The notes: generated by a model not told the origin, from the sequence alone. A stretch of DNA of 64,000 nt from an uncultured Mediterranea sp. (GCA_945879145.1 CAMCUZ010000006.1:5790-69789); one strand, 5' to 3'. Counted from the first letter of the stretch, positions 1-64,000 are shown. Made by a program: numbers and translations.

Positions 1-46
1 GCTGCTTGGCCTCCTCTTGTCCGATGATGTCGCTGAAACTGAACAT
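1..46 (-). CDS. holB: 5' fragment of probable DNA polymerase III subunit delta' (runs off the window)
   Basis: Reverse strand from ATG at 46 reads MFSFSDIIGQEEAKQ, resembling Bacteroidales HolB N-termini. It lies directly downstream of metF. Only 15 codons are visible. Confidence 0.6.
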   Translation of the reverse strand, partial: MFSFSDIIGQEEAKQ

Positions 47-87
47 GGCGCGCTGTGTAATCTATATTATAAATAGGTATTAACGTC

Positions 88-1041
88 TTAGTAAATCACC
101 TTGGCCACTTCGCGGATGCTATCTACGGCGCCTACGGTGTAGAAGTGGATGCTGGGTACGCCGTGGGCTATCAGCTCCTTGCATTGCTGGATACACCACT
201 CGATACCTACTTGCTTGACCTGCTCGTCAGTGGTGCACTTCAGCACCTCTTCGGTCAGCTCTTTGGGCAGATCGACCTTGAAGGTCTTGGGTATGATATT
301 GAGCTGTGCGGCTCGCTTCAGAGGCTTGATACCGGGGATGATGGGTACGTAGATGCCTTCGGCACGCGCCCGCTCCACGAAGTCGAAGTACTTACGGTTG
401 TCGTAGAAGAGCTGGGTCACGGCATATTCGGCACCTGCTTCCACCTTCTTCTTGAGCCAGTAGAGGTCGCTCTCCATGTTGGGAGCCTCGTCGTGCTTCT
501 CGGGGTAGCAGGCCACGCCGTAGGTGAAGGGGGTCTTGGAGATTTTCATCTCTGAACCATCTACGCTGATGCCTCGGTTGAAGCGGTTGATCTGTTCTTG
601 CAGCTCCACGGCATGGGCGTAGCCACCAGGCTCTGGAGTGAAGAGTTGCTCGTGCTTGGCCTTGTCGCCACGCAGTACCAGCAGGTCGGTGATACCCAGG
701 AACTGCAGGTCGAGCAGGACATATTCGGTATCCTCACGGTTGAAGCCGCTGCAGAGGATGTGGGGTACGGTAGTGATGCCGTAGCGGTTCTGGATGGCGG
801 CAGCTACGGCTACGGTGCCGGGGCGCCGACGTACGCGGTTGCGCTGGAAGAGGCCATTGCCCAAATCCTTATAGACGAACTCGCTGCGGTGGGTGGTGAT
901 GTTGATGTATTTGGGGTCGAATTCGCGCAGGGCATCAATGTCTTGATACACTTTTTCGATGCCTGTACCCTTGATGGGCGGCAGTATTTCGAAGGAGAAG
1001 GCGGTCTTCTCTGCGCTGTTTATCAGGTCTGTTACTCTCAT
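88..1041 (-). CDS. metF: 5,10-methylenetetrahydrofolate reductase
   Basis: FSFEILPP, PHILCSG, LVLRGD, AGAEYAVTQLFYD, IIPGIKP and SIHFYT motifs. Confidence 0.95.
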   Translation of the reverse strand: MRVTDLINSAEKTAFSFEILPPIKGTGIEKVYQDIDALREFDPKYINITTHRSEFVYKDLGNGLFQRNRVRRRPGTVAVAAAIQNRYGITTVPHILCSGFNREDTEYVLLDLQFLGITDLLVLRGDKAKHEQLFTPEPGGYAHAVELQEQINRFNRGISVDGSEMKISKTPFTYGVACYPEKHDEAPNMESDLYWLKKKVEAGAEYAVTQLFYDNRKYFDFVERARAEGIYVPIIPGIKPLKRAAQLNIIPKTFKVDLPKELTEEVLKCTTDEQVKQVGIEWCIQQCKELIAHGVPSIHFYTVGAVDSIREVAKVIY

Positions 1042-1069
1042 ATTCTTGAGCTCTTAATCATAAATGGGG

Positions 1070-1077
1070 CAAATATA
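1070..1077 (-). promoter_or_regulatory. Bacteroidetes -7 promoter box (TATATTTG) for metF
   Basis: Matches TAnnTTTG about 30 bp upstream of the start codon. Confidence 0.6.
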
Positions 1078-1133
1078 CGAAAGTTTCTTGATTATCTCCG
1101 CATTTTTTGCCTTCTTTGTGCTAAAAAATGGCT

Positions 1134-1979
1134 TCATCCCCGCGTGAAGCGCAGCAGAGCCCAGCGGTTGTTTTCGCGGTGGTGTACAAAGCGGAGGCCC
1201 AGGCGTTCGGCTTCGGCCCGCAGTACGGGGATGTCATCTACGTAGAATCCGCTCATCAGCAGGGTGGCTCCGGGGTTCATGCGCTCTACGTAGCAGGCCA
1301 TGTCGGCCAGCAGGATATTGCGGTTGATGTTGGCGATGACGTAGTCAAAGGGGCCTTTGTCGCTCAGTATGGAGGCATCACCGTGATAGACGCTGATTTG
1401 ATCTACACCGTTCAGGCTGATGTTCTCCAGCGAGTTGCGCACGCACCAGTCGTCGATGTCGATGGCGGTGCAGGGGGTGGCGCCACGCATGCGGCCCAGT
1501 ATGGCGAGTATGGCTGTGCCGCAGCCCATGTCGAGCAGCGAGCATCCGTTGAGGTCGCTCTCAAGCAGCTCGCCCAGCATCAAGCCGGTGGTCTCGTGGT
1601 GGCCGGTTCCAAAGGCCATCTGCGGGTTGATAATGATGTCATACTCCACCTGCGGGGTCTCTTTGTGGAAGGTGCTGTGGATGCAGCAGCGCTGGCCGAT
1701 GACGATGGGCTGGAAGAAGTGCTTCTCCCACTCCTCGTTCCAGTCGCGCTCTTCGGCCAGCTGGTGGCTCACGCTGAGGGTGACGTTGGGCATGGGGAAG
1801 TCGGCCAAAATGGCAGTCACTGCAGCTTCGTCGTGCAGCGAAGCCTGGACGTAGGCTTTGAGCTGCTGACCTTCGACTACAAAGCTCTCAAACCCCACTT
1901 CGCCGAGCAGTGCACTCAGCAGGTCGGTGGCTGTTTCGCTGAAAGGGGTGGCATTCAAGGTATATTCAATGTATTGCAT
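1134..1979 (-). CDS. prmA: Ribosomal protein L11 methyltransferase
   Basis: DWNEEWEK, INPQMAFGTGHHETT, LLDMGCGTAILAI and ANINRN motifs. Confidence 0.95.
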   Translation of the reverse strand: MQYIEYTLNATPFSETATDLLSALLGEVGFESFVVEGQQLKAYVQASLHDEAAVTAILADFPMPNVTLSVSHQLAEERDWNEEWEKHFFQPIVIGQRCCIHSTFHKETPQVEYDIIINPQMAFGTGHHETTGLMLGELLESDLNGCSLLDMGCGTAILAILGRMRGATPCTAIDIDDWCVRNSLENISLNGVDQISVYHGDASILSDKGPFDYVIANINRNILLADMACYVERMNPGATLLMSGFYVDDIPVLRAEAERLGLRFVHHRENNRWALLRFTRG

Positions 1980-2025
1980 AAGCTGAAAAGGAGTTTAATA
2001 ATGGTCAAATCATGATTTCCGACTA

Positions 2026-2107
2026 CAAAAGTAGTGGATTTTAGGGAAATCCCTACCAATCTTTGGGGATTTTCTCTCGTCTGTATCTAGAAATGGCCCT
2101 ATCTTTG
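2026..2107. promoter_or_regulatory. Divergent promoter pair: TACTTTTG (-, 2026-2033, prmA) and TATCTTTG (+, 2100-2107)
   Basis: Two TAnnTTTG boxes, each pointing at an adjacent divergent gene. Confidence 0.6.
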
Positions 2108-2155
2108 TGGTGTGAAAGAGTAAATCAATCAATGAAACGATAAATAGTGAACGAT

Positions 2156-3508
2156 ATGAAGAAGATTTTAATGACGCTGTTGGCCGCATGGGCCTTGCCG
2201 ATGATGCTGATGGCACAGTCGGCAGACGATGACCTCTACTTCGTTCCCTCGAAGAAGAAGAGTGAGAAGAAGGCGAGCACCGTAAGGGTGGAGAGCTCAG
2301 CACCGGTACGTGTGGAAACGACTACTACGGTGGTCACCACGAGTTCGGCTCCGCAGGTGGTGGTGCGCGATAGGAAGAAGCGTACGCGTGATGTGGATGC
2401 CTACAATCGACGCTACGATGCCAGTGACTACACCTTCGCTACCGATCATGATACACTCTACATCGACGAGCGCCCAGACAGCGACCTCGACGGAGAGTGG
2501 GTGAATGGATTCGACGGCTCAATTGACGACTACGAGTATGCTACGCGTATCATCCGCTTCCGTAATCCCCGTTACGCCATTTCGGTAAGCAGCCCGCTCT
2601 ATTTCGACGTGGTCTATGGACTCAACTCTTGGGAGTGGAATGTCTATACCGATGGACTCTACGCCTACGCTTTCCCCACCTTCTCCAACCGCCTCTGGTG
2701 GGATTGGCGCTTCAACTCCTACGGCTGGGGGTGGTATTCGCCCTACTACAGCTGGGGTTGGCACTCACCTTATTATCACTGGAGCTGGTACTCCGGCTGG
2801 TATGGCTACGACTACTGGTATGGCCCGCACTTCGCTTACCATCACCACCACCATCATCACTGGGGCTGGGGACCGTCGTGGGGAGCTGCCCGTCCATGGG
2901 GTGGGGCTTACACCGCACGTCCCTCAGTTGGTACGCGATTCAGCTCTTCCACGCGGGCCAATGGCTATCGTCCCGGTGTGACAGCTCGTCGTTCCGTGAC
3001 CCGCAGCAGCAACGGTACGCAGACTTCACGCCGCATTACAGCGGGCAGTAGCAATCGCCAGAGCGGTGTAGGAACTCGTTCGCAGGGCAGCTCTGCTACA
3101 CGTCGCGTGGTGGGTACCCGTCAGACGCAGAGCTCCAACCGTAGTGGCGTCACCACCCGTACGGGAAATGCATCGTCGAGCCGCCGTCAGACCTATACGC
3201 GTCCGAGCAGTACCCGTGTAACAGGAGCCACTGATACGCAGACAACGGGAACTGTACGTCGCTCAACGGCTACGAGCAGCGAGTCGCGTGCTACCTACAA
3301 CCGTGGTTCGAGCACGTCGCCTCAGCGTCGCGAACAGGGTACCGCAACGACCCGCTCTTCGCAGGGGGCTCAGCAGAGTCGCAGCAGCTACAACAGGGAC
3401 AACTCCACGCGTAGCAGCGGCAGCAGCTTCAGCTCAGGCAGCTCTACCCGCAGCAGTGGTGGCGGTGCCGTACGCTCTTCAGGTGGTGGCGGCAGTCGCA
3501 GACGATAG
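2156..3508 (+). CDS. Exported hypothetical protein with W/Y/G-rich segment, His7 tract and long R/S/T/G-rich disordered tail
   Basis: Signal-peptide-like [21 protein letters not shown], a long ORF and an upstream promoter. ATG at 2156 preferred over the GTG at 2147. Confidence 0.8.
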
Positions 3509-3520
3509 CAGCTATTCACT

Positions 3521-3603
3521 GTAGGGGCGGAATACCTTCCGCCCTGCATACAGCAACTTGGAATATGGTGTGGGAATCTGTGCGGAAATTAGTCCGCCCC
3601 TAC
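3521..3603. repeat. Convergent pair of GTAG REP-like hairpin elements
   Basis: GTAGGGGCGGAATACCTTCCGCCC at 3521-3544 (+) and its inverted relative GTAGGGGCGGACTAATTTCCGCACA at 3579-3603 (-). Confidence 0.7.
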
Positions 3604-3635
3604 AACAGAAGTATAAACTAAATAATAAGAACAAA

Positions 3636-5195
3636 ATGAAGAAACTATTTCTGGCTCTGTCGCTCTCTTTGGTTATGATGGGAGCAGGGGCGCAAACGGT
3701 ATATGATGCGATGAACATCGCACAGAAAGATTTGAATGGTACGGCCCGCTTTGTGGGTATGGGTGGCGCTATGGGTGCCTTGGGTGGCGATGTCACCACC
3801 AACGGAACCAATCCAGCCGCTATCGGTATCTACCGCAGCAATGATGCCCCGATCACTTTTTGCTACAACATGAATCCCACCGAGAGCAACTTCGATGGCA
3901 ATCGCTTTGAACACAACAAGTGCCGCTGGAGTTTTGATAATGCCGGCTTCGTCTATGCCATGAAGATCGGCAACCAAACCGCCCTGCGCTACGCCAACTT
4001 TGGCTTCAACTATACGCGCAGCAAGTCGCTCTACCGCAATCTCACCATGAATGGGCTGATGGGTGCGTTCGATGGCTATTATCTTTCGCAAGTGCGCACC
4101 ATGGCGCAGCAGGCCCAAGAGAACGATGCGTACATCAGCACCGATTTTGACTCGCCTGAGATTTGGAACGATTACGAAGCCGGATGGCTGGGCGTGATGG
4201 GCGTTAAGGGGGGATTGCTGGATGGCGATCTCCATGCCGTAGTACCCGACGAGGTGGATGCCCTCTTCCAAAGTCGCGAACGTGGCGGGGTGGATCAGTA
4301 TAACTTCAACATGGCCTTCAATGTGAACGACCGCTTCTATTTCGGTGCGACCATCGGCGCCTACGATGTGGATTACAAGAAATATGCCCTCTACGATGAG
4401 GATTATGGTAACGGCGAAGGATACTCGCTCGAGAACTTCAACCGCATCTACGGTTCCGGTTTCGACGTGAAGCTGGGCTTCATTGCCCGTCCCTTTGAGG
4501 ATTCGCCGCTGCGTATCGGATTGGCGGTACATACTCCAACGTGGTACGCACTGACTTACGAAACAGGCGCGGAGCTGGCTGCTGATGTCTTTCTGGATGA
4601 CAATCCCCAGACCACTCGTCTCACGGCCAGTACCTACAGCGATTTGAATGGTCCGATGGTGCGCGATTTTAAGCTCGAAACACCTTGGGTGATTAACGCT
4701 TCGCTGGGCTATACGGTGGGCTCTATGTTGGCTCTGGGTGCCGAATATGAGTACGAGGACTACTCGTCGATGAAGTTCAAGTACCCTGAAGGGGATGAAA
4801 TGGCTTGGGAGACGGGAGAGTCCGACCTCTGTCTGAAGGCTACTCACACCTTGCGACTGGGTATGGAGATGAAGCCTGTCTCGCAATTTGCCCTGCGTGC
4901 CGGCTATAACTTCACGTCGGCTGCGTTCAACGACGATGCCGTCAAGGCCTTGCCCGTCAACAGCATCAATACCGATACGGAGTTTAGCAACAGTAAGGAG
5001 CTCCATACGGCCACCATCGGTTTGGGCTACCGTGGTAAGATGTTTTATGCCGATTTGGCCTACAAATATAGCTGGCAGAAGGCTGATTTCTACCCCTTCT
5101 ACAATGAGATGGACAACGATATAGTGAGCGCTATGCCGACTAAGGTGGATAACAGCCGCAGCCAGGTACTCCTCACCTTGGGTCTGCGTTTTTGA
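3636..5195 (+). CDS. FadL/OmpP1-like outer-membrane beta-barrel transporter
   Basis: Signal peptide, GTARFVGMGGAMGALGGD and NPAAIGIY N-terminal motifs, alternating barrel strands and C-terminal LGLRF. Confidence 0.8.
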   Translation: MKKLFLALSLSLVMMGAGAQTVYDAMNIAQKDLNGTARFVGMGGAMGALGGDVTTNGTNPAAIGIYRSNDAPITFCYNMNPTESNFDGNRFEHNKCRWSFDNAGFVYAMKIGNQTALRYANFGFNYTRSKSLYRNLTMNGLMGAFDGYYLSQVRTMAQQAQENDAYISTDFDSPEIWNDYEAGWLGVMGVKGGLLDGDLHAVVPDEVDALFQSRERGGVDQYNFNMAFNVNDRFYFGATIGAYDVDYKKYALYDEDYGNGEGYSLENFNRIYGSGFDVKLGFIARPFEDSPLRIGLAVHTPTWYALTYETGAELAADVFLDDNPQTTRLTASTYSDLNGPMVRDFKLETPWVINASLGYTVGSMLALGAEYEYEDYSSMKFKYPEGDEMAWETGESDLCLKATHTLRLGMEMKPVSQFALRAGYNFTSAAFNDDAVKALPVNSINTDTEFSNSKELHTATIGLGYRGKMFYADLAYKYSWQKADFYPFYNEMDNDIVSAMPTKVDNSRSQVLLTLGLRF

Positions 5196-5213
5196 TTTCT
5201 CGCTGATTATTTA

Positions 5214-5266
5214 GTCCGCCCCTACAAGTGGTTTCTCTACCTGTAGGGGCGGAATATTTTCCGCCC
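5214..5266. repeat. Divergent pair of GTAG REP-like elements
   Basis: GTCCGCCCCTAC at 5214-5225 (- copy) and GTAGGGGCGGAATATTTTCCGCCC at 5243-5266 (+ copy). Confidence 0.7.
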
Positions 5267-5315
5267 AGAGCCATACTTAATGAATGATATGCGTTACAGT
5301 CCTCAGGGCGCAAGA

Positions 5316-5864
5316 TCAGTAGAGCAGCAGCCCAGCTATGCCGCAGGCAACGATCATGCCGATGGGATTGAGCTTGAAGCGGCGTGTACCGATAAAGGTG
5401 ATGATAAAGAGCAGGCAGCTCACGATGAATGAATAGAGGTCATCAGTGGGCGAACCGAAATTCTCTGCGTTCATCAGCACCAAGGCAGCTGAGGCCAGCA
5501 GACCCACCACCGCAGGGCGAAGTCCCTTGAAGACCGCTTCGACCAGCGGATGTTTCTGGTACTTTAGGAAAAACTTACTGATGGTTAGCATCAGAATAAA
5601 CGAGGGCAGCACCACAGCAAAGGTGGCTACAACAGAGCCCCACACGCTGCCTGTGGCTGTAAAGCCCACGTAGGTGGCCGAGTTGATGCCAATAGGCCCC
5701 GGTGTCATCTGGCTCACCGCCACGATGTCAGTAAACTCCTGCGGTGTGAGCCATCCGTAACGGGTCACTACCTCGCCTTGAATCAACGACAGCATGGCGT
5801 ATCCACCGCCAAAGCCAAACAGGCCAATCTTGAAAAATGTATAGAATAACTGGAGGTAAAGCAT
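5316..5864 (-). CDS. chrA: Short-chain chromate transporter (CHR family) subunit
   Basis: FFKIGLFGFGGGYAM and SQMTPGPIGINSATYVG motifs. Confidence 0.9.
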   Translation of the reverse strand: MLYLQLFYTFFKIGLFGFGGGYAMLSLIQGEVVTRYGWLTPQEFTDIVAVSQMTPGPIGINSATYVGFTATGSVWGSVVATFAVVLPSFILMLTISKFFLKYQKHPLVEAVFKGLRPAVVGLLASAALVLMNAENFGSPTDDLYSFIVSCLLFIITFIGTRRFKLNPIGMIVACGIAGLLLY

Positions 5865-5904
5865 CTTTTATAGTGATTAGTGATTAATTTTAAATTTTAA
5901 ATTG

Positions 5905-6453
5905 TTAATTTGAAATTCTCTTTCCATAGATGAAGCCTCCTAGGCCAGCGGCGATGATAATCCAGATGGGGGAGAAGCCTAACAGCCAGATGAGTAGGGC
6001 CGAAACCACAGGTATCCACACCGTGGTACGCGTAACCTTGGCCGATTTGGCCATGCTGAAGGTGGGAGCGGCTATCAGCGCTACAACACCTGGACGGATG
6101 CCCTTGAAGATACGCTCTACCGTGGGGTTGTCCTTGAAGGTATGGAAAAAGAGGGCGATGGAGAGGATAATCAGGAACGAGGGCAGAATGGTACCAAAGG
6201 CTGTGACCAAGCTCCCCCGCCAACCGCGCAGGCGGTAACCGATGAAGATGGAGATGTTTACGGCCAAGATGCCAGGCGATGACTGGGCAATAGCCAGCAG
6301 GTCGATGAAGTCCTCCTTAGCCAACCAGTGGCGCTTGGTGACAATTTCATTCTCAATCAGTGGAACCATGGCATAGCCTCCACCCAGGGTGAAGGCGCCC
6401 AGCTTGAAGAAGATGGCAAACGATTGCCAGTAGATATTCTCTTTCAGATTCAT
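5905..6453 (-). CDS. chrA: Short-chain chromate transporter (CHR family) subunit
   Basis: FKLGAFTLGGGYAM and AQSSPGILAVNISIFIG motifs. Tandem partner of the previous gene. Confidence 0.9.
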   Translation of the reverse strand: MNLKENIYWQSFAIFFKLGAFTLGGGYAMVPLIENEIVTKRHWLAKEDFIDLLAIAQSSPGILAVNISIFIGYRLRGWRGSLVTAFGTILPSFLIILSIALFFHTFKDNPTVERIFKGIRPGVVALIAAPTFSMAKSAKVTRTTVWIPVVSALLIWLLGFSPIWIIIAAGLGGFIYGKRISN

Positions 6454-9400
6454 TGTATCTCTTCGGTGTTCTTTTCGTTGTTGATTTGCTCTTGTGCGTA
6501 CTGCGACGGACTGAGGTGATAGTACTTCTTAAACACTTCGCGGAAGTATTTGGCATCGTTGAAGCCCGTTCGTTCGGCTATCTCGCTGACGGTGTAGCGC
6601 TGTTCGCGCAGCAAGCGGGCGGCCTGCTGCAGGCGGATCAGACGCATATAATCGGCCGGCGACTCGTCGGTCAGCGCTTTGATTTTGTTATAGACGCTGG
6701 TGCGGCTCATGCAGAGTTGGCTACAGAGGTTATCGACGTTGAAGTCGGTATCGGCCATGTGCTGCTCCACGTAGCTTCTCACGTTGGTGATGAACTGCTC
6801 GTCGAGCGGTCCGATGCTCTGCGCAATGGCCGTTGTGGAGGAGGAGTCAGTAGGCAAAGCATGGCTGTCCTCTACGCTGGTCAGCCAACGCTTAATCCGT
6901 TCGCGGTTGGCCAGAATGCTCTCTATCTTGGCCATCAGCACGCCCAGGTGAAAGGGCTTGGTCAGGTAGTCATCGGCTCCACATTGCAGGCCGTTGATCA
7001 TCTCCTGTTCGTTGGCCAGGGCCGTCAGCAGCACCACGGGGATGTGTGACGTGTTCAGGTCTCCCTTGAGTTGCTTGCAGAGTGCATCGCCCCGCAAGCC
7101 TGGCATCATAATGTCTGAAATGATCAGTTGTGGTTGCTGCTCCTGCGCCTGCTGCAGGGCATCGGTGCCGTTGGCGCAGGCTATCACGCGGTAGCTGCTG
7201 CCCAGTGTCTCGGCCAGGTAGTGGCGCAGCTCGTCGTTGTCTTCGGCAATCAGCAACAGCGGCGCATCGGCAGGTTGCTGAGGGGATTGCTCTTGCAGGG
7301 TAGGCATTCCGCTGGCTACGGCTGTCTGACGGGTGCCGAGGGGTGGGAGGGGCTGGATGGCCTCGTTACTCGGGTAGGTAGATGGGGTCTCTTCTTTCAG
7401 CAGGGCTTTGCTATAGGCCTTCGCTGATAAGGGGAAGGTGAGCTGCACCGTAGTACCTGTCCCCTCTTTGCTGTTCAGCTGGAGCTTACCTTTGTGCAGT
7501 TTCACCAGTTTCTTCACCATCAGCAGTCCAATGCCGCTGCCCGTCACCTTGGCATTGATGGCGTTGCTGGCGCGGTATTGGGTGCGGAAAATCTTCTTCA
7601 GTTCAGATGCAGGAATGCCGATGCCGCTGTCCTTCACCGTGATGACCCACTCCTTCTCTGTGTTGCGGCAGTTGACCTCTACACGGCCACCGTCGGGAGT
7701 ATATTTGAGGGCGTTCGAGAGGAGGTTTTTCAGTATGGAGTCCATCTTCTCCCTGTCCATCCATACATGGAGTGGCTCCGTGGGGGTGGTCAGGGTCAGC
7801 TGCAGCTGGTGGCTCTCGGCAAAGGGACGGAACACTTCCAGCGTCTCGTTCAGGTATCCCTTTAGATCGCATCGCTCCACGTGCAGGCGTTCGCTATAGG
7901 TGTCTATCCGCTCAAATCGGATCAAGTTAGTGGCCAGGTGGAGCAGGGCGTTGACATTACGCAGGGCGGTCTGCATGCGTCGTTGTCCCTCTTCGCTGAG
8001 GGGTTCCTTCTCCTGCAGCTCTTCCAGCGGTGCTTTGATCAGGGTGAGCGGTGTGCGGATGTCGTGCGCCGTGTTGATAAAGAACTGTATCTTCTCTTTC
8101 GAGATTCTACGCTGCTTGCGCAGATAGGCGTACCTGAGCGATAGGCCAATCAGTGTGGCGCTCAGCAGGAGATAGAGGGCGTAGGCCCAGGAGGTGGACC
8201 AAAAGGGTGGGGCCACGATGATTTCCAGTCTTCGCTCTTCCAGGATGACGTGTCGGTCTTCGTTGGATATGGCTCGGATGCGCAGGGTGTACTGGCCAGG
8301 GCTGAGGTTGGTGATGCGGATGCGTCCATCCTCGTCGGGCTGAGTCCAGTGATCGTAGAATCCCTCCAGTCGCCAGGTATAGAGTACCTGCGAGGGGGCG
8401 TCGTAGTTGATTGACGACACCTTGATGGAGAAGAAGTTCTGGTTATGCTTCAGGTACAGGGTGGAGGTCAGGTCCAGCTCGTCGGTCAACGGGGAGCCTT
8501 TTTCTCCGCCACTCATTTGTTGGTAAAAGATGGCCAGGTCGCTCAGCACCAGTTTGGAGGGTGCTACTGGTGGGAGCGGGCGCTGCTTATTGAAGAGCAG
8601 CACGCCCTCGGTACTGCCCAGTACGAAGTAGCCGTCGCGGGTCAGCAGGCCCGACGAGGCGTTGAAGTGGTCGGTGCTGAGTCCCTGTTCGCGTGTCCAG
8701 TTGGTAAAGTGGTCGTTGTCGGGGTTGAAGAAGGTTACGGCTCCCTCGGTGGTCATGAGCAACTGCTCGCCGCCGTTGCAGATCAGGGTGTAGATGCTGT
8801 TCGAGATCAGGGCGCAGTTGTCCTTGTGGTAATGGTCAATCTCTCCCGTCGAAGGGGTATAGATGAACAGGCCGGCACAGTTGGTACCGATGAAGAGTCG
8901 GCCATCGGGGCTCTGACAGAGGGAGTAGATGGAGCAGGAGGTGATGGGGAGTTCAATCTCTTGGACCTGGTGGCTCTGTTTGTGGAGCAGGTAGAGGCCG
9001 TGTGAGGTGCCTACCCAGAGCCTCTCTGCATCGTGTTCAACCAGGGCCGTGATACCGCTCAGTTCGGGGTAGAGCTGTACGGAGTGCTGGGTGATATCCA
9101 CCACCTTGAGGTTGTAGAGTCCACCCGACCAGATCAGGCCGTCGCGGTCCTTCAGCATGGCGCGGATGTATTTGTCGGGGCGGATGTCTTGTCCGCTGAA
9201 GCTGCTGGGGGTGAAGTTGATGATTTGTCCTGTCTGCTTATGGATCTGGTAGAGCCCGGAGCTGTAGCCTCCCACCCACACCAGGCCAGGCCTCACCTCG
9301 CAGAGTGAGAGGAAGGTGTGACTCTTCATGCCGGGAGTGCGTTCACCGCTGCCTTCGCTGAGGAAGGTGCGCCATGTGCGTTGCTTGCGGTTGTAGAGGC

Positions 9401-10502
9401 TTACCCCGTTGTTGGTGGCCATCCAGAGGTCGCCATCACTGTCCTCCATCAAGTTGTTTACCTGGTCGTTCACCAGTGATTGTGAGTTGCCGATGGCATG
9501 CTTTAGCCAGTCGTAGGGGGGCTGGCGCAGGTCGCAGATGGTCACCCCGATGGGGTAGTTGGCCATCCAGAGCCGTTGCGACTCGTCGATGTAGAGGTCG
9601 AGGATGTTGTTGCCGTTCATGGCGTTTGGACTCTGGTAGTCGGCCTTCAAGAAGGGGGTGCATTGGTTCTCGTGGGTATCCATGCGATAGACGCCGGCAC
9701 CGTCGGTAGCGATGAAGAGGGTATGGTCGTCCCAAGGACGGATGCGGTTGATGCTGACATCAATCAGCTCCTGGCTGATGTGGCTGAAACTTTGGTGCTT
9801 CACATCGTAGCAGTAGAGGCCGCGTTGGTAGGTGCCGATGTAGAGCTTGTGGTCGGGCTCGTGGTAGTAGAGCTCGTTGACCTGAAGCAGGGTGGGTGGG
9901 GCTGCATGGATGGGCTCCTCGCGCAGTTGCTCTCCGTTCCAGTGAATCAGCTTCACGCCGCTCTCGGTCCCGGCAAAGAGCAGTGAGTCGGTGTAGGCCG
10001 TCAGCTCGGTAATGGCCTCGTGTAGCGGATTAGCGTAGGAGGAGGCCCGTTGAGTGGTGATGTCGTAGCGGGTGATGGTCGTGTTACTGCAGATCCAGAT
10101 CTGGTCATTGGCATCGATGCATCCGCAGGTTACGGGCGAGGAGCCAGTCAGCGAGAGCATCAGTTCGAAGCGGTCGTGCTCGGGCTGGTAGTGGTAGAGG
10201 GTGCCTCGTTGACTTACCTCCCAGATGCCTCCCCGGCTGTCACGTTCCAGACGGCTCATCTCCATCATGTTGCTTACCACGCTTTGGCCGTCGAAGAGTT
10301 GGTAATGTTTGACCTCCTTACCGTCGAAGCGGTCGATACCGTCGTGTGTCAGTAGCCAGATGTACCCTTTATGGCCTTTCTGGATGCCGAACACCCGTCG
10401 GCTGCTCAGGCCCTCCTCCACGCTGAGCGTGCGGAAAGTCTGTGCCTGCCCAAGAAGGGGCAGGAGCAGCAAGAGGCAAGCTATCCAAAATCTCTTCATC
10501 AT
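6450..10502 (-). CDS. Hybrid two-component system sensor kinase/response regulator with AraC HTH
   Basis: Signal peptide, beta-propeller repeats, Y_Y_Y-like region, TM, HisKA (FINTAHDIRTPLTLI), HATPase (NLLSNALKYT, DSGIGI, GSGIGL), receiver (SDIMMP) and AraC HTH (GFNDAKYFREVFKK). Confidence 0.95.
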   Translation of the reverse strand: MMKRFWIACLLLLLPLLGQAQTFRTLSVEEGLSSRRVFGIQKGHKGYIWLLTHDGIDRFDGKEVKHYQLFDGQSVVSNMMEMSRLERDSRGGIWEVSQRGTLYHYQPEHDRFELMLSLTGSSPVTCGCIDANDQIWICSNTTITRYDITTQRASSYANPLHEAITELTAYTDSLLFAGTESGVKLIHWNGEQLREEPIHAAPPTLLQVNELYYHEPDHKLYIGTYQRGLYCYDVKHQSFSHISQELIDVSINRIRPWDDHTLFIATDGAGVYRMDTHENQCTPFLKADYQSPNAMNGNNILDLYIDESQRLWMANYPIGVTICDLRQPPYDWLKHAIGNSQSLVNDQVNNLMEDSDGDLWMATNNGVSLYNRKQRTWRTFLSEGSGERTPGMKSHTFLSLCEVRPGLVWVGGYSSGLYQIHKQTGQIINFTPSSFSGQDIRPDKYIRAMLKDRDGLIWSGGLYNLKVVDITQHSVQLYPELSGITALVEHDAERLWVGTSHGLYLLHKQSHQVQEIELPITSCSIYSLCQSPDGRLFIGTNCAGLFIYTPSTGEIDHYHKDNCALISNSIYTLICNGGEQLLMTTEGAVTFFNPDNDHFTNWTREQGLSTDHFNASSGLLTRDGYFVLGSTEGVLLFNKQRPLPPVAPSKLVLSDLAIFYQQMSGGEKGSPLTDELDLTSTLYLKHNQNFFSIKVSSINYDAPSQVLYTWRLEGFYDHWTQPDEDGRIRITNLSPGQYTLRIRAISNEDRHVILEERRLEIIVAPPFWSTSWAYALYLLLSATLIGLSLRYAYLRKQRRISKEKIQFFINTAHDIRTPLTLIKAPLEELQEKEPLSEEGQRRMQTALRNVNALLHLATNLIRFERIDTYSERLHVERCDLKGYLNETLEVFRPFAESHQLQLTLTTPTEPLHVWMDREKMDSILKNLLSNALKYTPDGGRVEVNCRNTEKEWVITVKDSGIGIPASELKKIFRTQYRASNAINAKVTGSGIGLLMVKKLVKLHKGKLQLNSKEGTGTTVQLTFPLSAKAYSKALLKEETPSTYPSNEAIQPLPPLGTRQTAVASGMPTLQEQSPQQPADAPLLLIAEDNDELRHYLAETLGSSYRVIACANGTDALQQAQEQQPQLIISDIMMPGLRGDALCKQLKGDLNTSHIPVVLLTALANEQEMINGLQCGADDYLTKPFHLGVLMAKIESILANRERIKRWLTSVEDSHALPTDSSSTTAIAQSIGPLDEQFITNVRSYVEQHMADTDFNVDNLCSQLCMSRTSVYNKIKALTDESPADYMRLIRLQQAARLLREQRYTVSEIAERTGFNDAKYFREVFKKYYHLSPSQYAQEQINNEKNTEEIQ

Positions 10503-10577
10503 CTCCTTGTTTATGTTTTGTTATCTAGTTTGAGGTGTATTTAAGTGGTTCTTCTTCCTGGTCATTAAGACATCAAA

Positions 10578-10619
10578 GAGCAGCTGCAAGGGCCTTATCG
10601 TGGCCTTTGTCAGCTGCTC
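10578..10619 (-). terminator. Hairpin downstream of purL
   Basis: GAGCAGCTG..GGCC-loop-GGCC..CAGCTGCTC inverted repeat. The U-tail is weak. Confidence 0.5.
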
Positions 10620-10649
10620 CCGTGTCAGTTATCTCAAAAGGGTTAAAAC

Positions 10650-13600
10650 TTATTTTTTGTGTGCTTCAACCCACTTGCGGGCGTTGACAAAGGCCTCAAT
10701 CCAGGGGGTTACTTCATCAGCCTTACGTTCCTCAGGATAGTATCCGCATTGCCATGGGAAGATGGTACGCTCGGGGTGAGGCATGATGGCCAGGTGGCGT
10801 CCGTCTTTGCTGGCGATGGCGGCTACGCTGTAGCTGGAGCCGTTGGGGTTGGCCGGGTACTCGTCGTAGGAGAACTTGGCCACTACGTTGTACTCCTCTT
10901 CGGGCAGCGGAAGGTTGAACTTACCTTCGCCGTGGGCCACCCAGGTGCCAATTTTGAAGCCGCTCAACGAGCCGAACATCACGCTGCGGTTGGTGGTGAC
11001 GGTCAGTGATACGAAGTTGCACTCAAACTTATGGCTGTCGTTGTGCTCCATGCGTGCTCGCTGGTCGGCAGGGTGCTCGGGGTTGATCAGGCCCAGCTCC
11101 ACCATCAGCTGGCAGCCGTTGCATACGCCCAGTGAGAGGGTGTCTTCGCGGGCATAGAACTTGTCGAGGGCCTCTTTGGCTTTGGGGTTATAGAGGAAGG
11201 CACCGGCCCATCCTTTGGCCGAGCCCAGTACGTCGCTGTTCGAGAATCCGCCGCAGAAAGCGATGACGTTCACCTCCTCCAGCGTCTCGCGGCCGCTGAT
11301 CAGGTCGGTCATGGTCACATCCTTCACGTCGAATCCAGCCAGCCAGAAGGCGTAGGCCATCTCACGCTCTGAGTTGGTTCCCTTCTCGCGGATGACGGCA
11401 GCTTTCAGTCCGCTGGCTGTGCGGCGGTCGGGGTCGAGGCCCCACTGTTTCAGCTTGCCGGTAAACGAGGGACCAAAGGCCAGCTCCAGCGGCTGTTGCT
11501 TGTAGTTCTCAAAGCGCTCCTTGGCCTTACCGTGGAAGCTCTGTTTGCGGTCGAGCAGGTAGGAGGTGGAGTACCAAACGTCGCGCAGGTAGTCGATGCC
11601 AAACTGGTAGTCGCAGCCCTCCATGCTCACCATGATGTGGCGTTCATCGGTGGGTACACCCAGCTTGATGTAGCCTACGCCGGCGTCATCGAGAATCTTC
11701 TTTACACGCGCTGCATCGTGGTCGCTCACCTGGATGACCACACCCGGGTTTTCGGCAAAGAGTGCCTTCACGATGTCGGTGCCTACCAGCTTGTCCAAGC
11801 AGATCTCCATACCGCCCTCTACGTTGGCAAAGCACATCTCCAGCAGGGTGGTAATCAGACCGCCGGCCGAGATGTCGTGACCTGCCATTACCAGCCCTTC
11901 GTTGACCAGTTGCTGTACGGCCGTGAAGGCATCGCGGAAGTATTCGGGGTTCTGCACGGTAGGCACGTCGCTGCCCACCTTGCCTTGTGACTGGGCAAAG
12001 GCAGAACCACCCAGCTGCAGGGTGTCGAACGAGAAGTCGATGTGATAGAAGCGGCTCTTCTTGACATTCTTCATCACGGGCGATACGATTTTGCGGATGT
12101 CGCTCACTTCGCCTCCGGCAGATACGATGACCGTACCCGGGGCAATCACCTTACTGCCGTCGGGGTACTTCTGCGTCATCGAGAGTGAGTCCTTACCGGT
12201 CGGTACGTTGATTTGCAGGGCGCAGCAGAAGTCGCTCAGCGCCTTTACCGCGGTGTAGAGACGGGCATCTTCACCCTCCTGCGAGCGGCAGGGCCACATC
12301 CAGTTGGCCGAGAGCGATACGCTGTCGAGTCCATCGGCCAGCGGAGCCCATACCAGGTTGGTCAGTGCTTCGCTCACGCTGAGCACCGAGCCTGCGGCGG
12401 GGTTGGCCAGGGCAGCCTGCGGGGCGTGGCCCAGCGAGGTGGCTATACCCTTGCGGCCACGGTAATCCAGGGTTACGGCACCACAGTCGCTCAGTGGCAG
12501 CTGCAGCTCACCCTGGCACTGCTGACGTGCCACGCGGCCCGTCACACAGCGGTCCACCTTGTTGGTCAGCCAGTCCTTGCATGCCACGGCTTCGAGCTGA
12601 AGCACGTTGGCCACATATTCGTCGAGCTTGGTGACGTCGTAGGTCACCACGTCATATTTCCGTTCTACGGTTTTGTCCACCATGTAGGTCTTCGGTGAGG
12701 AGCCGAACATCTGCTCCACGGCCAGGTCGAAGGGGCGCACGCCATCGGCCTGCTGGAAGGCAAAGCGATGGTCGCCCGTGGTTTCGCCAACCACGTACAT
12801 CGGGGCGCGTTCGCGCTCAGCAATCTTCTGCACATGTTCGATGGCCTTCTCTTCGATGAGCAGTCCCATGCGCTCCTGACTCTCGTTAGCGATGATCTCC
12901 TTGGCCGAGAGGGTCTTGTCGCCGATGGGCAGCTTGCTCATGTCAATCAGTCCGCCACACTCCTCTACCAGCTCGCTCAGACAGTTTACGTGGCCTGCCG
13001 AGCCGTGGTCGTGGATGGAGACTACGGGGTTGCTCTCCTCTTCGCAGAGGGCGCGCACCACGTTGTAGGCACGCTTCTGCATCTCCGCATTGGCGCGCTG
13101 CACGGCGTTCAGCTCAATGCCGCTGCTGTAGCGACCGGTGTCAACCGACGATACCGAGCCACCGCCCAAGCCGATGCGGTAGTTGTCACCGCCCAGTACC
13201 ACCACCTTTTCGCCAGCCTCGGGTGTGCCCTTCAGGCAGTCGCGGCGCGTGCCGTAGCCCACGCCACCGGCCAGCATGATGACCTTGTCGTAGCCATAAA
13301 GCGGTTCATCGGCGCTCTCCTTGTGCTCGAAGGTGAGCACAGAGCCACAGATCAGCGGTTGGCCGAACTTGTTGCCGAAGTCGCTGGCACCGTTCGAGGC
13401 CTTGATCAGAATCTGCTCCGGGGTCTGGTAGAGCCACTTGCGCACGGGCAGCAACTCCTCCCATTCACGCCCTTCGTCGGTGCGGGGGTAGGAGGTCATA
13501 TAGACTGCGGTGCCGGCGATGGGCCATGAGCCCTTGCCGCCGCCCATACGGTCGCGTATCTCACCACCCGTGCCGGTCGATGCACCGTTGAAGGGCTCCA

Positions 13601-14363
13601 CCGTCGTGGGGAAGTTGTGTGTCTCAGCCTTGAGCGAGATGACGCTTTCAATCTCCTTCACCTGGAAGTAGTCGGGCTTGGAGTGGTCCGCGGGGGCGAA
13701 CTGCTCGACCACGGGGCCTTCGGCAAAAGCGACGTTGTCCTTGTAGGCTGAGATAATCTTATTGGGGTTCTCTTGAGTGGTCTTCTTAATCATCTGGAAG
13801 AGCGATGATTCCTTCTCTTCGCCGTCGATGATGAAGGTGCCGCCGAAGATTTTGTGGCGGCAGTGCTCTGAGTTGATCTGGGCAAAGCCGAACACTTCGC
13901 TGTCGGTCAGCGGACGGCCCAGGTCCTTCTCCACCTTCTTCAGGTAGTCCATCTCTTCGCGTGAGAGGGCCAGTCCCTCCTGCTCGTTGTAAGCCTCCAA
14001 GTCGTCGATGTGGACGATGGGTTCTGGCTGACGATGTGTGGTGAAGAGCTCCTGATTCAGCCCTTTGTACATGCGTTGCAGCATGGGGTCGTGGTCGGCG
14101 TTCTCGTCGGCTACGGGGAAGTACTCTTCGATGCGGGCAATGCCGCTGAGGCCCATGTTCTGGGTGATTTCTACGGCGTTGGTGCTCCACGGGGTGATCA
14201 TCTCACGGCGCGGACCTACAAAGTAGCCGCTCAGTTGTTCGTTACTTTCGGGTGTAGCGTTGCCGAACAGCCAGCAGAGTTTCTCGCTATCGGCTTGCGG
14301 GAGAGCGTGGTCGCATTCTACGGCGATGACGCTCTGTTGTGGGGTTCTGAAAAATAGAATCAT
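10650..14363 (-). CDS. purL: Phosphoribosylformylglycinamidine synthase (large single-chain form)
   Basis: QINSEHCRHKIF, KAETHNFPT, HDHGSAG, GGFSNSD, LGVCNGCQ and MPHPER motifs. Start reassigned to MILFF at 14363 because the promoter box lies inside the longer ORF. Confidence 0.97.
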   Translation of the reverse strand: MILFFRTPQQSVIAVECDHALPQADSEKLCWLFGNATPESNEQLSGYFVGPRREMITPWSTNAVEITQNMGLSGIARIEEYFPVADENADHDPMLQRMYKGLNQELFTTHRQPEPIVHIDDLEAYNEQEGLALSREEMDYLKKVEKDLGRPLTDSEVFGFAQINSEHCRHKIFGGTFIIDGEEKESSLFQMIKKTTQENPNKIISAYKDNVAFAEGPVVEQFAPADHSKPDYFQVKEIESVISLKAETHNFPTTVEPFNGASTGTGGEIRDRMGGGKGSWPIAGTAVYMTSYPRTDEGREWEELLPVRKWLYQTPEQILIKASNGASDFGNKFGQPLICGSVLTFEHKESADEPLYGYDKVIMLAGGVGYGTRRDCLKGTPEAGEKVVVLGGDNYRIGLGGGSVSSVDTGRYSSGIELNAVQRANAEMQKRAYNVVRALCEEESNPVVSIHDHGSAGHVNCLSELVEECGGLIDMSKLPIGDKTLSAKEIIANESQERMGLLIEEKAIEHVQKIAERERAPMYVVGETTGDHRFAFQQADGVRPFDLAVEQMFGSSPKTYMVDKTVERKYDVVTYDVTKLDEYVANVLQLEAVACKDWLTNKVDRCVTGRVARQQCQGELQLPLSDCGAVTLDYRGRKGIATSLGHAPQAALANPAAGSVLSVSEALTNLVWAPLADGLDSVSLSANWMWPCRSQEGEDARLYTAVKALSDFCCALQINVPTGKDSLSMTQKYPDGSKVIAPGTVIVSAGGEVSDIRKIVSPVMKNVKKSRFYHIDFSFDTLQLGGSAFAQSQGKVGSDVPTVQNPEYFRDAFTAVQQLVNEGLVMAGHDISAGGLITTLLEMCFANVEGGMEICLDKLVGTDIVKALFAENPGVVIQVSDHDAARVKKILDDAGVGYIKLGVPTDERHIMVSMEGCDYQFGIDYLRDVWYSTSYLLDRKQSFHGKAKERFENYKQQPLELAFGPSFTGKLKQWGLDPDRRTASGLKAAVIREKGTNSEREMAYAFWLAGFDVKDVTMTDLISGRETLEEVNVIAFCGGFSNSDVLGSAKGWAGAFLYNPKAKEALDKFYAREDTLSLGVCNGCQLMVELGLINPEHPADQRARMEHNDSHKFECNFVSLTVTTNRSVMFGSLSGFKIGTWVAHGEGKFNLPLPEEEYNVVAKFSYDEYPANPNGSSYSVAAIASKDGRHLAIMPHPERTIFPWQCGYYPEERKADEVTPWIEAFVNARKWVEAHKK

Positions 14364-14397
14364 ATCTTGTCTTTTTCCTGCATGTTTTTTCGTGCCG

Positions 14398-14405
14398 CAA
14401 AGATA
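14398..14405 (-). promoter_or_regulatory. -7 promoter box (TATCTTTG) for purL
   Basis: TAnnTTTG 35 bp upstream of the reassigned ATG. Confidence 0.65.
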
Positions 14406-14601
14406 CTCATTATTTGCGAAACGGCCATGTATTTTGGCGGAAAAATAGCGTGGAAAAGAGAATTTCTGTCTGCGTGTCATCGTGCGCTCTGTTCGGGTTT
14501 GCTCAATCGGATTGCAATCATATTTAAATCAGATTTAAATTTGGTGATTTCCCAACGCCTGCGCGCGTATATTAAAGACTAAGACATAGACTATAATTAT
14601 C

Positions 14602-14657
14602 TTCTTCTCCTTATTCCTCCTCTCCTTCTTTTTCGAAGCAGAGGAGGTGGAGAAGAA
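14602..14657. other. Long polypyrimidine/polypurine imperfect hairpin
   Basis: TTCTTCTCC/GGAGAAGAA, CCTCCTCT/AGAGGAGG and CTTC/GAAG stems around a TTTTTC loop. Confidence 0.55.
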
Positions 14658-14729
14658 TAAGCAGCAGAAGCAGAACAGGTGATGTTTGAGTGCTGTCTCT
14701 CTCTTCTGGTGTTTGAAAAGCCCCTACAA

Positions 14730-14792
14730 GTGGTTATTCCGATGGGGATGCACGGTTTGCGGGTGGTTATTTCGACGGGGATGCACGGTTTG
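14730..14792. repeat. 33-bp-period direct repeat (2 copies; related copies at 15244-15294)
   Basis: GTGGTTATTCCGATGGGGATGCACGGTTTG at 14730 and GTGGTTATTTCGACGGGGATGCACGGTTTG at 14763. Near-copy GTGGTTATTGCGATGGGGTGCACGGTTTG at 15244. Confidence 0.85.
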
Positions 14793-14929
14793 TAGGTATC
14801 GGGAAGAAACCTGCGAATAGATTGCAGAAGAGCCGGCAAAAATAGGTCAGATAGCAACAGCTTTGATAGTGTAATGGTGAAGGAAAATTCCTAACAAGAA
14901 GGTTTGTTGCTCTTTCAAAGCAGCTTCGC

Positions 14930-15057
14930 TCAACCTCTAATCAATCTCTAATCAATCTCTAATCAACCTCTAATCAATCTCTAATTGGGAATTAGAGTCA
15001 GATTAGTGTTACTTTAGACTTACTATTGAGTTACTTTAGACTTACCTTAGAGTTACT
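14930..15057. repeat. Two converging 11-bp tandem arrays
   Basis: (TCAAYCTCTAA)x5 at 14930-14984, central hairpin CTCTAATT-GGG-AATTAGAG, then about six TTAGAGTTACT-like 11-mers at 14992-15057. Confidence 0.85.
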
Positions 15058-15301
15058 ATAGGGCTGCTGTTGGCCTGATGGTCGTCCAAATAGGATAAAA
15101 ATGATAAATATTTGTTCTATACTTCGTTTTTCTTACTTACTGGCTCACTAGAAGCTAAAAAGTAAATCTTATGGACAAATTGAAGGTGTATTCACGTTTT
15201 TGAGAGCTTTTCTGTGATTTTCTTGAATAGAGTCTCGTACTTTGTGGTTATTGCGATGGGGTGCACGGTTTGCAAGTAAGTTATTGCGATGGGGCTTGTA
15301 T

Positions 15302-15411
15302 GTAAGTGCCCTATTTGCGTGGCGTAAGTACCCTATTTGCATGGTGTAAGTATCCTGTTTGTGTGGCGTAAATGCCCTGTTTGCACGGTGTAAGTGCCGA
15401 GTTTGCATGGC
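15302..15411. repeat. 22-bp tandem repeat x5
   Basis: Units GTAAGTGCCCTATTTGCGTGGC, GTAAGTACCCTATTTGCATGGT, GTAAGTATCCTGTTTGTGTGGC, GTAAATGCCCTGTTTGCACGGT and GTAAGTGCCGAGTTTGCATGGC. Confidence 0.9.
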
Positions 15412-15502
15412 TCAAATGACTTAGTATAAGGGGCAAGGACGCTTTTTGTATGCTGATATGAAAATAATTGGCGTTTTGTTTGTTTATTTCGAATATGTAT
15501 TG

Positions 15503-15510
15503 TAATTTTG
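15503..15510 (+). promoter_or_regulatory. -7 promoter box (TAATTTTG) for the accessory cluster
   Basis: TAnnTTTG 5 bp before ATG 15516. Confidence 0.5.
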
Positions 15511-15515
15511 TCGCT

Positions 15516-17069
15516 ATGAAAACACGATATCTTTTGACCGTCAACCTTTTGCTCCTCGCTTTGGGCTGCTTCTCGCAGCAGCGGGTCACCTCGCAGAGCC
15601 TGGACTCCTTGCGCGCCAGTTTTATCGTCGATGCTGACGAGATGGTGGGCGAGTTTGAAGCGTATGCCCGTGAGGCAGAGCAGGAATATCACCGCTATGT
15701 AAAGCAAATGGAAGCTGATTATCAGCATTATGTGCGTAAGGTTAGCAAGGTGTGGGGTACCGATTCGTTGGGTCAGATTGTGGAAGATTCGCGTCGTGAG
15801 TGGGTGGAATATGGGCAGCACTACAAGTCGCGTTCGCGGGTTAACTTTGAGACTGGCCGCGTGCTGGTAGAGGTGGCGCTCGACCCGGCTGATGCGAAGG
15901 ATTCGCTCAAACAGACTGAACGTCTGGCTGAGGCGGTGGAGCAGTTGCTGGAGAGCCGTGGCTCTTCCTGTCCTTACGAGTCGCGTCACGATCGCAACGA
16001 ACCGCTTACTACCCACCCCGTGTTGCAGGGTTTGCTCGATATCTCATCGTACCAGGGATTGGATGAATCGCAGTTTGCTGCCCCCGATAGTGTGGCGACA
16101 GTGCTGGTCAATAGCCGTCCCACGCCCCCACAGCCTACGGTGAGGGGAGGAGAATTGCCTGTTGTCACTGCCGATGAGGCAAGGGCTGCTGCCAGCCAGG
16201 GAGAGCCCATTGCCGGAGAGAACAAGGCCGACACGCTTGACCGCGGCACCCTCGCTGCGCAACGCAGCCGCCATCTGGCGTCACGCCAAGCGGCTCGTGA
16301 AGAGGCTTCGCGACGGGCTGCCGAACGGGCTGCAGCCCGCAGTGGACGCTCTACTACCCGTAGTGGTCATTCGCTGGTTGAGAGCCGGAGTGGCTCCAAG
16401 AAGGGGAGTGGCAAGAGCATGGCTTCGCGCATCATTGCCGAGCAGAGTGCCAAGCAGGTGAGTAGTGTGACGGGCAGCGATGGCGAGGTGCGACAGGTGG
16501 TGGCCATCGAGATGAAGCTGGTGACCGACAACCTCTCCAAGAATGCCGCCCTTTACAAGGATTTGGTGGCTGAATTCTCCAACCGCTATCAGGTGGAGCA
16601 GCCGCTGATCTATGCCATCATCGAACAGGAGTCCTCTTTCAACCCCGAAGCGGCCAGTTGGGTGCCGGCCTACGGCCTGATGCAGCTCGTACCCACTTCG
16701 GGCGGACGCCATGCCTACCGCTACGTCTATGGCAAGGATTGGTGCCCTACGCGCTCCTACCTCTTCAACCCCCGCAACAACATCGAGTTGGGCACGGCCT
16801 ATTTGCGCGTGCTGCTCAATCAGTTTGCTGCTGTGGGCAATGCTGACTGCCGTCGCCTCTGTGCCATAGCGAGCTACAATACCGGAGCAGGTAACGTGAG
16901 CCGTGCCTTCACCGGGGGCACCAGCGTGGTGCAGGCCACACCCCACATCAATCGGATGGATTACAATGGACTCTATAACCACCTGGTCAGCAACCTGCCC
17001 TACAGCGAGACGCGCAACTACGTAGCGGGTGTCACTCGCCGCATGGCCAAGTATGTGAAGCAGGAGTAA
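15516..17069 (+). CDS. MltC-like lytic murein transglycosylase (DUF3393-like + SLT domain)
   Basis: Signal peptide, WVEY..SRSRVNFETGRVLVE, AIIEQESSFNP (catalytic Glu), YGLMQLVP, GTAYL, ASYNTGAGNV and ETRNYV motifs. Confidence 0.85.
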   Translation: MKTRYLLTVNLLLLALGCFSQQRVTSQSLDSLRASFIVDADEMVGEFEAYAREAEQEYHRYVKQMEADYQHYVRKVSKVWGTDSLGQIVEDSRREWVEYGQHYKSRSRVNFETGRVLVEVALDPADAKDSLKQTERLAEAVEQLLESRGSSCPYESRHDRNEPLTTHPVLQGLLDISSYQGLDESQFAAPDSVATVLVNSRPTPPQPTVRGGELPVVTADEARAAASQGEPIAGENKADTLDRGTLAAQRSRHLASRQAAREEASRRAAERAAARSGRSTTRSGHSLVESRSGSKKGSGKSMASRIIAEQSAKQVSSVTGSDGEVRQVVAIEMKLVTDNLSKNAALYKDLVAEFSNRYQVEQPLIYAIIEQESSFNPEAASWVPAYGLMQLVPTSGGRHAYRYVYGKDWCPTRSYLFNPRNNIELGTAYLRVLLNQFAAVGNADCRRLCAIASYNTGAGNVSRAFTGGTSVVQATPHINRMDYNGLYNHLVSNLPYSETRNYVAGVTRRMAKYVKQE

Positions 17070-17138
17070 GAACAGGTAATCCATTTGTTTAGAGAGATTT
17101 TTAATTACATAATTACAAAATAAGAAGGGAATAACACT

Positions 17139-18953
17139 ATGTTTTGTCCAGAATGTGGAACAAGAATCGATGAAAAGGGTGCGCGCTTCTGCCCCGAATG
17201 TGGTACGCGGCTTGATGAATTGGAGGAGCCGGCACAGCCTGCTGACCCCACCGCTACGGCACCCACGCCCGCTGATTCTGCCACCGCCAAAGAAGATAGT
17301 GCAGAGTGGGGGTTGATACTCACCAACTGCCGCCTGCTGGCCGCCAAGCTGGGAGGAACTGTGGACGAGCTGAAGCAGTTGCTGCACTCCTACATCGAGG
17401 CACGCAACGCCTCGGGGGTAGCGTATGAGTTGATCGATGCAGACAGCTACACCTATCGCAAGCGCGGCTTCCTGGGACGCTCCTGCACCGTAACTCTTCA
17501 GCCCGACTCCCCCTGGGGCGACTACCTCGACCTGCTGGACGATGCGGTGGAGGCACGTACAGGACGGCGTGCCAAGGGGCAACCCCTCTATCTCTTCATC
17601 CTGGGTAGCAACGACATCATCCCCATGCCCTGCGTGCCTCATCCCGTCAAGGAGGTGAGTGACAACGATATTGATACCGACCTGCTCTGGGCCTACCCCT
17701 ATGGCAAGAGCATGGTCGATGAGCTGCAGAGTCTGAACATCTTTCACTACGACCAGCAGCTCATGGTAGGCCGTCTGCCCGTGGGCAACGATACGGACTG
17801 GAACCAATTCGTGGGTTATCTGCAACGTGCCTCGGACAACAGTTACGGCATCCCCTCTGGCTTGACCTACGGCCAGTGCGACCCCCATTGGAAGCGGGTC
17901 TCGTCGGCCGTAGCCAGCGGTGTGGCCACTACGCTCCGCAACCTGGGTGCGCTTCCCGCTGAGGGCTATTACCGCGGACTGATTCTCTCGCCGGCCTATA
18001 CGGCTGAAAATCTGAATAAGGTCTTTGCCCCCGATGCCAATCTCTACTACTTCAACCTGCACGGCAGCAATGCCCCCGAGGCCGCTGGCTACTACGGTAC
18101 CACCTTGGAGCAGCGTCCCAAGTGCTACACCGTGATGCACCCCCTCTTCATGCAGGCCTGTCAGGAGCCTAACGTGGTGGCCTGCGAAGCTTGCTACGGT
18201 GCACGTCACCGCGGCATGGACCGTGAGCACAGCACCTTGCTGGCTGCGCTCTATGCTGAGACCCTGCTCTTCGTAGGCTCTTCGCGCATCGCCTGGGGCG
18301 ATGTGGATGCCGTTGACGGCTCTGCCCCCACGCCGATGTTGGCCGATACGCTGGTTGCAACCTTCATGAACGCCCTGCAAGCGGGCTATACCGCCGGATT
18401 GGCCCTTTTCCTGGCCAAGTCGGCCGTGATGCAACAAGATAGTCAGGGCCGTCCGCATACGGCTGCCACGTTGCTGGAGTTCAATCTCTTCGGTGACCCG
18501 TCGCTCTACCTCAACGTATGGGACGACGAGCAGAGCGACAAAGCGAATAGAGACATCGAATCGGCTGAGGGCACAGAAACCTCGCGTCCCACAGCCGCAC
18601 CTGCCGAGGCACTTACCCAGCCAGCCTCGCAGAGTTACGTCTGCCAGACCGAGGTTGTGGGAGGAGCGAACGCCACCACCGCCTCATCGCCCAGCGCCTC
18701 GCTGCTACAGCGTGTCCGTGCCCAGGTCAACGCCAACGTGATGCACATCCACGATCAGATGGCCCGTCACCTCTACAGTCGCTACGGCATACCGCCTCGC
18801 CCGGCCGATGCCATTTTCCGGGTGCGTTATGCCGATGGTACCGAAGAGCTTCGCTTTGACTATACCATAGAGACAGAAGGAGAAGTGAAACAGACACTTA
18901 CCTTGTCCACAGACACGCAAGGAAGCATCAAACATCTCATCGCAACCAAGTAA
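17139..18953 (+). CDS. Double-zinc-ribbon + C25 (gingipain-like, clan CD) cysteine peptidase, no signal peptide
   Basis: CPECG x2 at the N-terminus. FILGSNDIIP, MVGRLP, FNLHGS (His308), CEACYG (Cys352), FVGSSRIAW and FNLFGDP motifs. Confidence 0.72.
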   Translation: MFCPECGTRIDEKGARFCPECGTRLDELEEPAQPADPTATAPTPADSATAKEDSAEWGLILTNCRLLAAKLGGTVDELKQLLHSYIEARNASGVAYELIDADSYTYRKRGFLGRSCTVTLQPDSPWGDYLDLLDDAVEARTGRRAKGQPLYLFILGSNDIIPMPCVPHPVKEVSDNDIDTDLLWAYPYGKSMVDELQSLNIFHYDQQLMVGRLPVGNDTDWNQFVGYLQRASDNSYGIPSGLTYGQCDPHWKRVSSAVASGVATTLRNLGALPAEGYYRGLILSPAYTAENLNKVFAPDANLYYFNLHGSNAPEAAGYYGTTLEQRPKCYTVMHPLFMQACQEPNVVACEACYGARHRGMDREHSTLLAALYAETLLFVGSSRIAWGDVDAVDGSAPTPMLADTLVATFMNALQAGYTAGLALFLAKSAVMQQDSQGRPHTAATLLEFNLFGDPSLYLNVWDDEQSDKANRDIESAEGTETSRPTAAPAEALTQPASQSYVCQTEVVGGANATTASSPSASLLQRVRAQVNANVMHIHDQMARHLYSRYGIPPRPADAIFRVRYADGTEELRFDYTIETEGEVKQTLTLSTDTQGSIKHLIATK

Positions 18954-18980
18954 AATAGAAACAAACTAATCCCAATAACT

Positions 18981-19078
18981 CGTAGCTTGTAGCTCGTAAC
19001 TTGTAGCTCGTAATTCGTAGCTCGTAACTCGTAGCTCGTCACTTGTAGCTCGTCACTTGTAGCTCGTAGCTCGTAACT
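18981..19078. repeat. Heptamer tandem array (YGTMRYT-like) x14
   Basis: CGTAGCT/TGTAGCT/CGTAACT/CGTCACT units fill the intergenic gap. Confidence 0.9.
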
Positions 19079-19088
19079 GAATAACAAT

Positions 19089-21476
19089 ATGAAATGTCCA
19101 AAGTGTAACGCAGAGCTCCGCGAAGGTGCCAAGTTTTGCACCAAGTGTGGAGAAAAGATTGTTCAGCAATCAGAACAGAAGGCCGAGCAGCAGCCGGTCT
19201 GTGCAAAGTGCGGCACCCCGCTGAAGCCGGGAGCCAAGTTCTGCACAAAGTGTGGTACCAAAGTGGCCGCTGCAGCGCCTGCCCCAGTTCAGGAACCCAA
19301 GGCACCGCAGGCCGCTCAGGATATGCAGGCCGCAGCCGGTCGCATCTACTGGAACATACAGCCCGGATTGGTGGCCCGCGTCATCAGCGAGGCAGAGTTT
19401 GACACCTACCGCAAGGTGCAGGGTGTGATTATCCCCGAAGGCACCACCGCCTATATCCGCTGCAACGGACGAACCATCGCCTCCATCAGCGGAGGTACCT
19501 ACGACTTCCAGGAAGAACATGCGGGCAACGTGTTGACTCATACCGCAGAGGCCGCTGGCAATGCCTTGAGTCGTGGATGGCAATTCATCACCTCCCTCTT
19601 CCGTCGCAAGAACCCCGAGCCTAAAGCTGAACCCACGGCCCAGGAACTCTACGACCAGCAGCAGAAGCTCATCCTGGAGAATGCTCGAAGGGGCGCTGCC
19701 TTCTCGGTCATCATCCTGCTCGATAAGGCTTTCCCCATCTTGATTGGTGCCAAGCAACCCAGTCTGGACGACTACGCTCTCTTTAAACCGATGAAGATTC
19801 AGACGGCGCACCTCGAACTGGAGGTGGGTGTCAACGCCTACTTCCGCATCACTCACCCCGAGCAGTTTATCCTCCACTACCTTACCGATAAGACGTTGCT
19901 CAACACGGCGGCCATTGTCGATGAGATAACCGATTCCGTGCGCGTCGTGCTCCAGGAGACCCTCTATCAGACTGACCTGCCCGACGGACGGGTAAGCCCC
20001 GAGCTGCACGCCCTGCTCAAGGAGCGCATCAACAACGTGGCCGAACAGGCCTTCTTCGGTCTCTCGGTGGTGCGCATTGTCGAAGTCTCAGCATCCAACG
20101 AAGACCTCAACCGCTTTACTACCCTGAGCCGTGAGCTCTACCTCTCGGAACAGGAACTTGACTACCTGCGTCGCACCAACGACTTCAAGAACCGACTGGC
20201 TGACGTCAACAATGCCCAACAGCTGCACGAAGCCACCACCGACCTCGAACTGAGACGACAGCTCCATGCCATCAATCGCAACAGCCGCCAGGAAGATCTG
20301 CTCAACGAAGATGAACTGGCCAAGTTTGAGCTGCTGCTGCGCAACGAACGGATTCTGCGTGAAGCACGCTCCGATGAGGAGCGCGAAGCCGCTCTCCATG
20401 AGATTCGCAAGAGCGGACTGATTCGTGAAGAGGAGCTGCAGATGATGAAGGAGAACATCCAGGTCAATGCCTACAAGCGCGGTGTCGCCCTGGCCATGAT
20501 GCAGCTCAAGGACAGTATAGAATTTGAACGTACCCGTCTGGAGGGAGAAAGCGAAAAGGCAGAACTCGTTGTCCGTAAGGAGCTGCAACTGCAGCAACTC
20601 AAGGATGAGTATGCCGACAGTCGTTTCGACCGCGAACTCGACCAGCAACGCCGTGTGGCGGATGCTCAGCTCGACGTGGAGCAACGCCGCCGCGACATGG
20701 ACTATAACGATACCAAGCGGCTGCACGATTTGCAACGCGAAGACGATGATGCGCAGTTCCAGCAGTTCCTGGCCATGCAGAATGCCGAGGAACAGCAGCG
20801 TGAGAATCAGCGTCGCCACGAGGCTGAGATGCAGCGGCAGCAACTGCAGAACGCCCAGGAGATAGAACGGTTGAAGTGGGAGGGTGCACGCGACCTCTCC
20901 GACGAGAAGGTGTGGGCCATGCAGGGTGGCGAGGCCGCCGTGGCATACGCTCAGAGCAAGTACAGTGCCGAGAACGAACGGCGCACCCGCGAGCTGCTCG
21001 AAGCACAGCGCCGTGAGCAGGAGGCCCGTCTGGACCACGAGCGTCAACGCCGCGAGGAAGCCGACCGTGCCAACCAGGATCGTATGTACGAGATGATGAA
21101 CAACATGATGAATATGACTGGAGCGATTGCCGGCGTGCGCAACCAGGAGCGCGAACAGCGCAACCAGGAACGACTGGCCGACCGCGACCGTGAACTGCGC
21201 GAGCGCGAAGCGCGTCTGCAACGCCAAGAGGGACGCATGGACACCGCCTACGACCGCGCCTTGGATTACACCACGCGCAACAACGTGCAGCCTCCCGTAC
21301 AACCGCAAGGGTATGTACAGCAACCTGCTCCTCAGGGCTATCAGCAGTCAGCAACTCCTGTGCCACAGCCTGCTGCACCCGCTGCGAAGGAACTACCTGC
21401 TGTATGTCCAGAATGCGGTGCAGCGGTAGAACCTGGGGCGCTGTTCTGTGAGGATTGCGGAGCTAAGCTGAGTTAA
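19089..21476 (+). CDS. Zinc-ribbon + SPFH/Band-7-like + coiled-coil protein with C-terminal zinc ribbon
   Basis: Four N-terminal CxxC motifs, GVIIPEGTTAYIRCNGRTIASISGGTYDF (SPFH-like start), ~300 aa of E/R/Q-rich coiled coil, a P/Q linker and CPECG..CEDCG. Confidence 0.65.
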   Translation: MKCPKCNAELREGAKFCTKCGEKIVQQSEQKAEQQPVCAKCGTPLKPGAKFCTKCGTKVAAAAPAPVQEPKAPQAAQDMQAAAGRIYWNIQPGLVARVISEAEFDTYRKVQGVIIPEGTTAYIRCNGRTIASISGGTYDFQEEHAGNVLTHTAEAAGNALSRGWQFITSLFRRKNPEPKAEPTAQELYDQQQKLILENARRGAAFSVIILLDKAFPILIGAKQPSLDDYALFKPMKIQTAHLELEVGVNAYFRITHPEQFILHYLTDKTLLNTAAIVDEITDSVRVVLQETLYQTDLPDGRVSPELHALLKERINNVAEQAFFGLSVVRIVEVSASNEDLNRFTTLSRELYLSEQELDYLRRTNDFKNRLADVNNAQQLHEATTDLELRRQLHAINRNSRQEDLLNEDELAKFELLLRNERILREARSDEEREAALHEIRKSGLIREEELQMMKENIQVNAYKRGVALAMMQLKDSIEFERTRLEGESEKAELVVRKELQLQQLKDEYADSRFDRELDQQRRVADAQLDVEQRRRDMDYNDTKRLHDLQREDDDAQFQQFLAMQNAEEQQRENQRRHEAEMQRQQLQNAQEIERLKWEGARDLSDEKVWAMQGGEAAVAYAQSKYSAENERRTRELLEAQRREQEARLDHERQRREEADRANQDRMYEMMNNMMNMTGAIAGVRNQEREQRNQERLADRDRELREREARLQRQEGRMDTAYDRALDYTTRNNVQPPVQPQGYVQQPAPQGYQQSATPVPQPAAPAAKELPAVCPECGAAVEPGALFCEDCGAKLS

Positions 21477-21520
21477 TTTCACATAGTAGCAACTAAAATA
21501 ATAGGTATAATAGATAGCTT

Positions 21521-21766
21521 ATGGCAACCATAACACGTCAAGGAACCCTGGAACTGAGGACGAAGAACGAAGGCTCAAAGTCTGAAGGGCAGTATGCCAT
21601 TCTCCTTACGGATGAGGGAGCCGAATTCACCCTCTATCGTGCGGGCAACATGCCTATGGACGATCCCTTCTTCGCCCCCTACGACGGCAGGATAGTCGAA
21701 GTAGTAGGGGTGGAGGAAGACCCTTACTTCAGGGTGGAGGAGATAAAGCCTTGTGATCATATATAA
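21521..21766 (+). CDS. Small hypothetical protein (81 aa, beta-rich, NEGSKSE motif)
   Basis: Fills the operon gap, has an AT-rich leader and a protein-like beta-strand pattern. Confidence 0.7.
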   Translation: MATITRQGTLELRTKNEGSKSEGQYAILLTDEGAEFTLYRAGNMPMDDPFFAPYDGRIVEVVGVEEDPYFRVEEIKPCDHI

Positions 21767-21778
21767 AACGAAAAGAAT

Positions 21779-23020
21779 ATGGGAGAACCAAGAATCTGTC
21801 CCGATTGTGGGATGAAGGTGGCAGACGACGAACGCTTCTGCCCCAATTGCGGAACTGAGGTTCCGATGAACTCTGCAGCACCGACACCGACTGTTGCGGA
21901 TGCGCTGGCCCCATCGCAAGAGGAGCCTATGATAGGTGCTGGTGCCCGAGTGAACGCCACAGGAGGCATTCACCGTACATCCAATCAGCACGTGAATGTC
22001 AGCAACCAGCAGGTAGATAACTCGAGTAACATCAGCCATACCACCAACAACACCACTATCGTGATGGGCGGTACGGGCGAAGCCAAGTATTGCGAAGTGT
22101 GTGGCAACCCTCTGGAGGATAAACACCCACGCTGCCCCAAGTGCGGCAAGCAAATCTGCTTCGACTGTAAGGTGAAGGGTAAGAACCGCTGCGTGGAGTG
22201 TGAGAAGAAGGCTCAGGAGGAGTACCGCATCGCCTTCCAGCAGCTGCTGCTCACCACCAACGGCAATCTAGGGGCTGCTGGCCGCCAGATGATGAACAAC
22301 AAGGCACGCGAACTCGATGTGGAGGATGTCAAAGCTGACTTGGAGAAGGAGTTGATCGCTCTCTATCGTCCAGCGGTTAAGCCAGTACAACCTGATGTGG
22401 CAGCGGCTACCCATGCCGCCACAGCCGCAGCCGCTGCTGCCGCTGTGGCCCACAAGCCCGCGGGACAGAGCTCCTCAACGGGGGCTGCAAACGGTCCAAA
22501 GGGATTGGGAGCCCTGAGTGGTGGCGAGGGACTCCGTCCACAGCCCAAGGGTAATGAGGGTGGTGGCAACCGAATGCTCTGGTTTATCCTGGGTGGCGTG
22601 GCCGCTGTGGCTGTGATTGCTTTCCTGGCTTTTGGTGGCAAGGGAGAGTCTCAGTCCGCTACCCCAGCAGAAACTCCAGTCGTAGAGCAGGCGGCAGGTT
22701 CAGCAACCGCTGCGCCTAAAGCGGTTGCACCGCAACAACAGGCTACCCCAGCTGCTACGACTACCCAACCTGCTGCGGCTAAGCCTGCTGCTCCAGCTAC
22801 GGATGCCAACTACGACGAGGGCCTGAAGGCCTTCAAGGCTGGCGAAGGACTGAAAGCCATCGAGTGCTTCAAAAAGTCGGGCACGGCGCAGGCCAACTAC
22901 ATGCTGGGCGTCATCTACGAGAATGGATGTGGCAATGTAGGCTCAAATGCCATGATGGCCCGTAAATACTTCAAGAAGGCTGCCGCACAAGGTAGTGCGG
23001 AAGCAAAAGCAAAACTGTAA
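21779..23020 (+). CDS. Zinc-ribbon membrane protein with C-terminal TPR/Sel1-like repeat
   Basis: CPDCG..CPNCG, then CEVC/CPKC/CFDC/CVEC, TM MLWFILGGVAAVAVIAFLAFGG, a P/A/T linker and ANYMLGVIYENG..ARKYFKKAAAQGSAEA. Confidence 0.75.
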   Translation: MGEPRICPDCGMKVADDERFCPNCGTEVPMNSAAPTPTVADALAPSQEEPMIGAGARVNATGGIHRTSNQHVNVSNQQVDNSSNISHTTNNTTIVMGGTGEAKYCEVCGNPLEDKHPRCPKCGKQICFDCKVKGKNRCVECEKKAQEEYRIAFQQLLLTTNGNLGAAGRQMMNNKARELDVEDVKADLEKELIALYRPAVKPVQPDVAAATHAATAAAAAAAVAHKPAGQSSSTGAANGPKGLGALSGGEGLRPQPKGNEGGGNRMLWFILGGVAAVAVIAFLAFGGKGESQSATPAETPVVEQAAGSATAAPKAVAPQQQATPAATTTQPAAAKPAAPATDANYDEGLKAFKAGEGLKAIECFKKSGTAQANYMLGVIYENGCGNVGSNAMMARKYFKKAAAQGSAEAKAKL

Positions 23021-23046
23021 TTTGTTTCATTAATAAAAGATATATT

Positions 23047-23964
23047 ATGAAAAAGATGATTATTTTTTCAGTCTGCTTCCTTCTGGTAGCAGCTACCCTT
23101 TTAGCACAGGAAGAGTACCGTAAACCTACCGTTCTAGTAGCTGGATTCAAGTATGCTGGCAATGTATCTTCTAGTGAGTCTGAGACGTTGCGCAACTCCA
23201 TCATTGCTTCCTTGTCACGAAAAGCTCGTATTCGCTTAATCGACCTCAATACAGAAACCACGCTTTCTGAAGAACAGAAACGTCGCCTCAACGAGGCCAC
23301 TATCTCCGACCTCATGGCGAATGGAGGTGAAGAGATGCAGCGTTTAGTAGCCGACTATATTGTCGTGGGTACGGTCAACAATGTGACCGAGGAGACCAAG
23401 GAGTATAAGGACAAATCAGGTAAGGTGACCTACAGTTATGAAGCTACGGTCACTTTCTCCGTACAGGCCATCGCTTCGAAAGATGGTTCCATCGCTTATT
23501 CGGGTACGCTGACCAGCAAGGAGACAGATGATAATAAGTCGAAGGCTCGTGCTGAGGCTTTCAGAACGGGTCTGGGATGTGGATTTGTGGAGCATCTGGC
23601 CCATCTTGAAGGCGAAGTTTACGAAGGCGATTATACGGAGAAAAAGGATAAAATGCTAACTTGTTTCATCAAACTGGGTGCTCTGCAGGGAGTTGCCGAG
23701 GGTGATTATTTTGAGATCTGCAAGGTGAAGTACGTGGCTGGCGAGGCACTCTACGAAGAGGTGGGTAGCCTGGAGGTGACCACTGCGCACAACAAGATTT
23801 CGGAGTGCAAGGTGCGCAAGAAAGGTGCAGAGGATGTGCTGGCTGCCATGAAGCAGTATTTACGTGACCGTACCCTCAATCCCGAGGCTGCCAAGCCGCT
23901 GATTGTACGTAGCGGATGCAAACCCGCAAGTGGCTTATTGGGTATCGGCTTCTTAGGCCTTTAA
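23047..23964 (+). CDS. Exported CsgG/TolB-N-like protein with FlgT_C-like C-terminal domain
   Basis: Signal peptide, KPTVLVAGF, ADYIVVGTVNNV, VTFSVQAIASKDGSI and IKLGALQGVAEGDYFEI patterns. Confidence 0.6.
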   Translation: MKKMIIFSVCFLLVAATLLAQEEYRKPTVLVAGFKYAGNVSSSESETLRNSIIASLSRKARIRLIDLNTETTLSEEQKRRLNEATISDLMANGGEEMQRLVADYIVVGTVNNVTEETKEYKDKSGKVTYSYEATVTFSVQAIASKDGSIAYSGTLTSKETDDNKSKARAEAFRTGLGCGFVEHLAHLEGEVYEGDYTEKKDKMLTCFIKLGALQGVAEGDYFEICKVKYVAGEALYEEVGSLEVTTAHNKISECKVRKKGAEDVLAAMKQYLRDRTLNPEAAKPLIVRSGCKPASGLLGIGFLGL

Positions 23965-23983
23965 TCAAATGAGAAGAAAAACA

Positions 23984-25279
23984 ATGAAACCATTATACTA
24001 TAAATACATTCTCTTGTGCCTGGTGACCATGGCTCTCTCAGTCTTGCCACTGAGGGCACAGCTACAAGGTGCTGACTGGCAGAATGTATCCTGTACGGCA
24101 CCATCTGACAAGCTGGCTACCTTTCGCTCTGAGGGTAGTGCTGATAAGAAAGATCAGGTTGCAGCCGATGCCAAGTGTCGCCTCTTCTTCGCCCTTTTTT
24201 ATAGAGGAGTTCCAGGAATTAATGACGAACAACCGTTGATTGATAACGATGATCCTCGCATCACTGCACCTTTCTTCAATGGCAGTCGGGCTTTTGAGGC
24301 CTATGTCATCAATACCGAAGGGGGCACTGACAATGCTCGCAAGGTGGATGGAAAGTATCGGGCTGCGGTGACCATTACGGTCAGCATGAAGGTGCTCTAT
24401 GAATACTTGCAAAAGCATGGTGTGATGGAAAAGAAATCGCTCTTTGGCAGTGAGTCAGGTCCGCTGATGCCTAGCATCATTGTGGTACCTTATCGCAAGA
24501 CGGGGGAGAACTTTGTATCCATTTTGGAGAATGACTTCGACAGGCGTTTGGCTGTATCCAATGTGGTCGATGGATTCCGTTCACGCAACGTGGTTACCTC
24601 GAACATCGAACAACTGGTGCGCAGCGCACAGCGGCGGGATGCTTACAATGCCAACAATGCCACGTCGAATGACCGCGAGTTGCTGCTTTCATCGGGTGCT
24701 GATGTCTATGTGGAAGTGGACTTGAAAAAGAATTCCAACGAAAAGGGTAATCAGGTTTCGCTGATTCTCCGTGCCTACGAAACGGCTACGGGTGCTGAGC
24801 TGGCCAGCAAGGATGGTATCACCAACTACTATCCCCAGGCCTCAACCGAGAAGTTGGTTAAGCTCGCTGTGCAGAGTCATCTGCAAGCCTTCCTGGATGA
24901 TATTTGTTCTCATTGGACCAAGCCTGCAACGGCCTCAGGACAGGGTACACGGGTTGTTATGCAGTTTGACCTTGATGCCTCTTGTACGGCTACCTTGCGT
25001 GATCCTGTGGCTGCTCAGAATGGCCAGCCGCTCACTAACGTACTCCGTCTGTGGGTGCGCAAGAACTGCTTCAAGGCGCAGTATCACCTGAAAGGTGCCG
25101 TGGATGAAAGTATGGTCTTTGACTATGTTACCATGCCTCCTGTCGATCAGGATGGATTACCCATGGATGCTGAGCAGTTTGCTTATTTGCTCCAAGAATT
25201 CCTTAATGAAAAGGGTGTATCTACACGATACGTGACCGAAGGCAACACCATTTTGTTTACTATCTTATCTGTTGACTGA
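23984..25279 (+). CDS. Exported DUF6175-like protein
   Basis: Signal peptide, LMPSIIVVPY, GADVYVEVDL and LILRAYETATGAELAS (CsgG/TolB-N-like core). An upstream alternative start exists at 23969. Confidence 0.55.
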   Translation: MKPLYYKYILLCLVTMALSVLPLRAQLQGADWQNVSCTAPSDKLATFRSEGSADKKDQVAADAKCRLFFALFYRGVPGINDEQPLIDNDDPRITAPFFNGSRAFEAYVINTEGGTDNARKVDGKYRAAVTITVSMKVLYEYLQKHGVMEKKSLFGSESGPLMPSIIVVPYRKTGENFVSILENDFDRRLAVSNVVDGFRSRNVVTSNIEQLVRSAQRRDAYNANNATSNDRELLLSSGADVYVEVDLKKNSNEKGNQVSLILRAYETATGAELASKDGITNYYPQASTEKLVKLAVQSHLQAFLDDICSHWTKPATASGQGTRVVMQFDLDASCTATLRDPVAAQNGQPLTNVLRLWVRKNCFKAQYHLKGAVDESMVFDYVTMPPVDQDGLPMDAEQFAYLLQEFLNEKGVSTRYVTEGNTILFTILSVD

Positions 25280-26622
25280 TGAAACAACTGATTATAATTC
25301 TTTTTGCGCTACTCTATTCGTTTCCCCTCTCGTTGTGGGCCCAGGAACCGGATTGGGTGAAAAGTCACCCCGTCTCAGCGGAGGAGTATGTCGGCGTAGG
25401 AATGGCTGCGCTCAGTGATCCCGATTACGTGAAGACCGCTACGCAGAATGCATTGGCCGATATGGCCACACAGATAGCCCTCAAGGTGGAGAACAATTCG
25501 TTCCTCCAGACAGTGGATGTAGATGGTCATTCTCGCCAACTTTTTGAGGATAAGATTCAGACCTCGCTGGCCGCTTGGCTGGAGGGGCAACAGTTGAAAG
25601 ACTCCTACCGCTCCGAGCGCAACTACTACGTGCTCTATACGCTCTCCAAGAAGAGCTACCAAGCCAATGTGGAGGAGCGCCGCAGGCAGGTGGCCTCCAC
25701 GGGCTACCATTATCTGCTGGAGGGGGCTCAGGCGGAGTCTATCATGGACTTGACGCGTGCCGTAGAACTCTATGCCAAGGGCTTGCAGGAGGTTGAACCC
25801 TGGCTCTTCCTCAATCTGGAGGTGGTGGAGGATGGTCAACGAATCAACGTGGCCAACGAGCTCTACACCTCGCTGACCAAGGTGTTCAGCGGACTGGCCT
25901 TGACCACCAACGTGCAGCAGGTGGAGGGTGAACCCTTCAAGGCAGTTGCTACACCGATAGCCGGCTGCCTGTCGCGTGGCGGTGTGGTGGTACCTGGTGT
26001 GAAGTTGGCGGCTCGTTTTGTAAAAGGAAGTGGCGAACTGACCCCGCCCATCGTGACCGACCATAACGGCACCTCGGAGTTCTACATCAGCAACATCACC
26101 TCGAAGGAGGCGGTGCAGGAGGTACGTATCGCTATTGACGATAGTTTCCTGGCTTCGCTGCCCAAGGCCTACGTGCAGATGGTGCAGCAGCAGTCGTGGC
26201 CATCAGCCAAGGTGACTGTCACGCTAAAGGCACAGCCCGTGCTGGCTTACCTCTATGTTAAGGACGACAACGACCTAGAAGGCATTGAACGTAACTTGCG
26301 CAGTCTGCTCACCAACAACTACTTCTCGCTCACGGAAGACCCTGATGCAGCCCTCTGTTTTATCGAGCTCTCTTCGTCGATAGAGATGGGCAGTGTGGTG
26401 CCCGGTACCACTACCGACTTGAACAGCTGCCTCTGCTCGCTGGAACTGAAGTTTTACAACAACAAGAGTGAACAGCTGCTGCTCAACTATAGTTTGAACC
26501 GCATCAAGGTACTCACACCGGTCAATAAGAGTGCGGAGCAGAGTCTGGCCATGTGCGTGCGCGAGGTGATGAAGCGCGTCAACCGTGAATTGCCTGCTCA
26601 ACTCAAGAAAATGAATTTTTGA
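25279..26622 (+). CDS. Exported protein with N-terminal LPP20-like domain
   Basis: Signal peptide followed by PDWVKSHP..YVGVGMA..ATQNALADMATQIALKV. The start overlaps the upstream stop (TGATG). Confidence 0.65.
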   Translation: MKQLIIILFALLYSFPLSLWAQEPDWVKSHPVSAEEYVGVGMAALSDPDYVKTATQNALADMATQIALKVENNSFLQTVDVDGHSRQLFEDKIQTSLAAWLEGQQLKDSYRSERNYYVLYTLSKKSYQANVEERRRQVASTGYHYLLEGAQAESIMDLTRAVELYAKGLQEVEPWLFLNLEVVEDGQRINVANELYTSLTKVFSGLALTTNVQQVEGEPFKAVATPIAGCLSRGGVVVPGVKLAARFVKGSGELTPPIVTDHNGTSEFYISNITSKEAVQEVRIAIDDSFLASLPKAYVQMVQQQSWPSAKVTVTLKAQPVLAYLYVKDDNDLEGIERNLRSLLTNNYFSLTEDPDAALCFIELSSSIEMGSVVPGTTTDLNSCLCSLELKFYNNKSEQLLLNYSLNRIKVLTPVNKSAEQSLAMCVREVMKRVNRELPAQLKKMNF

Positions 26623-26655
26623 TTCGTAAAATCCCTTTTAAATAGTACAGAAGAT

Positions 26656-27207
26656 ATGAAGAAAATGACTTGGATAATTGTGGCCATGCTGACCTTGACA
26701 CTGGGTAGCTGCGCCTCGAAAAAAGTGCAGAAGAGTCCGATTAAGACCTTCGTGATGCCTTGCTCACAGTTGGTGAGCAGTGATGGTGTGCTGCGTGCAT
26801 GGGCCGTGGGTAAGTCGGACAACGAGAATACCGCCCGCAAGAAGGCACAGACCGAGGCGGCTGCAGAGCTGGCTGCCATTCTGGGCCGAACGGTTGAGGC
26901 GATGACGGAGGAGTACTCCACCTCATTATCGGGTGGCGAACAGGGTGAGTCGCGTACGCTGCTGAAAGATAAGGTGAAGGTGACCATCAACGAAACCCTG
27001 CAGGGTGCCACCATTGCGTGCGACCAATGGACCCACGACGAGACCACGGGGCAGTATGCCAATTACATGGTGCTTGAGCTGCAAGGGGAAGAGTTCTTGA
27101 AGAAGCTTTTTGAGCGCCTTGGTAAGAATAACAAGGTGGATCAGGGTTTACTTCGTAAGATTTTCTTGGAGCAGATTGAAGAGGCTGGCAAGAAGCAACA
27201 ACACTAA
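26656..27207 (+). CDS. LPP20-like lipoprotein
   Basis: Lipobox LGSC, AVGKSDNENTARKKAQTEAAAELA and a reading frame in the cluster's orientation. Confidence 0.7.
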   Translation: MKKMTWIIVAMLTLTLGSCASKKVQKSPIKTFVMPCSQLVSSDGVLRAWAVGKSDNENTARKKAQTEAAAELAAILGRTVEAMTEEYSTSLSGGEQGESRTLLKDKVKVTINETLQGATIACDQWTHDETTGQYANYMVLELQGEEFLKKLFERLGKNNKVDQGLLRKIFLEQIEEAGKKQQH

Positions 27208-27237
27208 CCCTGTTCCTTTAAGGAGCACTACATCTAC

Positions 27238-27276
27238 TCAAAAGCTTGTCCTTCATGCAGAGGGGCAAGCTTTTGA
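27238..27276. terminator. Bidirectional intrinsic terminator closing the accessory cluster
   Basis: TCAAAAGCTTGTCCTTC-ATGCA-GAGGGGCAAGCTTTTGA hairpin between convergent genes. Confidence 0.75.
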
Positions 27277-27308
27277 GTTTTTATCAGCATCTTAGGGGAT
27301 GCGGTACC

Positions 27309-29003
27309 TCAAAATGGTGGATGGCTTTCGAAGGTGAGGCGTTCGCCGGTGATAGGGTGGGTGAAGCTGAGATGGGTGGCGTGGAGGTACAGCCGCTCGT
27401 CAGGGGTGCCATAGAGTCGATCGCCAAGGATGGGAGTGGCTAATCCAGAGGGATGAGCCGCATGGACACGCAACTGGTGAGTGCGTCCTGTAAGGGGGAA
27501 GAAGGCGATGCGGGTCTGGCCCTGGTAGCGTGCAATGACCTCATAACGGGTGAGGGCGGGCTTGCCATGGAGCGGGTGAACCATCTGGCGAGGGCGGTCG
27601 AAGGGATCCAGGCAGAGGGGGAGGTCGATGATACCTTCTGAATGGGCGTAGAGGAGTTCGCCTTGCAGCAGCGCTTCGTAGCGCTTCTCCACGGTGCGGT
27701 CGGTAAACTGCTGCTGCAGGTGGCGGTAGGCTTCGGGGGTTAAGGCCAGAAGCAGCACGCCCGAAGTGTCCATATCCAGGCGGTGTACCAAAAGTGGACC
27801 TTCGGCTTGGGGGTAGCGACGGCGAGCCCATGCGTAGAGTGAGGGAAGGGAGGAGTCCTTACCCGGTACGCTGCAGAGTCCCGCGGGCTTCACGACCACA
27901 GCGATGGCATCGTCTTCATAGAGCAACTCGATTTCCTTCTCTTCAGAGGTCTCATGTGGAGAGGATGTGTTCAATCCCTGCAGCATGAAGGCTAACAGTG
28001 GACCGCATTTGCCGCGGCAGGCTGGGTAGAAGGTGCCTGGGGTACGTATCTCGGTGAGCGGTGAGGGGCCCCACCACCATTCGGCTAAGGCCAGTGGACG
28101 CAGCTGGTGGTTGTAGGCATACTGCAGGAGCTTGGGTGCAGCACAATCGCCTGTCCCTGCGGGAGGGGCTTGGCATGTGAGTCCTTTTAGCTCACCTTCA
28201 GCCGTACCGCAAGGAGTTGTAAAGAGTTGCCAAATGGTGGTCTGCTCGCCCCGTGCATTACGTACGATATACTGCTCGAAGAGCCACTGCTGCAGTGCTG
28301 ATGAGCGCTGTTTGCGCTCCTGCTTGAGTTGCTGCAATCTCTCTTCTTGCTCGTTCACTCGTTGTTCGAGGGGCGTTAACTGTTGCAGCAGGGAGCGCTC
28401 CTTGCGTTTATACTCCGCTTTTTGAAACTGGCTCTCCTTGATAAGGCGTGCCTCGTCAGCGGTGGTCAGCTCTCCTTGCTGCCGCAGCAACTGTCGGGCC
28501 TCTTTCGCTTCAGCTAGCTGTTTGCGCATGGCAGCCAGTAGCTTGTCATTTTCACTACGTTGCTCCATCAGTGCCCGTCGAGCTTCATGGTAGTCAGCGC
28601 GCTCCTGCAGCTCCTTAATGTGGCGGTTTATGCAGCTGATTTGTGCCTCTTCACGCCTGAAGTATCCCTCAGGCAGGGTAGGGTCGAAGAGGGGTGGTAC
28701 AAACCAGGGATGCACACTACGGCCCATCAGCAGTCCCGAAAAGGCTGCGAGAAATCCTACTTCTCCTTCGGACGTTTCCACCACGAGCACACCCATCATT
28801 TTCCCCTCGAGGGCTGTTGGGGGCTTGATTGTGTTGCAGGTCTGTCTCTTTGTCGCTGTAGCAAGCCGCTCCAGTTCTGCTTCTACCAGTTTGACAGCCT
28901 CTATGCAGAGGGGGTGTGGGGTGTAGCAGAAGGGGTTATTGAGCTGCTCAGGAAGTTCCTCGGAAGCAATGGACCGCGTAAAATGATGCAGCAGTTTGTT
29001 CAT
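27309..29003 (-). CDS. RluA-family pseudouridine synthase (long Bacteroidales form)
   Basis: VKPAGLCSVPG, VHRLDMDTSG and GRTHQLRVH motifs, with an N-terminal FCYTPHPLC/GKMMGVL/CAAPKLLQ extension. Start reassigned to MNKLL. Confidence 0.92.
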   Translation of the reverse strand: MNKLLHHFTRSIASEELPEQLNNPFCYTPHPLCIEAVKLVEAELERLATATKRQTCNTIKPPTALEGKMMGVLVVETSEGEVGFLAAFSGLLMGRSVHPWFVPPLFDPTLPEGYFRREEAQISCINRHIKELQERADYHEARRALMEQRSENDKLLAAMRKQLAEAKEARQLLRQQGELTTADEARLIKESQFQKAEYKRKERSLLQQLTPLEQRVNEQEERLQQLKQERKQRSSALQQWLFEQYIVRNARGEQTTIWQLFTTPCGTAEGELKGLTCQAPPAGTGDCAAPKLLQYAYNHQLRPLALAEWWWGPSPLTEIRTPGTFYPACRGKCGPLLAFMLQGLNTSSPHETSEEKEIELLYEDDAIAVVVKPAGLCSVPGKDSSLPSLYAWARRRYPQAEGPLLVHRLDMDTSGVLLLALTPEAYRHLQQQFTDRTVEKRYEALLQGELLYAHSEGIIDLPLCLDPFDRPRQMVHPLHGKPALTRYEVIARYQGQTRIAFFPLTGRTHQLRVHAAHPSGLATPILGDRLYGTPDERLYLHATHLSFTHPITGERLTFESHPPF

Positions 29004-29016
29004 GGCGGGAGCGGCG

Positions 29017-29220
29017 TCAATCGTCGGTAAGGAGATTATCGTCGTTGCGGATGGGCAGTTCATCGCTGCTGTCGTAAGCCGTTGGGGTACTGCTTCCACC
29101 CTCAGGAGGAGTTGAATGCATGCGGCGAGCCCGCTTCTTACCCAGGCGCTTTTCACGTTCCCAGGCTGCTTTTCGTGCTTCGTACGAGGCGTATTGCCTC
29201 TCTAAGTAATTGTCTGCCAT
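29017..29220 (-). CDS. Small basic hypothetical protein (MADNYLERQY...)
   Basis: Sits between two co-directional genes with short gaps. The MADNYLE start resembles small Bacteroidales proteins (from recall). Confidence 0.55.
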   Translation of the reverse strand: MADNYLERQYASYEARKAAWEREKRLGKKRARRMHSTPPEGGSSTPTAYDSSDELPIRNDDNLLTDD

Positions 29221-29224
29221 AGTT

Positions 29225-30025
29225 CTAGTATTTCGCTTTGATTTGGGGAAGGGCCTTTTGGATTTCAGCAATGCGTTGGGCATCGGTAGGGTGGGTGCTA
29301 AGCAGGGCTGGGGTTTTGGAGCTACTGCCTGCAGACATCTTCTGCCAGAAGGTGATGGCTACGTCGGGCTTGTAGCCGGCCATACGCATGAAGATCAGTC
29401 CCATGTAGTCGGCTTCCAGCTCGTGCTTTCGTGAGTAGGGGAGCATCACACCATACTGCGCTCCCAGGCCATAGACCGAGGTGGCAATCTGCCGTACCGC
29501 ACTGCTCTTCTGCGACAGGGACTGGTTGAGGATTTGTGCGCCATATTGTGCCAAAATCTGCTGGCTCATGCGCTCGTTGCTATGCTTGGCTACGGCGTGG
29601 GCCACCTCATGGCCTATTACTACGGCTAACTCATCGTCAGAACCTACCACCTTCATCAGCCCTTCATAGACCACAATCTTGCCCCCAGGCATGCAGAAAG
29701 CATTGATTTGCTCATCTTTAACGAGGGTAAACTCCCACTCAAAGTTCTTCAGCTCGGCCTCCAGACCATTTTCTTTCAGGTAGCGCTCGGTAGCTGTTGC
29801 AATCTGTTGTCCAACGCGTGTCACCATAGCCGACTGCGTCTTTTGCGTTGAGCGTGGGGCACTCTTCATATATTCGTTGTACTGCGTCAAACTGGAGGCC
29901 AGTACCTCCTGGTCAGAAACGAGCAGCAACTGATGACGACCGGTGACGGGTACCGAACCGCAACTACAAAGGATAGTGCTAATTCCTATCCACAACAAGA
30001 ATTTATTCAAATAGGTTTTCTTCAT
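29225..30025 (-). CDS. M48 family zinc metallopeptidase lipoprotein
   Basis: Lipobox LCSC, NAFCMPGGKI, GHEVAH, HELEADYMG and LLSTHP motifs. Confidence 0.92.
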   Translation of the reverse strand: MKKTYLNKFLLWIGISTILCSCGSVPVTGRHQLLLVSDQEVLASSLTQYNEYMKSAPRSTQKTQSAMVTRVGQQIATATERYLKENGLEAELKNFEWEFTLVKDEQINAFCMPGGKIVVYEGLMKVVGSDDELAVVIGHEVAHAVAKHSNERMSQQILAQYGAQILNQSLSQKSSAVRQIATSVYGLGAQYGVMLPYSRKHELEADYMGLIFMRMAGYKPDVAITFWQKMSAGSSSKTPALLSTHPTDAQRIAEIQKALPQIKAKY

Positions 30026-30071
30026 GATGTTTCTATTGTTTGATTGATGTTTTTGTCTTTGTCTCCATCGC

Positions 30072-31631
30072 CTACTCTTTGGGGTGGTAGAGTGCTTCGA
30101 TGCCTCCCTCAAGCGATATCTGGCGTGGGGCACTCTCATTACCGTAGCGGTCAATGGCGCTCACGGCAAAGTGGGTGAAGGCTTCCAGTGGATGCAGGGG
30201 AGCATAGACGAAGGTGGTGTCGGTCACGGAGGTGGCGATGATGTGCCGGCTCTGCGAGGTATCAACGGGTGTGGTGGTAGAACCATAGACTACATAGCGC
30301 GGGGCATTGCGCAGGTCGTTGTCAGTGGAGGGACTCCAGGTCAGCTGCAGGTAGCCCGGAGCAATAGGCTCTACGCGTAACGAGTCGGGTGTGGATGGAG
30401 CTTGGTTGTCTAGCCAGGGCATGGGTGGCTGTAGGGCAGGGTAGCGATAGTCGTTGGTGGCCAGCAAATCATAGAGACCCTGTGTGTTGTCCATTAAGTA
30501 TTTGACGCGGTAATGTGCTTCACCTGCCAGTCCGTGGGTACGGCAGAATTGCATCTGCCGCTTGATGTCGCTGAGGCTCCAGTTGCCTTCGCGCGGGTCG
30601 AGGAAGTAGATACCCAGCCCAGGTACCACGTGGCGACCACACGACTGTTCCTGCCAGTCGAGTGCAAAGGGGTAGAAGTTGTTGCCTCGGAAGTAGAGCA
30701 TCGGGTAGATTTGGTCTTGAATGCCTTCTCCCAGCCAGCCCTGCACATCTTGATAGACTGTCTGGAAGGCGTTCCATCCGCGTGACGAGTAACGGGGCGT
30801 ATCGTTGTATTTCCCTACGGGGCTACTGCTCACCTTGACCCAGGGCTTCAGCGCCTTGACCGCCCCGTAGAGGGTGCGTACCAGTTCTGAAAGGTTGTCG
30901 CGACGCCATTGATCCAGTGAGCGGCCGTTGCCGTAGCGACGGAATTCGCGTTGGTCAGCAAAGCGGTTGCCAACCCGTTCTGGGTAGCGCAGGTAGTCGA
31001 AGTGCACCCCATCTACGTCGTAGCTGCTCACAATCTCCTCTACAATGGAGCGTAGGTAGAGTTTGGTGTCGGGGTGGCCCGGGTTCAGAAAATACTCCCG
31101 TTTGTAGGGTACGCAGATGGCAGGTTTGCGTTTCACCACCGACTTTGGGCCGAGCGAGGCCACATGCTTGCGGTTGCCCAATGGAATGGTCACTACCCAG
31201 GCATGACACTCCATGCCGCGCTTATGACACTCCTCCACGGCAAAGGTTAGTGGGTCATAGCCTGGTGATACTCCCATCTTTCCCGTCAGAATGGCATTGT
31301 AGGGCTCAATCTGCGAGTCATAGATTACGTCGCCACGGGTGCGCGTCTGGAAGAGTACCGTGTTGAAATGGGCCGCTTGCAACTGGTCGAGTATCTCAAT
31401 GAGCTCCTCTTTTTGCTTAAGGATGGAGCTTGGGGTCACGGCGCGTGTGCGGGGCCAGTCGAGTCCATAGACTGCTGTCACCCAGGCTGCACGTACCTCG
31501 TGCTTAGGTGCCTCTTGGGCCTGAATAGAGGGGGCTCCTCCCATGCCTATCAGCAAGAGTAGCCACATGTGCAGGTAGCCGATGGCACCCGCATGATGCG
31601 TCATATAGGGGATGATAATCAATCTCTTCAT
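30072..31631 (-). CDS. GHL10/DUF187 (YddW-like) glycoside hydrolase with C-terminal FN3-like domain
   Basis: EVRAAWV, FQTRTRGD, YDPL, ECHAW, LNPGHP and YDVDGVHFDYLRYP motifs. Confidence 0.88.
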   Translation of the reverse strand: MKRLIIIPYMTHHAGAIGYLHMWLLLLIGMGGAPSIQAQEAPKHEVRAAWVTAVYGLDWPRTRAVTPSSILKQKEELIEILDQLQAAHFNTVLFQTRTRGDVIYDSQIEPYNAILTGKMGVSPGYDPLTFAVEECHKRGMECHAWVVTIPLGNRKHVASLGPKSVVKRKPAICVPYKREYFLNPGHPDTKLYLRSIVEEIVSSYDVDGVHFDYLRYPERVGNRFADQREFRRYGNGRSLDQWRRDNLSELVRTLYGAVKALKPWVKVSSSPVGKYNDTPRYSSRGWNAFQTVYQDVQGWLGEGIQDQIYPMLYFRGNNFYPFALDWQEQSCGRHVVPGLGIYFLDPREGNWSLSDIKRQMQFCRTHGLAGEAHYRVKYLMDNTQGLYDLLATNDYRYPALQPPMPWLDNQAPSTPDSLRVEPIAPGYLQLTWSPSTDNDLRNAPRYVVYGSTTTPVDTSQSRHIIATSVTDTTFVYAPLHPLEAFTHFAVSAIDRYGNESAPRQISLEGGIEALYHPKE

Positions 31632-31786
31632 GGTTAAAACATGCCAAAATTGGGTCTTTATAGACCCTTTTGGCTGCGAAGATACGGAAAAGTGGCGATT
31701 ATTGTGCGTTTTTTCTTCAAAAAGCATTATTTTTGCATCCAATTTAACGGAGCATAGGCTCTTTGTATATTAAAATTATAACACGA

Positions 31787-33247
31787 ATGATTACTTTTAC
31801 GCTCTGTCTGCTGCTTTTGGTTGCAGGCTATTTCACTTACGGACGGTTTGTGGAGCGGATTTTTGGCCCTGATGACCGTCCTACACCGGCTACTACCAAG
31901 GCCGATGGTGTGGACTACATTCCCCTGCCCACTTGGAAGATTTTCATGATTCAGTTCCTTAATATTGCAGGACTGGGTCCAATTTTCGGAGCTATCATGG
32001 GAGCCCAGTTTGGTACCGCTTCCTATCTTTGGATTGTTCTCGGCACCCTGTTTGCCGGAGCCGTTCATGATTTCCTGTCGGGCTGTCTCTCCCTGCGCAA
32101 TGAGGGGGAGAGTCTTCCGCAACTCATTGGCCGCTATCTGGGCTCCACCATGCAGAAGGCTGTGGGTATCTTCACCGTGGTACTGATGGTACTGGTAGCA
32201 GCCGTCTTTGTTTCTGGCCCTGCCGAGCTTCTGGCTGGCATGACCCCCTCGTGGCTCAATGCCTACATCTGGATTGCCATCATCTTTGTCTATTACGTGC
32301 TGGCTACCATGCTACCTGTAGATAAAATTATAGGGCGATTTTATCCACTCTTTGCCATAGCACTGATTTTTATGGCTGTGGGTATCTTGGTGATGCTCTA
32401 CGTGAAGCACCCCGCACTGCCCGAGCTATGGACCGGCTTCGGTACCAAGTATGAACAGAACCCCATCTTCCCCATGATGTTCATTTCTATTGCTTGTGGT
32501 GCCATCAGTGGTTTCCATGCCACACAGAGCCCCTTGATGGCCCGATGCATGACCAGCGAGCGCCATGCACGCCCTATCTTCTACGGCGCCATGGTGACCG
32601 AGGGTATTGTTGCCTTGATTTGGGCCGCAGCAGCTACCTGCTTCTTTGGTGAGCATGGTATCGTGGATGAAGCTACGGGTAAGAATTTCTCAGGTGCCAT
32701 GGTGGCAACGGCTATCTCACGGAGTTGGTTGGGGCCTGTGGGCGGTGTGCTGGCTATTCTCGGCATTGTGGCTGCACCGATAACCAGTGGAGATACGGCG
32801 CTTCGTTCGGCCCGTTTGATTCTGGCGGACTTCTTCCACATAGCGCAACGTTCCATCAGCAAGCGACTGCTGCTCTGCATTCCTCTCTTCTTGGTCACCA
32901 TGGGCTTGCTCATCTTCAGTTTGAGCGACGCCCAGGGATTCAAGATTATCTGGCGCTACTTTGCCTGGGCCAATCAGACATTGGCCACCATCACCCTATG
33001 GGCGCTCACCGCATGGCTGGTCAAGCGAAAAGGAGGTTCCTCCTGGACGCCGTGGATTACGTTGATACCTGCCCTCTTCATGACTGCAGTTTGCACATCG
33101 TATATCTGCGTGGCTCCTGAAGGCTTTGGCCAGCTGGGCGTTTCTCTAAGTGCTGCACCCCAGGTAGCTCTCGTCGTATTGCTTGTCGCTCTCTTCCTCT
33201 ATGTACGGTGGCTGAATAAACAAAAGCAGCTACGACGTGATGAATAG
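31787..33247 (+). CDS. cstA: Carbon starvation protein A (peptide/pyruvate transporter family)
   Basis: IAGLGPIFGA, GAVHDF, ACGAISGFHATQSP and PITSGDTALRS motifs. Promoter box TATTTTTG at 31728-31735. Confidence 0.93.
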   Translation: MITFTLCLLLLVAGYFTYGRFVERIFGPDDRPTPATTKADGVDYIPLPTWKIFMIQFLNIAGLGPIFGAIMGAQFGTASYLWIVLGTLFAGAVHDFLSGCLSLRNEGESLPQLIGRYLGSTMQKAVGIFTVVLMVLVAAVFVSGPAELLAGMTPSWLNAYIWIAIIFVYYVLATMLPVDKIIGRFYPLFAIALIFMAVGILVMLYVKHPALPELWTGFGTKYEQNPIFPMMFISIACGAISGFHATQSPLMARCMTSERHARPIFYGAMVTEGIVALIWAAAATCFFGEHGIVDEATGKNFSGAMVATAISRSWLGPVGGVLAILGIVAAPITSGDTALRSARLILADFFHIAQRSISKRLLLCIPLFLVTMGLLIFSLSDAQGFKIIWRYFAWANQTLATITLWALTAWLVKRKGGSSWTPWITLIPALFMTAVCTSYICVAPEGFGQLGVSLSAAPQVALVVLLVALFLYVRWLNKQKQLRRDE

Positions 33248-33387
33248 TACACAGAAGGAAGGGGGGGGGCTCAAGTCTCAACCTTTGCGTGTAGAAGATA
33301 TGGGACAAAGAGGATTTCTGCACGAAGTATATTGAAGAATATTGTAGAACAAGCGAAACTTAACTAACATATTAACAGATTTACACA

Positions 33388-33885
33388 ATGAGAAAGATTG
33401 CATTAATGATTTGCCTGTTGGTGGTCACAGTAGCTGCTCAGGCTCAGTTCGAGAAAGGTAAATGGTTCGTCAACCCTTCGGTTTCGGGATTGGCGCTGAG
33501 TCATGATACGGAGAGTGGCAAGACCACTTTTGGTCTGGAGGCCCAGGGGGGTGCGTTCCTGGTGGACAACCTTGCCCTGTTGATTGATCTGGCTGGTGCT
33601 TGGAACGCCTATGGAAGCGATGTGGATATCTACAGCGCTGGTGTGGGGTGCCGCTACTACTTCGATAAGGTAGGTGTCTATGTAGGTGCCAACTTGGGTG
33701 CGAACCGCTACGAGGTGAACTATGATGGGGACAACGATGGTCGTACCCTCTGTCGCTTTGGCCTGGAGGCAGGTTATGCCTTCTTCCTCTCGCGTAATGT
33801 GACCATCGAACCTGCTGCTTACTGGAACGTGGATAAAGATCGCTCACAGTATGGACTCAAGGTTGGCTTCGGATTCTACTTTTAA
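33388..33885 (+). CDS. Small outer-membrane beta-barrel protein
   Basis: Signal peptide ending AQAQ, alternating strands and C-terminal VGFGFYF. Confidence 0.85.
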   Translation: MRKIALMICLLVVTVAAQAQFEKGKWFVNPSVSGLALSHDTESGKTTFGLEAQGGAFLVDNLALLIDLAGAWNAYGSDVDIYSAGVGCRYYFDKVGVYVGANLGANRYEVNYDGDNDGRTLCRFGLEAGYAFFLSRNVTIEPAAYWNVDKDRSQYGLKVGFGFYF

Positions 33886-33923
33886 ATTCATCAACGAAAC
33901 AACATCAAAATCGTTACTCCGCA

Positions 33924-35888
33924 ATGATCTCTGTCGAAGGACTCAAGGTTGAATTTAACGCCACTCCGCTGTTTGAGGAGGTGTCATACGTCATTAATAA
34001 GAAAGACCGTATTGCCCTGGTAGGCAAGAATGGTGCAGGTAAATCCACTATGCTCAAGATTCTTGCCGGATTGCAGCAGCCCACGGATGGTGTGGTGGCT
34101 GTGCCGCGCGACTGCACTATCGGCTACCTGCCCCAGGTGATGAAGCTGGCCGACAGTCGTACCGTGATGCAGGAGGCGGAGCTGGCCTTTGAGCATATTT
34201 TCGAGATGCAGGCTGAGTTGGAGCGCATGAATCAGCAGTTGGCTGAGCGTACCGACTACGAGAGTGAAGCGTATCAGCAGCTCATCGAGCGTTTTACTCA
34301 TCTCAACGAACATTTTCTCTTGATGGGTGGTACGAACTACCGTGCTGAGCTGGAGCGTACATTGCAGGGACTCGGCTTCAGTCGCAGTGACTTTGATCGA
34401 CCTACCAGTGAGTTTTCGGGTGGATGGCGCATGCGCATTGAGCTGGCTAAGCTGCTGCTGCGCAAGCCCGATGTGCTGCTGCTCGACGAGCCTACTAACC
34501 ACCTCGATATTGAGAGTATCCAGTGGCTCGAACAGTTCCTTGCCACCAAGGCCAATGCTGTGGTGCTGGTCAGCCACGACCGTGCCTTCCTCAACAACGT
34601 CACCAACCGTACGATTGAAATATCCTGTGGACGCATCTACGACTACAAGGTGAAGTATGACGAGTTTGTCATCCTGCGCCGTGAGCGCCGTGAGCAGCAG
34701 CTCCGTGCATTCGAGAACCAGCAGAAGCAGATTGAAGATACTGAGGCCTTTATTGAGCGATTCAGATACAAGGCCACTAAGGCCGTGCAGGTACAGAGCC
34801 GCATCAAACAGCTCGAAAAGATTGAACGTATTGAGGTGGATGAGGAGGACAACTCCGCTCTCCGCCTTAAGTTTGTTTGCTCCTCGCGGAGTGGAAACTA
34901 CCCTGTGATATGCGACGAGGTGCGGAAGGCGTATGGCGAACATGTTGTGTTCGACCATGTCAATCTCACTATTCGTCGTGGTGAGAAAGTGGCCTTTGTG
35001 GGTAAGAATGGTGAGGGTAAGTCCACTCTGGTCAAGTGTATCATGGGCCAGGTAAACGACTATACCGGTCGGCTTACCCTGGGCCATCAGGTACAGATTG
35101 GATATTTTGCCCAGAATCAGGCGCAGCTGCTCGATGACAACCTGACGGTGTTCGACACCATCGACCGAGTGGCCGTGGGGGATATTCGTCTCAAGATACG
35201 TGACATCCTGGGTGCTTTCATGTTTGGTGGCGAGGCCTCAGAGAAGAAGGTCAAGGTACTGAGCGGTGGCGAACGAACCCGTTTGGCCATGATAAAGCTG
35301 TTGCTTGAACCGGTCAACTTCCTTATCCTCGACGAACCGACCAACCATCTTGATATGCGTTCAAAGGATATTCTCAAGGAGGCAATACGCGATTTCGATG
35401 GCACCGTCATCGTGGTAAGCCACGACCGTGACTTCCTCGATGGACTGGTTAGCAAGGTCTATGAGTTTGGCGGTGGCCGTGTGGTGGAGCATCTTGGCGG
35501 TATCTACGATTTCCTTCAGAAAAAGCAGCTTGAGACCCTGTCCGAACTGCAGCGTACCCCTTCACTTTCTGCCTCTTCGACCACAGCCTCAGCAACTCCT
35601 TCTAGCCTTGCCAATGCTGCTGATGCCCCTTCAGCCGGAAAGCTAAGTTACGAGGAACAGAAGGAACTCAATAAGCGCATCAAGAAGGCCGAGCGCCGCG
35701 TGGCAGAGTGTGAGCAGAGTATCACCGATACAGAGGCTGCCATCGCCATCATTGAAGAGCAGATGGCAACCCCAGAGGGCGCCTCCGATATGGCTCTCTA
35801 CGAGAAGCACCGTAAGCTCAAGGAACAGCTCGACCAAACCATGACCGAATGGGAGGCCGCTTCGATGGAACTGGAATCTCTGAAGTGA
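33924..35888 (+). CDS. ABC-F family ATP-binding protein
   Basis: Two NBDs (GKNGAGKS/FSGGW/LLLDEPTNHLD and GKNGEGKS/LSGGE/ILDEPTNHLD), no TM and a C-terminal coiled coil. Confidence 0.95.
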   Translation: MISVEGLKVEFNATPLFEEVSYVINKKDRIALVGKNGAGKSTMLKILAGLQQPTDGVVAVPRDCTIGYLPQVMKLADSRTVMQEAELAFEHIFEMQAELERMNQQLAERTDYESEAYQQLIERFTHLNEHFLLMGGTNYRAELERTLQGLGFSRSDFDRPTSEFSGGWRMRIELAKLLLRKPDVLLLDEPTNHLDIESIQWLEQFLATKANAVVLVSHDRAFLNNVTNRTIEISCGRIYDYKVKYDEFVILRRERREQQLRAFENQQKQIEDTEAFIERFRYKATKAVQVQSRIKQLEKIERIEVDEEDNSALRLKFVCSSRSGNYPVICDEVRKAYGEHVVFDHVNLTIRRGEKVAFVGKNGEGKSTLVKCIMGQVNDYTGRLTLGHQVQIGYFAQNQAQLLDDNLTVFDTIDRVAVGDIRLKIRDILGAFMFGGEASEKKVKVLSGGERTRLAMIKLLLEPVNFLILDEPTNHLDMRSKDILKEAIRDFDGTVIVVSHDRDFLDGLVSKVYEFGGGRVVEHLGGIYDFLQKKQLETLSELQRTPSLSASSTTASATPSSLANAADAPSAGKLSYEEQKELNKRIKKAERRVAECEQSITDTEAAIAIIEEQMATPEGASDMALYEKHRKLKEQLDQTMTEWEAASMELESLK

Positions 35889-35989
35889 ATTACGCTCTAG
35901 TGATGAAGGTTAGATGGCTGCTGCATCTATAAATGAACGACTTATTCATTGGGCTTCGGCTGGCGATGGAAGAGGTTGTTTAATTGGGC

Positions 35990-36031
35990 AAAAAAAAAGT
36001 CTGCTGAGCCTTTAGGGGCTCGTCAGACTTT
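35990..36031 (-). terminator. Intrinsic terminator of the small lipoprotein gene
   Basis: AAAGTCTG..GAGCC-loop-GGCTC..CAGACTTT with a T run on the minus strand. Confidence 0.75.
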
Positions 36032-36072
36032 CAATTCTCTCTGTAAGTGTTACCCTGTTTGGGGGAGTTTGC

Positions 36073-36297
36073 TTACTTCTGCTCAGCAGCAGCTTCGCCT
36101 TCTACGGCAGCAGCAGTCGTGTCGGCAGCAGCAGCTTCAGCAGCAGCCTGTTCAGCGGCAGCAGCCTCAGCAGCAGCGATAGAGTCAGCGATACGGATAG
36201 AATCAGCCTTAGCCTGTTCAGCGTCAGCAGCTTTGTTACCACAAGAAGCGAAAGATACAGCTACAATAGCAGCAGCCATCAAAACTAATTTCTTCAT
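36073..36297 (-). CDS. Small Ala-rich lipoprotein
   Basis: Lipobox FASC, own promoter TACCTTTG at 36350-36357 and own terminator. Confidence 0.85.
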   Translation of the reverse strand: MKKLVLMAAAIVAVSFASCGNKAADAEQAKADSIRIADSIAAAEAAAAEQAAAEAAAADTTAAAVEGEAAAEQK

Positions 36298-36602
36298 TTT
36301 CTTTTACCTTTAAAAACGTAATACAATCAATTGCTTTATTAAAACGCTGCAAAGGTAGGGAGTTTTTAAATACGTTGTTCTCCAAAAGCCATATTTTTTT
36401 TAGTTTTTTTTCGAGCTTTCGTTGTAACATTTGCTAAGTTATTGAAAATAAATATGTTGTATTTATGCTAAATAACATATTTCATTTGTATTACAGGCCT
36501 CACTTCTTAAAAATCGTTCATTTTAGGCTTCTACTATCGTCGTATGGCTGGTAGCAGTGGGCGATGACATCGACTTGTTGGGGCAGCAGACAATGGCTCC
36601 TT

Positions 36603-38279
36603 TTATGCTTCGGTCAAGTTGGTATAGAGGTAGCGTTTGATGCTGCGCTTTGGTGTCTTTTCGAACTCGGTGGGCCAGAGCTTGATGCGGGCTACCTTTT
36701 CGTAGGCTGCTACGCTGTTGTTCAGGTTCTTCAAGTTCTCGTCCATGATGGCCTTCACGCTCTCGGGAGTGTTGAGTCCCAGGCTGTCGAGGCCTTCGTA
36801 ATCGGCATAGACCAGAGCGATGAGTCGCTTCTCCTGCTCAATCACGAGACTCTCCATCACGAAGGGCATGTTGTTGAGTCGTGCCTCAATCTCCTCGGGG
36901 AAGATGTTCTGACCGCTTGAACTGAGAATCATCGTCTTGCTGCGTCCGCGGATGAAGAGGTTACCCTGCTCATCGAGGGTACCTAGGTCGCCCGTGCGCA
37001 GCCAGCCGTCATCGGTAAATACTTCGCGGGTCGCTTCGGGGTTTTTGTAATAGCCAGCCATCACGTGTTCACCTCGCACCTGTATTTCGCCCAGTCGGTC
37101 TTCAGGCTTTTCCTTGGCGATGCGTGCCTCCATGTAGCCCTTCAGTATGCGGCCTGACGAGGTGAGCACGAATTCACTCCAGGGGGCGTAGCTGATGAGG
37201 GGTGCACACTCTGTCATGCCGTAGCCTATAGTGAAGGGGAATTTGATGCGGTGGAAGAACTCCTCCACTTCGGGGTTCATGGCTGCTCCGCCAATGATGA
37301 CCTCTTTGAAACGTCCACCTAGTGCTTCGACCAGCTTCTTGCGTATCTGTCCATAGATACGGTTGTCCAGGTAGGGAATGCTCAGCGCCCACTTCATGCT
37401 GCGCTTATTGATGATGGGCTGGATGACGTTCTTGTAGATTTTCTCAATGACCAGAGGCACGGTGATAATCAGGTTGGGCTTTACTTCACCAAAGGCCTTC
37501 ATTAGGATTTTGGGTGAGGGGGTCTTGCCCAGCAGGAAAATGTGCGCTCCCACGGCGGTGCCCGTCAAGAAGTCGAACGCGCAACCGTAGGCGTGGGCCA
37601 GGGGAAGGAACGAGAGCACACGATCGCCACGGTTCAGCAACTGGCTGTGAATGCCAAACACCACGTTGCCCGCCAGGTTATTGCCCGTCAGCATCACTCC
37701 CTTGCTGAATCCCGTGGTGCCTGAGGTATAGTTGAGTAGCATCACCTTCTCATTGCCCAGCTCGGTGTAGTTTACGTGCTGGGGTCCAAAACCCTCAGGA
37801 TAGGCCTCCTCCATGGCCGAATCAGCTTGCCGGAGAAAGCGCTGAATCGTTTCGCCGTCACGCTGGTAGAGGCAGCGGTAGTCGTTGAGAGAGAATACGC
37901 CACGCAGTCCTGTCAGTCGTTCTTCCTCAAGCTGTTCCCAGATGTTGTCTCCAACGAAGAGAAATACTGATTCTGAGTGGTTGACGATGTGGTGCACATC
38001 GTTGGGGTTGAAGTCTTGCAAGATAGGCACTATGATGGCGCCGTAAGTTACCGTAGCCATGTAGGCGATGCACCAACGGGCATTATTCTTGCCGATTAGG
38101 GCAATCTTGTCGCCACGCCGCAACTGGCAGTGTTTAAAAAGTAGGTGCATCCGCGCTATCTCGCGCGCCACCTCGCCGTAGGTATAACTTTCGCTTTCGC
38201 CGTAATTGCTGTAGCACGGAAGTTCCCAATGCTCGCGGAAACTCTGCTCATAAATCTTGATGAAGTTCTCTTTAATCAT
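36603..38279 (-). CDS. Long-chain fatty acid-CoA ligase
   Basis: YTSGTTGFSKG, GYGMTE, WLRTGDLG and GQNIFPEEIE motifs. Start reassigned to MIKENF. Confidence 0.93.
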   Translation of the reverse strand: MIKENFIKIYEQSFREHWELPCYSNYGESESYTYGEVAREIARMHLLFKHCQLRRGDKIALIGKNNARWCIAYMATVTYGAIIVPILQDFNPNDVHHIVNHSESVFLFVGDNIWEQLEEERLTGLRGVFSLNDYRCLYQRDGETIQRFLRQADSAMEEAYPEGFGPQHVNYTELGNEKVMLLNYTSGTTGFSKGVMLTGNNLAGNVVFGIHSQLLNRGDRVLSFLPLAHAYGCAFDFLTGTAVGAHIFLLGKTPSPKILMKAFGEVKPNLIITVPLVIEKIYKNVIQPIINKRSMKWALSIPYLDNRIYGQIRKKLVEALGGRFKEVIIGGAAMNPEVEEFFHRIKFPFTIGYGMTECAPLISYAPWSEFVLTSSGRILKGYMEARIAKEKPEDRLGEIQVRGEHVMAGYYKNPEATREVFTDDGWLRTGDLGTLDEQGNLFIRGRSKTMILSSSGQNIFPEEIEARLNNMPFVMESLVIEQEKRLIALVYADYEGLDSLGLNTPESVKAIMDENLKNLNNSVAAYEKVARIKLWPTEFEKTPKRSIKRYLYTNLTEA

Positions 38280-38455
38280 CTCTTCTGGTCGTTTATGTAT
38301 TTTGGATATTGCACATTTCTTGTTTCTGTGTGCAAAAATAAGTATTCTTCTTGGAATAGACCTTATATAAGAGGAGAAAAATGTATAAATTCGCAAAAAA
38401 ATGGTGCTTTTTGCTGAGTTTCCACTACTTTTGTGGCCATAAATACGAGAATAGC

Positions 38456-39778
38456 ATGATAGATACCGCGATATTCCAAGACAAGACGGCCGTATTCTAT
38501 ACGCTCGGCTGCAAGCTTAACTTTGCCGAGACCTCATCCATCGGGCAACTACTGCGTCAAGCAGGGGTGCGTACGGCACGTCGGGGTGAGCAGGCTGACC
38601 TCTGTGTCATCAATACCTGCTCTGTCACCGAAGTGGCCGACAAGAAGTGCCGCCAGGCCATTCATCGTCTGGTGGCCCAGCATCCCGGTGCCTTTGTGGT
38701 AGTAACCGGATGTTATGCCCAGCTTAAGCCTGAGACAGTGGCCGCCATACCTGGCGTGGATGTGGTGCTTGGTGCCGAACAGAAGGGTGACTTGCTCCAC
38801 TATCTAGGCAACCTGCAGAAGCGAACCGCAGGTGGTGAGGCCTTCACCTCGAAGCTCAAGGATATTCGAAGCTTCGCCCCATCCTGTTCGCGCGGGGACC
38901 GTACCCGCTTCTTCCTTAAGGTGCAAGATGGCTGTGACTATTACTGTACCTACTGTACCATCCCTCTGGCTCGTGGGCGTAGCCGCAACGGCAGCGTGGC
39001 TTCACTGGTGGAGCAGGCCCGGTGGGCAGCTGCCGAGGGAGGTAAGGAGATTGTCATTACCGGCGTCAATATTGGCGACTTTGGCAAAAGTACTGGTGAG
39101 CAGTTCATTGACCTTTGCCGTGCCCTTGATGAGGTAGAGGGCATCGAGCGCTACCGCATCTCCAGTATCGAGCCCAACCTGCTCAGCGATGACCTGATTC
39201 GCTTTGTGGCCCAGAGTCGCCGCTTCATGCCTCATTTCCACATCCCTCTGCAGAGTGGATGCAACGAGGTGCTCCGCTTGATGCACCGCCGCTACGATAC
39301 GAACCTCTTTGCCCACCGCATCTCTGAGATTCGCCGTCTGATGCCCGATGCCTTTATCGGTGTGGATGTCATCGTAGGCACTCGTGGAGAGACCGATGAC
39401 TACTTTGAGCAGACCTACCGCTTTTTGCAGCAGATGGAGGTGACGCAGCTTCATGTCTTCAGCTACAGCGAGCGCCCTGGAACACAGGCCCTGAAGATTG
39501 ACTACGTGGTGCCTCCACAGCTCAAGCATGAACGCAGTCAACGCCTGCTTCAGCTTAGTGAGGAGAAGACCCATGCTTTCTATGCTCGCCACATCGGTGC
39601 TACGCTGCCCGTCTTGCTGGAGCGATCCAAGCCTGGACAGCCCATGCATGGCTTTACGCCCAACTACATTCGTGTAGAGGTGCCTCGCAATGATGCGCTC
39701 GATAACCAGGTTGTTTCCCTTCGTCTAGGACCCTTTAACACCGACTCCACTGCCCTGCTGGGGGAGGAGTGTTTTTGA
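38456..39778 (+). CDS. mtaB: tRNA t6A37 methylthiotransferase
   Basis: TLGCKLNFAE, INTCSVT, VTGCYAQ and KVQDGCDYYCTYC (radical SAM). Promoter TACTTTTG at 38426-38433. Confidence 0.93.
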   Translation: MIDTAIFQDKTAVFYTLGCKLNFAETSSIGQLLRQAGVRTARRGEQADLCVINTCSVTEVADKKCRQAIHRLVAQHPGAFVVVTGCYAQLKPETVAAIPGVDVVLGAEQKGDLLHYLGNLQKRTAGGEAFTSKLKDIRSFAPSCSRGDRTRFFLKVQDGCDYYCTYCTIPLARGRSRNGSVASLVEQARWAAAEGGKEIVITGVNIGDFGKSTGEQFIDLCRALDEVEGIERYRISSIEPNLLSDDLIRFVAQSRRFMPHFHIPLQSGCNEVLRLMHRRYDTNLFAHRISEIRRLMPDAFIGVDVIVGTRGETDDYFEQTYRFLQQMEVTQLHVFSYSERPGTQALKIDYVVPPQLKHERSQRLLQLSEEKTHAFYARHIGATLPVLLERSKPGQPMHGFTPNYIRVEVPRNDALDNQVVSLRLGPFNTDSTALLGEECF

Positions 39779-39844
39779 TAAAGGGGCAATGAATATGAAT
39801 GATACTTTCACATGACACAACTAACTCTTCAATAATAGTAAACG

Positions 39845-40870
39845 ATGATTGCAGTCATAATCTTGAATTGGAATGGTTCTGAAATGCTTCGGCGCTTCCT
39901 TCCTTCGGTGGTCAGCTACAGCGAGGTTGATGGTGCCGTGGTCTATGTGGCAGACAACGGTTCTACTGACGACTCTGTAGAGATGGTTTGCCGCGAGTTT
40001 CCCACTGTGCATCTCATCCTGCTTGAAGAGAACTACGGCTTTGCCGAGGGCTATAATCGAGCCATCAAGCAGGTGCATGAAGAGTATGTGGTGATGCTCA
40101 ACAGCGATGTGGAGGTCACTCCCCATTGGCTCATTCCCCTGCGCAACTACCTGGATTCCCACCTTGAGGTGGCAGCCTGCCAGCCTAAGCTGCTGAGCTA
40201 TACCCAACGAAGCCACTTCGAGTATGCCGGGGCTGCTGGTGGTTACATCGACCGCTACGGTTACCCCTTTTGCCGTGGACGGCTGATGCAGTGCATAGAA
40301 GAAGATCATGGTCAATATGACACAATCGCACCTGTTTTCTGGGCTTCGGGTGCCGCCCTTTTTATCCGCAGGGCTGATTATGAGGCTGCAGGAGGACTAG
40401 ATGCCCGCTTCTTTGCCCACATGGAGGAGATTGACCTCTGCTGGCGCCTGCGTGCACGGGGTAGGGGTATTGCCTGTGTACCTCAGAGCGTGGTCTATCA
40501 CGTGGGTGGTGCCACCTTGAAGCGCGAGAATCCCAACAAGACCTACCTCAATTTCCGCAACAATCTGCTGATGATCTATAAGAATCTACCTCCGAGAGAC
40601 CTGCTCTATGTGCTGCGCATGCGCTGCTTGCTTGACCATTTAGCTGCTTTCAGTTTTTTGCTCAAGGGACAGTGGTCTAACGCTTTGGCCGTTTGGCAGG
40701 CCCGTCGTGAATTCCGCCGACTGAAGCCCTTGCTTGCTATCCAGCGCGCTGACAACCTGCGCCACGCGCGATTCGACTGTATTCCCGAGCGTGCCCACTT
40801 TTCGCTGCTCATCAGCTACTATCTCCGCTTTGAGCGTCGCTTCAGCCAGCTTAAGCATATCAAGTTGTAA
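39845..40870 (+). CDS. Family 2 glycosyltransferase
   Basis: [28 protein letters not shown] and EEIDLCWR motifs. Confidence 0.92.
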
Positions 40871-41469
40871 TGATGAATGGAATGAATAAAAGAACGCTTT
40901 CAGGCCGGAAAATCGGTATTTACAGTGGGTCGTTCAACCCAGTGCATATCGGCCATTTGGCCTTAGCCAACTACCTCTGTGAGTTTGAGGGGGTGGATGA
41001 GGTGTGGTTTCTCGTTACACCCCATAACCCCCTAAAGGAGCAGGGCGAACTGATGGACGATGAACTGCGACTGCGCCTGGTACAGCTGGCGGTAGAGGGG
41101 TACCCACGCTTTCGTGCTTCAGACTTTGAGTTTCACCTGCCGCGACCTTCCTACTCCATCCATACGCTGGAGGCACTACGCCGCAGCTATCCTGAGACGG
41201 AGTTTACGCTCATTATCGGGTCGGACAACTGGCTCTGCTTTGATCGCTGGTTTGAGGCGAAGCGCATCGTGAGTGAGTTTGGCTTGCTGATTTATCCGCG
41301 GCCTGGCTTCGAGGTGGACGAGACCATGCTGCCACCTCATGTGCGCATGGTCCATGCTCCCTGCATCGAGGTGAGCTCCACCTTCGTTCGTCAAGCCTTG
41401 CGTCAAGGAAAGGATGTGAGGTTTTTCCTCCCTGCAAAGGTGTATGACGAGGTCAAAATGCTATTTTAA
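40870..41469 (+). CDS. nadD: Nicotinate-nucleotide adenylyltransferase
   Basis: [23 protein letters not shown] and VSST motifs. Confidence 0.95.
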
Positions 41470-41560
41470 ATCGAAATAGTCTGGGCCATCTGTCACTATC
41501 TGTTGCCTAAGTTCGTGGCATCTGCACTCCATGAAAAACGCAACAGATAAAGTATGGGGT

Positions 41561-42121
41561 TCAGCGCAGGAACTGCTCTACGGTGTGCAGCAACTCTTGG
41601 CTGGCGCGCTGCAGGTCATCGTTTACAATGGTGCAGTCGAATCGTGGGGCATAGCCCAACTCAAAGGCGGCCTTGTCCAGACGTGACTTAATCACCTCGG
41701 GGCTGTCGGTACCGCGCTGCTCCAATCGGTGGCGTAGCTCTTCAATCGAGGGGGGCTGTATGAAGATGGAGAGGGCGCGGTCAGCGTACTGCTCCTTGAT
41801 GTGGCAACCGCCCAGCACATCGACATCGAGAATCACGTTTTGACCTGCGGCCAACTGACCCTCGACCTGCGATCGCAGTGTCCCATAGTAGCGACCGGGA
41901 TAGACCTCTTCGTACTCCAAAAACTCGCCTCGAGCTATGCGTTCGGCAAATTCCTCAGAACTAAGGAAGTAGTACTCCACACCGTGCTGTTCAGTGCCCC
42001 GAGGCGGACGGCTGGTGGCTGAGATGGAGAAGTGGAGGTTGAGGGGATGCTCCATCAACCGATGAATCAGGGTGGACTTGCCCGAACCTGAGGGGGCAGA
42101 GATGATGATGATTTTTGCCAT
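41561..42121 (-). CDS. gmk: Guanylate kinase
   Basis: SAPSGSGKST, SATSRPPRG, EYEEVY..YYGT and LDVDV motifs. Confidence 0.96.
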   Translation of the reverse strand: MAKIIIISAPSGSGKSTLIHRLMEHPLNLHFSISATSRPPRGTEQHGVEYYFLSSEEFAERIARGEFLEYEEVYPGRYYGTLRSQVEGQLAAGQNVILDVDVLGGCHIKEQYADRALSIFIQPPSIEELRHRLEQRGTDSPEVIKSRLDKAAFELGYAPRFDCTIVNDDLQRASQELLHTVEQFLR

Positions 42122-42147
42122 GGCTGTGATAGAGGGGTTAAAGGGTA

Positions 42148-43026
42148 TTACATCACGTTGAGTACCTGCTCCTTGATTTGCTCGAGTTCGTCCTTCATCT
42201 GCACTACGATGTTCTGCATGGTGGCATGGTTGCTCTTGCTGCCTAAGGTATTAATTTCTCGACCCATCTCCTGAGCAATGAAGCCCAGCTTTTTGCCCTG
42301 GCCGTGGCCGGAAGCAAGGGTGTCAAGAAAGTAGTTGAGGTGGTTGGAGAGCCGCTGTTTCTCTTCGTTTACATCGAGTTTCTCAATGTAGTAAATCAAC
42401 TCCTGCTCCAGTCTATTCTTGTCGTAATCTACGTCAACGGTCTTCTGAAGTGCCTCAAGGATACGCTCACGGATTTTTCCAACGCGCTCTTTCTCGTAGG
42501 GTTCAATCTCTTGCAAAAGGTGGCTGATGTTAGAAATTTTTTCTCTAAATTTCTGCTCCAGCGCAGCTCCCTCTTGGCGGCGGAATGCTTCGAGATTAGC
42601 CAGTGCCTCTTCGATGCCGGTATAGACAGCGGTCCACTCATCATCGGTTAGCTCGGTGCTCTCAACGCGAGTCAGCACGTCGGGCATGCGCATCAGTGTG
42701 GCAAACCAATCTTCAGGCTCTGGAATGCCTGTAAGAGTGTGTATCTCTTTAACTTGCTTATAGTAAGATACAAGAAGTTCGCTGTTGATAGGGGTAGCTG
42801 CCGCTGCGGTTTCGTTCTTCTCTATCCAAATGGTGAAATCCACCTTACCCCGCTCTAACCGGCGGGCTATCTCGTTGCGTAGCTCCATTTCCTTTTCGCG
42901 GTAGAGTGGGGCCACGCGGGTGGAGAGGTCGAGCGCCTTACTGTTGAGCGACTTGACCTCGATGTTAACTTTTTTATCACTAAGTGCCACGGTCGCCTTG
43001 CCGTAGCCTGTCATTGACTGTATCAT
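42148..43026 (-). CDS. yicC: YicC/YloC family endoribonuclease
   Basis: MIQSMTGYG and GKKLGFIAQEMGREINTLGSK motifs. Confidence 0.95.
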   Translation of the reverse strand: MIQSMTGYGKATVALSDKKVNIEVKSLNSKALDLSTRVAPLYREKEMELRNEIARRLERGKVDFTIWIEKNETAAAATPINSELLVSYYKQVKEIHTLTGIPEPEDWFATLMRMPDVLTRVESTELTDDEWTAVYTGIEEALANLEAFRRQEGAALEQKFREKISNISHLLQEIEPYEKERVGKIRERILEALQKTVDVDYDKNRLEQELIYYIEKLDVNEEKQRLSNHLNYFLDTLASGHGQGKKLGFIAQEMGREINTLGSKSNHATMQNIVVQMKDELEQIKEQVLNVM

Positions 43027-43114
43027 AATGCTTCTTAAGTTTTGTGCAAAAATACGTGATTATTTTAATAAATGGAAATAATCCGCTATTTTTGTAGCTT
43101 GAAATTTGAAAATC

Positions 43115-43810
43115 ATGTCGAGACTATTGCATATTGAGACCTCCACACAGGCCTGTTCGGTGGCCGTGAGCGAGGAGGGGCAGACCCTCTTCATCAAGGA
43201 GGATTTGGATGGACCCAACCACAACGTGAAGTTGGGCGTGTTTGTCGATGAGGCACTGTCATTTGCCGACAGTCATGCCTTGCCACTGGATGCCGTGGCC
43301 GTAAGCTGCGGACCGGGTTCTTATACGGGCCTGCGTATCGGAGTATCGATGGCCAAAGGGGTATGCTACGGCCGTAATTTGAAGCTCATCGGGCTTCCCA
43401 CGCTACAGGTGATGAGTGTGCCTGTGCTCCTATACCACGACGAGATGGAAGAGGATGCCCTGCTCTGCCCTATGATTGATGCTCGGCGTATGGAGGTGTA
43501 TGCGGCCCTTTATGATCGTGCGCTGCGCTCTGTGCGCGACACGCAGGCCGATATCGTGACTCCTGAAACTTACCGCAGCTACCTAGACGAGCGGCCCATC
43601 TACTTCTTCGGTTCCGGGGCTGAGAAGTGCAAGGAGGTGCTCATGCACCCCAATGCTCGCTTTATCGATGGCATACGCCCCTTGGCCCGACACATGTGCC
43701 CCTTGGCTGAGAAGGCCATCGCTATGGAGCGTTACGAAGACGTGGCCTACTTCGAACCCTTCTATCTCAAGGAGTTTGTAGCCGGCAAACCTAAGAATCT
43801 GCTACAATAA
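43115..43810 (+). CDS. tsaB: tRNA threonylcarbamoyladenosine biosynthesis protein
   Basis: LHIETST, GPGSYTGLRIG and PMIDARRMEVY motifs. Divergent promoter boxes at 43047-43054 (-) and 43087-43094 (+). Confidence 0.95.
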   Translation: MSRLLHIETSTQACSVAVSEEGQTLFIKEDLDGPNHNVKLGVFVDEALSFADSHALPLDAVAVSCGPGSYTGLRIGVSMAKGVCYGRNLKLIGLPTLQVMSVPVLLYHDEMEEDALLCPMIDARRMEVYAALYDRALRSVRDTQADIVTPETYRSYLDERPIYFFGSGAEKCKEVLMHPNARFIDGIRPLARHMCPLAEKAIAMERYEDVAYFEPFYLKEFVAGKPKNLLQ

Positions 43811-43832
43811 ACTAAAAAAAATTACGAATTAT

Positions 43833-44465
43833 ATGTTACAATACAACACCCAAAAAAAGAAAATGGCGCTGCCGGAGTATGGACGCAGCGTGCAGAGCAT
43901 GGTGGACCATGCGTTGACTATTGCTGATCGTGCTGAACGTCAGCGCTGCGCCAACACCATCATCACCATTATGGGCAACATGTTTCCCGCACAAGAGCGC
44001 GAGGCGGCTGATTTTAAACATAAGTTGTGGGACCACTTGGCCATTATGAGCGACTTCAAGCTCGATGTGGACTACCCCTTCGACGTCATGGCCAAGGAAC
44101 GTATGCCCAAGTTTCCACAGCCAGTGCCTTACGTACAGTCGCACATCCGCTTCCGCCACTATGGACGTCTAGTGGAGCAGCTCATACAGCAAATCTGCGA
44201 CATGCCCGATGGCGATGAGAAGATGAATTTGCTGGCCATGCTCTGTAACCAAATGAAGAAAGACTACATCACCTGGAACAAAGACACCATCGACAATGCC
44301 AAAATCAATCAGGACTTGATGGAGCTGAGCAAGGGACAACTATCCATTACCCCTGAACTGGCCAGACTGATGGATCGCCGTGTGGCACAGAACTTCCGAC
44401 CCAACGGCCCGCAACGACGCAACAATCAAGGTGCACCGGGCAACCGCAACAAAAAGAAGTATTGA
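43833..44465 (+). CDS. DUF4290 family protein
   Basis: YNT..LPEYGRSVQSMV, KLWDHL and MKKDY..WN motifs. Confidence 0.85.
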   Translation: MLQYNTQKKKMALPEYGRSVQSMVDHALTIADRAERQRCANTIITIMGNMFPAQEREAADFKHKLWDHLAIMSDFKLDVDYPFDVMAKERMPKFPQPVPYVQSHIRFRHYGRLVEQLIQQICDMPDGDEKMNLLAMLCNQMKKDYITWNKDTIDNAKINQDLMELSKGQLSITPELARLMDRRVAQNFRPNGPQRRNNQGAPGNRNKKKY

Positions 44466-44489
44466 CGCAATGGGCGGAGAGTAACTATT

Positions 44490-45032
44490 ATGATCAAGAA
44501 AGAGGATCTCTATCGCATCGGGATTTTCAATAAACCCCATGGCGTGAGGGGTGAACTGCAGTTCTCCTTCACCGATGACATATTCGACCGCGTGGAGGCC
44601 GACTGTCTGATCTGTCTGATGGACGGTATCTTCGTTCCTTTCTACATCGAAGAGTACCGTTTCCGATCAGACAGTACTGCCCTAATCAAGCTCGAAGAGG
44701 TGGATACAGCCGAACAGGCCCGACGATTTACCAATGTGGAGGTCTATTTCCCAATCGCTCACGCTCAAGAGCTGCCTACTGATGAACTGAGTTGGGACTT
44801 CTTCGTGGGTTTCCGCGTGGAGGAAGTGAACCACGGAAACCTAGGCCAGGTGGACGAGGTAGACACCTCAACGGTCAATACCCTCTTTGTGGTAGCCGAT
44901 GACCAAGGAAACGAACGACTGATTCCAGCCTGCGAGGAGTTCATTGTGGATATGGATACCACCCATCGAGTCATCACCCTCAAGTTACCCGAGGGGCTGA
45001 TTGACCTAGATGAAGCTGAGCAGGCCGACTGA
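44490..45032 (+). CDS. rimM: 16S rRNA processing protein
   Basis: [23 protein letters not shown] and LPEGL motifs. Confidence 0.95.
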
Positions 45033-45059
45033 ATACACGTGAATATACAAGGTGAATAA

Positions 45060-45941
45060 ATGACGATGGCAACGATGAAGAAAAAAAGTAAGCGCCAGAA
45101 GTTGGCTTTCTGGAAAGACATCAAGTTTAAGTATAAACTGACCATCATCAACGAGAATACGCTCGAAGAGGTGGTGGGCATCCATGTGTCGAAGCTCAAC
45201 GGCATCTCTGTGCTACTCTCGGTACTAACCGTGCTCTTTGTACTTGCAGCACTGATCATCACCTTCACTCCCCTGCGCAACTACCTGCCCGGCTACATGA
45301 ACAGTGAAATCCGTGCCCAGGTGGTGCAGAATGCACTTCGGGTTGATTCGCTGCAACTGTTTATTGACAGGCAGAATCTCTACATGGCTAACATTAAAGA
45401 TATACTCCGTGGTGAGGTGAAGGCCGACACCGTGCACTCGATAGACTCGCTTACGGCCTTGCGTGGCGACTCGCTCATGGAACGGACCAAGCGTGAGGAG
45501 GCCTTCCGTAAGCAGTACGAAGAGCAGGAACGCTACAACCTAACTAACCCCTCGCCATCCGCCAACCGTGAGGGTATTATCTTCTTCTGCCCCACACGTG
45601 GCATGGTGACCTCAGTATTTGACTCCGAACGGCGTCACTACGGTACCGACATTGCTGTTAGCCCTGGAGAGAGCATCGTGGCTACACTCGATGGGGTAGT
45701 GGTCATGAGCAATTACACGGCCGAAACGGGCTATGTGGTGGTGTTGCAGCACAATTACGAGTTCCTCTCGGTCTATAAGCACTGCCGCTCACTGCTCTGC
45801 AGGGAGGGAGATCGTGTAAAGGCTGGTGAGGTAATTGCCTTGACTGGCAATAGTGGTCAGCTGACCACTGGACCCCATCTGCACTTTGAACTCTGGCAAG
45901 GTGGACGCCCGGTAAACCCTGAACATTATATTGTATTTTGA
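45060..45941 (+). CDS. M23 family metallopeptidase
   Basis: N-terminal TM, HYGTD, YKH and TTGPHLHFELW motifs. Confidence 0.9.
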   Translation: MTMATMKKKSKRQKLAFWKDIKFKYKLTIINENTLEEVVGIHVSKLNGISVLLSVLTVLFVLAALIITFTPLRNYLPGYMNSEIRAQVVQNALRVDSLQLFIDRQNLYMANIKDILRGEVKADTVHSIDSLTALRGDSLMERTKREEAFRKQYEEQERYNLTNPSPSANREGIIFFCPTRGMVTSVFDSERRHYGTDIAVSPGESIVATLDGVVVMSNYTAETGYVVVLQHNYEFLSVYKHCRSLLCREGDRVKAGEVIALTGNSGQLTTGPHLHFELWQGGRPVNPEHYIVF

Positions 45942-46026
45942 TAGATATATTTAATAAGGAGAGATGAGAAACATGGAAATCGTGTGGAGATCAATCCAAA
46001 CAATAATGACCAAAAATGAATAAACA

Positions 46027-47178
46027 ATGAAAAAACAGATTGCGATATTAGGCTCTACTGGGAGCATCGGCACGCAGGCTTTGCAGGTGATTGAGGAGCA
46101 TCCCGACCTCTATGAAGCCTACGTGCTGACGGCTAACAACCGGGTAGAACTGCTTATTGAGCAGGCTCGAAAGTTCCAACCTGAGGCCGTGGTCATTGCC
46201 AACGAAGCGAAATATGGTCAGCTGAAGGAGGCTTTAGCCGACTTGCCCGTCAAGGTGTATGCCGGACGTGAGGCTCTCTGTCAAGTGGTGACCGATCAGC
46301 AGGTGGATATGGTGCTTACAGCGATGGTGGGCTATGCCGGATTGCAACCTACCATGGCGGCCATTAAGGCACACAAGCCCATTGCACTGGCCAACAAAGA
46401 GACGCTGGTGGTGGCCGGTGAGTTGATTAACGAGTTGGCCCACGTAAACCGAACCCCCATACTGCCTGTAGATTCAGAGCACTCGGCCGTATTCCAGTGC
46501 CTTGCTGGCGAGGGTAACAACGCCATTGAGAAGGTGATTCTCACTGCTTCAGGGGGGCCCTTCCGCACATTCAGCCGCGAGCAGCTGGCACATGTCACTA
46601 AGGAACAGGCCTTGAAGCACCCCAACTGGAGCATGGGATCCAAGATTACTATTGACTCGGCCTCGATGATGAACAAAGGGTTTGAGGTGATGGAGGCCAA
46701 GTGGCTCTTCGGTGTCAAGCCCGAACAGATAGAGGTGGTGGTGCATCCGCAGAGTATCGTCCACAGCATGGTACAGTTTGCCGACGGAGCGATCAAGGCA
46801 CAGCTCGGCATGCCCGACATGCGTCTGCCTATACAATATGCTTTCTCCTATCCCGAGCGAAAGCAAGCTTCCTTCCCCCGCATCGACTGGAGACAGTGTA
46901 ATACGCTTACTTTCGAAGAGCCCGACGTGGATCGCTTCCGCAACTTGGCCTTGGCCTACGAGGCACTGCACCGCGGAGGCAACATGCCTTGCATCGTGAA
47001 TGCGGCCAACGAAGTGGCGGTTGAGGCCTTCCTCCATGATCAAGTAGGTTTCCTGGCCATGAGCGACATCATCGAGCAGGCTATGGCCCGCATGGCCTTC
47101 ATCGCTAAGCCTACCTACGAGGACTACGTGCAGACCGACAGGGAGACCCGGAGCATCACCCACGAACTGATACATTGA
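46027..47178 (+). CDS. dxr: 1-deoxy-D-xylulose-5-phosphate reductoisomerase
   Basis: LGSTGSIGTQ, LANKE, PVDSEHSA, HPNWSMG and MMNKGFE motifs. Confidence 0.97.
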   Translation: MKKQIAILGSTGSIGTQALQVIEEHPDLYEAYVLTANNRVELLIEQARKFQPEAVVIANEAKYGQLKEALADLPVKVYAGREALCQVVTDQQVDMVLTAMVGYAGLQPTMAAIKAHKPIALANKETLVVAGELINELAHVNRTPILPVDSEHSAVFQCLAGEGNNAIEKVILTASGGPFRTFSREQLAHVTKEQALKHPNWSMGSKITIDSASMMNKGFEVMEAKWLFGVKPEQIEVVVHPQSIVHSMVQFADGAIKAQLGMPDMRLPIQYAFSYPERKQASFPRIDWRQCNTLTFEEPDVDRFRNLALAYEALHRGGNMPCIVNAANEVAVEAFLHDQVGFLAMSDIIEQAMARMAFIAKPTYEDYVQTDRETRSITHELIH

Positions 47179-47213
47179 TATTAACAATTAACAACAATAA
47201 AGAACATTAAACA

Positions 47214-48575
47214 ATGGAAACATTCTGGATTCGAGCGCTACAGCTCATAATGAGTCTTTCGTTGCTCGTACTGATTCACGAAGGGGGGCATTTCCTTTTC
47301 GCCCGTCTCTTTAAGACGCGGGTGGAGAAGTTTTGCCTCTTCTTCGACCCCTGGTTTACCCTCTTCAAGTTTCGTCCCCGCCATAGCGAGACGGAGTATG
47401 GCATAGGCTGGCTCCCTCTGGGAGGCTACGTAAAAATTGCCGGCATGATTGATGAGTCGATGGACCTGGAGCAGATGAAGCAGCCTATGCAGCCCTGGGA
47501 ATTTCGGGCCAAGCCGGCATGGCAGCGTCTCTTCATTATGATAGGTGGTGTACTCTTCAATTTCCTGTTGGCCCTCTTTATCTACTCCATGATTCTCTTT
47601 GCCTGGGGTGATGAGTACATTCCCGTCAGCAAGGCTCCGTTGGGCATGGATTTCAACGAAACGGCCCATAAAGTAGGTTTCTGTGATGGCGACGTGTTGC
47701 TCTCTGCAGATGGTGTGCCGTTTGAGCGCCTGGGTGGCGACTTGCTCTCTGCTGTGGTGGATGCTCGACAGGTTACTGTGTTGCGTCAAGGGGTGGAGAC
47801 TTCAGTCTATATTCCAGAGGGAATGATGGATGGCTTGCTGACCGACAGCGTGCGCTTTGCCACTTTCCGTATGCCCTATGTGGTGGATAGCTTGGCCGTT
47901 GGCCGGCCGGGAGCTCTGGCTGGTCTGCAGGTAGGCGATAGCATCATCCGTCTGAATGGTGAGCCAATGGCGTTCTATGATTTTCGCGAGGCGCTGGCTG
48001 CACGCCGACTGGCTGAGGCGAAGTTACAGGGTGACTCACTCATACAGGCCAACCGCATCGTGGAGCTCACCATTGTCCGTCAGGGTAAGGAGCAACTCTT
48101 GACGATGCAGCTCGATTCGACCTATACGATGGGTGTCTATGCTGTGACTGACTCGAAGCGCCTCTTCCCTGTGGTGAACAAGGAGTATGGATTTTTTGCC
48201 TCTTTCCCTGCTGGTATTGCCCTTGGAGTGAATACGCTGAAGGGTTATGTGGGGCAGATGAAGTATCTCTTTTCAAAAGAGGGGGCTAAGCAGTTGGGTG
48301 GCTTCGGTACCATTGGCAGCATCTTCCCTGCTACGTGGGATTGGCATCAGTTCTGGTACATGACGGCTTTTCTTAGTATCATCTTGGCCTTTATGAATAT
48401 CTTGCCTATTCCAGCACTTGATGGTGGACATGTGCTCTTCTTGCTTTATGAGATTGTGGCACGCCGCAAGCCAAGTGACAAGTTCATGGAACGTGCGCAG
48501 ATGGTGGGTATGGCGTTACTCTTCATTCTCCTCTTCTGGGCCAACTTTAACGATCTACTGCGCTTCTTCTTCTAA
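47214..48575 (+). CDS. rseP: RIP metalloprotease
   Basis: IHEGGH, PLGGYVKIAGM, a PDZ region and NILPIPALDGGH. Confidence 0.95.
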   Translation: METFWIRALQLIMSLSLLVLIHEGGHFLFARLFKTRVEKFCLFFDPWFTLFKFRPRHSETEYGIGWLPLGGYVKIAGMIDESMDLEQMKQPMQPWEFRAKPAWQRLFIMIGGVLFNFLLALFIYSMILFAWGDEYIPVSKAPLGMDFNETAHKVGFCDGDVLLSADGVPFERLGGDLLSAVVDARQVTVLRQGVETSVYIPEGMMDGLLTDSVRFATFRMPYVVDSLAVGRPGALAGLQVGDSIIRLNGEPMAFYDFREALAARRLAEAKLQGDSLIQANRIVELTIVRQGKEQLLTMQLDSTYTMGVYAVTDSKRLFPVVNKEYGFFASFPAGIALGVNTLKGYVGQMKYLFSKEGAKQLGGFGTIGSIFPATWDWHQFWYMTAFLSIILAFMNILPIPALDGGHVLFLLYEIVARRKPSDKFMERAQMVGMALLFILLFWANFNDLLRFFF

Positions 48576-48598
48576 GGTTTTGCACTGTATGTAGTGAT

Positions 48599-48641
48599 AA
48601 AAAATGGTTAGCAACGATTTTGCTGCTAACCATTTTTTTTT
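48599..48641. terminator. Bidirectional terminator between rseP and nadE
   Basis: AAAAAATGGTTAGCA...TGCTAACCATTTTTTTTT. Confidence 0.8.
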
Positions 48642-48747
48642 GTGTATCTTATTATGTTCATGACGGCAGAAGGGAACCATAACTACCGCTAATCACCACG
48701 CTTAAGGAGAATAGCGCGGTATGCAGAGTACAAGATAATTGACCTTC

Positions 48748-50673
48748 TTACAAGGCTTCAACTTCGGCCAGCCAGGAGTCGCTGCAGGCATCGCTGGGCA
48801 TGCGCCAGTCGCCTCGCGGACTGATGGAGAGGCTACCCACCTTGGGACCGTCGGGCAGACAAGAGCGCTTGAACTGTTGGTTGAAGAAGCGACGGCAGAA
48901 GGTCTTGAGCCATTTCTTTACCGTCTCGTCGTCGTAGCTCCCCTTGAAGGCTTGCATGGCCAGCCAATAGACCTTGGCCGGGCGGAACCCCCAGCGCATC
49001 ACGTAATAGAGGAAGAAGTCGTGCAACTCATAGGGACCTACTAGGTCTTCGGTGACTTGGCTGATCTGCCCATCAGGGTTAGCCGGTATCAACTCCGGAC
49101 TGATAGGGGTATCAACAATATCGAGCAGGGTAGCACGCGAGGCTTCATCTACACCGTTGCAGGCTACCCACTTTACCAAGTGGCGTACCAGCGTCTTGGG
49201 CACACTGCCATTCACACCATACATCGACATGTGGTCGCCGTTATAGGTGGCCCAGCCTAAAGCCAGCTCGGATAAGTCGCCCGTCCCGATTACAAGGCCC
49301 CAGGTTTGGTTGGCTATGTCCATCAGTAATTGTGTGCGTTCGCGAGCTTGGGAGTTTTCATACACTACGTCGTGTATCTTCTCATCGTGGCCAATGTCTG
49401 CAAAGTGTTGCAGACAGGCCTTGCGTATGCTCACCTCGCGGATGGTCACGCCTAAGGATTCCATTAGAGAAAGTGCGTTGCGGTAGGTGCGGTCGGTGGT
49501 GCCGAAACCAGGCATGGTGACGCCCACAATACCTTTGCGGTCCCACCCTAAACGGTCGAAGGTACGGGCGCAGACCAGCAAAGCCAGTGTAGAGTCTAAT
49601 CCACCCGAGATACCCACCACGGCACTCTTTGATTGGGTGTGAACCAGACGTTGTGTGAGACCTGTGGTCTGAATAGAGAAAATCTCTTCGCAACGCTCAT
49701 CGAGTGTAGGTCCTTGGGGCACGAAGGGGTGGGGATCAAAGCTACGTGTCATTACGATGTCACGCGGATTGACCTGTTCTGTGGCTATGCGGCGGAATGG
49801 GTTCCCGGATAGGGTGGCGCGGCAGGCTGCAAAGGTGGTATTCACACGGCGCTCAGTGCGCAGTTTCTCCACGTCAATCTCGCTGATGATGGTCTGCGGT
49901 TTGAAGCTGAATCGATCGCTGCGGTTGAGCAGTTGGCCGTTCTCGTAAATCAGTCCGTTACCAGCAAAAACCACGTCGGTGGTGGATTCGCCGAAGCCGC
50001 ATGAGGAGAGCACGTAGCCTCCAATGCAGCGTGCCGACTGCTGGGCAATCAGTTGGCAGAGGTAATTGTGTTTACCGATACTCTCGTCTGAGGCAGAGAG
50101 GTTGAAGATAATCTCTGCCCCCTCGAGGGCCAGGCGTGAACTGGGTGGAATCACGGCCCAAGCATCTTCGCATAGCTCAATGCCGAAGGTGGTGTCGCTT
50201 GTCTCGAACAGGAGGTCGGTACCCAGGGGAACGGTTTGTCCACAGAGGCGCACATTCTCCACACGGATATCCCTGGATGAGGTGAACCACCGCTTTTCGT
50301 AGAACTCTTTATAGTTGGGCAAGAAGGTCTTGGGCACTACACCCAGCACCTTACCACGCTGAATGACTACGGCCGCATTGAGCAGTGCTCCATCTATTGC
50401 GATAGGCATACCCAGGATGGCGATGATGTCCAGTTGTCGGGTGTCGCTCAGCACCTTGATGAGGCCTCGCTCTGCTTCGTCAAGCAACAACTGCTGGGCA
50501 AAGAGGTCTCCACAGGTGTAGGCCGTGACGCTCAGCTCAGGAAAGGCAATGATTTCCACCCCTTTGCCATCGGCCAGGATAATCTCTTTTTCAATCTCTG
50601 CAATGTTGTATGGGCAGTTGGCCACCTTCACAGAAGGGACGCAAGCTGCCACTTTCACAAATCCATAATTCAT
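48748..50673 (-). CDS. nadE: Glutamine-dependent NAD+ synthetase
   Basis: Nitrilase domain ([20 protein letters not shown]) plus [17 protein letters not shown] and GTGDLSE motifs. Confidence 0.96.
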
Positions 50674-50708
50674 GGGCAAAATTACTAGCTTTCTTTTGGA
50701 TAATAGGT

Positions 50709-51275
50709 CTATTTTTCCTTCTCTTCGGGTTGCTCTTGGGGAGCCTCGTCCATCATCTCTTCGCGTTCGATGGAAAGCTGTCCGCTAGGGGTCACCGTGA
50801 TGCGCAGGGGCACGTAGAGGTCCGACTGCGGATAGGCCACGCTGGCCGCATAGCGTATAGTGCCCGCCTCGGTCACCTGGTCGAATACAAGTCCCTCAAG
50901 GATGGCATACTTCATGAAGCGGGCATTGAGCAGTTGCGCAAAGTCCTGCTTGGTGAAGACACGGTGCACCACCGTACGACCCTGGCTCGTGATGTGGAGC
51001 GAGATGCGGTTATCTACAAACTGCTCTCCCTCGGCATTGGTCACCAGCGGAAGGGCTTCGTCGGGTTGTCGCACCACGTTGGAGGTGAAGGCATGTCCCT
51101 TCAGCGTGAAATGCTCTTCGGCATTGGAACTCTGCATGCGGATGGGTTGTCCAGCAGCAAGCTCCTCCTTGCTCATTTCAGTGAGCTGGCTTTCATGGTT
51201 TTTAGAGCCAGAAGAGCAGGCTGTGAAGAGTAGGCAGAGCAGAAGGCCTATTCCAAAATAATTCAATGGTCTCAT
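50709..51275 (-). CDS. Lipoprotein, DUF4738-like
   Basis: Lipobox FTAC, FVDNRISLHI, FTKQDF, ILEGLVFD and ASVAYPQSD motifs. Confidence 0.7.
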   Translation of the reverse strand: MRPLNYFGIGLLLCLLFTACSSGSKNHESQLTEMSKEELAAGQPIRMQSSNAEEHFTLKGHAFTSNVVRQPDEALPLVTNAEGEQFVDNRISLHITSQGRTVVHRVFTKQDFAQLLNARFMKYAILEGLVFDQVTEAGTIRYAASVAYPQSDLYVPLRITVTPSGQLSIEREEMMDEAPQEQPEEKEK

Positions 51276-51302
51276 TATGATTGATTATGTTCAACTATCG
51301 CA

Positions 51303-52451
51303 TTAGTATAGATGCTCCTCCTGTTGCATTTCTTGGGCATCAATCTTCTTGCGGTCGATGCTGCGCCAGGCATAGACGATGTAGGCCAGGACGAAGGGTA
51401 CAAGCACACTGACGTACGCCATGGTGCGGAGCGTGAAGAGGCTCGACGAGCTGTTGGCGATACTCAGTGAGCTCTGCAGGTCGGTGGTAGAAGGGTAGTA
51501 GGCCGTGTTGTTCCAACCGGCGCAAAGCAACAGGCAGAGTACGGTAATCACTACGCCGATGCCCACTGGCCAGATGCCCTGCACGTAGCTCTTGCTAACT
51601 ATCGTGCGCACGATGCCGTAGAGCACCAGCGCCACGCCAGCCAGCAGACCAATCAGTACATACCACATATCCAGCAGGTTGTGAAGGTATTTGTAGGGTT
51701 CCATGGAGATGACACCTGTGGTAGGATCAACGGCAAAGCCATCTTTAAGCACCACGTAGAGCAGGAAGATGACAAAGAGCAACACGAAGAAGGCCGCGTT
51801 GCCCACCAACTGCACACTGCCTCGCGAGCGCAGATTCTCATCGGCTACATTATTCATAATATAGAGAATGCCCAGTACGCGGGCCAGGAAGAATACGGCC
51901 AGGCCAAGTACCCACACCCAGGGGTTGGTCAGTGCATCAAGGCCATGCCAACCATTACCCCACTGGCTGATTACGGGCATTAGCTCGTTACTCATATTGC
52001 CTTTGTTAATGATGAAATCTGAACCGGTGAAGAAGGTGGCTACCGCACCACCCAGCAGCAGTGGACCAATGATGCCGTTGGCAATCAAGAAGGCACGATA
52101 GGCCTTTTTGCCCAGCAGGTTTCCCTCTTTTGACTGGAACTCGTAGCTCACGGCTTGGAGGACGAAGCTAAATAGGATGATCATCCAGAGCCAGTAGGCA
52201 CCGCCAAAGCTCGTGCTGTAGAAGAGGGGGAATGAGGCAAAGAAAGCGCCGCCAAAGGTGACCAGCGTAGTGAAGGTAAACTCCCACTTGCGTCCTGTGG
52301 AGTTCATGATCATGCGTCGCTCCTCTTCGTTGCGGCCCAAGCTATAGACCAGTGAGTTGCCTCCCTGAACGAAGAGCAGGAAAACCAGAAGTGCTCCCAG
52401 CAGGGAGACGATAAACCACCAGTAGTGTTGAAGAAAACTATATTCTGTCAT
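51303..52451 (-). CDS. cydB: Cytochrome bd ubiquinol oxidase subunit II
   Basis: LQHYWW, LLFVQGG and GRKWEFTFTTLVTFGGAFFASFP motifs. Confidence 0.95.
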   Translation of the reverse strand: MTEYSFLQHYWWFIVSLLGALLVFLLFVQGGNSLVYSLGRNEEERRMIMNSTGRKWEFTFTTLVTFGGAFFASFPLFYSTSFGGAYWLWMIILFSFVLQAVSYEFQSKEGNLLGKKAYRAFLIANGIIGPLLLGGAVATFFTGSDFIINKGNMSNELMPVISQWGNGWHGLDALTNPWVWVLGLAVFFLARVLGILYIMNNVADENLRSRGSVQLVGNAAFFVLLFVIFLLYVVLKDGFAVDPTTGVISMEPYKYLHNLLDMWYVLIGLLAGVALVLYGIVRTIVSKSYVQGIWPVGIGVVITVLCLLLCAGWNNTAYYPSTTDLQSSLSIANSSSSLFTLRTMAYVSVLVPFVLAYIVYAWRSIDRKKIDAQEMQQEEHLY

Positions 52452-52658
52452 AATGGCATTCAATTAATCAGTTGATACGAAATGTTGTTTATAATAATAA
52501 TGTGGCTTGCACCTTGATATGATCATGCGTTACGGCTCTTTGTTCATTGTGAAAAAAGTTGTTTTCAGTAAGTAGGAAAAAAATTATCATACAGCTGAAA
52601 ATTTATTTTCATACCGTTGAAAAGCCGTTTTCAAACGCATGATTCCGGCATGGAATGC

Positions 52659-54206
52659 TTATTCTTCAGGACCCTTCTTAATGGCTTTAAGCAGAATTCC
52701 GATTTCGGCGATCAGCAACACGGTGAAGAGCAGCAGGAAGAGGAAGAAGGTGGTCTGCACGGAGTCCACTTCCAGCTTGGAGACAGCTGCATTTACAGGT
52801 AGCATATCTTGGATGGCCCACGGTTGACGACCACATTCAGCCACCACCCAGCCGGCTTGTCCAGCCAGATAGCCCAGAGGGATGGAGAGCAGGCCGATCC
52901 ATTGCATCCACTTCAGCTTGCTCAGGTCCTTGCGGAAGACTAGGAAGAGTACCACGGCAAAAAAGAGGATGAAGTAACCACCCAGCATCACCATTACGCG
53001 AAACATGTAGAAGGTCAGTGGCACGTTGGGTACCAGGTCTTCAGCCTGCTTGATGTAGCCGTAGCCAAAGTAGGGCATGTTCTCCTTCAGAGCTTCGGAT
53101 GCCAGGGAGGTAGCGGCTTCGTCGCCCTCAGCTTTGGCCTTGCGGTAGGCCGCAAAGGCAGCAATGGCTTCGCGCCCACGCGACATCTTCTCTTCGGCCG
53201 ACAGGGCTATCGAACCATCCTTCAGCAGATAGCCACCTTGCAGCAGGTCGTTGATGCCAGGCACAAAGGCTTCCGCATCGCGTTCGGCTAGCATGGAGAG
53301 CATGCCGGGTATCTCTATGCGCAGCAAGAAGGGGTCTTCCGTGTCGGCTGCCGACTGTTTCTTGGGGTTGAGCAGACCAAAAGCCACCAGTCCGGCCCCC
53401 TTTTCACCTTGGTAGTAGCCCTCCATGGCAGCCAGCTTCATGGGTTGTTTCTGAGCCACCTGGTAGCCCGACCCATCGCCGGTGGCCGCTGTCAGCAGCG
53501 CAGCCAGCAGGCCCACACAGGAGGCTACCTTGATGCTACGCAGGGCGAAGGCTTGATGACGCTTCTTGATAAGGTACCAGCAGCTGATACCCACTACAAA
53601 GAGGGCACCCACTACCCAACCTGAGAGCACGGTGTGAAAGAACTTGTTGACTGCCATGGGCGAAGTAGCTACGGCCCAGAAGTCAATCATTTCGTTTCGA
53701 GCTGTATCGGGGTTGAACTCCATGCCCACGGGGTTTTGCATCCAGGCGTTAGCCACCAGAATCCACCAGGCCGAGATAGTGGCTCCCAGACCGGTGAGCC
53801 AGGTAGAGGCCAAATGGAATCCACGGCTCACCTTCTGCCAACCGAAGAACATGACGGCAATAAACGTAGCTTCCATGAAGAAGGCCAGGATACCCTCGAT
53901 AGCCAGGGGGGCGCCGAAGATATCGCCTACAAACCAAGAGTAGTTGCTCCAGTTGGTGCCGAACTCAAACTCCAGAATCAGTCCAGTGGCCACGCCTATG
54001 GCAAAGTTGATGCCGAAGAGTTTCATCCAGTATTGAGCGGAGCGTTTCCATTTCTCATCTCCCGTGCGGTAGTAGAGGGTCTCCATCAGGCCCATGATAA
54101 CTGCCAACCCCAGGGTGAGGGGAACGAAGATCCAGTGGTAGATGGCGGTGAGGGCAAACTGTGCTCTCGACCAGTCAATCAACGAAGTGTCAATGTGTGT
54201 CAACAT
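52659..54206 (-). CDS. cydA: Cytochrome bd ubiquinol oxidase subunit I
   Basis: SRAQFALTAIYHWIFVPLTLG, EFEFGTNW, QPMKLAAMEG and GWVVAECGRQPW motifs. Confidence 0.97.
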   Translation of the reverse strand: MLTHIDTSLIDWSRAQFALTAIYHWIFVPLTLGLAVIMGLMETLYYRTGDEKWKRSAQYWMKLFGINFAIGVATGLILEFEFGTNWSNYSWFVGDIFGAPLAIEGILAFFMEATFIAVMFFGWQKVSRGFHLASTWLTGLGATISAWWILVANAWMQNPVGMEFNPDTARNEMIDFWAVATSPMAVNKFFHTVLSGWVVGALFVVGISCWYLIKKRHQAFALRSIKVASCVGLLAALLTAATGDGSGYQVAQKQPMKLAAMEGYYQGEKGAGLVAFGLLNPKKQSAADTEDPFLLRIEIPGMLSMLAERDAEAFVPGINDLLQGGYLLKDGSIALSAEEKMSRGREAIAAFAAYRKAKAEGDEAATSLASEALKENMPYFGYGYIKQAEDLVPNVPLTFYMFRVMVMLGGYFILFFAVVLFLVFRKDLSKLKWMQWIGLLSIPLGYLAGQAGWVVAECGRQPWAIQDMLPVNAAVSKLEVDSVQTTFFLFLLLFTVLLIAEIGILLKAIKKGPEE

Positions 54207-54243
54207 ACGCGGAACTATTTTTAAGATTATTAAGATGCTTGAG

Positions 54244-54489
54244 TTACTCTGCTGCTGGTTCAGCTTCGGGTATCAGGCCCTGCTCAATGAGCTGCGTGCT
54301 CACGTAGTGTCCCTCGTTTCCTGCAGCCTTGGTGTGGAGAAAGTCGGGGAAGAAGAAGAACTTGAGAATGCCAAAGATAATGAAGAGCTTCAGCAGGATG
54401 ATCAGCCACAGCGTACGCCCCCAGGTCATTTGGCGGAAGCCGTCGGCATAGAACTTGACGACCGATTGAAGGGTGCTTACGAAGGACAT
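54244..54489 (-). CDS. DUF4492-like small membrane protein preceding cydA
   Basis: FYADGFRQMTWGRTLWLIILLKLFIIFGILKFFFFP motif and position upstream of cydA. Confidence 0.85.
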   Translation of the reverse strand: MSFVSTLQSVVKFYADGFRQMTWGRTLWLIILLKLFIIFGILKFFFFPDFLHTKAAGNEGHYVSTQLIEQGLIPEAEPAAE

Positions 54490-54546
54490 AGGCGCTACTT
54501 TTAATGTGTGTTTATACAATTATGCTTTTAAAACAAGCCCAAAAAT

Positions 54547-54577
54547 AAAAAGCTTGGATGAAATATCCAAGCTTTTT
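54547..54577. terminator. Terminator downstream of the dehydratase gene
   Basis: AAAAAGCTTGGAT-GAAAT-ATCCAAGCTTTTT perfect hairpin. Confidence 0.8.
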
Positions 54578-54603
54578 CTCTATTTTTTCTCCAAAAAGAG
54601 GCT

Positions 54604-56499
54604 TTATTTCTTATCAAGTGCCTCAAAGCAGGAGTTCTTGCTGATGAATTCGGGCACGATAGCCTTCATGGCCGCTACAATCTGCATCTGGTCGTACGAG
54701 TAGCTGATGTCTATCAGATGCTGTATCCGCTCCTTGATTTCATCGTAGTCATACTCCCTGACTGTGGCTATCATGATCTTCTCGTGATAGGTAGGTTTGG
54801 TAAGTTCTTTCACGTTGAGCAGCTCTTCGTAGAGCTTCTCACCGTGGCGCAGTCCTGTGAACTCTATCTTCACATCGGTGCGTCCTGAGAGGCTGATCAT
54901 GCGCTTGGCTAGATCCACAATCTTCACCGGTTTGCCCATGTCGAAGATGTAGATCTCTCCTCCGTTGCCCATACTGCCTGCTTCGAGTACCAAGCGACAA
55001 GCCTCGGGGATGGTCATGAAGTAGCGGATAATCTCTGGATGGGTTACCGTCACAGGGCCACCGCGCTGAATCTGGTCACGGAAACGGGGAATCACCGAAC
55101 CATTTGAGCCCAGCACATTGCCAAAGCGGGTAGTGATGAACTGTGTCTTGCCACCCTCTCTCATGATTTTCTTGGCTAGTGACTGTACGTAGATTTCGCA
55201 TATGCGCTTTGAGCAACCCATTACATTGGTGGGGTTGACCGCCTTATCTGTTGAAATCATCACAAACTTTTCTGCACCATATTTCACGGCCAAATCGGCC
55301 AGTGTGCGTGTGCCGAACACGTTGATTTGAATCGACTCACTCACGTTGTCCTCCATCATAGGTACGTGTTTATAGGCAGCGGCGTGGAAGATATATTGCG
55401 GTTGGAACTGGCGGAAGATAGACTCCATGCGGCTGGGGTTGGAGATGTCGGCAATGATGGTTACGGCATCGATGTCGCGCCATCGGTCCTGCAGCTCCAG
55501 ACGGATGTCGTGGAGCGGTGTTTCGGCTTGATCCACCAATATCAGCTTATAGGGGTTGAACGAAGCCACTTGACGCATGATTTCGCTGCCGATAGAGCCT
55601 GCAGCTCCGGTAATCATGACCCGTTTGCCTTCCAGGTGCGAGGCTACCTTGCGGATGTCAATCTGTATGGGATCGCGTTGCAGCAAGTCCTCAATCTGAA
55701 TCTCTTTGATTTGTGTGGGGTTGAGCTGCCCGTTCCATTCGCTGATGGGTGGGGCAGAGAGCAACTTGATGTTGTGGGCCAGCATACGGTCGGCAAAGTC
55801 GCTGTCCTTCAAGTCCCCCATCTTGGCTGGTGAGATGATGATAGTCTGCACGTCGCGTTCAGCCAGCTCGTCCAGCAGGTTGCCGTCATTGGCATAGACC
55901 TTTACGCCCATCATGATTTTGCCCACCAGCTCCGGCTCATCGGCAATGAATCCGCGTAGGCGATAGTGATTGCTCAGTGATACACGCATCGCTTTAGCAA
56001 TGTTGACACCAGCCTCTTTGGCGCCGTAGATAAAGACATTTGCACTATGTGAACCGTCGAAGTTGATGCGCTCAAATATCATTTTCACCACGATGCGCGA
56101 GCAGGCCATTATAGCAAAACTGATGATATAGCCCATAAAGAGTACACTGATGGGCGCAACAACCACACTGAAAAAGTTTTCAAGGATAAAACTGCCTACT
56201 ATCAGCAACGTAAAGGCTGCTGAGAGCGAGACAAAGATGCGCATGATATCCACAAACGAGGAGAAGCGCAGTACATTGGAGTAGGTCTTGAAGATGCGAA
56301 AGCAGATTAGGTTGGCCAAGATAGTCCAGATGATGGTGCGGTCGATGGTAGAGGTTTCCAGGAAGATACTTCTGAAGTCATAGCGCAACGCGTATGCCAT
56401 CAGGCAAGAGAGCACAATGATGAGCACGTCAATCAGTAGGATGGTCCAGATAGGCAGCACCCTGCTCGACAGGTAGCGATGAATCACATTCTTCTTCAT
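54604..56499 (-). CDS. Membrane-bound UDP-sugar 4,6-dehydratase (PglF/WbpM/CapD family)
   Basis: Four N-terminal TMs, ITGAAGSIGSE, HAAAYKHVP, ISTDKAVNPTNVMG and RFGNVLGSNGSV. Promoter TACCTTTG at 56532-56539. Confidence 0.93.
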   Translation of the reverse strand: MKKNVIHRYLSSRVLPIWTILLIDVLIIVLSCLMAYALRYDFRSIFLETSTIDRTIIWTILANLICFRIFKTYSNVLRFSSFVDIMRIFVSLSAAFTLLIVGSFILENFFSVVVAPISVLFMGYIISFAIMACSRIVVKMIFERINFDGSHSANVFIYGAKEAGVNIAKAMRVSLSNHYRLRGFIADEPELVGKIMMGVKVYANDGNLLDELAERDVQTIIISPAKMGDLKDSDFADRMLAHNIKLLSAPPISEWNGQLNPTQIKEIQIEDLLQRDPIQIDIRKVASHLEGKRVMITGAAGSIGSEIMRQVASFNPYKLILVDQAETPLHDIRLELQDRWRDIDAVTIIADISNPSRMESIFRQFQPQYIFHAAAYKHVPMMEDNVSESIQINVFGTRTLADLAVKYGAEKFVMISTDKAVNPTNVMGCSKRICEIYVQSLAKKIMREGGKTQFITTRFGNVLGSNGSVIPRFRDQIQRGGPVTVTHPEIIRYFMTIPEACRLVLEAGSMGNGGEIYIFDMGKPVKIVDLAKRMISLSGRTDVKIEFTGLRHGEKLYEELLNVKELTKPTYHEKIMIATVREYDYDEIKERIQHLIDISYSYDQMQIVAAMKAIVPEFISKNSCFEALDKK

Positions 56500-56664
56500 T
56501 ATTTGTTTAGTATTAAAGTTGCAAACGGCTACAAAGGTAGGGGTTATTTATGAAACAAAAAAGGAAAATGTGTAGATTATTTGATTTTTTTCGTGTAATC
56601 ATGTTTTTTTGTCCATTTTTGGAAATAAAGATGTACCTTTGCGCTGTTTTTTAATCAGTAAACT

Positions 56665-57915
56665 ATGAATTATTCAGAGACAATAACATACCTTTATCAG
56701 AGTACTCCGCTGTTTCAACAGGTGGGGGCAGGGGCCTATAAAGAAGGATTGACCAATTCACTTCTTCTGGATGAACATCTGGGCCATCCGCATCGTTTGT
56801 TTCATTCTATTCACGTGGCAGGGACCAATGGAAAAGGCTCTTGTTCGCATACGCTGGCTGCTATCCTGCAGTCGGCTGGCTATCGGGTGGGACTCTACAC
56901 CTCTCCGCATCTGGTGGATTTTCGTGAGCGCATCCGTGTGAACGGTGTTCCGGTCAGTGAACAGTATGTCGTTGACTTTGTGGAGCGCGAACGCTCCTTC
57001 TTTGAGCCGCTCCATCCTTCCTTCTTCGAGTTGACCACGGCCATGGCATTCCGCTATTTTGCCGACTGCCATGTGGATGTGGCGGTTGTAGAGGTAGGAT
57101 TGGGTGGAAGGTTGGACTGTACCAATCTGATATCCCCTGATTTGAGTGTCATCACCAACATCAGCTTTGATCATACCCAGTTCTTGGGCCATACCCTAGC
57201 AGCTATTGCTCGCGAAAAGGCTGGCATCATTAAGCCACATACGCCGGTGGTGGTGGGAGAGGTGCTGCCCGAGACCCGCTCCGTGTTTGAGCATCAGGCC
57301 GAGGCCATGGAGGCTCCCCTCTATTTTGCTGAGGAGCAGCCGTTGCTCTATGCTGATGTGGAGATGGAGTTGAAAGGGTGCTATCAGCAGAAAAATCGGG
57401 CTACGGTGCTGGCTGCTATCCCCCTGCTGCAGCAGGCCGGTTACCGTGTTGGCGAGGCTGAGGTTCGCCGTGGCTTTGCTCAGGTGGTGGAGCTGACGGG
57501 ACTGCAAGGACGTTGGCAGCAGTTGCAGGATGCACCTCGTATGGTGTGTGACACAGGACACAACGTGGGAGGCATACGCTACGTGGCCGAACAACTCAAG
57601 TCGCAGCATTGCCGTACCCTGCGCATGGTGATGGGAATGGTCAACGACAAGGATATTCGTGGTGTATTGGCGTTGTTGCCTCGTCAGGCCGTCTATTACT
57701 TTACGCAAGCCAGTGTAAAGCGTGCCCTGCCCGTGGAGGAGTTTGCCCGTTTAGCTATGGAGGCTGGTCTGCAGGGGAGTTGTTACCCCGACGTGGCTTC
57801 AGCCGTTCGGGCCGCACAAAAAGAGAGCCTCCCCGAAGACTTCATCTTCGTAGGAGGCAGTAGCTACATTGTGGCCGATCTATTAACGTGTCGCGATGCA
57901 CTCAATCTCCACTAA
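56665..57915 (+). CDS. folC: Folylpolyglutamate synthase/dihydrofolate synthase
   Basis: HVAGTNGKGS, YTSPHL, EVGLGGRLD and DTGHN motifs. Promoter TACCTTTG at 56634-56641. Confidence 0.96.
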   Translation: MNYSETITYLYQSTPLFQQVGAGAYKEGLTNSLLLDEHLGHPHRLFHSIHVAGTNGKGSCSHTLAAILQSAGYRVGLYTSPHLVDFRERIRVNGVPVSEQYVVDFVERERSFFEPLHPSFFELTTAMAFRYFADCHVDVAVVEVGLGGRLDCTNLISPDLSVITNISFDHTQFLGHTLAAIAREKAGIIKPHTPVVVGEVLPETRSVFEHQAEAMEAPLYFAEEQPLLYADVEMELKGCYQQKNRATVLAAIPLLQQAGYRVGEAEVRRGFAQVVELTGLQGRWQQLQDAPRMVCDTGHNVGGIRYVAEQLKSQHCRTLRMVMGMVNDKDIRGVLALLPRQAVYYFTQASVKRALPVEEFARLAMEAGLQGSCYPDVASAVRAAQKESLPEDFIFVGGSSYIVADLLTCRDALNLH

Positions 57916-58257
57916 AGCCTCTTTGGGAAGCGCTTTCACTGCTACGGCCGACCGAGCCGGGCAGGCTCCCTCAAAGTAGGTGGCATACACCTTATTCATC
58001 TCGGCAAAGAGCGACATATCGGCTAGAAACACAGTAGTCTTCACGATGTGACTCATATCCAGACCGGCAGCTCCGAGGATATGCTTGATGTTCTCAAGCG
58101 ATTGATGGGCCTGGGCTTCAATGCCCTCGGCCATTAGGCCCGTTGCTGCATCAATGGGTAGCTGACCCGATACAAATACCATGCCATTGGCTTCGATAGC
58201 CTGGCTGTAAGGCCCGATAGCTCCGGGCGCTTTCTCACTACAAATTGCTTTCTTCAT
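57883..58257 (-). CDS. ridA: RidA/Rid family enamine deaminase
   Basis: APGAIGPYSQA, FVSGQLP, PARSAVAV and LP..ALVEIE motifs. Confidence 0.95.
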   Translation of the reverse strand: MKKAICSEKAPGAIGPYSQAIEANGMVFVSGQLPIDAATGLMAEGIEAQAHQSLENIKHILGAAGLDMSHIVKTTVFLADMSLFAEMNKVYATYFEGACPARSAVAVKALPKEALVEIECIATR

Positions 58258-58334
58258 TTTTCTTTTTTATTTTTGAGTGGTTCTTCTTCCAATGAATTGA
58301 ATCATATCCAATAATTTAATGAAACAGGAGAGTG

Positions 58335-60047
58335 CTACTTGCAATGCTTCTCAATCAGTGCTTCGGCATTGGGGTCGCCTAAGGATTTGGCTTTCTCAAA
58401 GCTGCTGCGAGCTTCGGGCTTCTTCTTCAATTGTACGTATGCCAGACCCATCAGACGGTACGCCTCAGCGTAGTTGGAGTCAATAGCTATGGCCTCTTGA
58501 AGCAACTTAATGGCCTCATCGTTGCGGCCAATGCGGAGATTAACCACAGCCAACTCAGCACGGTAGGTCAGTTCCTTAGGATTCATTTCGATGGCTTTCG
58601 CTAAGTCGTCGATGGCTCGCTGATATTGGCGCGACTGTAGGGCAGCATCAGCGCGATAGCTGTAGAATACGTCGTTAACCTGTCCGTTTACGGCCAGGAA
58701 ATAGGCGTCGTAATCCACCACGGCTTTGCGAGCCTTTTGGGCTCTCATGTAGGCTCCGGCCCGTTCCAGCAGGAAGGGAGCCGCTTCGGTGGTATAGGGC
58801 GCGGTGAAGCGGGCTATGCAACTGTCCATCAGCGCTACTACTTCATCTGCAGGGGCTTCCATCATCTCCTTGGTCTTCGCAGCGTTGAAGAAGCTTGTCG
58901 GCGATGCCATTGGCGAGGCATTGACTGACTCGTATGCCGTGAGGGCCTCTGAATAGTGCTTCAGAGCAAACTGCAAATCACCCTCCAGTTGGCGATAGAT
59001 GGGCAACGGGTCGATGGCAATGGCTTGTTGCACCTCGCCCAAGGCTTTTTCAAATGTCCAGTCTTTATACTCCTTGCCTCCGCTAACCAGATAGTTGTAG
59101 ATCAACTTGGCGCGTTGATACCTCACCTCGTCTGGCTTGCTGCTTACAGCGAGTGCTTGATCCATATCGGTCTCCGCTTGCTTCATCGTGGCCTCGTCGG
59201 AAGCAGAGGCTATCAGTTGACCTGCACGTCGCAGGTAGCCATCGGCGCTGTTTGGATATTGCTTTATAAAGGTGTCTAGCAGTTCCTGGTACTGTTCAGC
59301 AGGTAGCTGGGTGGAAGCCATGTAGAGACATACCAGGGCTTGCTCCTCCGTATCGGGGAGCGCCTTGCGGATACCAACGCCTTGGAGGGTTACATCCATT
59401 AGTGAGAAGGGGGTGATGCTCAGGTCCATGGCGAAACGCGCATCCATGGCATAGCTGGTAGTGGCGGTATCGGGTCCGCTGGCTCGTTGGGCTAGACCGA
59501 ACACCTCCCCCTCAGCGGTCATGAGCGGACAGCTCACCATCTTATCTTTCAGTGGGAGGGCGAGGGTGAAATAGCCGTAGTTACCTTGTGCTTTGTCTTC
59601 AGCCTGCAGGGTACCTTGTGTGAAGGTACGGCTCTTCTGCGTGGAGTAGGGCAGGAGATAGACCGTGCTTCCCACGGCAGGTTTCTGTGTGGCCAGGATG
59701 AGGGGAGATACCTTCTTAGGTACTTGTACTTTGAATTTGATAACGTCGAATAGCTCGTTTGCTCCGAGGATGTACTCCACGGGCATCTGCACGCCTTGCG
59801 TATTGATGGCCACCGCCCGTGATGCGCCTCTAAAGAGAGCGTAGTCTGAGAGAGCCACTCCCTCTTCTGTTACGAAGAAGGCGTTACCAGTGGCTTTGAT
59901 GTGGTCTTGTGCGTCGTAGGTCACTACGGAGAAAACCGCTTGTCGTGCCTTTTCCATCCACTTTGGCCCTTGCGCCAAAGCTGGCATTACGGTAACCTGA
60001 AGTCCCACAAATACCCCTACAATCAGTTGAATGATTCGTTGTTTCAT
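58335..60047 (-). CDS. Exported trypsin-like (probably degenerate) domain + TPR protein
   Basis: Signal peptide, TGNAFFVTEEG..SCPLMTAEGEVFG trypsin-like region and multiple C-terminal TPRs. Confidence 0.8.
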   Translation of the reverse strand: MKQRIIQLIVGVFVGLQVTVMPALAQGPKWMEKARQAVFSVVTYDAQDHIKATGNAFFVTEEGVALSDYALFRGASRAVAINTQGVQMPVEYILGANELFDVIKFKVQVPKKVSPLILATQKPAVGSTVYLLPYSTQKSRTFTQGTLQAEDKAQGNYGYFTLALPLKDKMVSCPLMTAEGEVFGLAQRASGPDTATTSYAMDARFAMDLSITPFSLMDVTLQGVGIRKALPDTEEQALVCLYMASTQLPAEQYQELLDTFIKQYPNSADGYLRRAGQLIASASDEATMKQAETDMDQALAVSSKPDEVRYQRAKLIYNYLVSGGKEYKDWTFEKALGEVQQAIAIDPLPIYRQLEGDLQFALKHYSEALTAYESVNASPMASPTSFFNAAKTKEMMEAPADEVVALMDSCIARFTAPYTTEAAPFLLERAGAYMRAQKARKAVVDYDAYFLAVNGQVNDVFYSYRADAALQSRQYQRAIDDLAKAIEMNPKELTYRAELAVVNLRIGRNDEAIKLLQEAIAIDSNYAEAYRLMGLAYVQLKKKPEARSSFEKAKSLGDPNAEALIEKHCK

Positions 60048-60092
60048 TTATCTAAATTTTTAATCTACAAAATTATCACTAAACACTAATCA

Positions 60093-60830
60093 CTAGATGG
60101 TTTCCCCTCTACCCCGGATGGCTTCGTAAATCAGAATACCCGCAGCTACGCTGACGTTGAGCGATTCAATGGTGCCCCGCATGGGGATTTTGACCCATTC
60201 GTCGCAGAGAGCCAGATTATCGTACGACACTCCTTTGTCCTCAGCTCCCATGATGATGCAGAGCGGGCCGGAGTAGTCGGCCTCTGTGTAGTTGTAGTCT
60301 CCCTTCTCGGTAGCTGCTATGATGCGAAACCCACTCTCTTTAAGATAGCGCAGGGTGGCAGTGAGGTTCAACTCGCGACAGACAGGTAGCTTGTGAAGTG
60401 CGCCGGCAGAGGTCTTGATGGCGTCTGCGTTGACCGACACGCTGTCACGGTTGGGAATGATAAGAGCATCTACGCCCGCACACTCACAGGTGCGTGCTAT
60501 GGCTCCAAAGTTGCGTACATCGGTTACCCCATCAAGCATGATGAAGAAGGGGTTCTTGCCCTCTTCAAAAAGGAATGGAACCAGTTGTTCCGTGAGTTGG
60601 TAGGTGACTGGCGAGATGAAGGCCACTACCCCTTGGTGGTTCTTCTTTGTGATGCGGTTGAGTCGCTCAATAGGTACCCGTTGCACAGGGATGGTGGTTC
60701 CCTTGAGTGCAGCAAAGAGTTCTTTCGAGAGGTCACTCTGAATATCTCGCTTTATTAAAATCTTATCAATCTCTTTTCCGGCTTGCAGGGCCTCAATCAC
60801 AGCCCGCACGCCAAATATCATTTCGTTCAT
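60093..60830 (-). CDS. rlmB: 23S rRNA (Gm2251) 2'-O-methyltransferase
   Basis: IFGVRAVIEAL, NHQGV, DGVTDVRNFGAI, GAEDKG and ESLNVSVA motifs. Confidence 0.95.
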   Translation of the reverse strand: MNEMIFGVRAVIEALQAGKEIDKILIKRDIQSDLSKELFAALKGTTIPVQRVPIERLNRITKKNHQGVVAFISPVTYQLTEQLVPFLFEEGKNPFFIMLDGVTDVRNFGAIARTCECAGVDALIIPNRDSVSVNADAIKTSAGALHKLPVCRELNLTATLRYLKESGFRIIAATEKGDYNYTEADYSGPLCIIMGAEDKGVSYDNLALCDEWVKIPMRGTIESLNVSVAAGILIYEAIRGRGETI

Positions 60831-60869
60831 TTCACTAATAATCACTAAACACTAAACACTAATCACTAT

Positions 60870-62534
60870 TCATCCCTCTCTCCTCAGCAACGCTCTGGCA
60901 TTGGCCAGGGCTGCCTCGGTCAGGGTGGCACCACTCAACATGTGGGCTATCTCTTCAACACGTTCCGCGGCGGTAAGGCAACGGATATGACTATTGGTCT
61001 CCGTGTCGCTATCCTCCTTATATACCTTATAATGTACGTTGCCGCGGGCAGCTATCTGCGGCAGGTGGGTGATGCTGATGACCTGACGCTCGTTGTGTCC
61101 CATCTCCTGCATGATGTCAGCCATACGGTCGGCAATCTCGCCCGATACCCCTGTGTCGATTTCGTCGAAGATGATGGTGGGTAGCTTCACCGCGCCTGCA
61201 ATCATGGCTTTGAGTGAGAGCATGACGCGAGCCGTTTCGCCTCCTGAGGCTACGTTGGAGATGCTCTGCATGTGGGCGTTTTTGTTGGCTGAGAAGAGAA
61301 AATTGACGGTGTCCATGCCGTGTGTACCGGGCTCTTTTCGTCGGCCTATTTCTACGGCAAAGCGCACGTTGGGCATGCCGAGCAGGGCAAGCCGCGTCAC
61401 AATTTCCTGCTCCACCTGGTTGGCCGCCTTGCGGCGCACTTGGCTGAGCACTTCCGCCTGCTCCATCACCTGTTGGCGACTCTTTTCTACTTCGGCAGTC
61501 AGGTGCTCTAAGCGGTCGTCACCCTGTGTGAGCATGGAGAGTTTCTGCTCGAAGCCCTGCATCAACTCAATGAGCTGTGCCACGCTCTCCACGTGGTGCT
61601 TCTTCTGTAGTGTATAGATCAGGTTGAGCCGTTCGTTTACCTCATCCATTCGCTGTGGATTGTACTCTATCTGCTCCTCTTGGAGTGATGCCTCTTGGGC
61701 AATGTCTTTCAGTTCAATGTAGCTACTCTCCATACGTGTAGCCAGCTCTTCAGCAGGAGCGAATACCCCTGATAGACCGTTGAGTACATGGATAACCTCC
61801 TTGAGTTGGGCTATCACACCCTCTTCATCGCCGTTGAGCAACTGGGCTGACTTGTAGAGTCCTGCCTTGATCTCTTCAGCGTGGCTCAACATCTCGACCT
61901 CCTGCTCCAATTCCTCCTGTTCCCCGTCAGTCAGCTGTGCTTCGCTGAGTTGCTCCCACTGGAAACGGAGATAGTCCTCTTCGCCCCGTTCGCGATCCAG
62001 TGTGGCCTGCAGCTCATCGAGCTCAGTGCGTAGTTTGCGCCAGCCGTTGTAGCGGGTAGTATATTCTTCCAAAGCTTTGTCGTTGTGGCCTATCAGGTCT
62101 AGTACGTTGAGTTGGAAACCCTCCTTATCAAGCAGCAGATTCTGGTGTTGCGAATGGATATCAACCAGCTGTTCGCCCAGCTCTTTCATTAGGGAGAGGG
62201 GTGCGGGTGAGTCATTGATAAATGCGCGGCTCTTGCCTGAAGCGTAGAGCTCTCGACGCAAGATGCATTCCTCATCATATTCCAGGCCGTTTTCCTCGAA
62301 GAAGGGTTTCATGCCGTAGGCCTTCACGGCGAAGTGTGCCTCGATAATGCACTTTGAGGCTCCGCGGCGTATGGCTTTGACGTCGGCTCGCTGTCCGAGC
62401 AGCAGACCAATGGCCCCCAGGAGGATGGATTTTCCAGCACCGGTTTCGCCGGTGATGACCGAGAATCCACCTTTGAAGGAGATGTCAAGTTGCTCGATAA
62501 GCGCGTAATTCTGTATGTAGAGTGTTGTGAGCAT
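60870..62534 (-). CDS. recN: DNA repair protein RecN
   Basis: ITGETGAGKS, IHSQHQ, a coiled coil, ASGGE, FDEIDTGVSG and ITHLPQIAA motifs. Confidence 0.97.
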   Translation of the reverse strand: MLTTLYIQNYALIEQLDISFKGGFSVITGETGAGKSILLGAIGLLLGQRADVKAIRRGASKCIIEAHFAVKAYGMKPFFEENGLEYDEECILRRELYASGKSRAFINDSPAPLSLMKELGEQLVDIHSQHQNLLLDKEGFQLNVLDLIGHNDKALEEYTTRYNGWRKLRTELDELQATLDRERGEEDYLRFQWEQLSEAQLTDGEQEELEQEVEMLSHAEEIKAGLYKSAQLLNGDEEGVIAQLKEVIHVLNGLSGVFAPAEELATRMESSYIELKDIAQEASLQEEQIEYNPQRMDEVNERLNLIYTLQKKHHVESVAQLIELMQGFEQKLSMLTQGDDRLEHLTAEVEKSRQQVMEQAEVLSQVRRKAANQVEQEIVTRLALLGMPNVRFAVEIGRRKEPGTHGMDTVNFLFSANKNAHMQSISNVASGGETARVMLSLKAMIAGAVKLPTIIFDEIDTGVSGEIADRMADIMQEMGHNERQVISITHLPQIAARGNVHYKVYKEDSDTETNSHIRCLTAAERVEEIAHMLSGATLTEAALANARALLRREG

Positions 62535-62545
62535 GGTAGGGATGG

Positions 62546-63760
62546 TTATGAGTTCAGGCGTCGGGCCATTTCGTCCACAATGTCGCGGGCTACCTCCTCC
62601 TTGCTTTTCAGGGGGAAGTCACGCTGGCTTTCGGCGTCTATCAAGGTTATCTTATTGGTGTCACAGCGGAATCCCGCCCCTTTGTCCTCCAGCGAGTTGA
62701 GCACGATGAAGTCCAGATGCTTGCGTGTCAATTTCTCCAGGGCATGCTCACGGGCATTACAGGTCTCCAGCGCGAAGCCTACGAGCAGTTGTCCAGGTTG
62801 TTTGGCGTGGCCCAGGGCGGCGGCAATGTCATTCGTAGGCATCAGATGGAGCGTCATCTCACCAGTACGTTCGCGTTTGATTTTCTCTTTGGCTGCTGTT
62901 TCGGGGGTATAATCAGCTACCGCAGCCGAGAGGATAGCGGCATCCTGGTTGGGGAACCACTTCATAGCGGTTTCGTACATTTGCTGTGCACTCTCCACAT
63001 TGATGCGTCGTGCAATGGGGAGGTAAGTCTTCCGTTCCACGGGACCGGCGATGAGCGTTACCTCTGCTCCCCGGGCTGTACATTCGTCGGCCAGGGCAAA
63101 GCCCATCTTACCTGAAGAATAGTTGCCGATGAAGCGCACGGGGTCCATTTTCTCAAACGTAGGGCCTGCGGTGATGAGCACCTTGCGCCCCTTCAGCTCC
63201 CCATCGCGACGGGCAAAGAAGAGCTCCAGGTAGCGTACTATTTCCTCTGGCTCCTCCATACGTCCCTTGCCCACGAGATGGCTGGCCAGTTCGCCCTCAG
63301 CAGGCTCGATGATGTAGTTGCCGTATGAACGCAACAGGTCGAGGTTAGCCTGTGTAGAGGGGTGGGCATACATGTCCAGGTCCATGGCTGGAGCCACGAA
63401 GACGGGTGCCTTGGCTGAGAGGTAGGTGGTGATGAGCATGTTATCGGCCACGCCATGGGCCATCTTGCCAATGGTTGACGCCGTAGCAGGGGCGATGAGC
63501 ATGGCATCGGCCCAGAGGCCCAAATCCACGTGACTGTGCCATGAGCCGTCACGTCCGGAGAAGAACTCTGTGATGACCGGTTTGCTGGTTAGTGCAGAGA
63601 GGGTGACGGGTGTGATGAACTCTCTGCCCGCAGGCGTGATAACCACTTGCACCTGAGCACCTCGCTTCACCAGAAGGCGAATCAGCAGACAGGCCTTATA
63701 GGCTGCAATGCTGCCCGTAATGCCTAGTACGATTTTCTTGCCATTCAGTATGTTGACCAT
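62546..63760 (-). CDS. coaBC: Bifunctional phosphopantothenoylcysteine decarboxylase/ligase
   Basis: GITGSIAAYK, APAMDLDM, TAGPT..DPVRFIGNYSSGKMG and SAAVADY motifs. Confidence 0.97.
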   Translation of the reverse strand: MVNILNGKKIVLGITGSIAAYKACLLIRLLVKRGAQVQVVITPAGREFITPVTLSALTSKPVITEFFSGRDGSWHSHVDLGLWADAMLIAPATASTIGKMAHGVADNMLITTYLSAKAPVFVAPAMDLDMYAHPSTQANLDLLRSYGNYIIEPAEGELASHLVGKGRMEEPEEIVRYLELFFARRDGELKGRKVLITAGPTFEKMDPVRFIGNYSSGKMGFALADECTARGAEVTLIAGPVERKTYLPIARRINVESAQQMYETAMKWFPNQDAAILSAAVADYTPETAAKEKIKRERTGEMTLHLMPTNDIAAALGHAKQPGQLLVGFALETCNAREHALEKLTRKHLDFIVLNSLEDKGAGFRCDTNKITLIDAESQRDFPLKSKEEVARDIVDEMARRLNS

Positions 63761-63778
63761 AATGTTTTTTCCTGCTTG

Positions 63779-64000
63779 TTATCCGATGCGTGTGGGCTGT
63801 CCCAGTTTGATTTTGGTGAGCATGTTCTTGGTGTTGAGCGTAAAGTCATTGCCCATGATCCAGCCGTAGTAGGAGGGGTCTTGCTGTAGAATTTCGCTAA
63901 CCAGACGTCCCTTGTATTTGCCAAAGTTGAAGGTCTCGCGTCCCTTTTCATCATAGATCATGCGTCCGGCAAAGTCCACGTTCCTGTTGAACGAGGAGAA
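63779..64000 (-). CDS. C-terminal part of a 3'-5' exonuclease (DNA polymerase III epsilon-like); truncated by the window edge
   Basis: VDFAGRM..FNFGKYKG..DPSYYGWI C-terminus and position upstream of coaBC-recN. Confidence 0.7.
   Translation of the reverse strand, partial: FSSFNRNVDFAGRMIYDEKGRETFNFGKYKGRLVSEILQQDPSYYGWIMGNDFTLNTKNMLTKIKLGQPTRIG

Follow-up and report, generated by a model that had tools for sequence, protein, structure and literature searches.

Nine linked genes of gut Bacteroidales may constitute an accessory operon for a two-module, envelope-spanning assembly

The known bacterial systems closest to the gene cluster described here fall into several distinct classes. The H-ring/T-ring of the Vibrio flagellum comprises FlgT, FlgO, FlgP and MotX/MotY, of which MotX is a Sel1-repeat protein, and envelope-spanning machines have dedicated lytic transglycosylases, such as FlgJ, VirB1 and EtgA. 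Two proteins with related folds, CsgG and PelC, are lipoproteins. In another direction, it is established that SPFH oligomers such as HflK/C form cages that enclose or regulate a protease, in this instance FtsH, and the characterized peptidases of the C25 family are secreted or surface-bound. FlgP, Lpp20 and FlgT have a common SHS2-like fold and FlgP builds concentric rings (PMC12222027), and flagellar periplasmic scaffolds can include PflB, a TPR protein with an inner-membrane anchor (PMC7990780). [quoted passage not shown]

Elements reminiscent of all these systems are found together in a single cluster of a pig-gut Bacteroidales bacterium, at positions 15516-27207 of the window (the whole 64,000-nucleotide stretch of DNA that was analyzed). 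An earlier note on this DNA had described nine co-directional ORFs with short gaps, the longest filled by a heptamer array, followed by a strong terminator and set among housekeeping genes, a description that was borne out on each count (Table 1). The ORFs, P1 to P9, are separated in order by 69, 135, 44, 12, 26, 4, -1 and 33 nt. The -7 consensus of Bacteroides promoters is TAnnTTTG, and TAATTTTG, which lies just upstream of P1, matches it and is possibly a promoter box. The heptamer array is missing at most orthologous loci, and unrelated heptamer arrays occupy the equivalent P2-P3 position at the loci L041 and L033.

Table 1. Coordinates of the cluster genes, flanking genes and associated signals in the window
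Feature	Position	Strand	Description
purL	10650-14480	-	flanking gene
TAATTTTG	15503-15510	+	candidate Bacteroides-type -7 promoter box, 5 nt before the P1 ATG
P1	15516-17069	+	outer-membrane lipoprotein, MltC-like lytic transglycosylase, 517 aa from ATG 15516 (Pfam/NCBIfam)
P2	17139-18953	+	cytoplasmic zinc-ribbon protein with C25 cysteine-peptidase domain (gingipain/PorU family, clan CD)
Heptamer tandem array	18979-19075		CTCGTAG x 13.9 (TRF); fills the P2-P3 gap
P3	19089-21476	+	zinc-ribbon/SPFH-fold protein, 795 aa, no membrane segment
P4	21521-21766	+	conserved 81-aa protein; SKSEG and LYR invariant (alignment, 20 orthologues)
P5	21779-23020	+	predicted bitopic inner-membrane protein (Pfam Zn_Ribbon_1, DZR, Sel1)
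P6	23047-23964	+	LpoB/FlgT/PelC-like, exported (signal peptide ends in AQ); forms the core pair with P7
P7	23969-25279	+	exported DUF6175 protein, FlgT-like multidomain fold (Pfam DUF6175 E 3.7e-49)
P8	25279-26622	+	exported; N-terminal LPP20 (FlgP-type) domain (Pfam LPP20 E 7.7e-11), ~320-aa C-terminal extension
P9	26656-27207	+	lipoprotein, LPP20-like domain, invariant lipobox Cys19
Intrinsic terminator	27236-27278		hairpin, 19-pair stem then T run, between convergent genes
Pseudouridine synthase	27309-29156	-	flanking gene

The cluster is transcribed in vivo, with metatranscriptome contigs from four independent studies covering all nine genes and every junction between them. Their depth is ~0-3 in the intergenic region ahead of P1 and past the terminator, and drops 10-fold or more past ~27264-27550; contig depth is a poor measure of expression, and RNA-run contigs may include carried-over DNA. 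One adapter-bearing contig starts near 15544, and the contigs diverge between strains at the heptamer array. With respect to the earlier concern that the two halves might be transcribed independently, they lie only 26 nt apart, a gap in which an internal promoter or terminator would hardly fit, and the P5-P6 junction is bridged by the RNA-run contigs.

Nearly all of the domain assignments proposed in the earlier note were upheld, and its suggestion of a likeness to Vibrio FlgT, FlgO and FlgP proved stronger than guessed, with P7 the closest fold match to FlgT and P6 a weaker one at the profile level. The model of P7 (pLDDT 86.4), the verified DUF6175 protein, retrieves FlgT (3w1e, E 3.2e-8) and the LPHT ring (8z5n, E 2.8e-7) as the best Foldseek matches, with CsgG (E 3.8e-5), PelC (E 5e-5) and GNA1162 further down. 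The TM scores of P7 with FlgT are low over the whole chain (0.21-0.28), and the arrangement of its domains may, therefore, differ from that of FlgT; in most relatives, the N-terminal domain of P7 is encoded on its own by a small gene. P6, previously called CsgG/FlgT-like and here recognized as LpoB/FlgT-like, has no Pfam match in this cluster, and its M. massiliensis orthologue matches Pfam LpoB; the P6 family profile matches Vibrio FlgT marginally (E 0.007-0.01) and PelC at E 0.1. Of the two anticipated LPP20-like proteins, P8 was recovered by Pfam, with its family profile also matching the PDB entry 4kzs ('LPP20 lipofamily protein', E 1.7e-4), and P9 by hhalign, in which it aligns with the LPP20 region of P8-family proteins at a probability of 93% (E 3e-7; Pfam LPP20 E 0.05). 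Their LPP20 domains belong to the same fold family as FlgP of the Vibrio H-ring and the Campylobacter basal disk.

These parallels come with clear differences. Genes for a stator, a rod or an L/P-ring are missing from the cluster, its proteins are ~12% or less identical in sequence to their flagellar relatives, and an FlhA-type export gate was not found in the genome; the Bacteroidales are not known to have flagella. Likewise, the alpha/beta fold common to P6 and P7 is that of CsgG, PelC, LpoB and GNA1162 (DUF799), but both proteins lack a lipobox, P7 has extra domains, and the partner genes of the curli, Pel and PBP1B systems are absent here. P1 parallels FlgJ, VirB1 and EtgA, as well as MltC itself, in being an SLT lipoprotein with an MltC_N domain encoded within the cluster, which verifies the peptidoglycan transglycosylase call (SLT E 1.3e-26, Mltc_N E 1e-7). 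Its sequence shows a lipobox, LALGC, as well as EQES, GLMQ and YNTG motifs. However, it departs from MltC in its score against the NCBIfam MltC model (E 2.6e-51, 175 bits), which is far under the equivalog cut-off of 375 bits, and in a long low-complexity insert (~residues 200-330). Its linkage to the outer module survives rearrangements: it is kept in L054 as well as in locus types A, C and D, and P1 accompanies P6-P9 in three loci that are missing P2-P5 (L029, L034 and L038), although type B loci, which make up roughly one third of the complete ones, have no adjacent copy.

The remaining genes encode three zinc-ribbon proteins (P2, P3 and P5) and the small protein P4. P2, confirmed as a DZR-C25 protease, matches Peptidase_C25 at E 1e-4 in this cluster, and 26 of 31 orthologues match it (best 7.5e-18); the catalytic pair H308 (NxHG) and C352 (ACYG) is invariant in the alignment of the 31 sequences, in the HG and AC contexts expected of the family of the gingipains RgpA/B and Kgp and of PorU, the sortase of type IX secretion. 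Unlike these enzymes, it opens with a zinc ribbon, has neither a signal peptide nor a type IX C-terminal domain, and is predicted to be cytoplasmic. P3 consists of two N-terminal zinc ribbons, an SPFH fold (~80-340), ~390 helical residues that presumably form a coiled coil, and one further zinc ribbon at the C terminus. Its AlphaFold2 model (pLDDT 71.6 overall, 80-94 across the SPFH part) verifies the earlier DZR-SPFH-coiled-coil call, with HflK/C as the best Foldseek match (7vhq, E 4.5e-7; 9cz2 and 7wi3 are also among the HflK/C-FtsH structures matched), followed by stomatin, erlin, prohibitin, flotillin and QmcA. In Pfam, the zinc ribbons of P3 are matched but neither Band_7 nor Band_7_1 is, and only 2 of 30 orthologues give weak Band_7 matches; judging from the model, the SPFH kinship is visible at the fold level only. 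As in the HflK/C-FtsH and stomatin/QmcA-NfeD pairs, an SPFH gene adjoins a protease gene, but P2 is a clan CD C25 enzyme rather than an AAA+ metalloprotease or NfeD serine protease, P3 lacks a membrane anchor of its own, and both proteins are predicted to be cytoplasmic.

The single hydrophobic helix of P5 (~residues 266-287), along with Pfam matches to zinc ribbons and Sel1, substantiates the DZR-TM-Sel1 call. Its cytoplasmic part combines a double zinc ribbon with a second Cys cluster, and its periplasmic part an A/P/T-rich linker with a Sel1 repeat, so that it resembles PflB of the Campylobacter basal and proximal disks (FlgP/FlgQ, PflA/PflB) in presenting a TPR-like repeat in the periplasm from an inner-membrane anchor; the SPFH protein and the cysteine protease, in contrast, have no counterpart in flagellar scaffolds. 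P5, or a P5-like protein with Sel1 repeats (c33), lies beside P2-P3 in nearly all loci with that part covered. A soluble zinc-ribbon protein with an SPFH fold (P3) and a zinc-ribbon membrane partner (P5) also recall the PspA-YdjGHI (SamGHI) system of B. subtilis. However, P3 has two extra N-terminal zinc ribbons and the presumed coiled coil, and the cluster has a C25 protease and an outer-membrane module instead of PspA or YdjH homologues. P4 is present in locus types A, B and E and absent from type C; it has no Pfam match and its best PDB match is insignificant (YycI, E 0.17).

The co-occurrence of these genes elsewhere was confirmed across Bacteroidales families, in which they are adjacent even when reordered. 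Among 80 Bacteroidales loci anchored on P7, the full P1-P9 order is kept in about 20, spanning Mediterranea, Bacteroides, Butyricimonas, Odoribacter, Muribaculaceae and Cryptobacteroides. Counted over several families, at least four distinct gene orders keep the two modules side by side, including the permuted P6-9,P2,P3,P5,P1; P6,P7,P2,P3,P4,P5-like; and P6-8,P1,P2,P3,P5. Since this arrangement recurs in dozens of genomes, it is far beyond chance. P6 adjoins P7 in ~75 of the 80 loci, and this core is found in ~20% of the genomes sampled from the order; for the P2-P3-P5 trio, which usually adjoins the core, the figure is ~1.5%. In a P3-anchored sample, P7 lies 4-5 kb away on the same contig in three of the five other P3 carriers. 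About half of the loci have P6-P7, with or without P8-P9, and lack P2-P5, and one 99%-complete genome (G357) has P3-like and P2-like genes with no P7; this capacity of each module to occur alone was counted against a joint assembly. In other lineages (types F and G), the outer module is paired with different inner-membrane or periplasmic partners, and these pairings fit a modular design of an outer ring with a membrane partner. No published description of the gene set and no paper mentioning DUF6175 were found, and database names of its members are limited to 'zinc-ribbon domain-containing protein' or 'hypothetical'. The earlier impression that the combination is undescribed is thus sustained, and the evidence supports a single unit conserved in gut Bacteroidales that nothing characterized matches.

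We propose, with about even confidence, that the nine genes form one accessory operon encoding a two-module assembly that is likely envelope-spanning. A rival, which we consider unlikely, retains the same architecture and commits it to abortive-infection-type anti-phage defense, with the ring sensing phage attack on the envelope and releasing the caspase-like protease P2 on host or phage targets. It is favored by the patchy distribution of P3 (6 of 401 genomes in an even sample of the order) and of P7, which only 9 of 41 close relatives have, by chromosomal sites that differ within the genus (purL/rlu here, GH20/TetR-hut in M. massiliensis), and by the intact catalytic dyad of a clan CD protease. 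A further point is the locus L041, in which the P6-P7 pair has been replaced as a cassette between otherwise near-identical clusters, as expected under diversifying pressure, and some loci have a MNT/HEPN toxin-antitoxin pair, a WYL regulator or a Bro-N gene as neighbors. However, PADLOC returned no meaningful model match for the cluster, no true homologue was found in viral contigs (the matches are to zinc ribbons only), and five exported structural proteins with a dedicated transglycosylase would be unusual among known defense systems. Moreover, the wide spread of the P6-P7 core, often next to a housekeeping ygjP-like gene, is more typical of an envelope component than of a defense island.

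Somewhat less probable still is a role in wall and membrane homeostasis with no ring-to-protease relay, in which the LpoB-like and MltC-like proteins would tune peptidoglycan and the SPFH/zinc-ribbon trio, like YdjGHI, would organize membrane repair or wall synthesis under stress. The LpoB matches among P6 orthologues, the nature of P1, the YdjI-like design of P3 with its C-terminal zinc ribbon, and the wall-synthesis phenotype of YdjG/YdjH loss, with YdjI needing both membrane partners (PMC8581546), all agree with it. Yet the LpoB match is weak or faint and its fold is common to CsgG, PelC and FlgT, true LpoB is a lipoprotein whereas no conserved lipobox cysteine was found in P6, the cluster has no PspA/ESCRT-III gene, the YdjI family model Band_7_1 misses P3, and the system is accessory and rare, unlike core wall machinery. 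That an outer-membrane lipoprotein set (P6-P9) and an unrelated cytoplasmic set (P2-P5) are two operons adjacent by chance, as their separate occurrence in some genomes might suggest, appears improbable in light of their adjacency in multiple gene orders and families, the presence of P6-P7 alongside most P2-P3 loci, and the short, bridged P5-P6 gap. Least probable is an export channel of the CsgG/PelC type, with a polymer or protein cargo supplied or regulated by the cytoplasmic proteins: although P7 resembles CsgG and PelC, which are parts of outer-membrane export routes, its best fold match is a structural ring protein rather than a channel, none of P6, P7 and P8 is a lipoprotein by sequence, unlike CsgG and PelC, and neither a glycosyltransferase or amyloid subunit nor an ABC or other inner-membrane exporter is encoded in the cluster.

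Returning to the two-module assembly, its reach across every compartment is a topology prediction and the complex itself is putative. The outer module would comprise P6-P9, all four exported and P9 a lipoprotein, forming an oligomeric ring or disk beneath the outer membrane, as suggested by the analogous ring-formers FlgT and FlgP of the H-ring and basal disk, CsgG and PelC; P1 would aid it by opening peptidoglycan locally, allowing the assembly to sit in or cross the wall. The inner module would consist of P2, P3 and P5, with or without P4. P5, which is predicted to make a single pass through the inner membrane, would touch the ring with its periplasmic Sel1 repeat in the manner of PflB, and its cytoplasmic zinc-ribbon domain could recruit the soluble P2 and P3, both of which bear similar zinc ribbons. 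P3 may oligomerize into an SPFH/coiled-coil cage that holds or controls the protease P2, and P4 is a candidate for an adaptor, an inhibitor or a substrate. Changes affecting the outer ring, wall or outer membrane would then be conveyed via P5 to alter the activity or access of P2 toward a cytoplasmic or membrane substrate, and such a relay might serve stress sensing, phage defense or wall homeostasis, or might, as the earlier note conjectured, couple the sensing of envelope damage or phage to a cytoplasmic protease.

A search anchored on an alignment of DUF6175, the family of P7, with one genome per species, recovered 80 loci, taken with flanks of up to 10 kb either way; these were compared by tblastn and clustering of all their ORFs. 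The order seen in the window, running from the MltC-like P1 through the C25 peptidase P2, the SPFH-fold P3, the 81-residue P4, the bitopic zinc-ribbon/Sel1 protein P5, the LpoB/FlgT-like P6 and P7 to the LPP20-type P8 and P9, recurs in about 20 loci from Mediterranea, Bacteroides, Butyricimonas, Odoribacter, Muribaculaceae and Cryptobacteroides (type A). Several loci keep P2-P9 with P1 not adjacent (type B), several others run from P6-P9 to P2, P3, P5 and then P1 (either strand; type C), three have P6-P9 followed by P1 (type D: L029, L034, L038), and one, L054, shows the untyped order P6-P8, P1, P2, P3, P5. Elsewhere, P6 and P7 precede P2, P3, P4, a P5-like Sel1 protein and one further gene (type E, several loci); P6-P9 precede three other genes, one of them coding for a polytopic membrane protein (type F, the B. 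xylanisolvens group); or P6-P7 stand with two other exported proteins (type G, the B. cellulosilyticus group) or alone (type H, several loci). Across types A-H, P6-P7 thus emerges as the invariant core, and P2-P3-P5 move as a trio. Core and trio remain neighbours across at least four rearrangements, strong evidence for a functional coupling of both gene sets; the co-occurrence in other genomes on which the earlier note had staked its proposal is thereby borne out. A YgjP-like metallopeptidase gene (PF01863, E 1.6e-37; L090:8066-8563) also recurs directly upstream of P6, in the loci L090, L066, L029, L039, L044 and L076, which come from Cryptobacteroides and Bacteroides and represent differing system types.

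The 80-locus sample is biased by its P7 anchor, and a second search was therefore anchored on P3. In an even sample of 401 genomes from the order, six contain the SPFH core of P3. In three of the five besides the window's own, P7 lies 4-5 kb off on the same contig; one of the remaining two is too fragmented to judge, and in the other, a 99%-complete genome with P3-like and P2-like genes, P7 was not found. Of the 401 genomes sampled across the order, 82 have DUF6175 itself, as do 18 of 301 drawn from the phylum; none of the 14 control genomes, B. thetaiotaomicron VPI-5482 among them, has it.

In the window, whose closest public relatives are Mediterranea MAGs and whose source assembly is 2.5 Mb in size and 93% complete, the nine plus-strand ORFs lie within 15516-27207 between purL and a pseudouridine synthase gene (rlu), both on the opposite strand, with successive gaps from P1 to P9 of 69, 135, 44, 12, 26, 4, -1 and 33 nt. 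The start of P1 at ATG 15516 chosen in the earlier note is most likely correct and yields a lipoprotein signal (MKTRYLL...LALGC), and the box TAATTTTG upstream of it, which agrees with the Bacteroides -7 consensus, is a candidate promoter box. Sequence nearly identical to the window is present in many pig-gut metagenomes, and the cluster is transcribed in pig-gut metatranscriptomes: contigs from four independent studies cover all nine genes at an identity of at least 95%. Single contigs bridge every gene junction (see the table), as the claim of co-transcription had anticipated, though contigs from RNA runs may include carried-over DNA. Their depth, a crude measure, is about 0-1 over 14484-14967 and about 0-3 past 27552, and the overall picture fits a single transcription unit that stops at the terminator. 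In one RNA run, contigs run into sequencing-adapter sequence at 15544, near the P1 start, and at 27225, just past the P9 stop; these points may be transcript ends.

Features of the P1-P9 cluster and contigs bridging its gene junctions (window positions unless a locus of the 80-locus set is named)
Feature	Position	Remark
Candidate promoter box	5 nt 5' of P1 ATG 15516	fits Bacteroides -7 consensus
Five 22-bp direct repeats, consensus GTAAGTACCCTATTTGCATGGC	15302-15411	~100 nt 5' of P1 start
Heptamer array CTCGTAG, 13.9 copies (x14)	18979-19075	fills 135-nt P2-P3 gap
Heptamer array, GTTTTTA-like unit, x7	L041:4751-4802	
Heptamer array GACCTTT, x5-6	L033:3790-3866	
Hairpin, 19-pair stem + T run (terminator)	27236-27278	3' of P9
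Junction-spanning contig, P1/P2	16032-17419	
Junction-spanning contig, P2 through P5	18858-22014	
Junction-spanning contig, P5/P6/P7	22766-24732	
Junction-spanning contig, P7/P8	25100-25428	
Junction-spanning contig, P8/P9	26446-27131	

The gap between P2 and P3 measures 0-50 nt in most loci, and in three (the window, L041 and L033) heptamer tandem arrays of mutually unrelated sequence occupy this same position. Contigs from pig-gut runs break or diverge at 18976-19052, indicating that the array varies among strains, and such arrays could be prone to slippage and tune how strongly the genes downstream are expressed. Upstream of the cluster, the intergenic stretch 14648-15311 carries 11-bp arrays arranged head to head (14930-15061) and a repeat of 33 bp (14730-14792), a similar copy of which lies near 15243-15275; the summed contig depth of the stretch in one DNA metagenome run is about 1900 against about 170-230 alongside, so that this element is multi-copy in that community. 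A 725-aa antisense ORF opposite P1 and P2 (16281-18458, minus strand), which came from a greedy longest-ORF call, was rejected as spurious; none of the ORFs in the 80 loci is related to it, and it probably arises from GC-rich codon usage.

The flanks of the cluster differ in almost every locus; in M. massiliensis, for example, the same nine genes sit between a GH20 gene and a TetR/histidine-utilisation block rather than between purL and rlu. When an empty site, purL beside the pseudouridine synthase gene, was sought in relatives, rlu in five genomes of the genus had neither purL nor a cluster gene within about 17 kb; the purL/rlu synteny is thus not conserved, and island borders are not definable from it. 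Locus L041 shares the window's flanks, and its P1-P5, P8 and P9 are 70-89% identical to the window's, but its P6 and P7 (L041:8990-11236 against 23047-25279 in the window) share only 32% and 40% identity with it and come nearest to the Butyricimonas type (57% and 66%), a contrast indicating that the P6-P7 pair was exchanged as a cassette. Viral contigs scanned with the P3 family gave zinc-ribbon matches only, and a plasmid search returned a single record, from B. finegoldii, with a DUF6175 gene; as a rule, then, neither phages nor plasmids carry the system. In loci of the B. xylanisolvens type, the P6-P9 module lies in a variable region (L096:4281-8741 and 17929-18591), with a WYL/WCX regulator, a metallo-beta-lactamase-fold protein, a metallophosphatase and an XRE-type regulator on one side and an MNT/HepT toxin-antitoxin pair on the opposite side.

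On the envelope side, P1 combines SLT and MltC_N Pfam domains with the usual family-1 transglycosylase motifs and a lipobox, and scores 174.9 bits against the NCBIfam MltC equivalog NF008670 (cut-off 375); it is predicted to be an MltC-like enzyme, not an MltC orthologue. The signal peptides of P6, P7 and P8 end in AQ, and P9 is a lipoprotein with an invariant lipobox cysteine. The window's P6 has no Pfam match, its orthologues match LpoB (PF13036; one unmarked match and one faint), and the profile of the family matches FlgT of Vibrio at E 0.007 and PelC at E 0.1. Unlike LpoB, an outer-membrane lipoprotein that binds the UB2H domain of PBP1B, the P6 family has no conserved lipobox cysteine. 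P7 is a DUF6175 protein (Pfam E 4e-49), whose predicted structure (mean pLDDT 86.4) matches FlgT (3w1e) at E 3.2e-8 over 417 aligned columns with a TM-score of only 0.21-0.25; its matches rank FlgT and the Vibrio LPHT ring before CsgG, PelC and GNA1162. A FlgT-like fold is hence predicted for P7 from its model and for P6 from its family profile. As hhalign of P7 against P8 and P6 aligned the signal peptides alone, we claim no LPP20 likeness for its N-terminal domain. One to three small genes (~160-180 aa), matching P7 residues 1-140, precede most DUF6175 genes; since these are usually separate, P7 is a fusion of two parts. The DUF6175 genes of the order mostly encode about 320 aa (e.g., G409:C18:32692-35291 in a sampled genome). 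P8 has an N-terminal LPP20 domain (PF02169, E 7.7e-11; PDB 4kzs, E 1.7e-4), and P9, which reaches PF02169 directly only at E 0.05, aligns with the LPP20 part of P8 in hhalign at 93% probability (E 3e-7); these profiles assign both as predicted LPP20/FlgP family members.

On the cytoplasmic side, P2 begins with a zinc ribbon (MFCPECG...). Peptidase_C25 (PF01364) is matched by 26 of 31 orthologues at E <= 1e-3 (best 7.5e-18), with the window's P2 just under the cut-off (22.2 against 23 bits), and His308 (NxHG) and Cys352 (ACYG) are invariant in the family alignment. P2 is accordingly placed by sequence in peptidase family C25 (clan CD), with catalysis predicted. Secreted C25 enzymes of the gingipain/PorU type have a signal peptide and a type IX secretion C-terminal domain; P2 lacks the former, and no family of the latter appears among the Pfam matches of P2 and its orthologues. 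A Pfam scan of P3 finds three zinc ribbons and nothing more. Its AlphaFold2 model (mean pLDDT 71.6; 80-94 over residues ~200-340) has 29 Foldseek matches in the PDB at E <= 1e-3, led by HflK/C (E 4.5e-7) and stomatin (1.4e-6) and including erlin, prohibitin, flotillin and QmcA (probability 1.0), so the SPFH assignment made in the earlier note holds at the level of the predicted fold. P3 does not match Band_7 (PF01145), for which only two of 30 orthologues reach E 0.003, and Band_7_1 (PF13421) has no match anywhere in the genome at E <= 1 and one among the 30 orthologues at E 0.012; by these scans, P3 is too divergent for either model. The sequence profiles of the P2, P3, P4, P7 and P9 families retrieve zinc ribbons or nothing significant from PDB sequences, and the fold relations of P3 and P7 surfaced only through predicted structures. 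The sources name the 571 relatives of P3 only 'zinc-ribbon domain-containing protein' or 'hypothetical protein'. At window position 21371, in the P/A/Q-rich linker preceding the C-terminal zinc ribbon of P3, metatranscriptome contigs have 9 nt inserted in frame (GCTGCACCC or GCTGCATCC), a between-strain length polymorphism. P4 is conserved, with 81 residues, an invariant SKSEG motif and no detectable relatives. P5 has two cysteine-rich parts, a double zinc ribbon and a second cysteine cluster, together with a single hydrophobic helix, a linker rich in A, P and T, and a Sel1 repeat.

An SHS2-like fold is common to FlgP, Lpp20 and FlgT, and FlgP, with a ring-forming beta-hairpin insert, assembles into concentric rings (PMC12222027). 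More generally, characterised members of the fold families of the outer module form rings on the inner side of the outer membrane: FlgT with FlgP/FlgO in the Vibrio H-ring, FlgP, of the same fold family as P8 and P9, in the Campylobacter basal disk, and CsgG and PelC as nonamers and dodecamers. In flagellar scaffolds, TPR or Sel1 proteins such as MotX, a Sel1-repeat protein, connect the outer-membrane-side ring to the inner membrane. P5 has exactly the design of PflB, whose inner-membrane anchor is one helix (PMC7990780), and MotX, with the addition of a cytoplasmic zinc-ribbon domain. Bacillus YdjI/SamI, in turn, is a soluble SPFH protein with a C-terminal zinc finger that reaches the membrane only via YdjG and YdjH (PMC8581546, PMC13713150). 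P3 is YdjI-like in design, yet not a detectable YdjI/SamI (Band_7_1) member, and HflK/C-FtsH establishes that SPFH oligomers can cage a protease. Assemblies that pass through the wall typically have a lytic transglycosylase of their own. From these precedents, we propose an architecture to which we give roughly even chances: P6-P9 would form an outer ring set in place with the help of P1; P5 would be the bitopic connector from ring to cytoplasm; P3 would form a cytoplasmic SPFH cage holding or controlling the cysteine protease P2; and P4 would be an accessory. P1 remains with the outer module even where the inner one is missing, and zinc-ribbon domains of the same kind occur on the cytoplasmic side of P5 and on P2 and P3.

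FlgT belongs to a flagellar gene set and assembles round the L/P ring, whereas P7 and P6 cluster without flagellar genes; FHIPEP/FlhA, present in four of 14 control genomes, is absent from the window's genome, and the lack of this export gate argues that the cluster is not a flagellar remnant. That it consists of two unrelated operons is improbable in view of the persistent adjacency of core and trio. Defence against phage is an unlikely role: a PADLOC-DB 2.0 scan gave three weak matches only (E 5e-4 to 5e-3), in short or low-complexity stretches. A PHROGs scan gave transglycosylase and zinc-ribbon matches and nothing further. We consider homeostasis of wall and membrane slightly less probable than defence, though ahead of the two-operon reading, and an export channel very improbable indeed. 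Beyond the proposed architecture, we entertain as a tentative and rather doubtful possibility that the cluster represents an unrecognised class of trans-envelope machine in non-flagellate Bacteroidales, in which a flagellum-independent homologue of the H-ring or basal disk would be linked by a bitopic zinc-ribbon protein to an SPFH cage gating a caspase-like protease.

Every part of the system has a recognisable fold, and both SPFH-protease scaffolds and FlgT/FlgP/CsgG-type outer rings are of already known kinds; the new element is their coupling. Literature searches on DUF6175 and on the family names of the cluster combined with Bacteroid* returned no description of such a cluster, and, together with PADLOC-DB 2.0, matched nothing characterised, in keeping with the earlier note, which knew of no description of the combination. 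DUF6175, the core family, was likewise without literature in the searches made. A physical trans-envelope complex, if shown, would deserve the name of a new kind of machine. Should the modules make up a single complex, this would be a new Gram-negative coupling of the state of the outer membrane and wall to regulated cytoplasmic proteolysis, and a cysteine protease would join the enzymes under the control of SPFH scaffolds. Among gut Bacteroidales, the system is frequent enough for study in culture, its carriers including Butyricimonas, Bacteroides and Mediterranea. The complete set is present in Mediterranea massiliensis Marseille-P2645 and Butyricimonas synergistica DSM 23225, whereas Odoribacter laneus YIT 12061 has only the outer module, as P7-P9. 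FlgT/FlgP relatives in non-flagellated bacteria bear on the origin of the accessory periplasmic disks of high-torque motors. Should the trans-envelope machine prove real, it would give the outer membrane a physical means of communicating with the cytoplasm, which might serve in sensing phage or envelope damage, and would be a living example of the type of envelope module that was recruited into flagellar periplasmic scaffolds.
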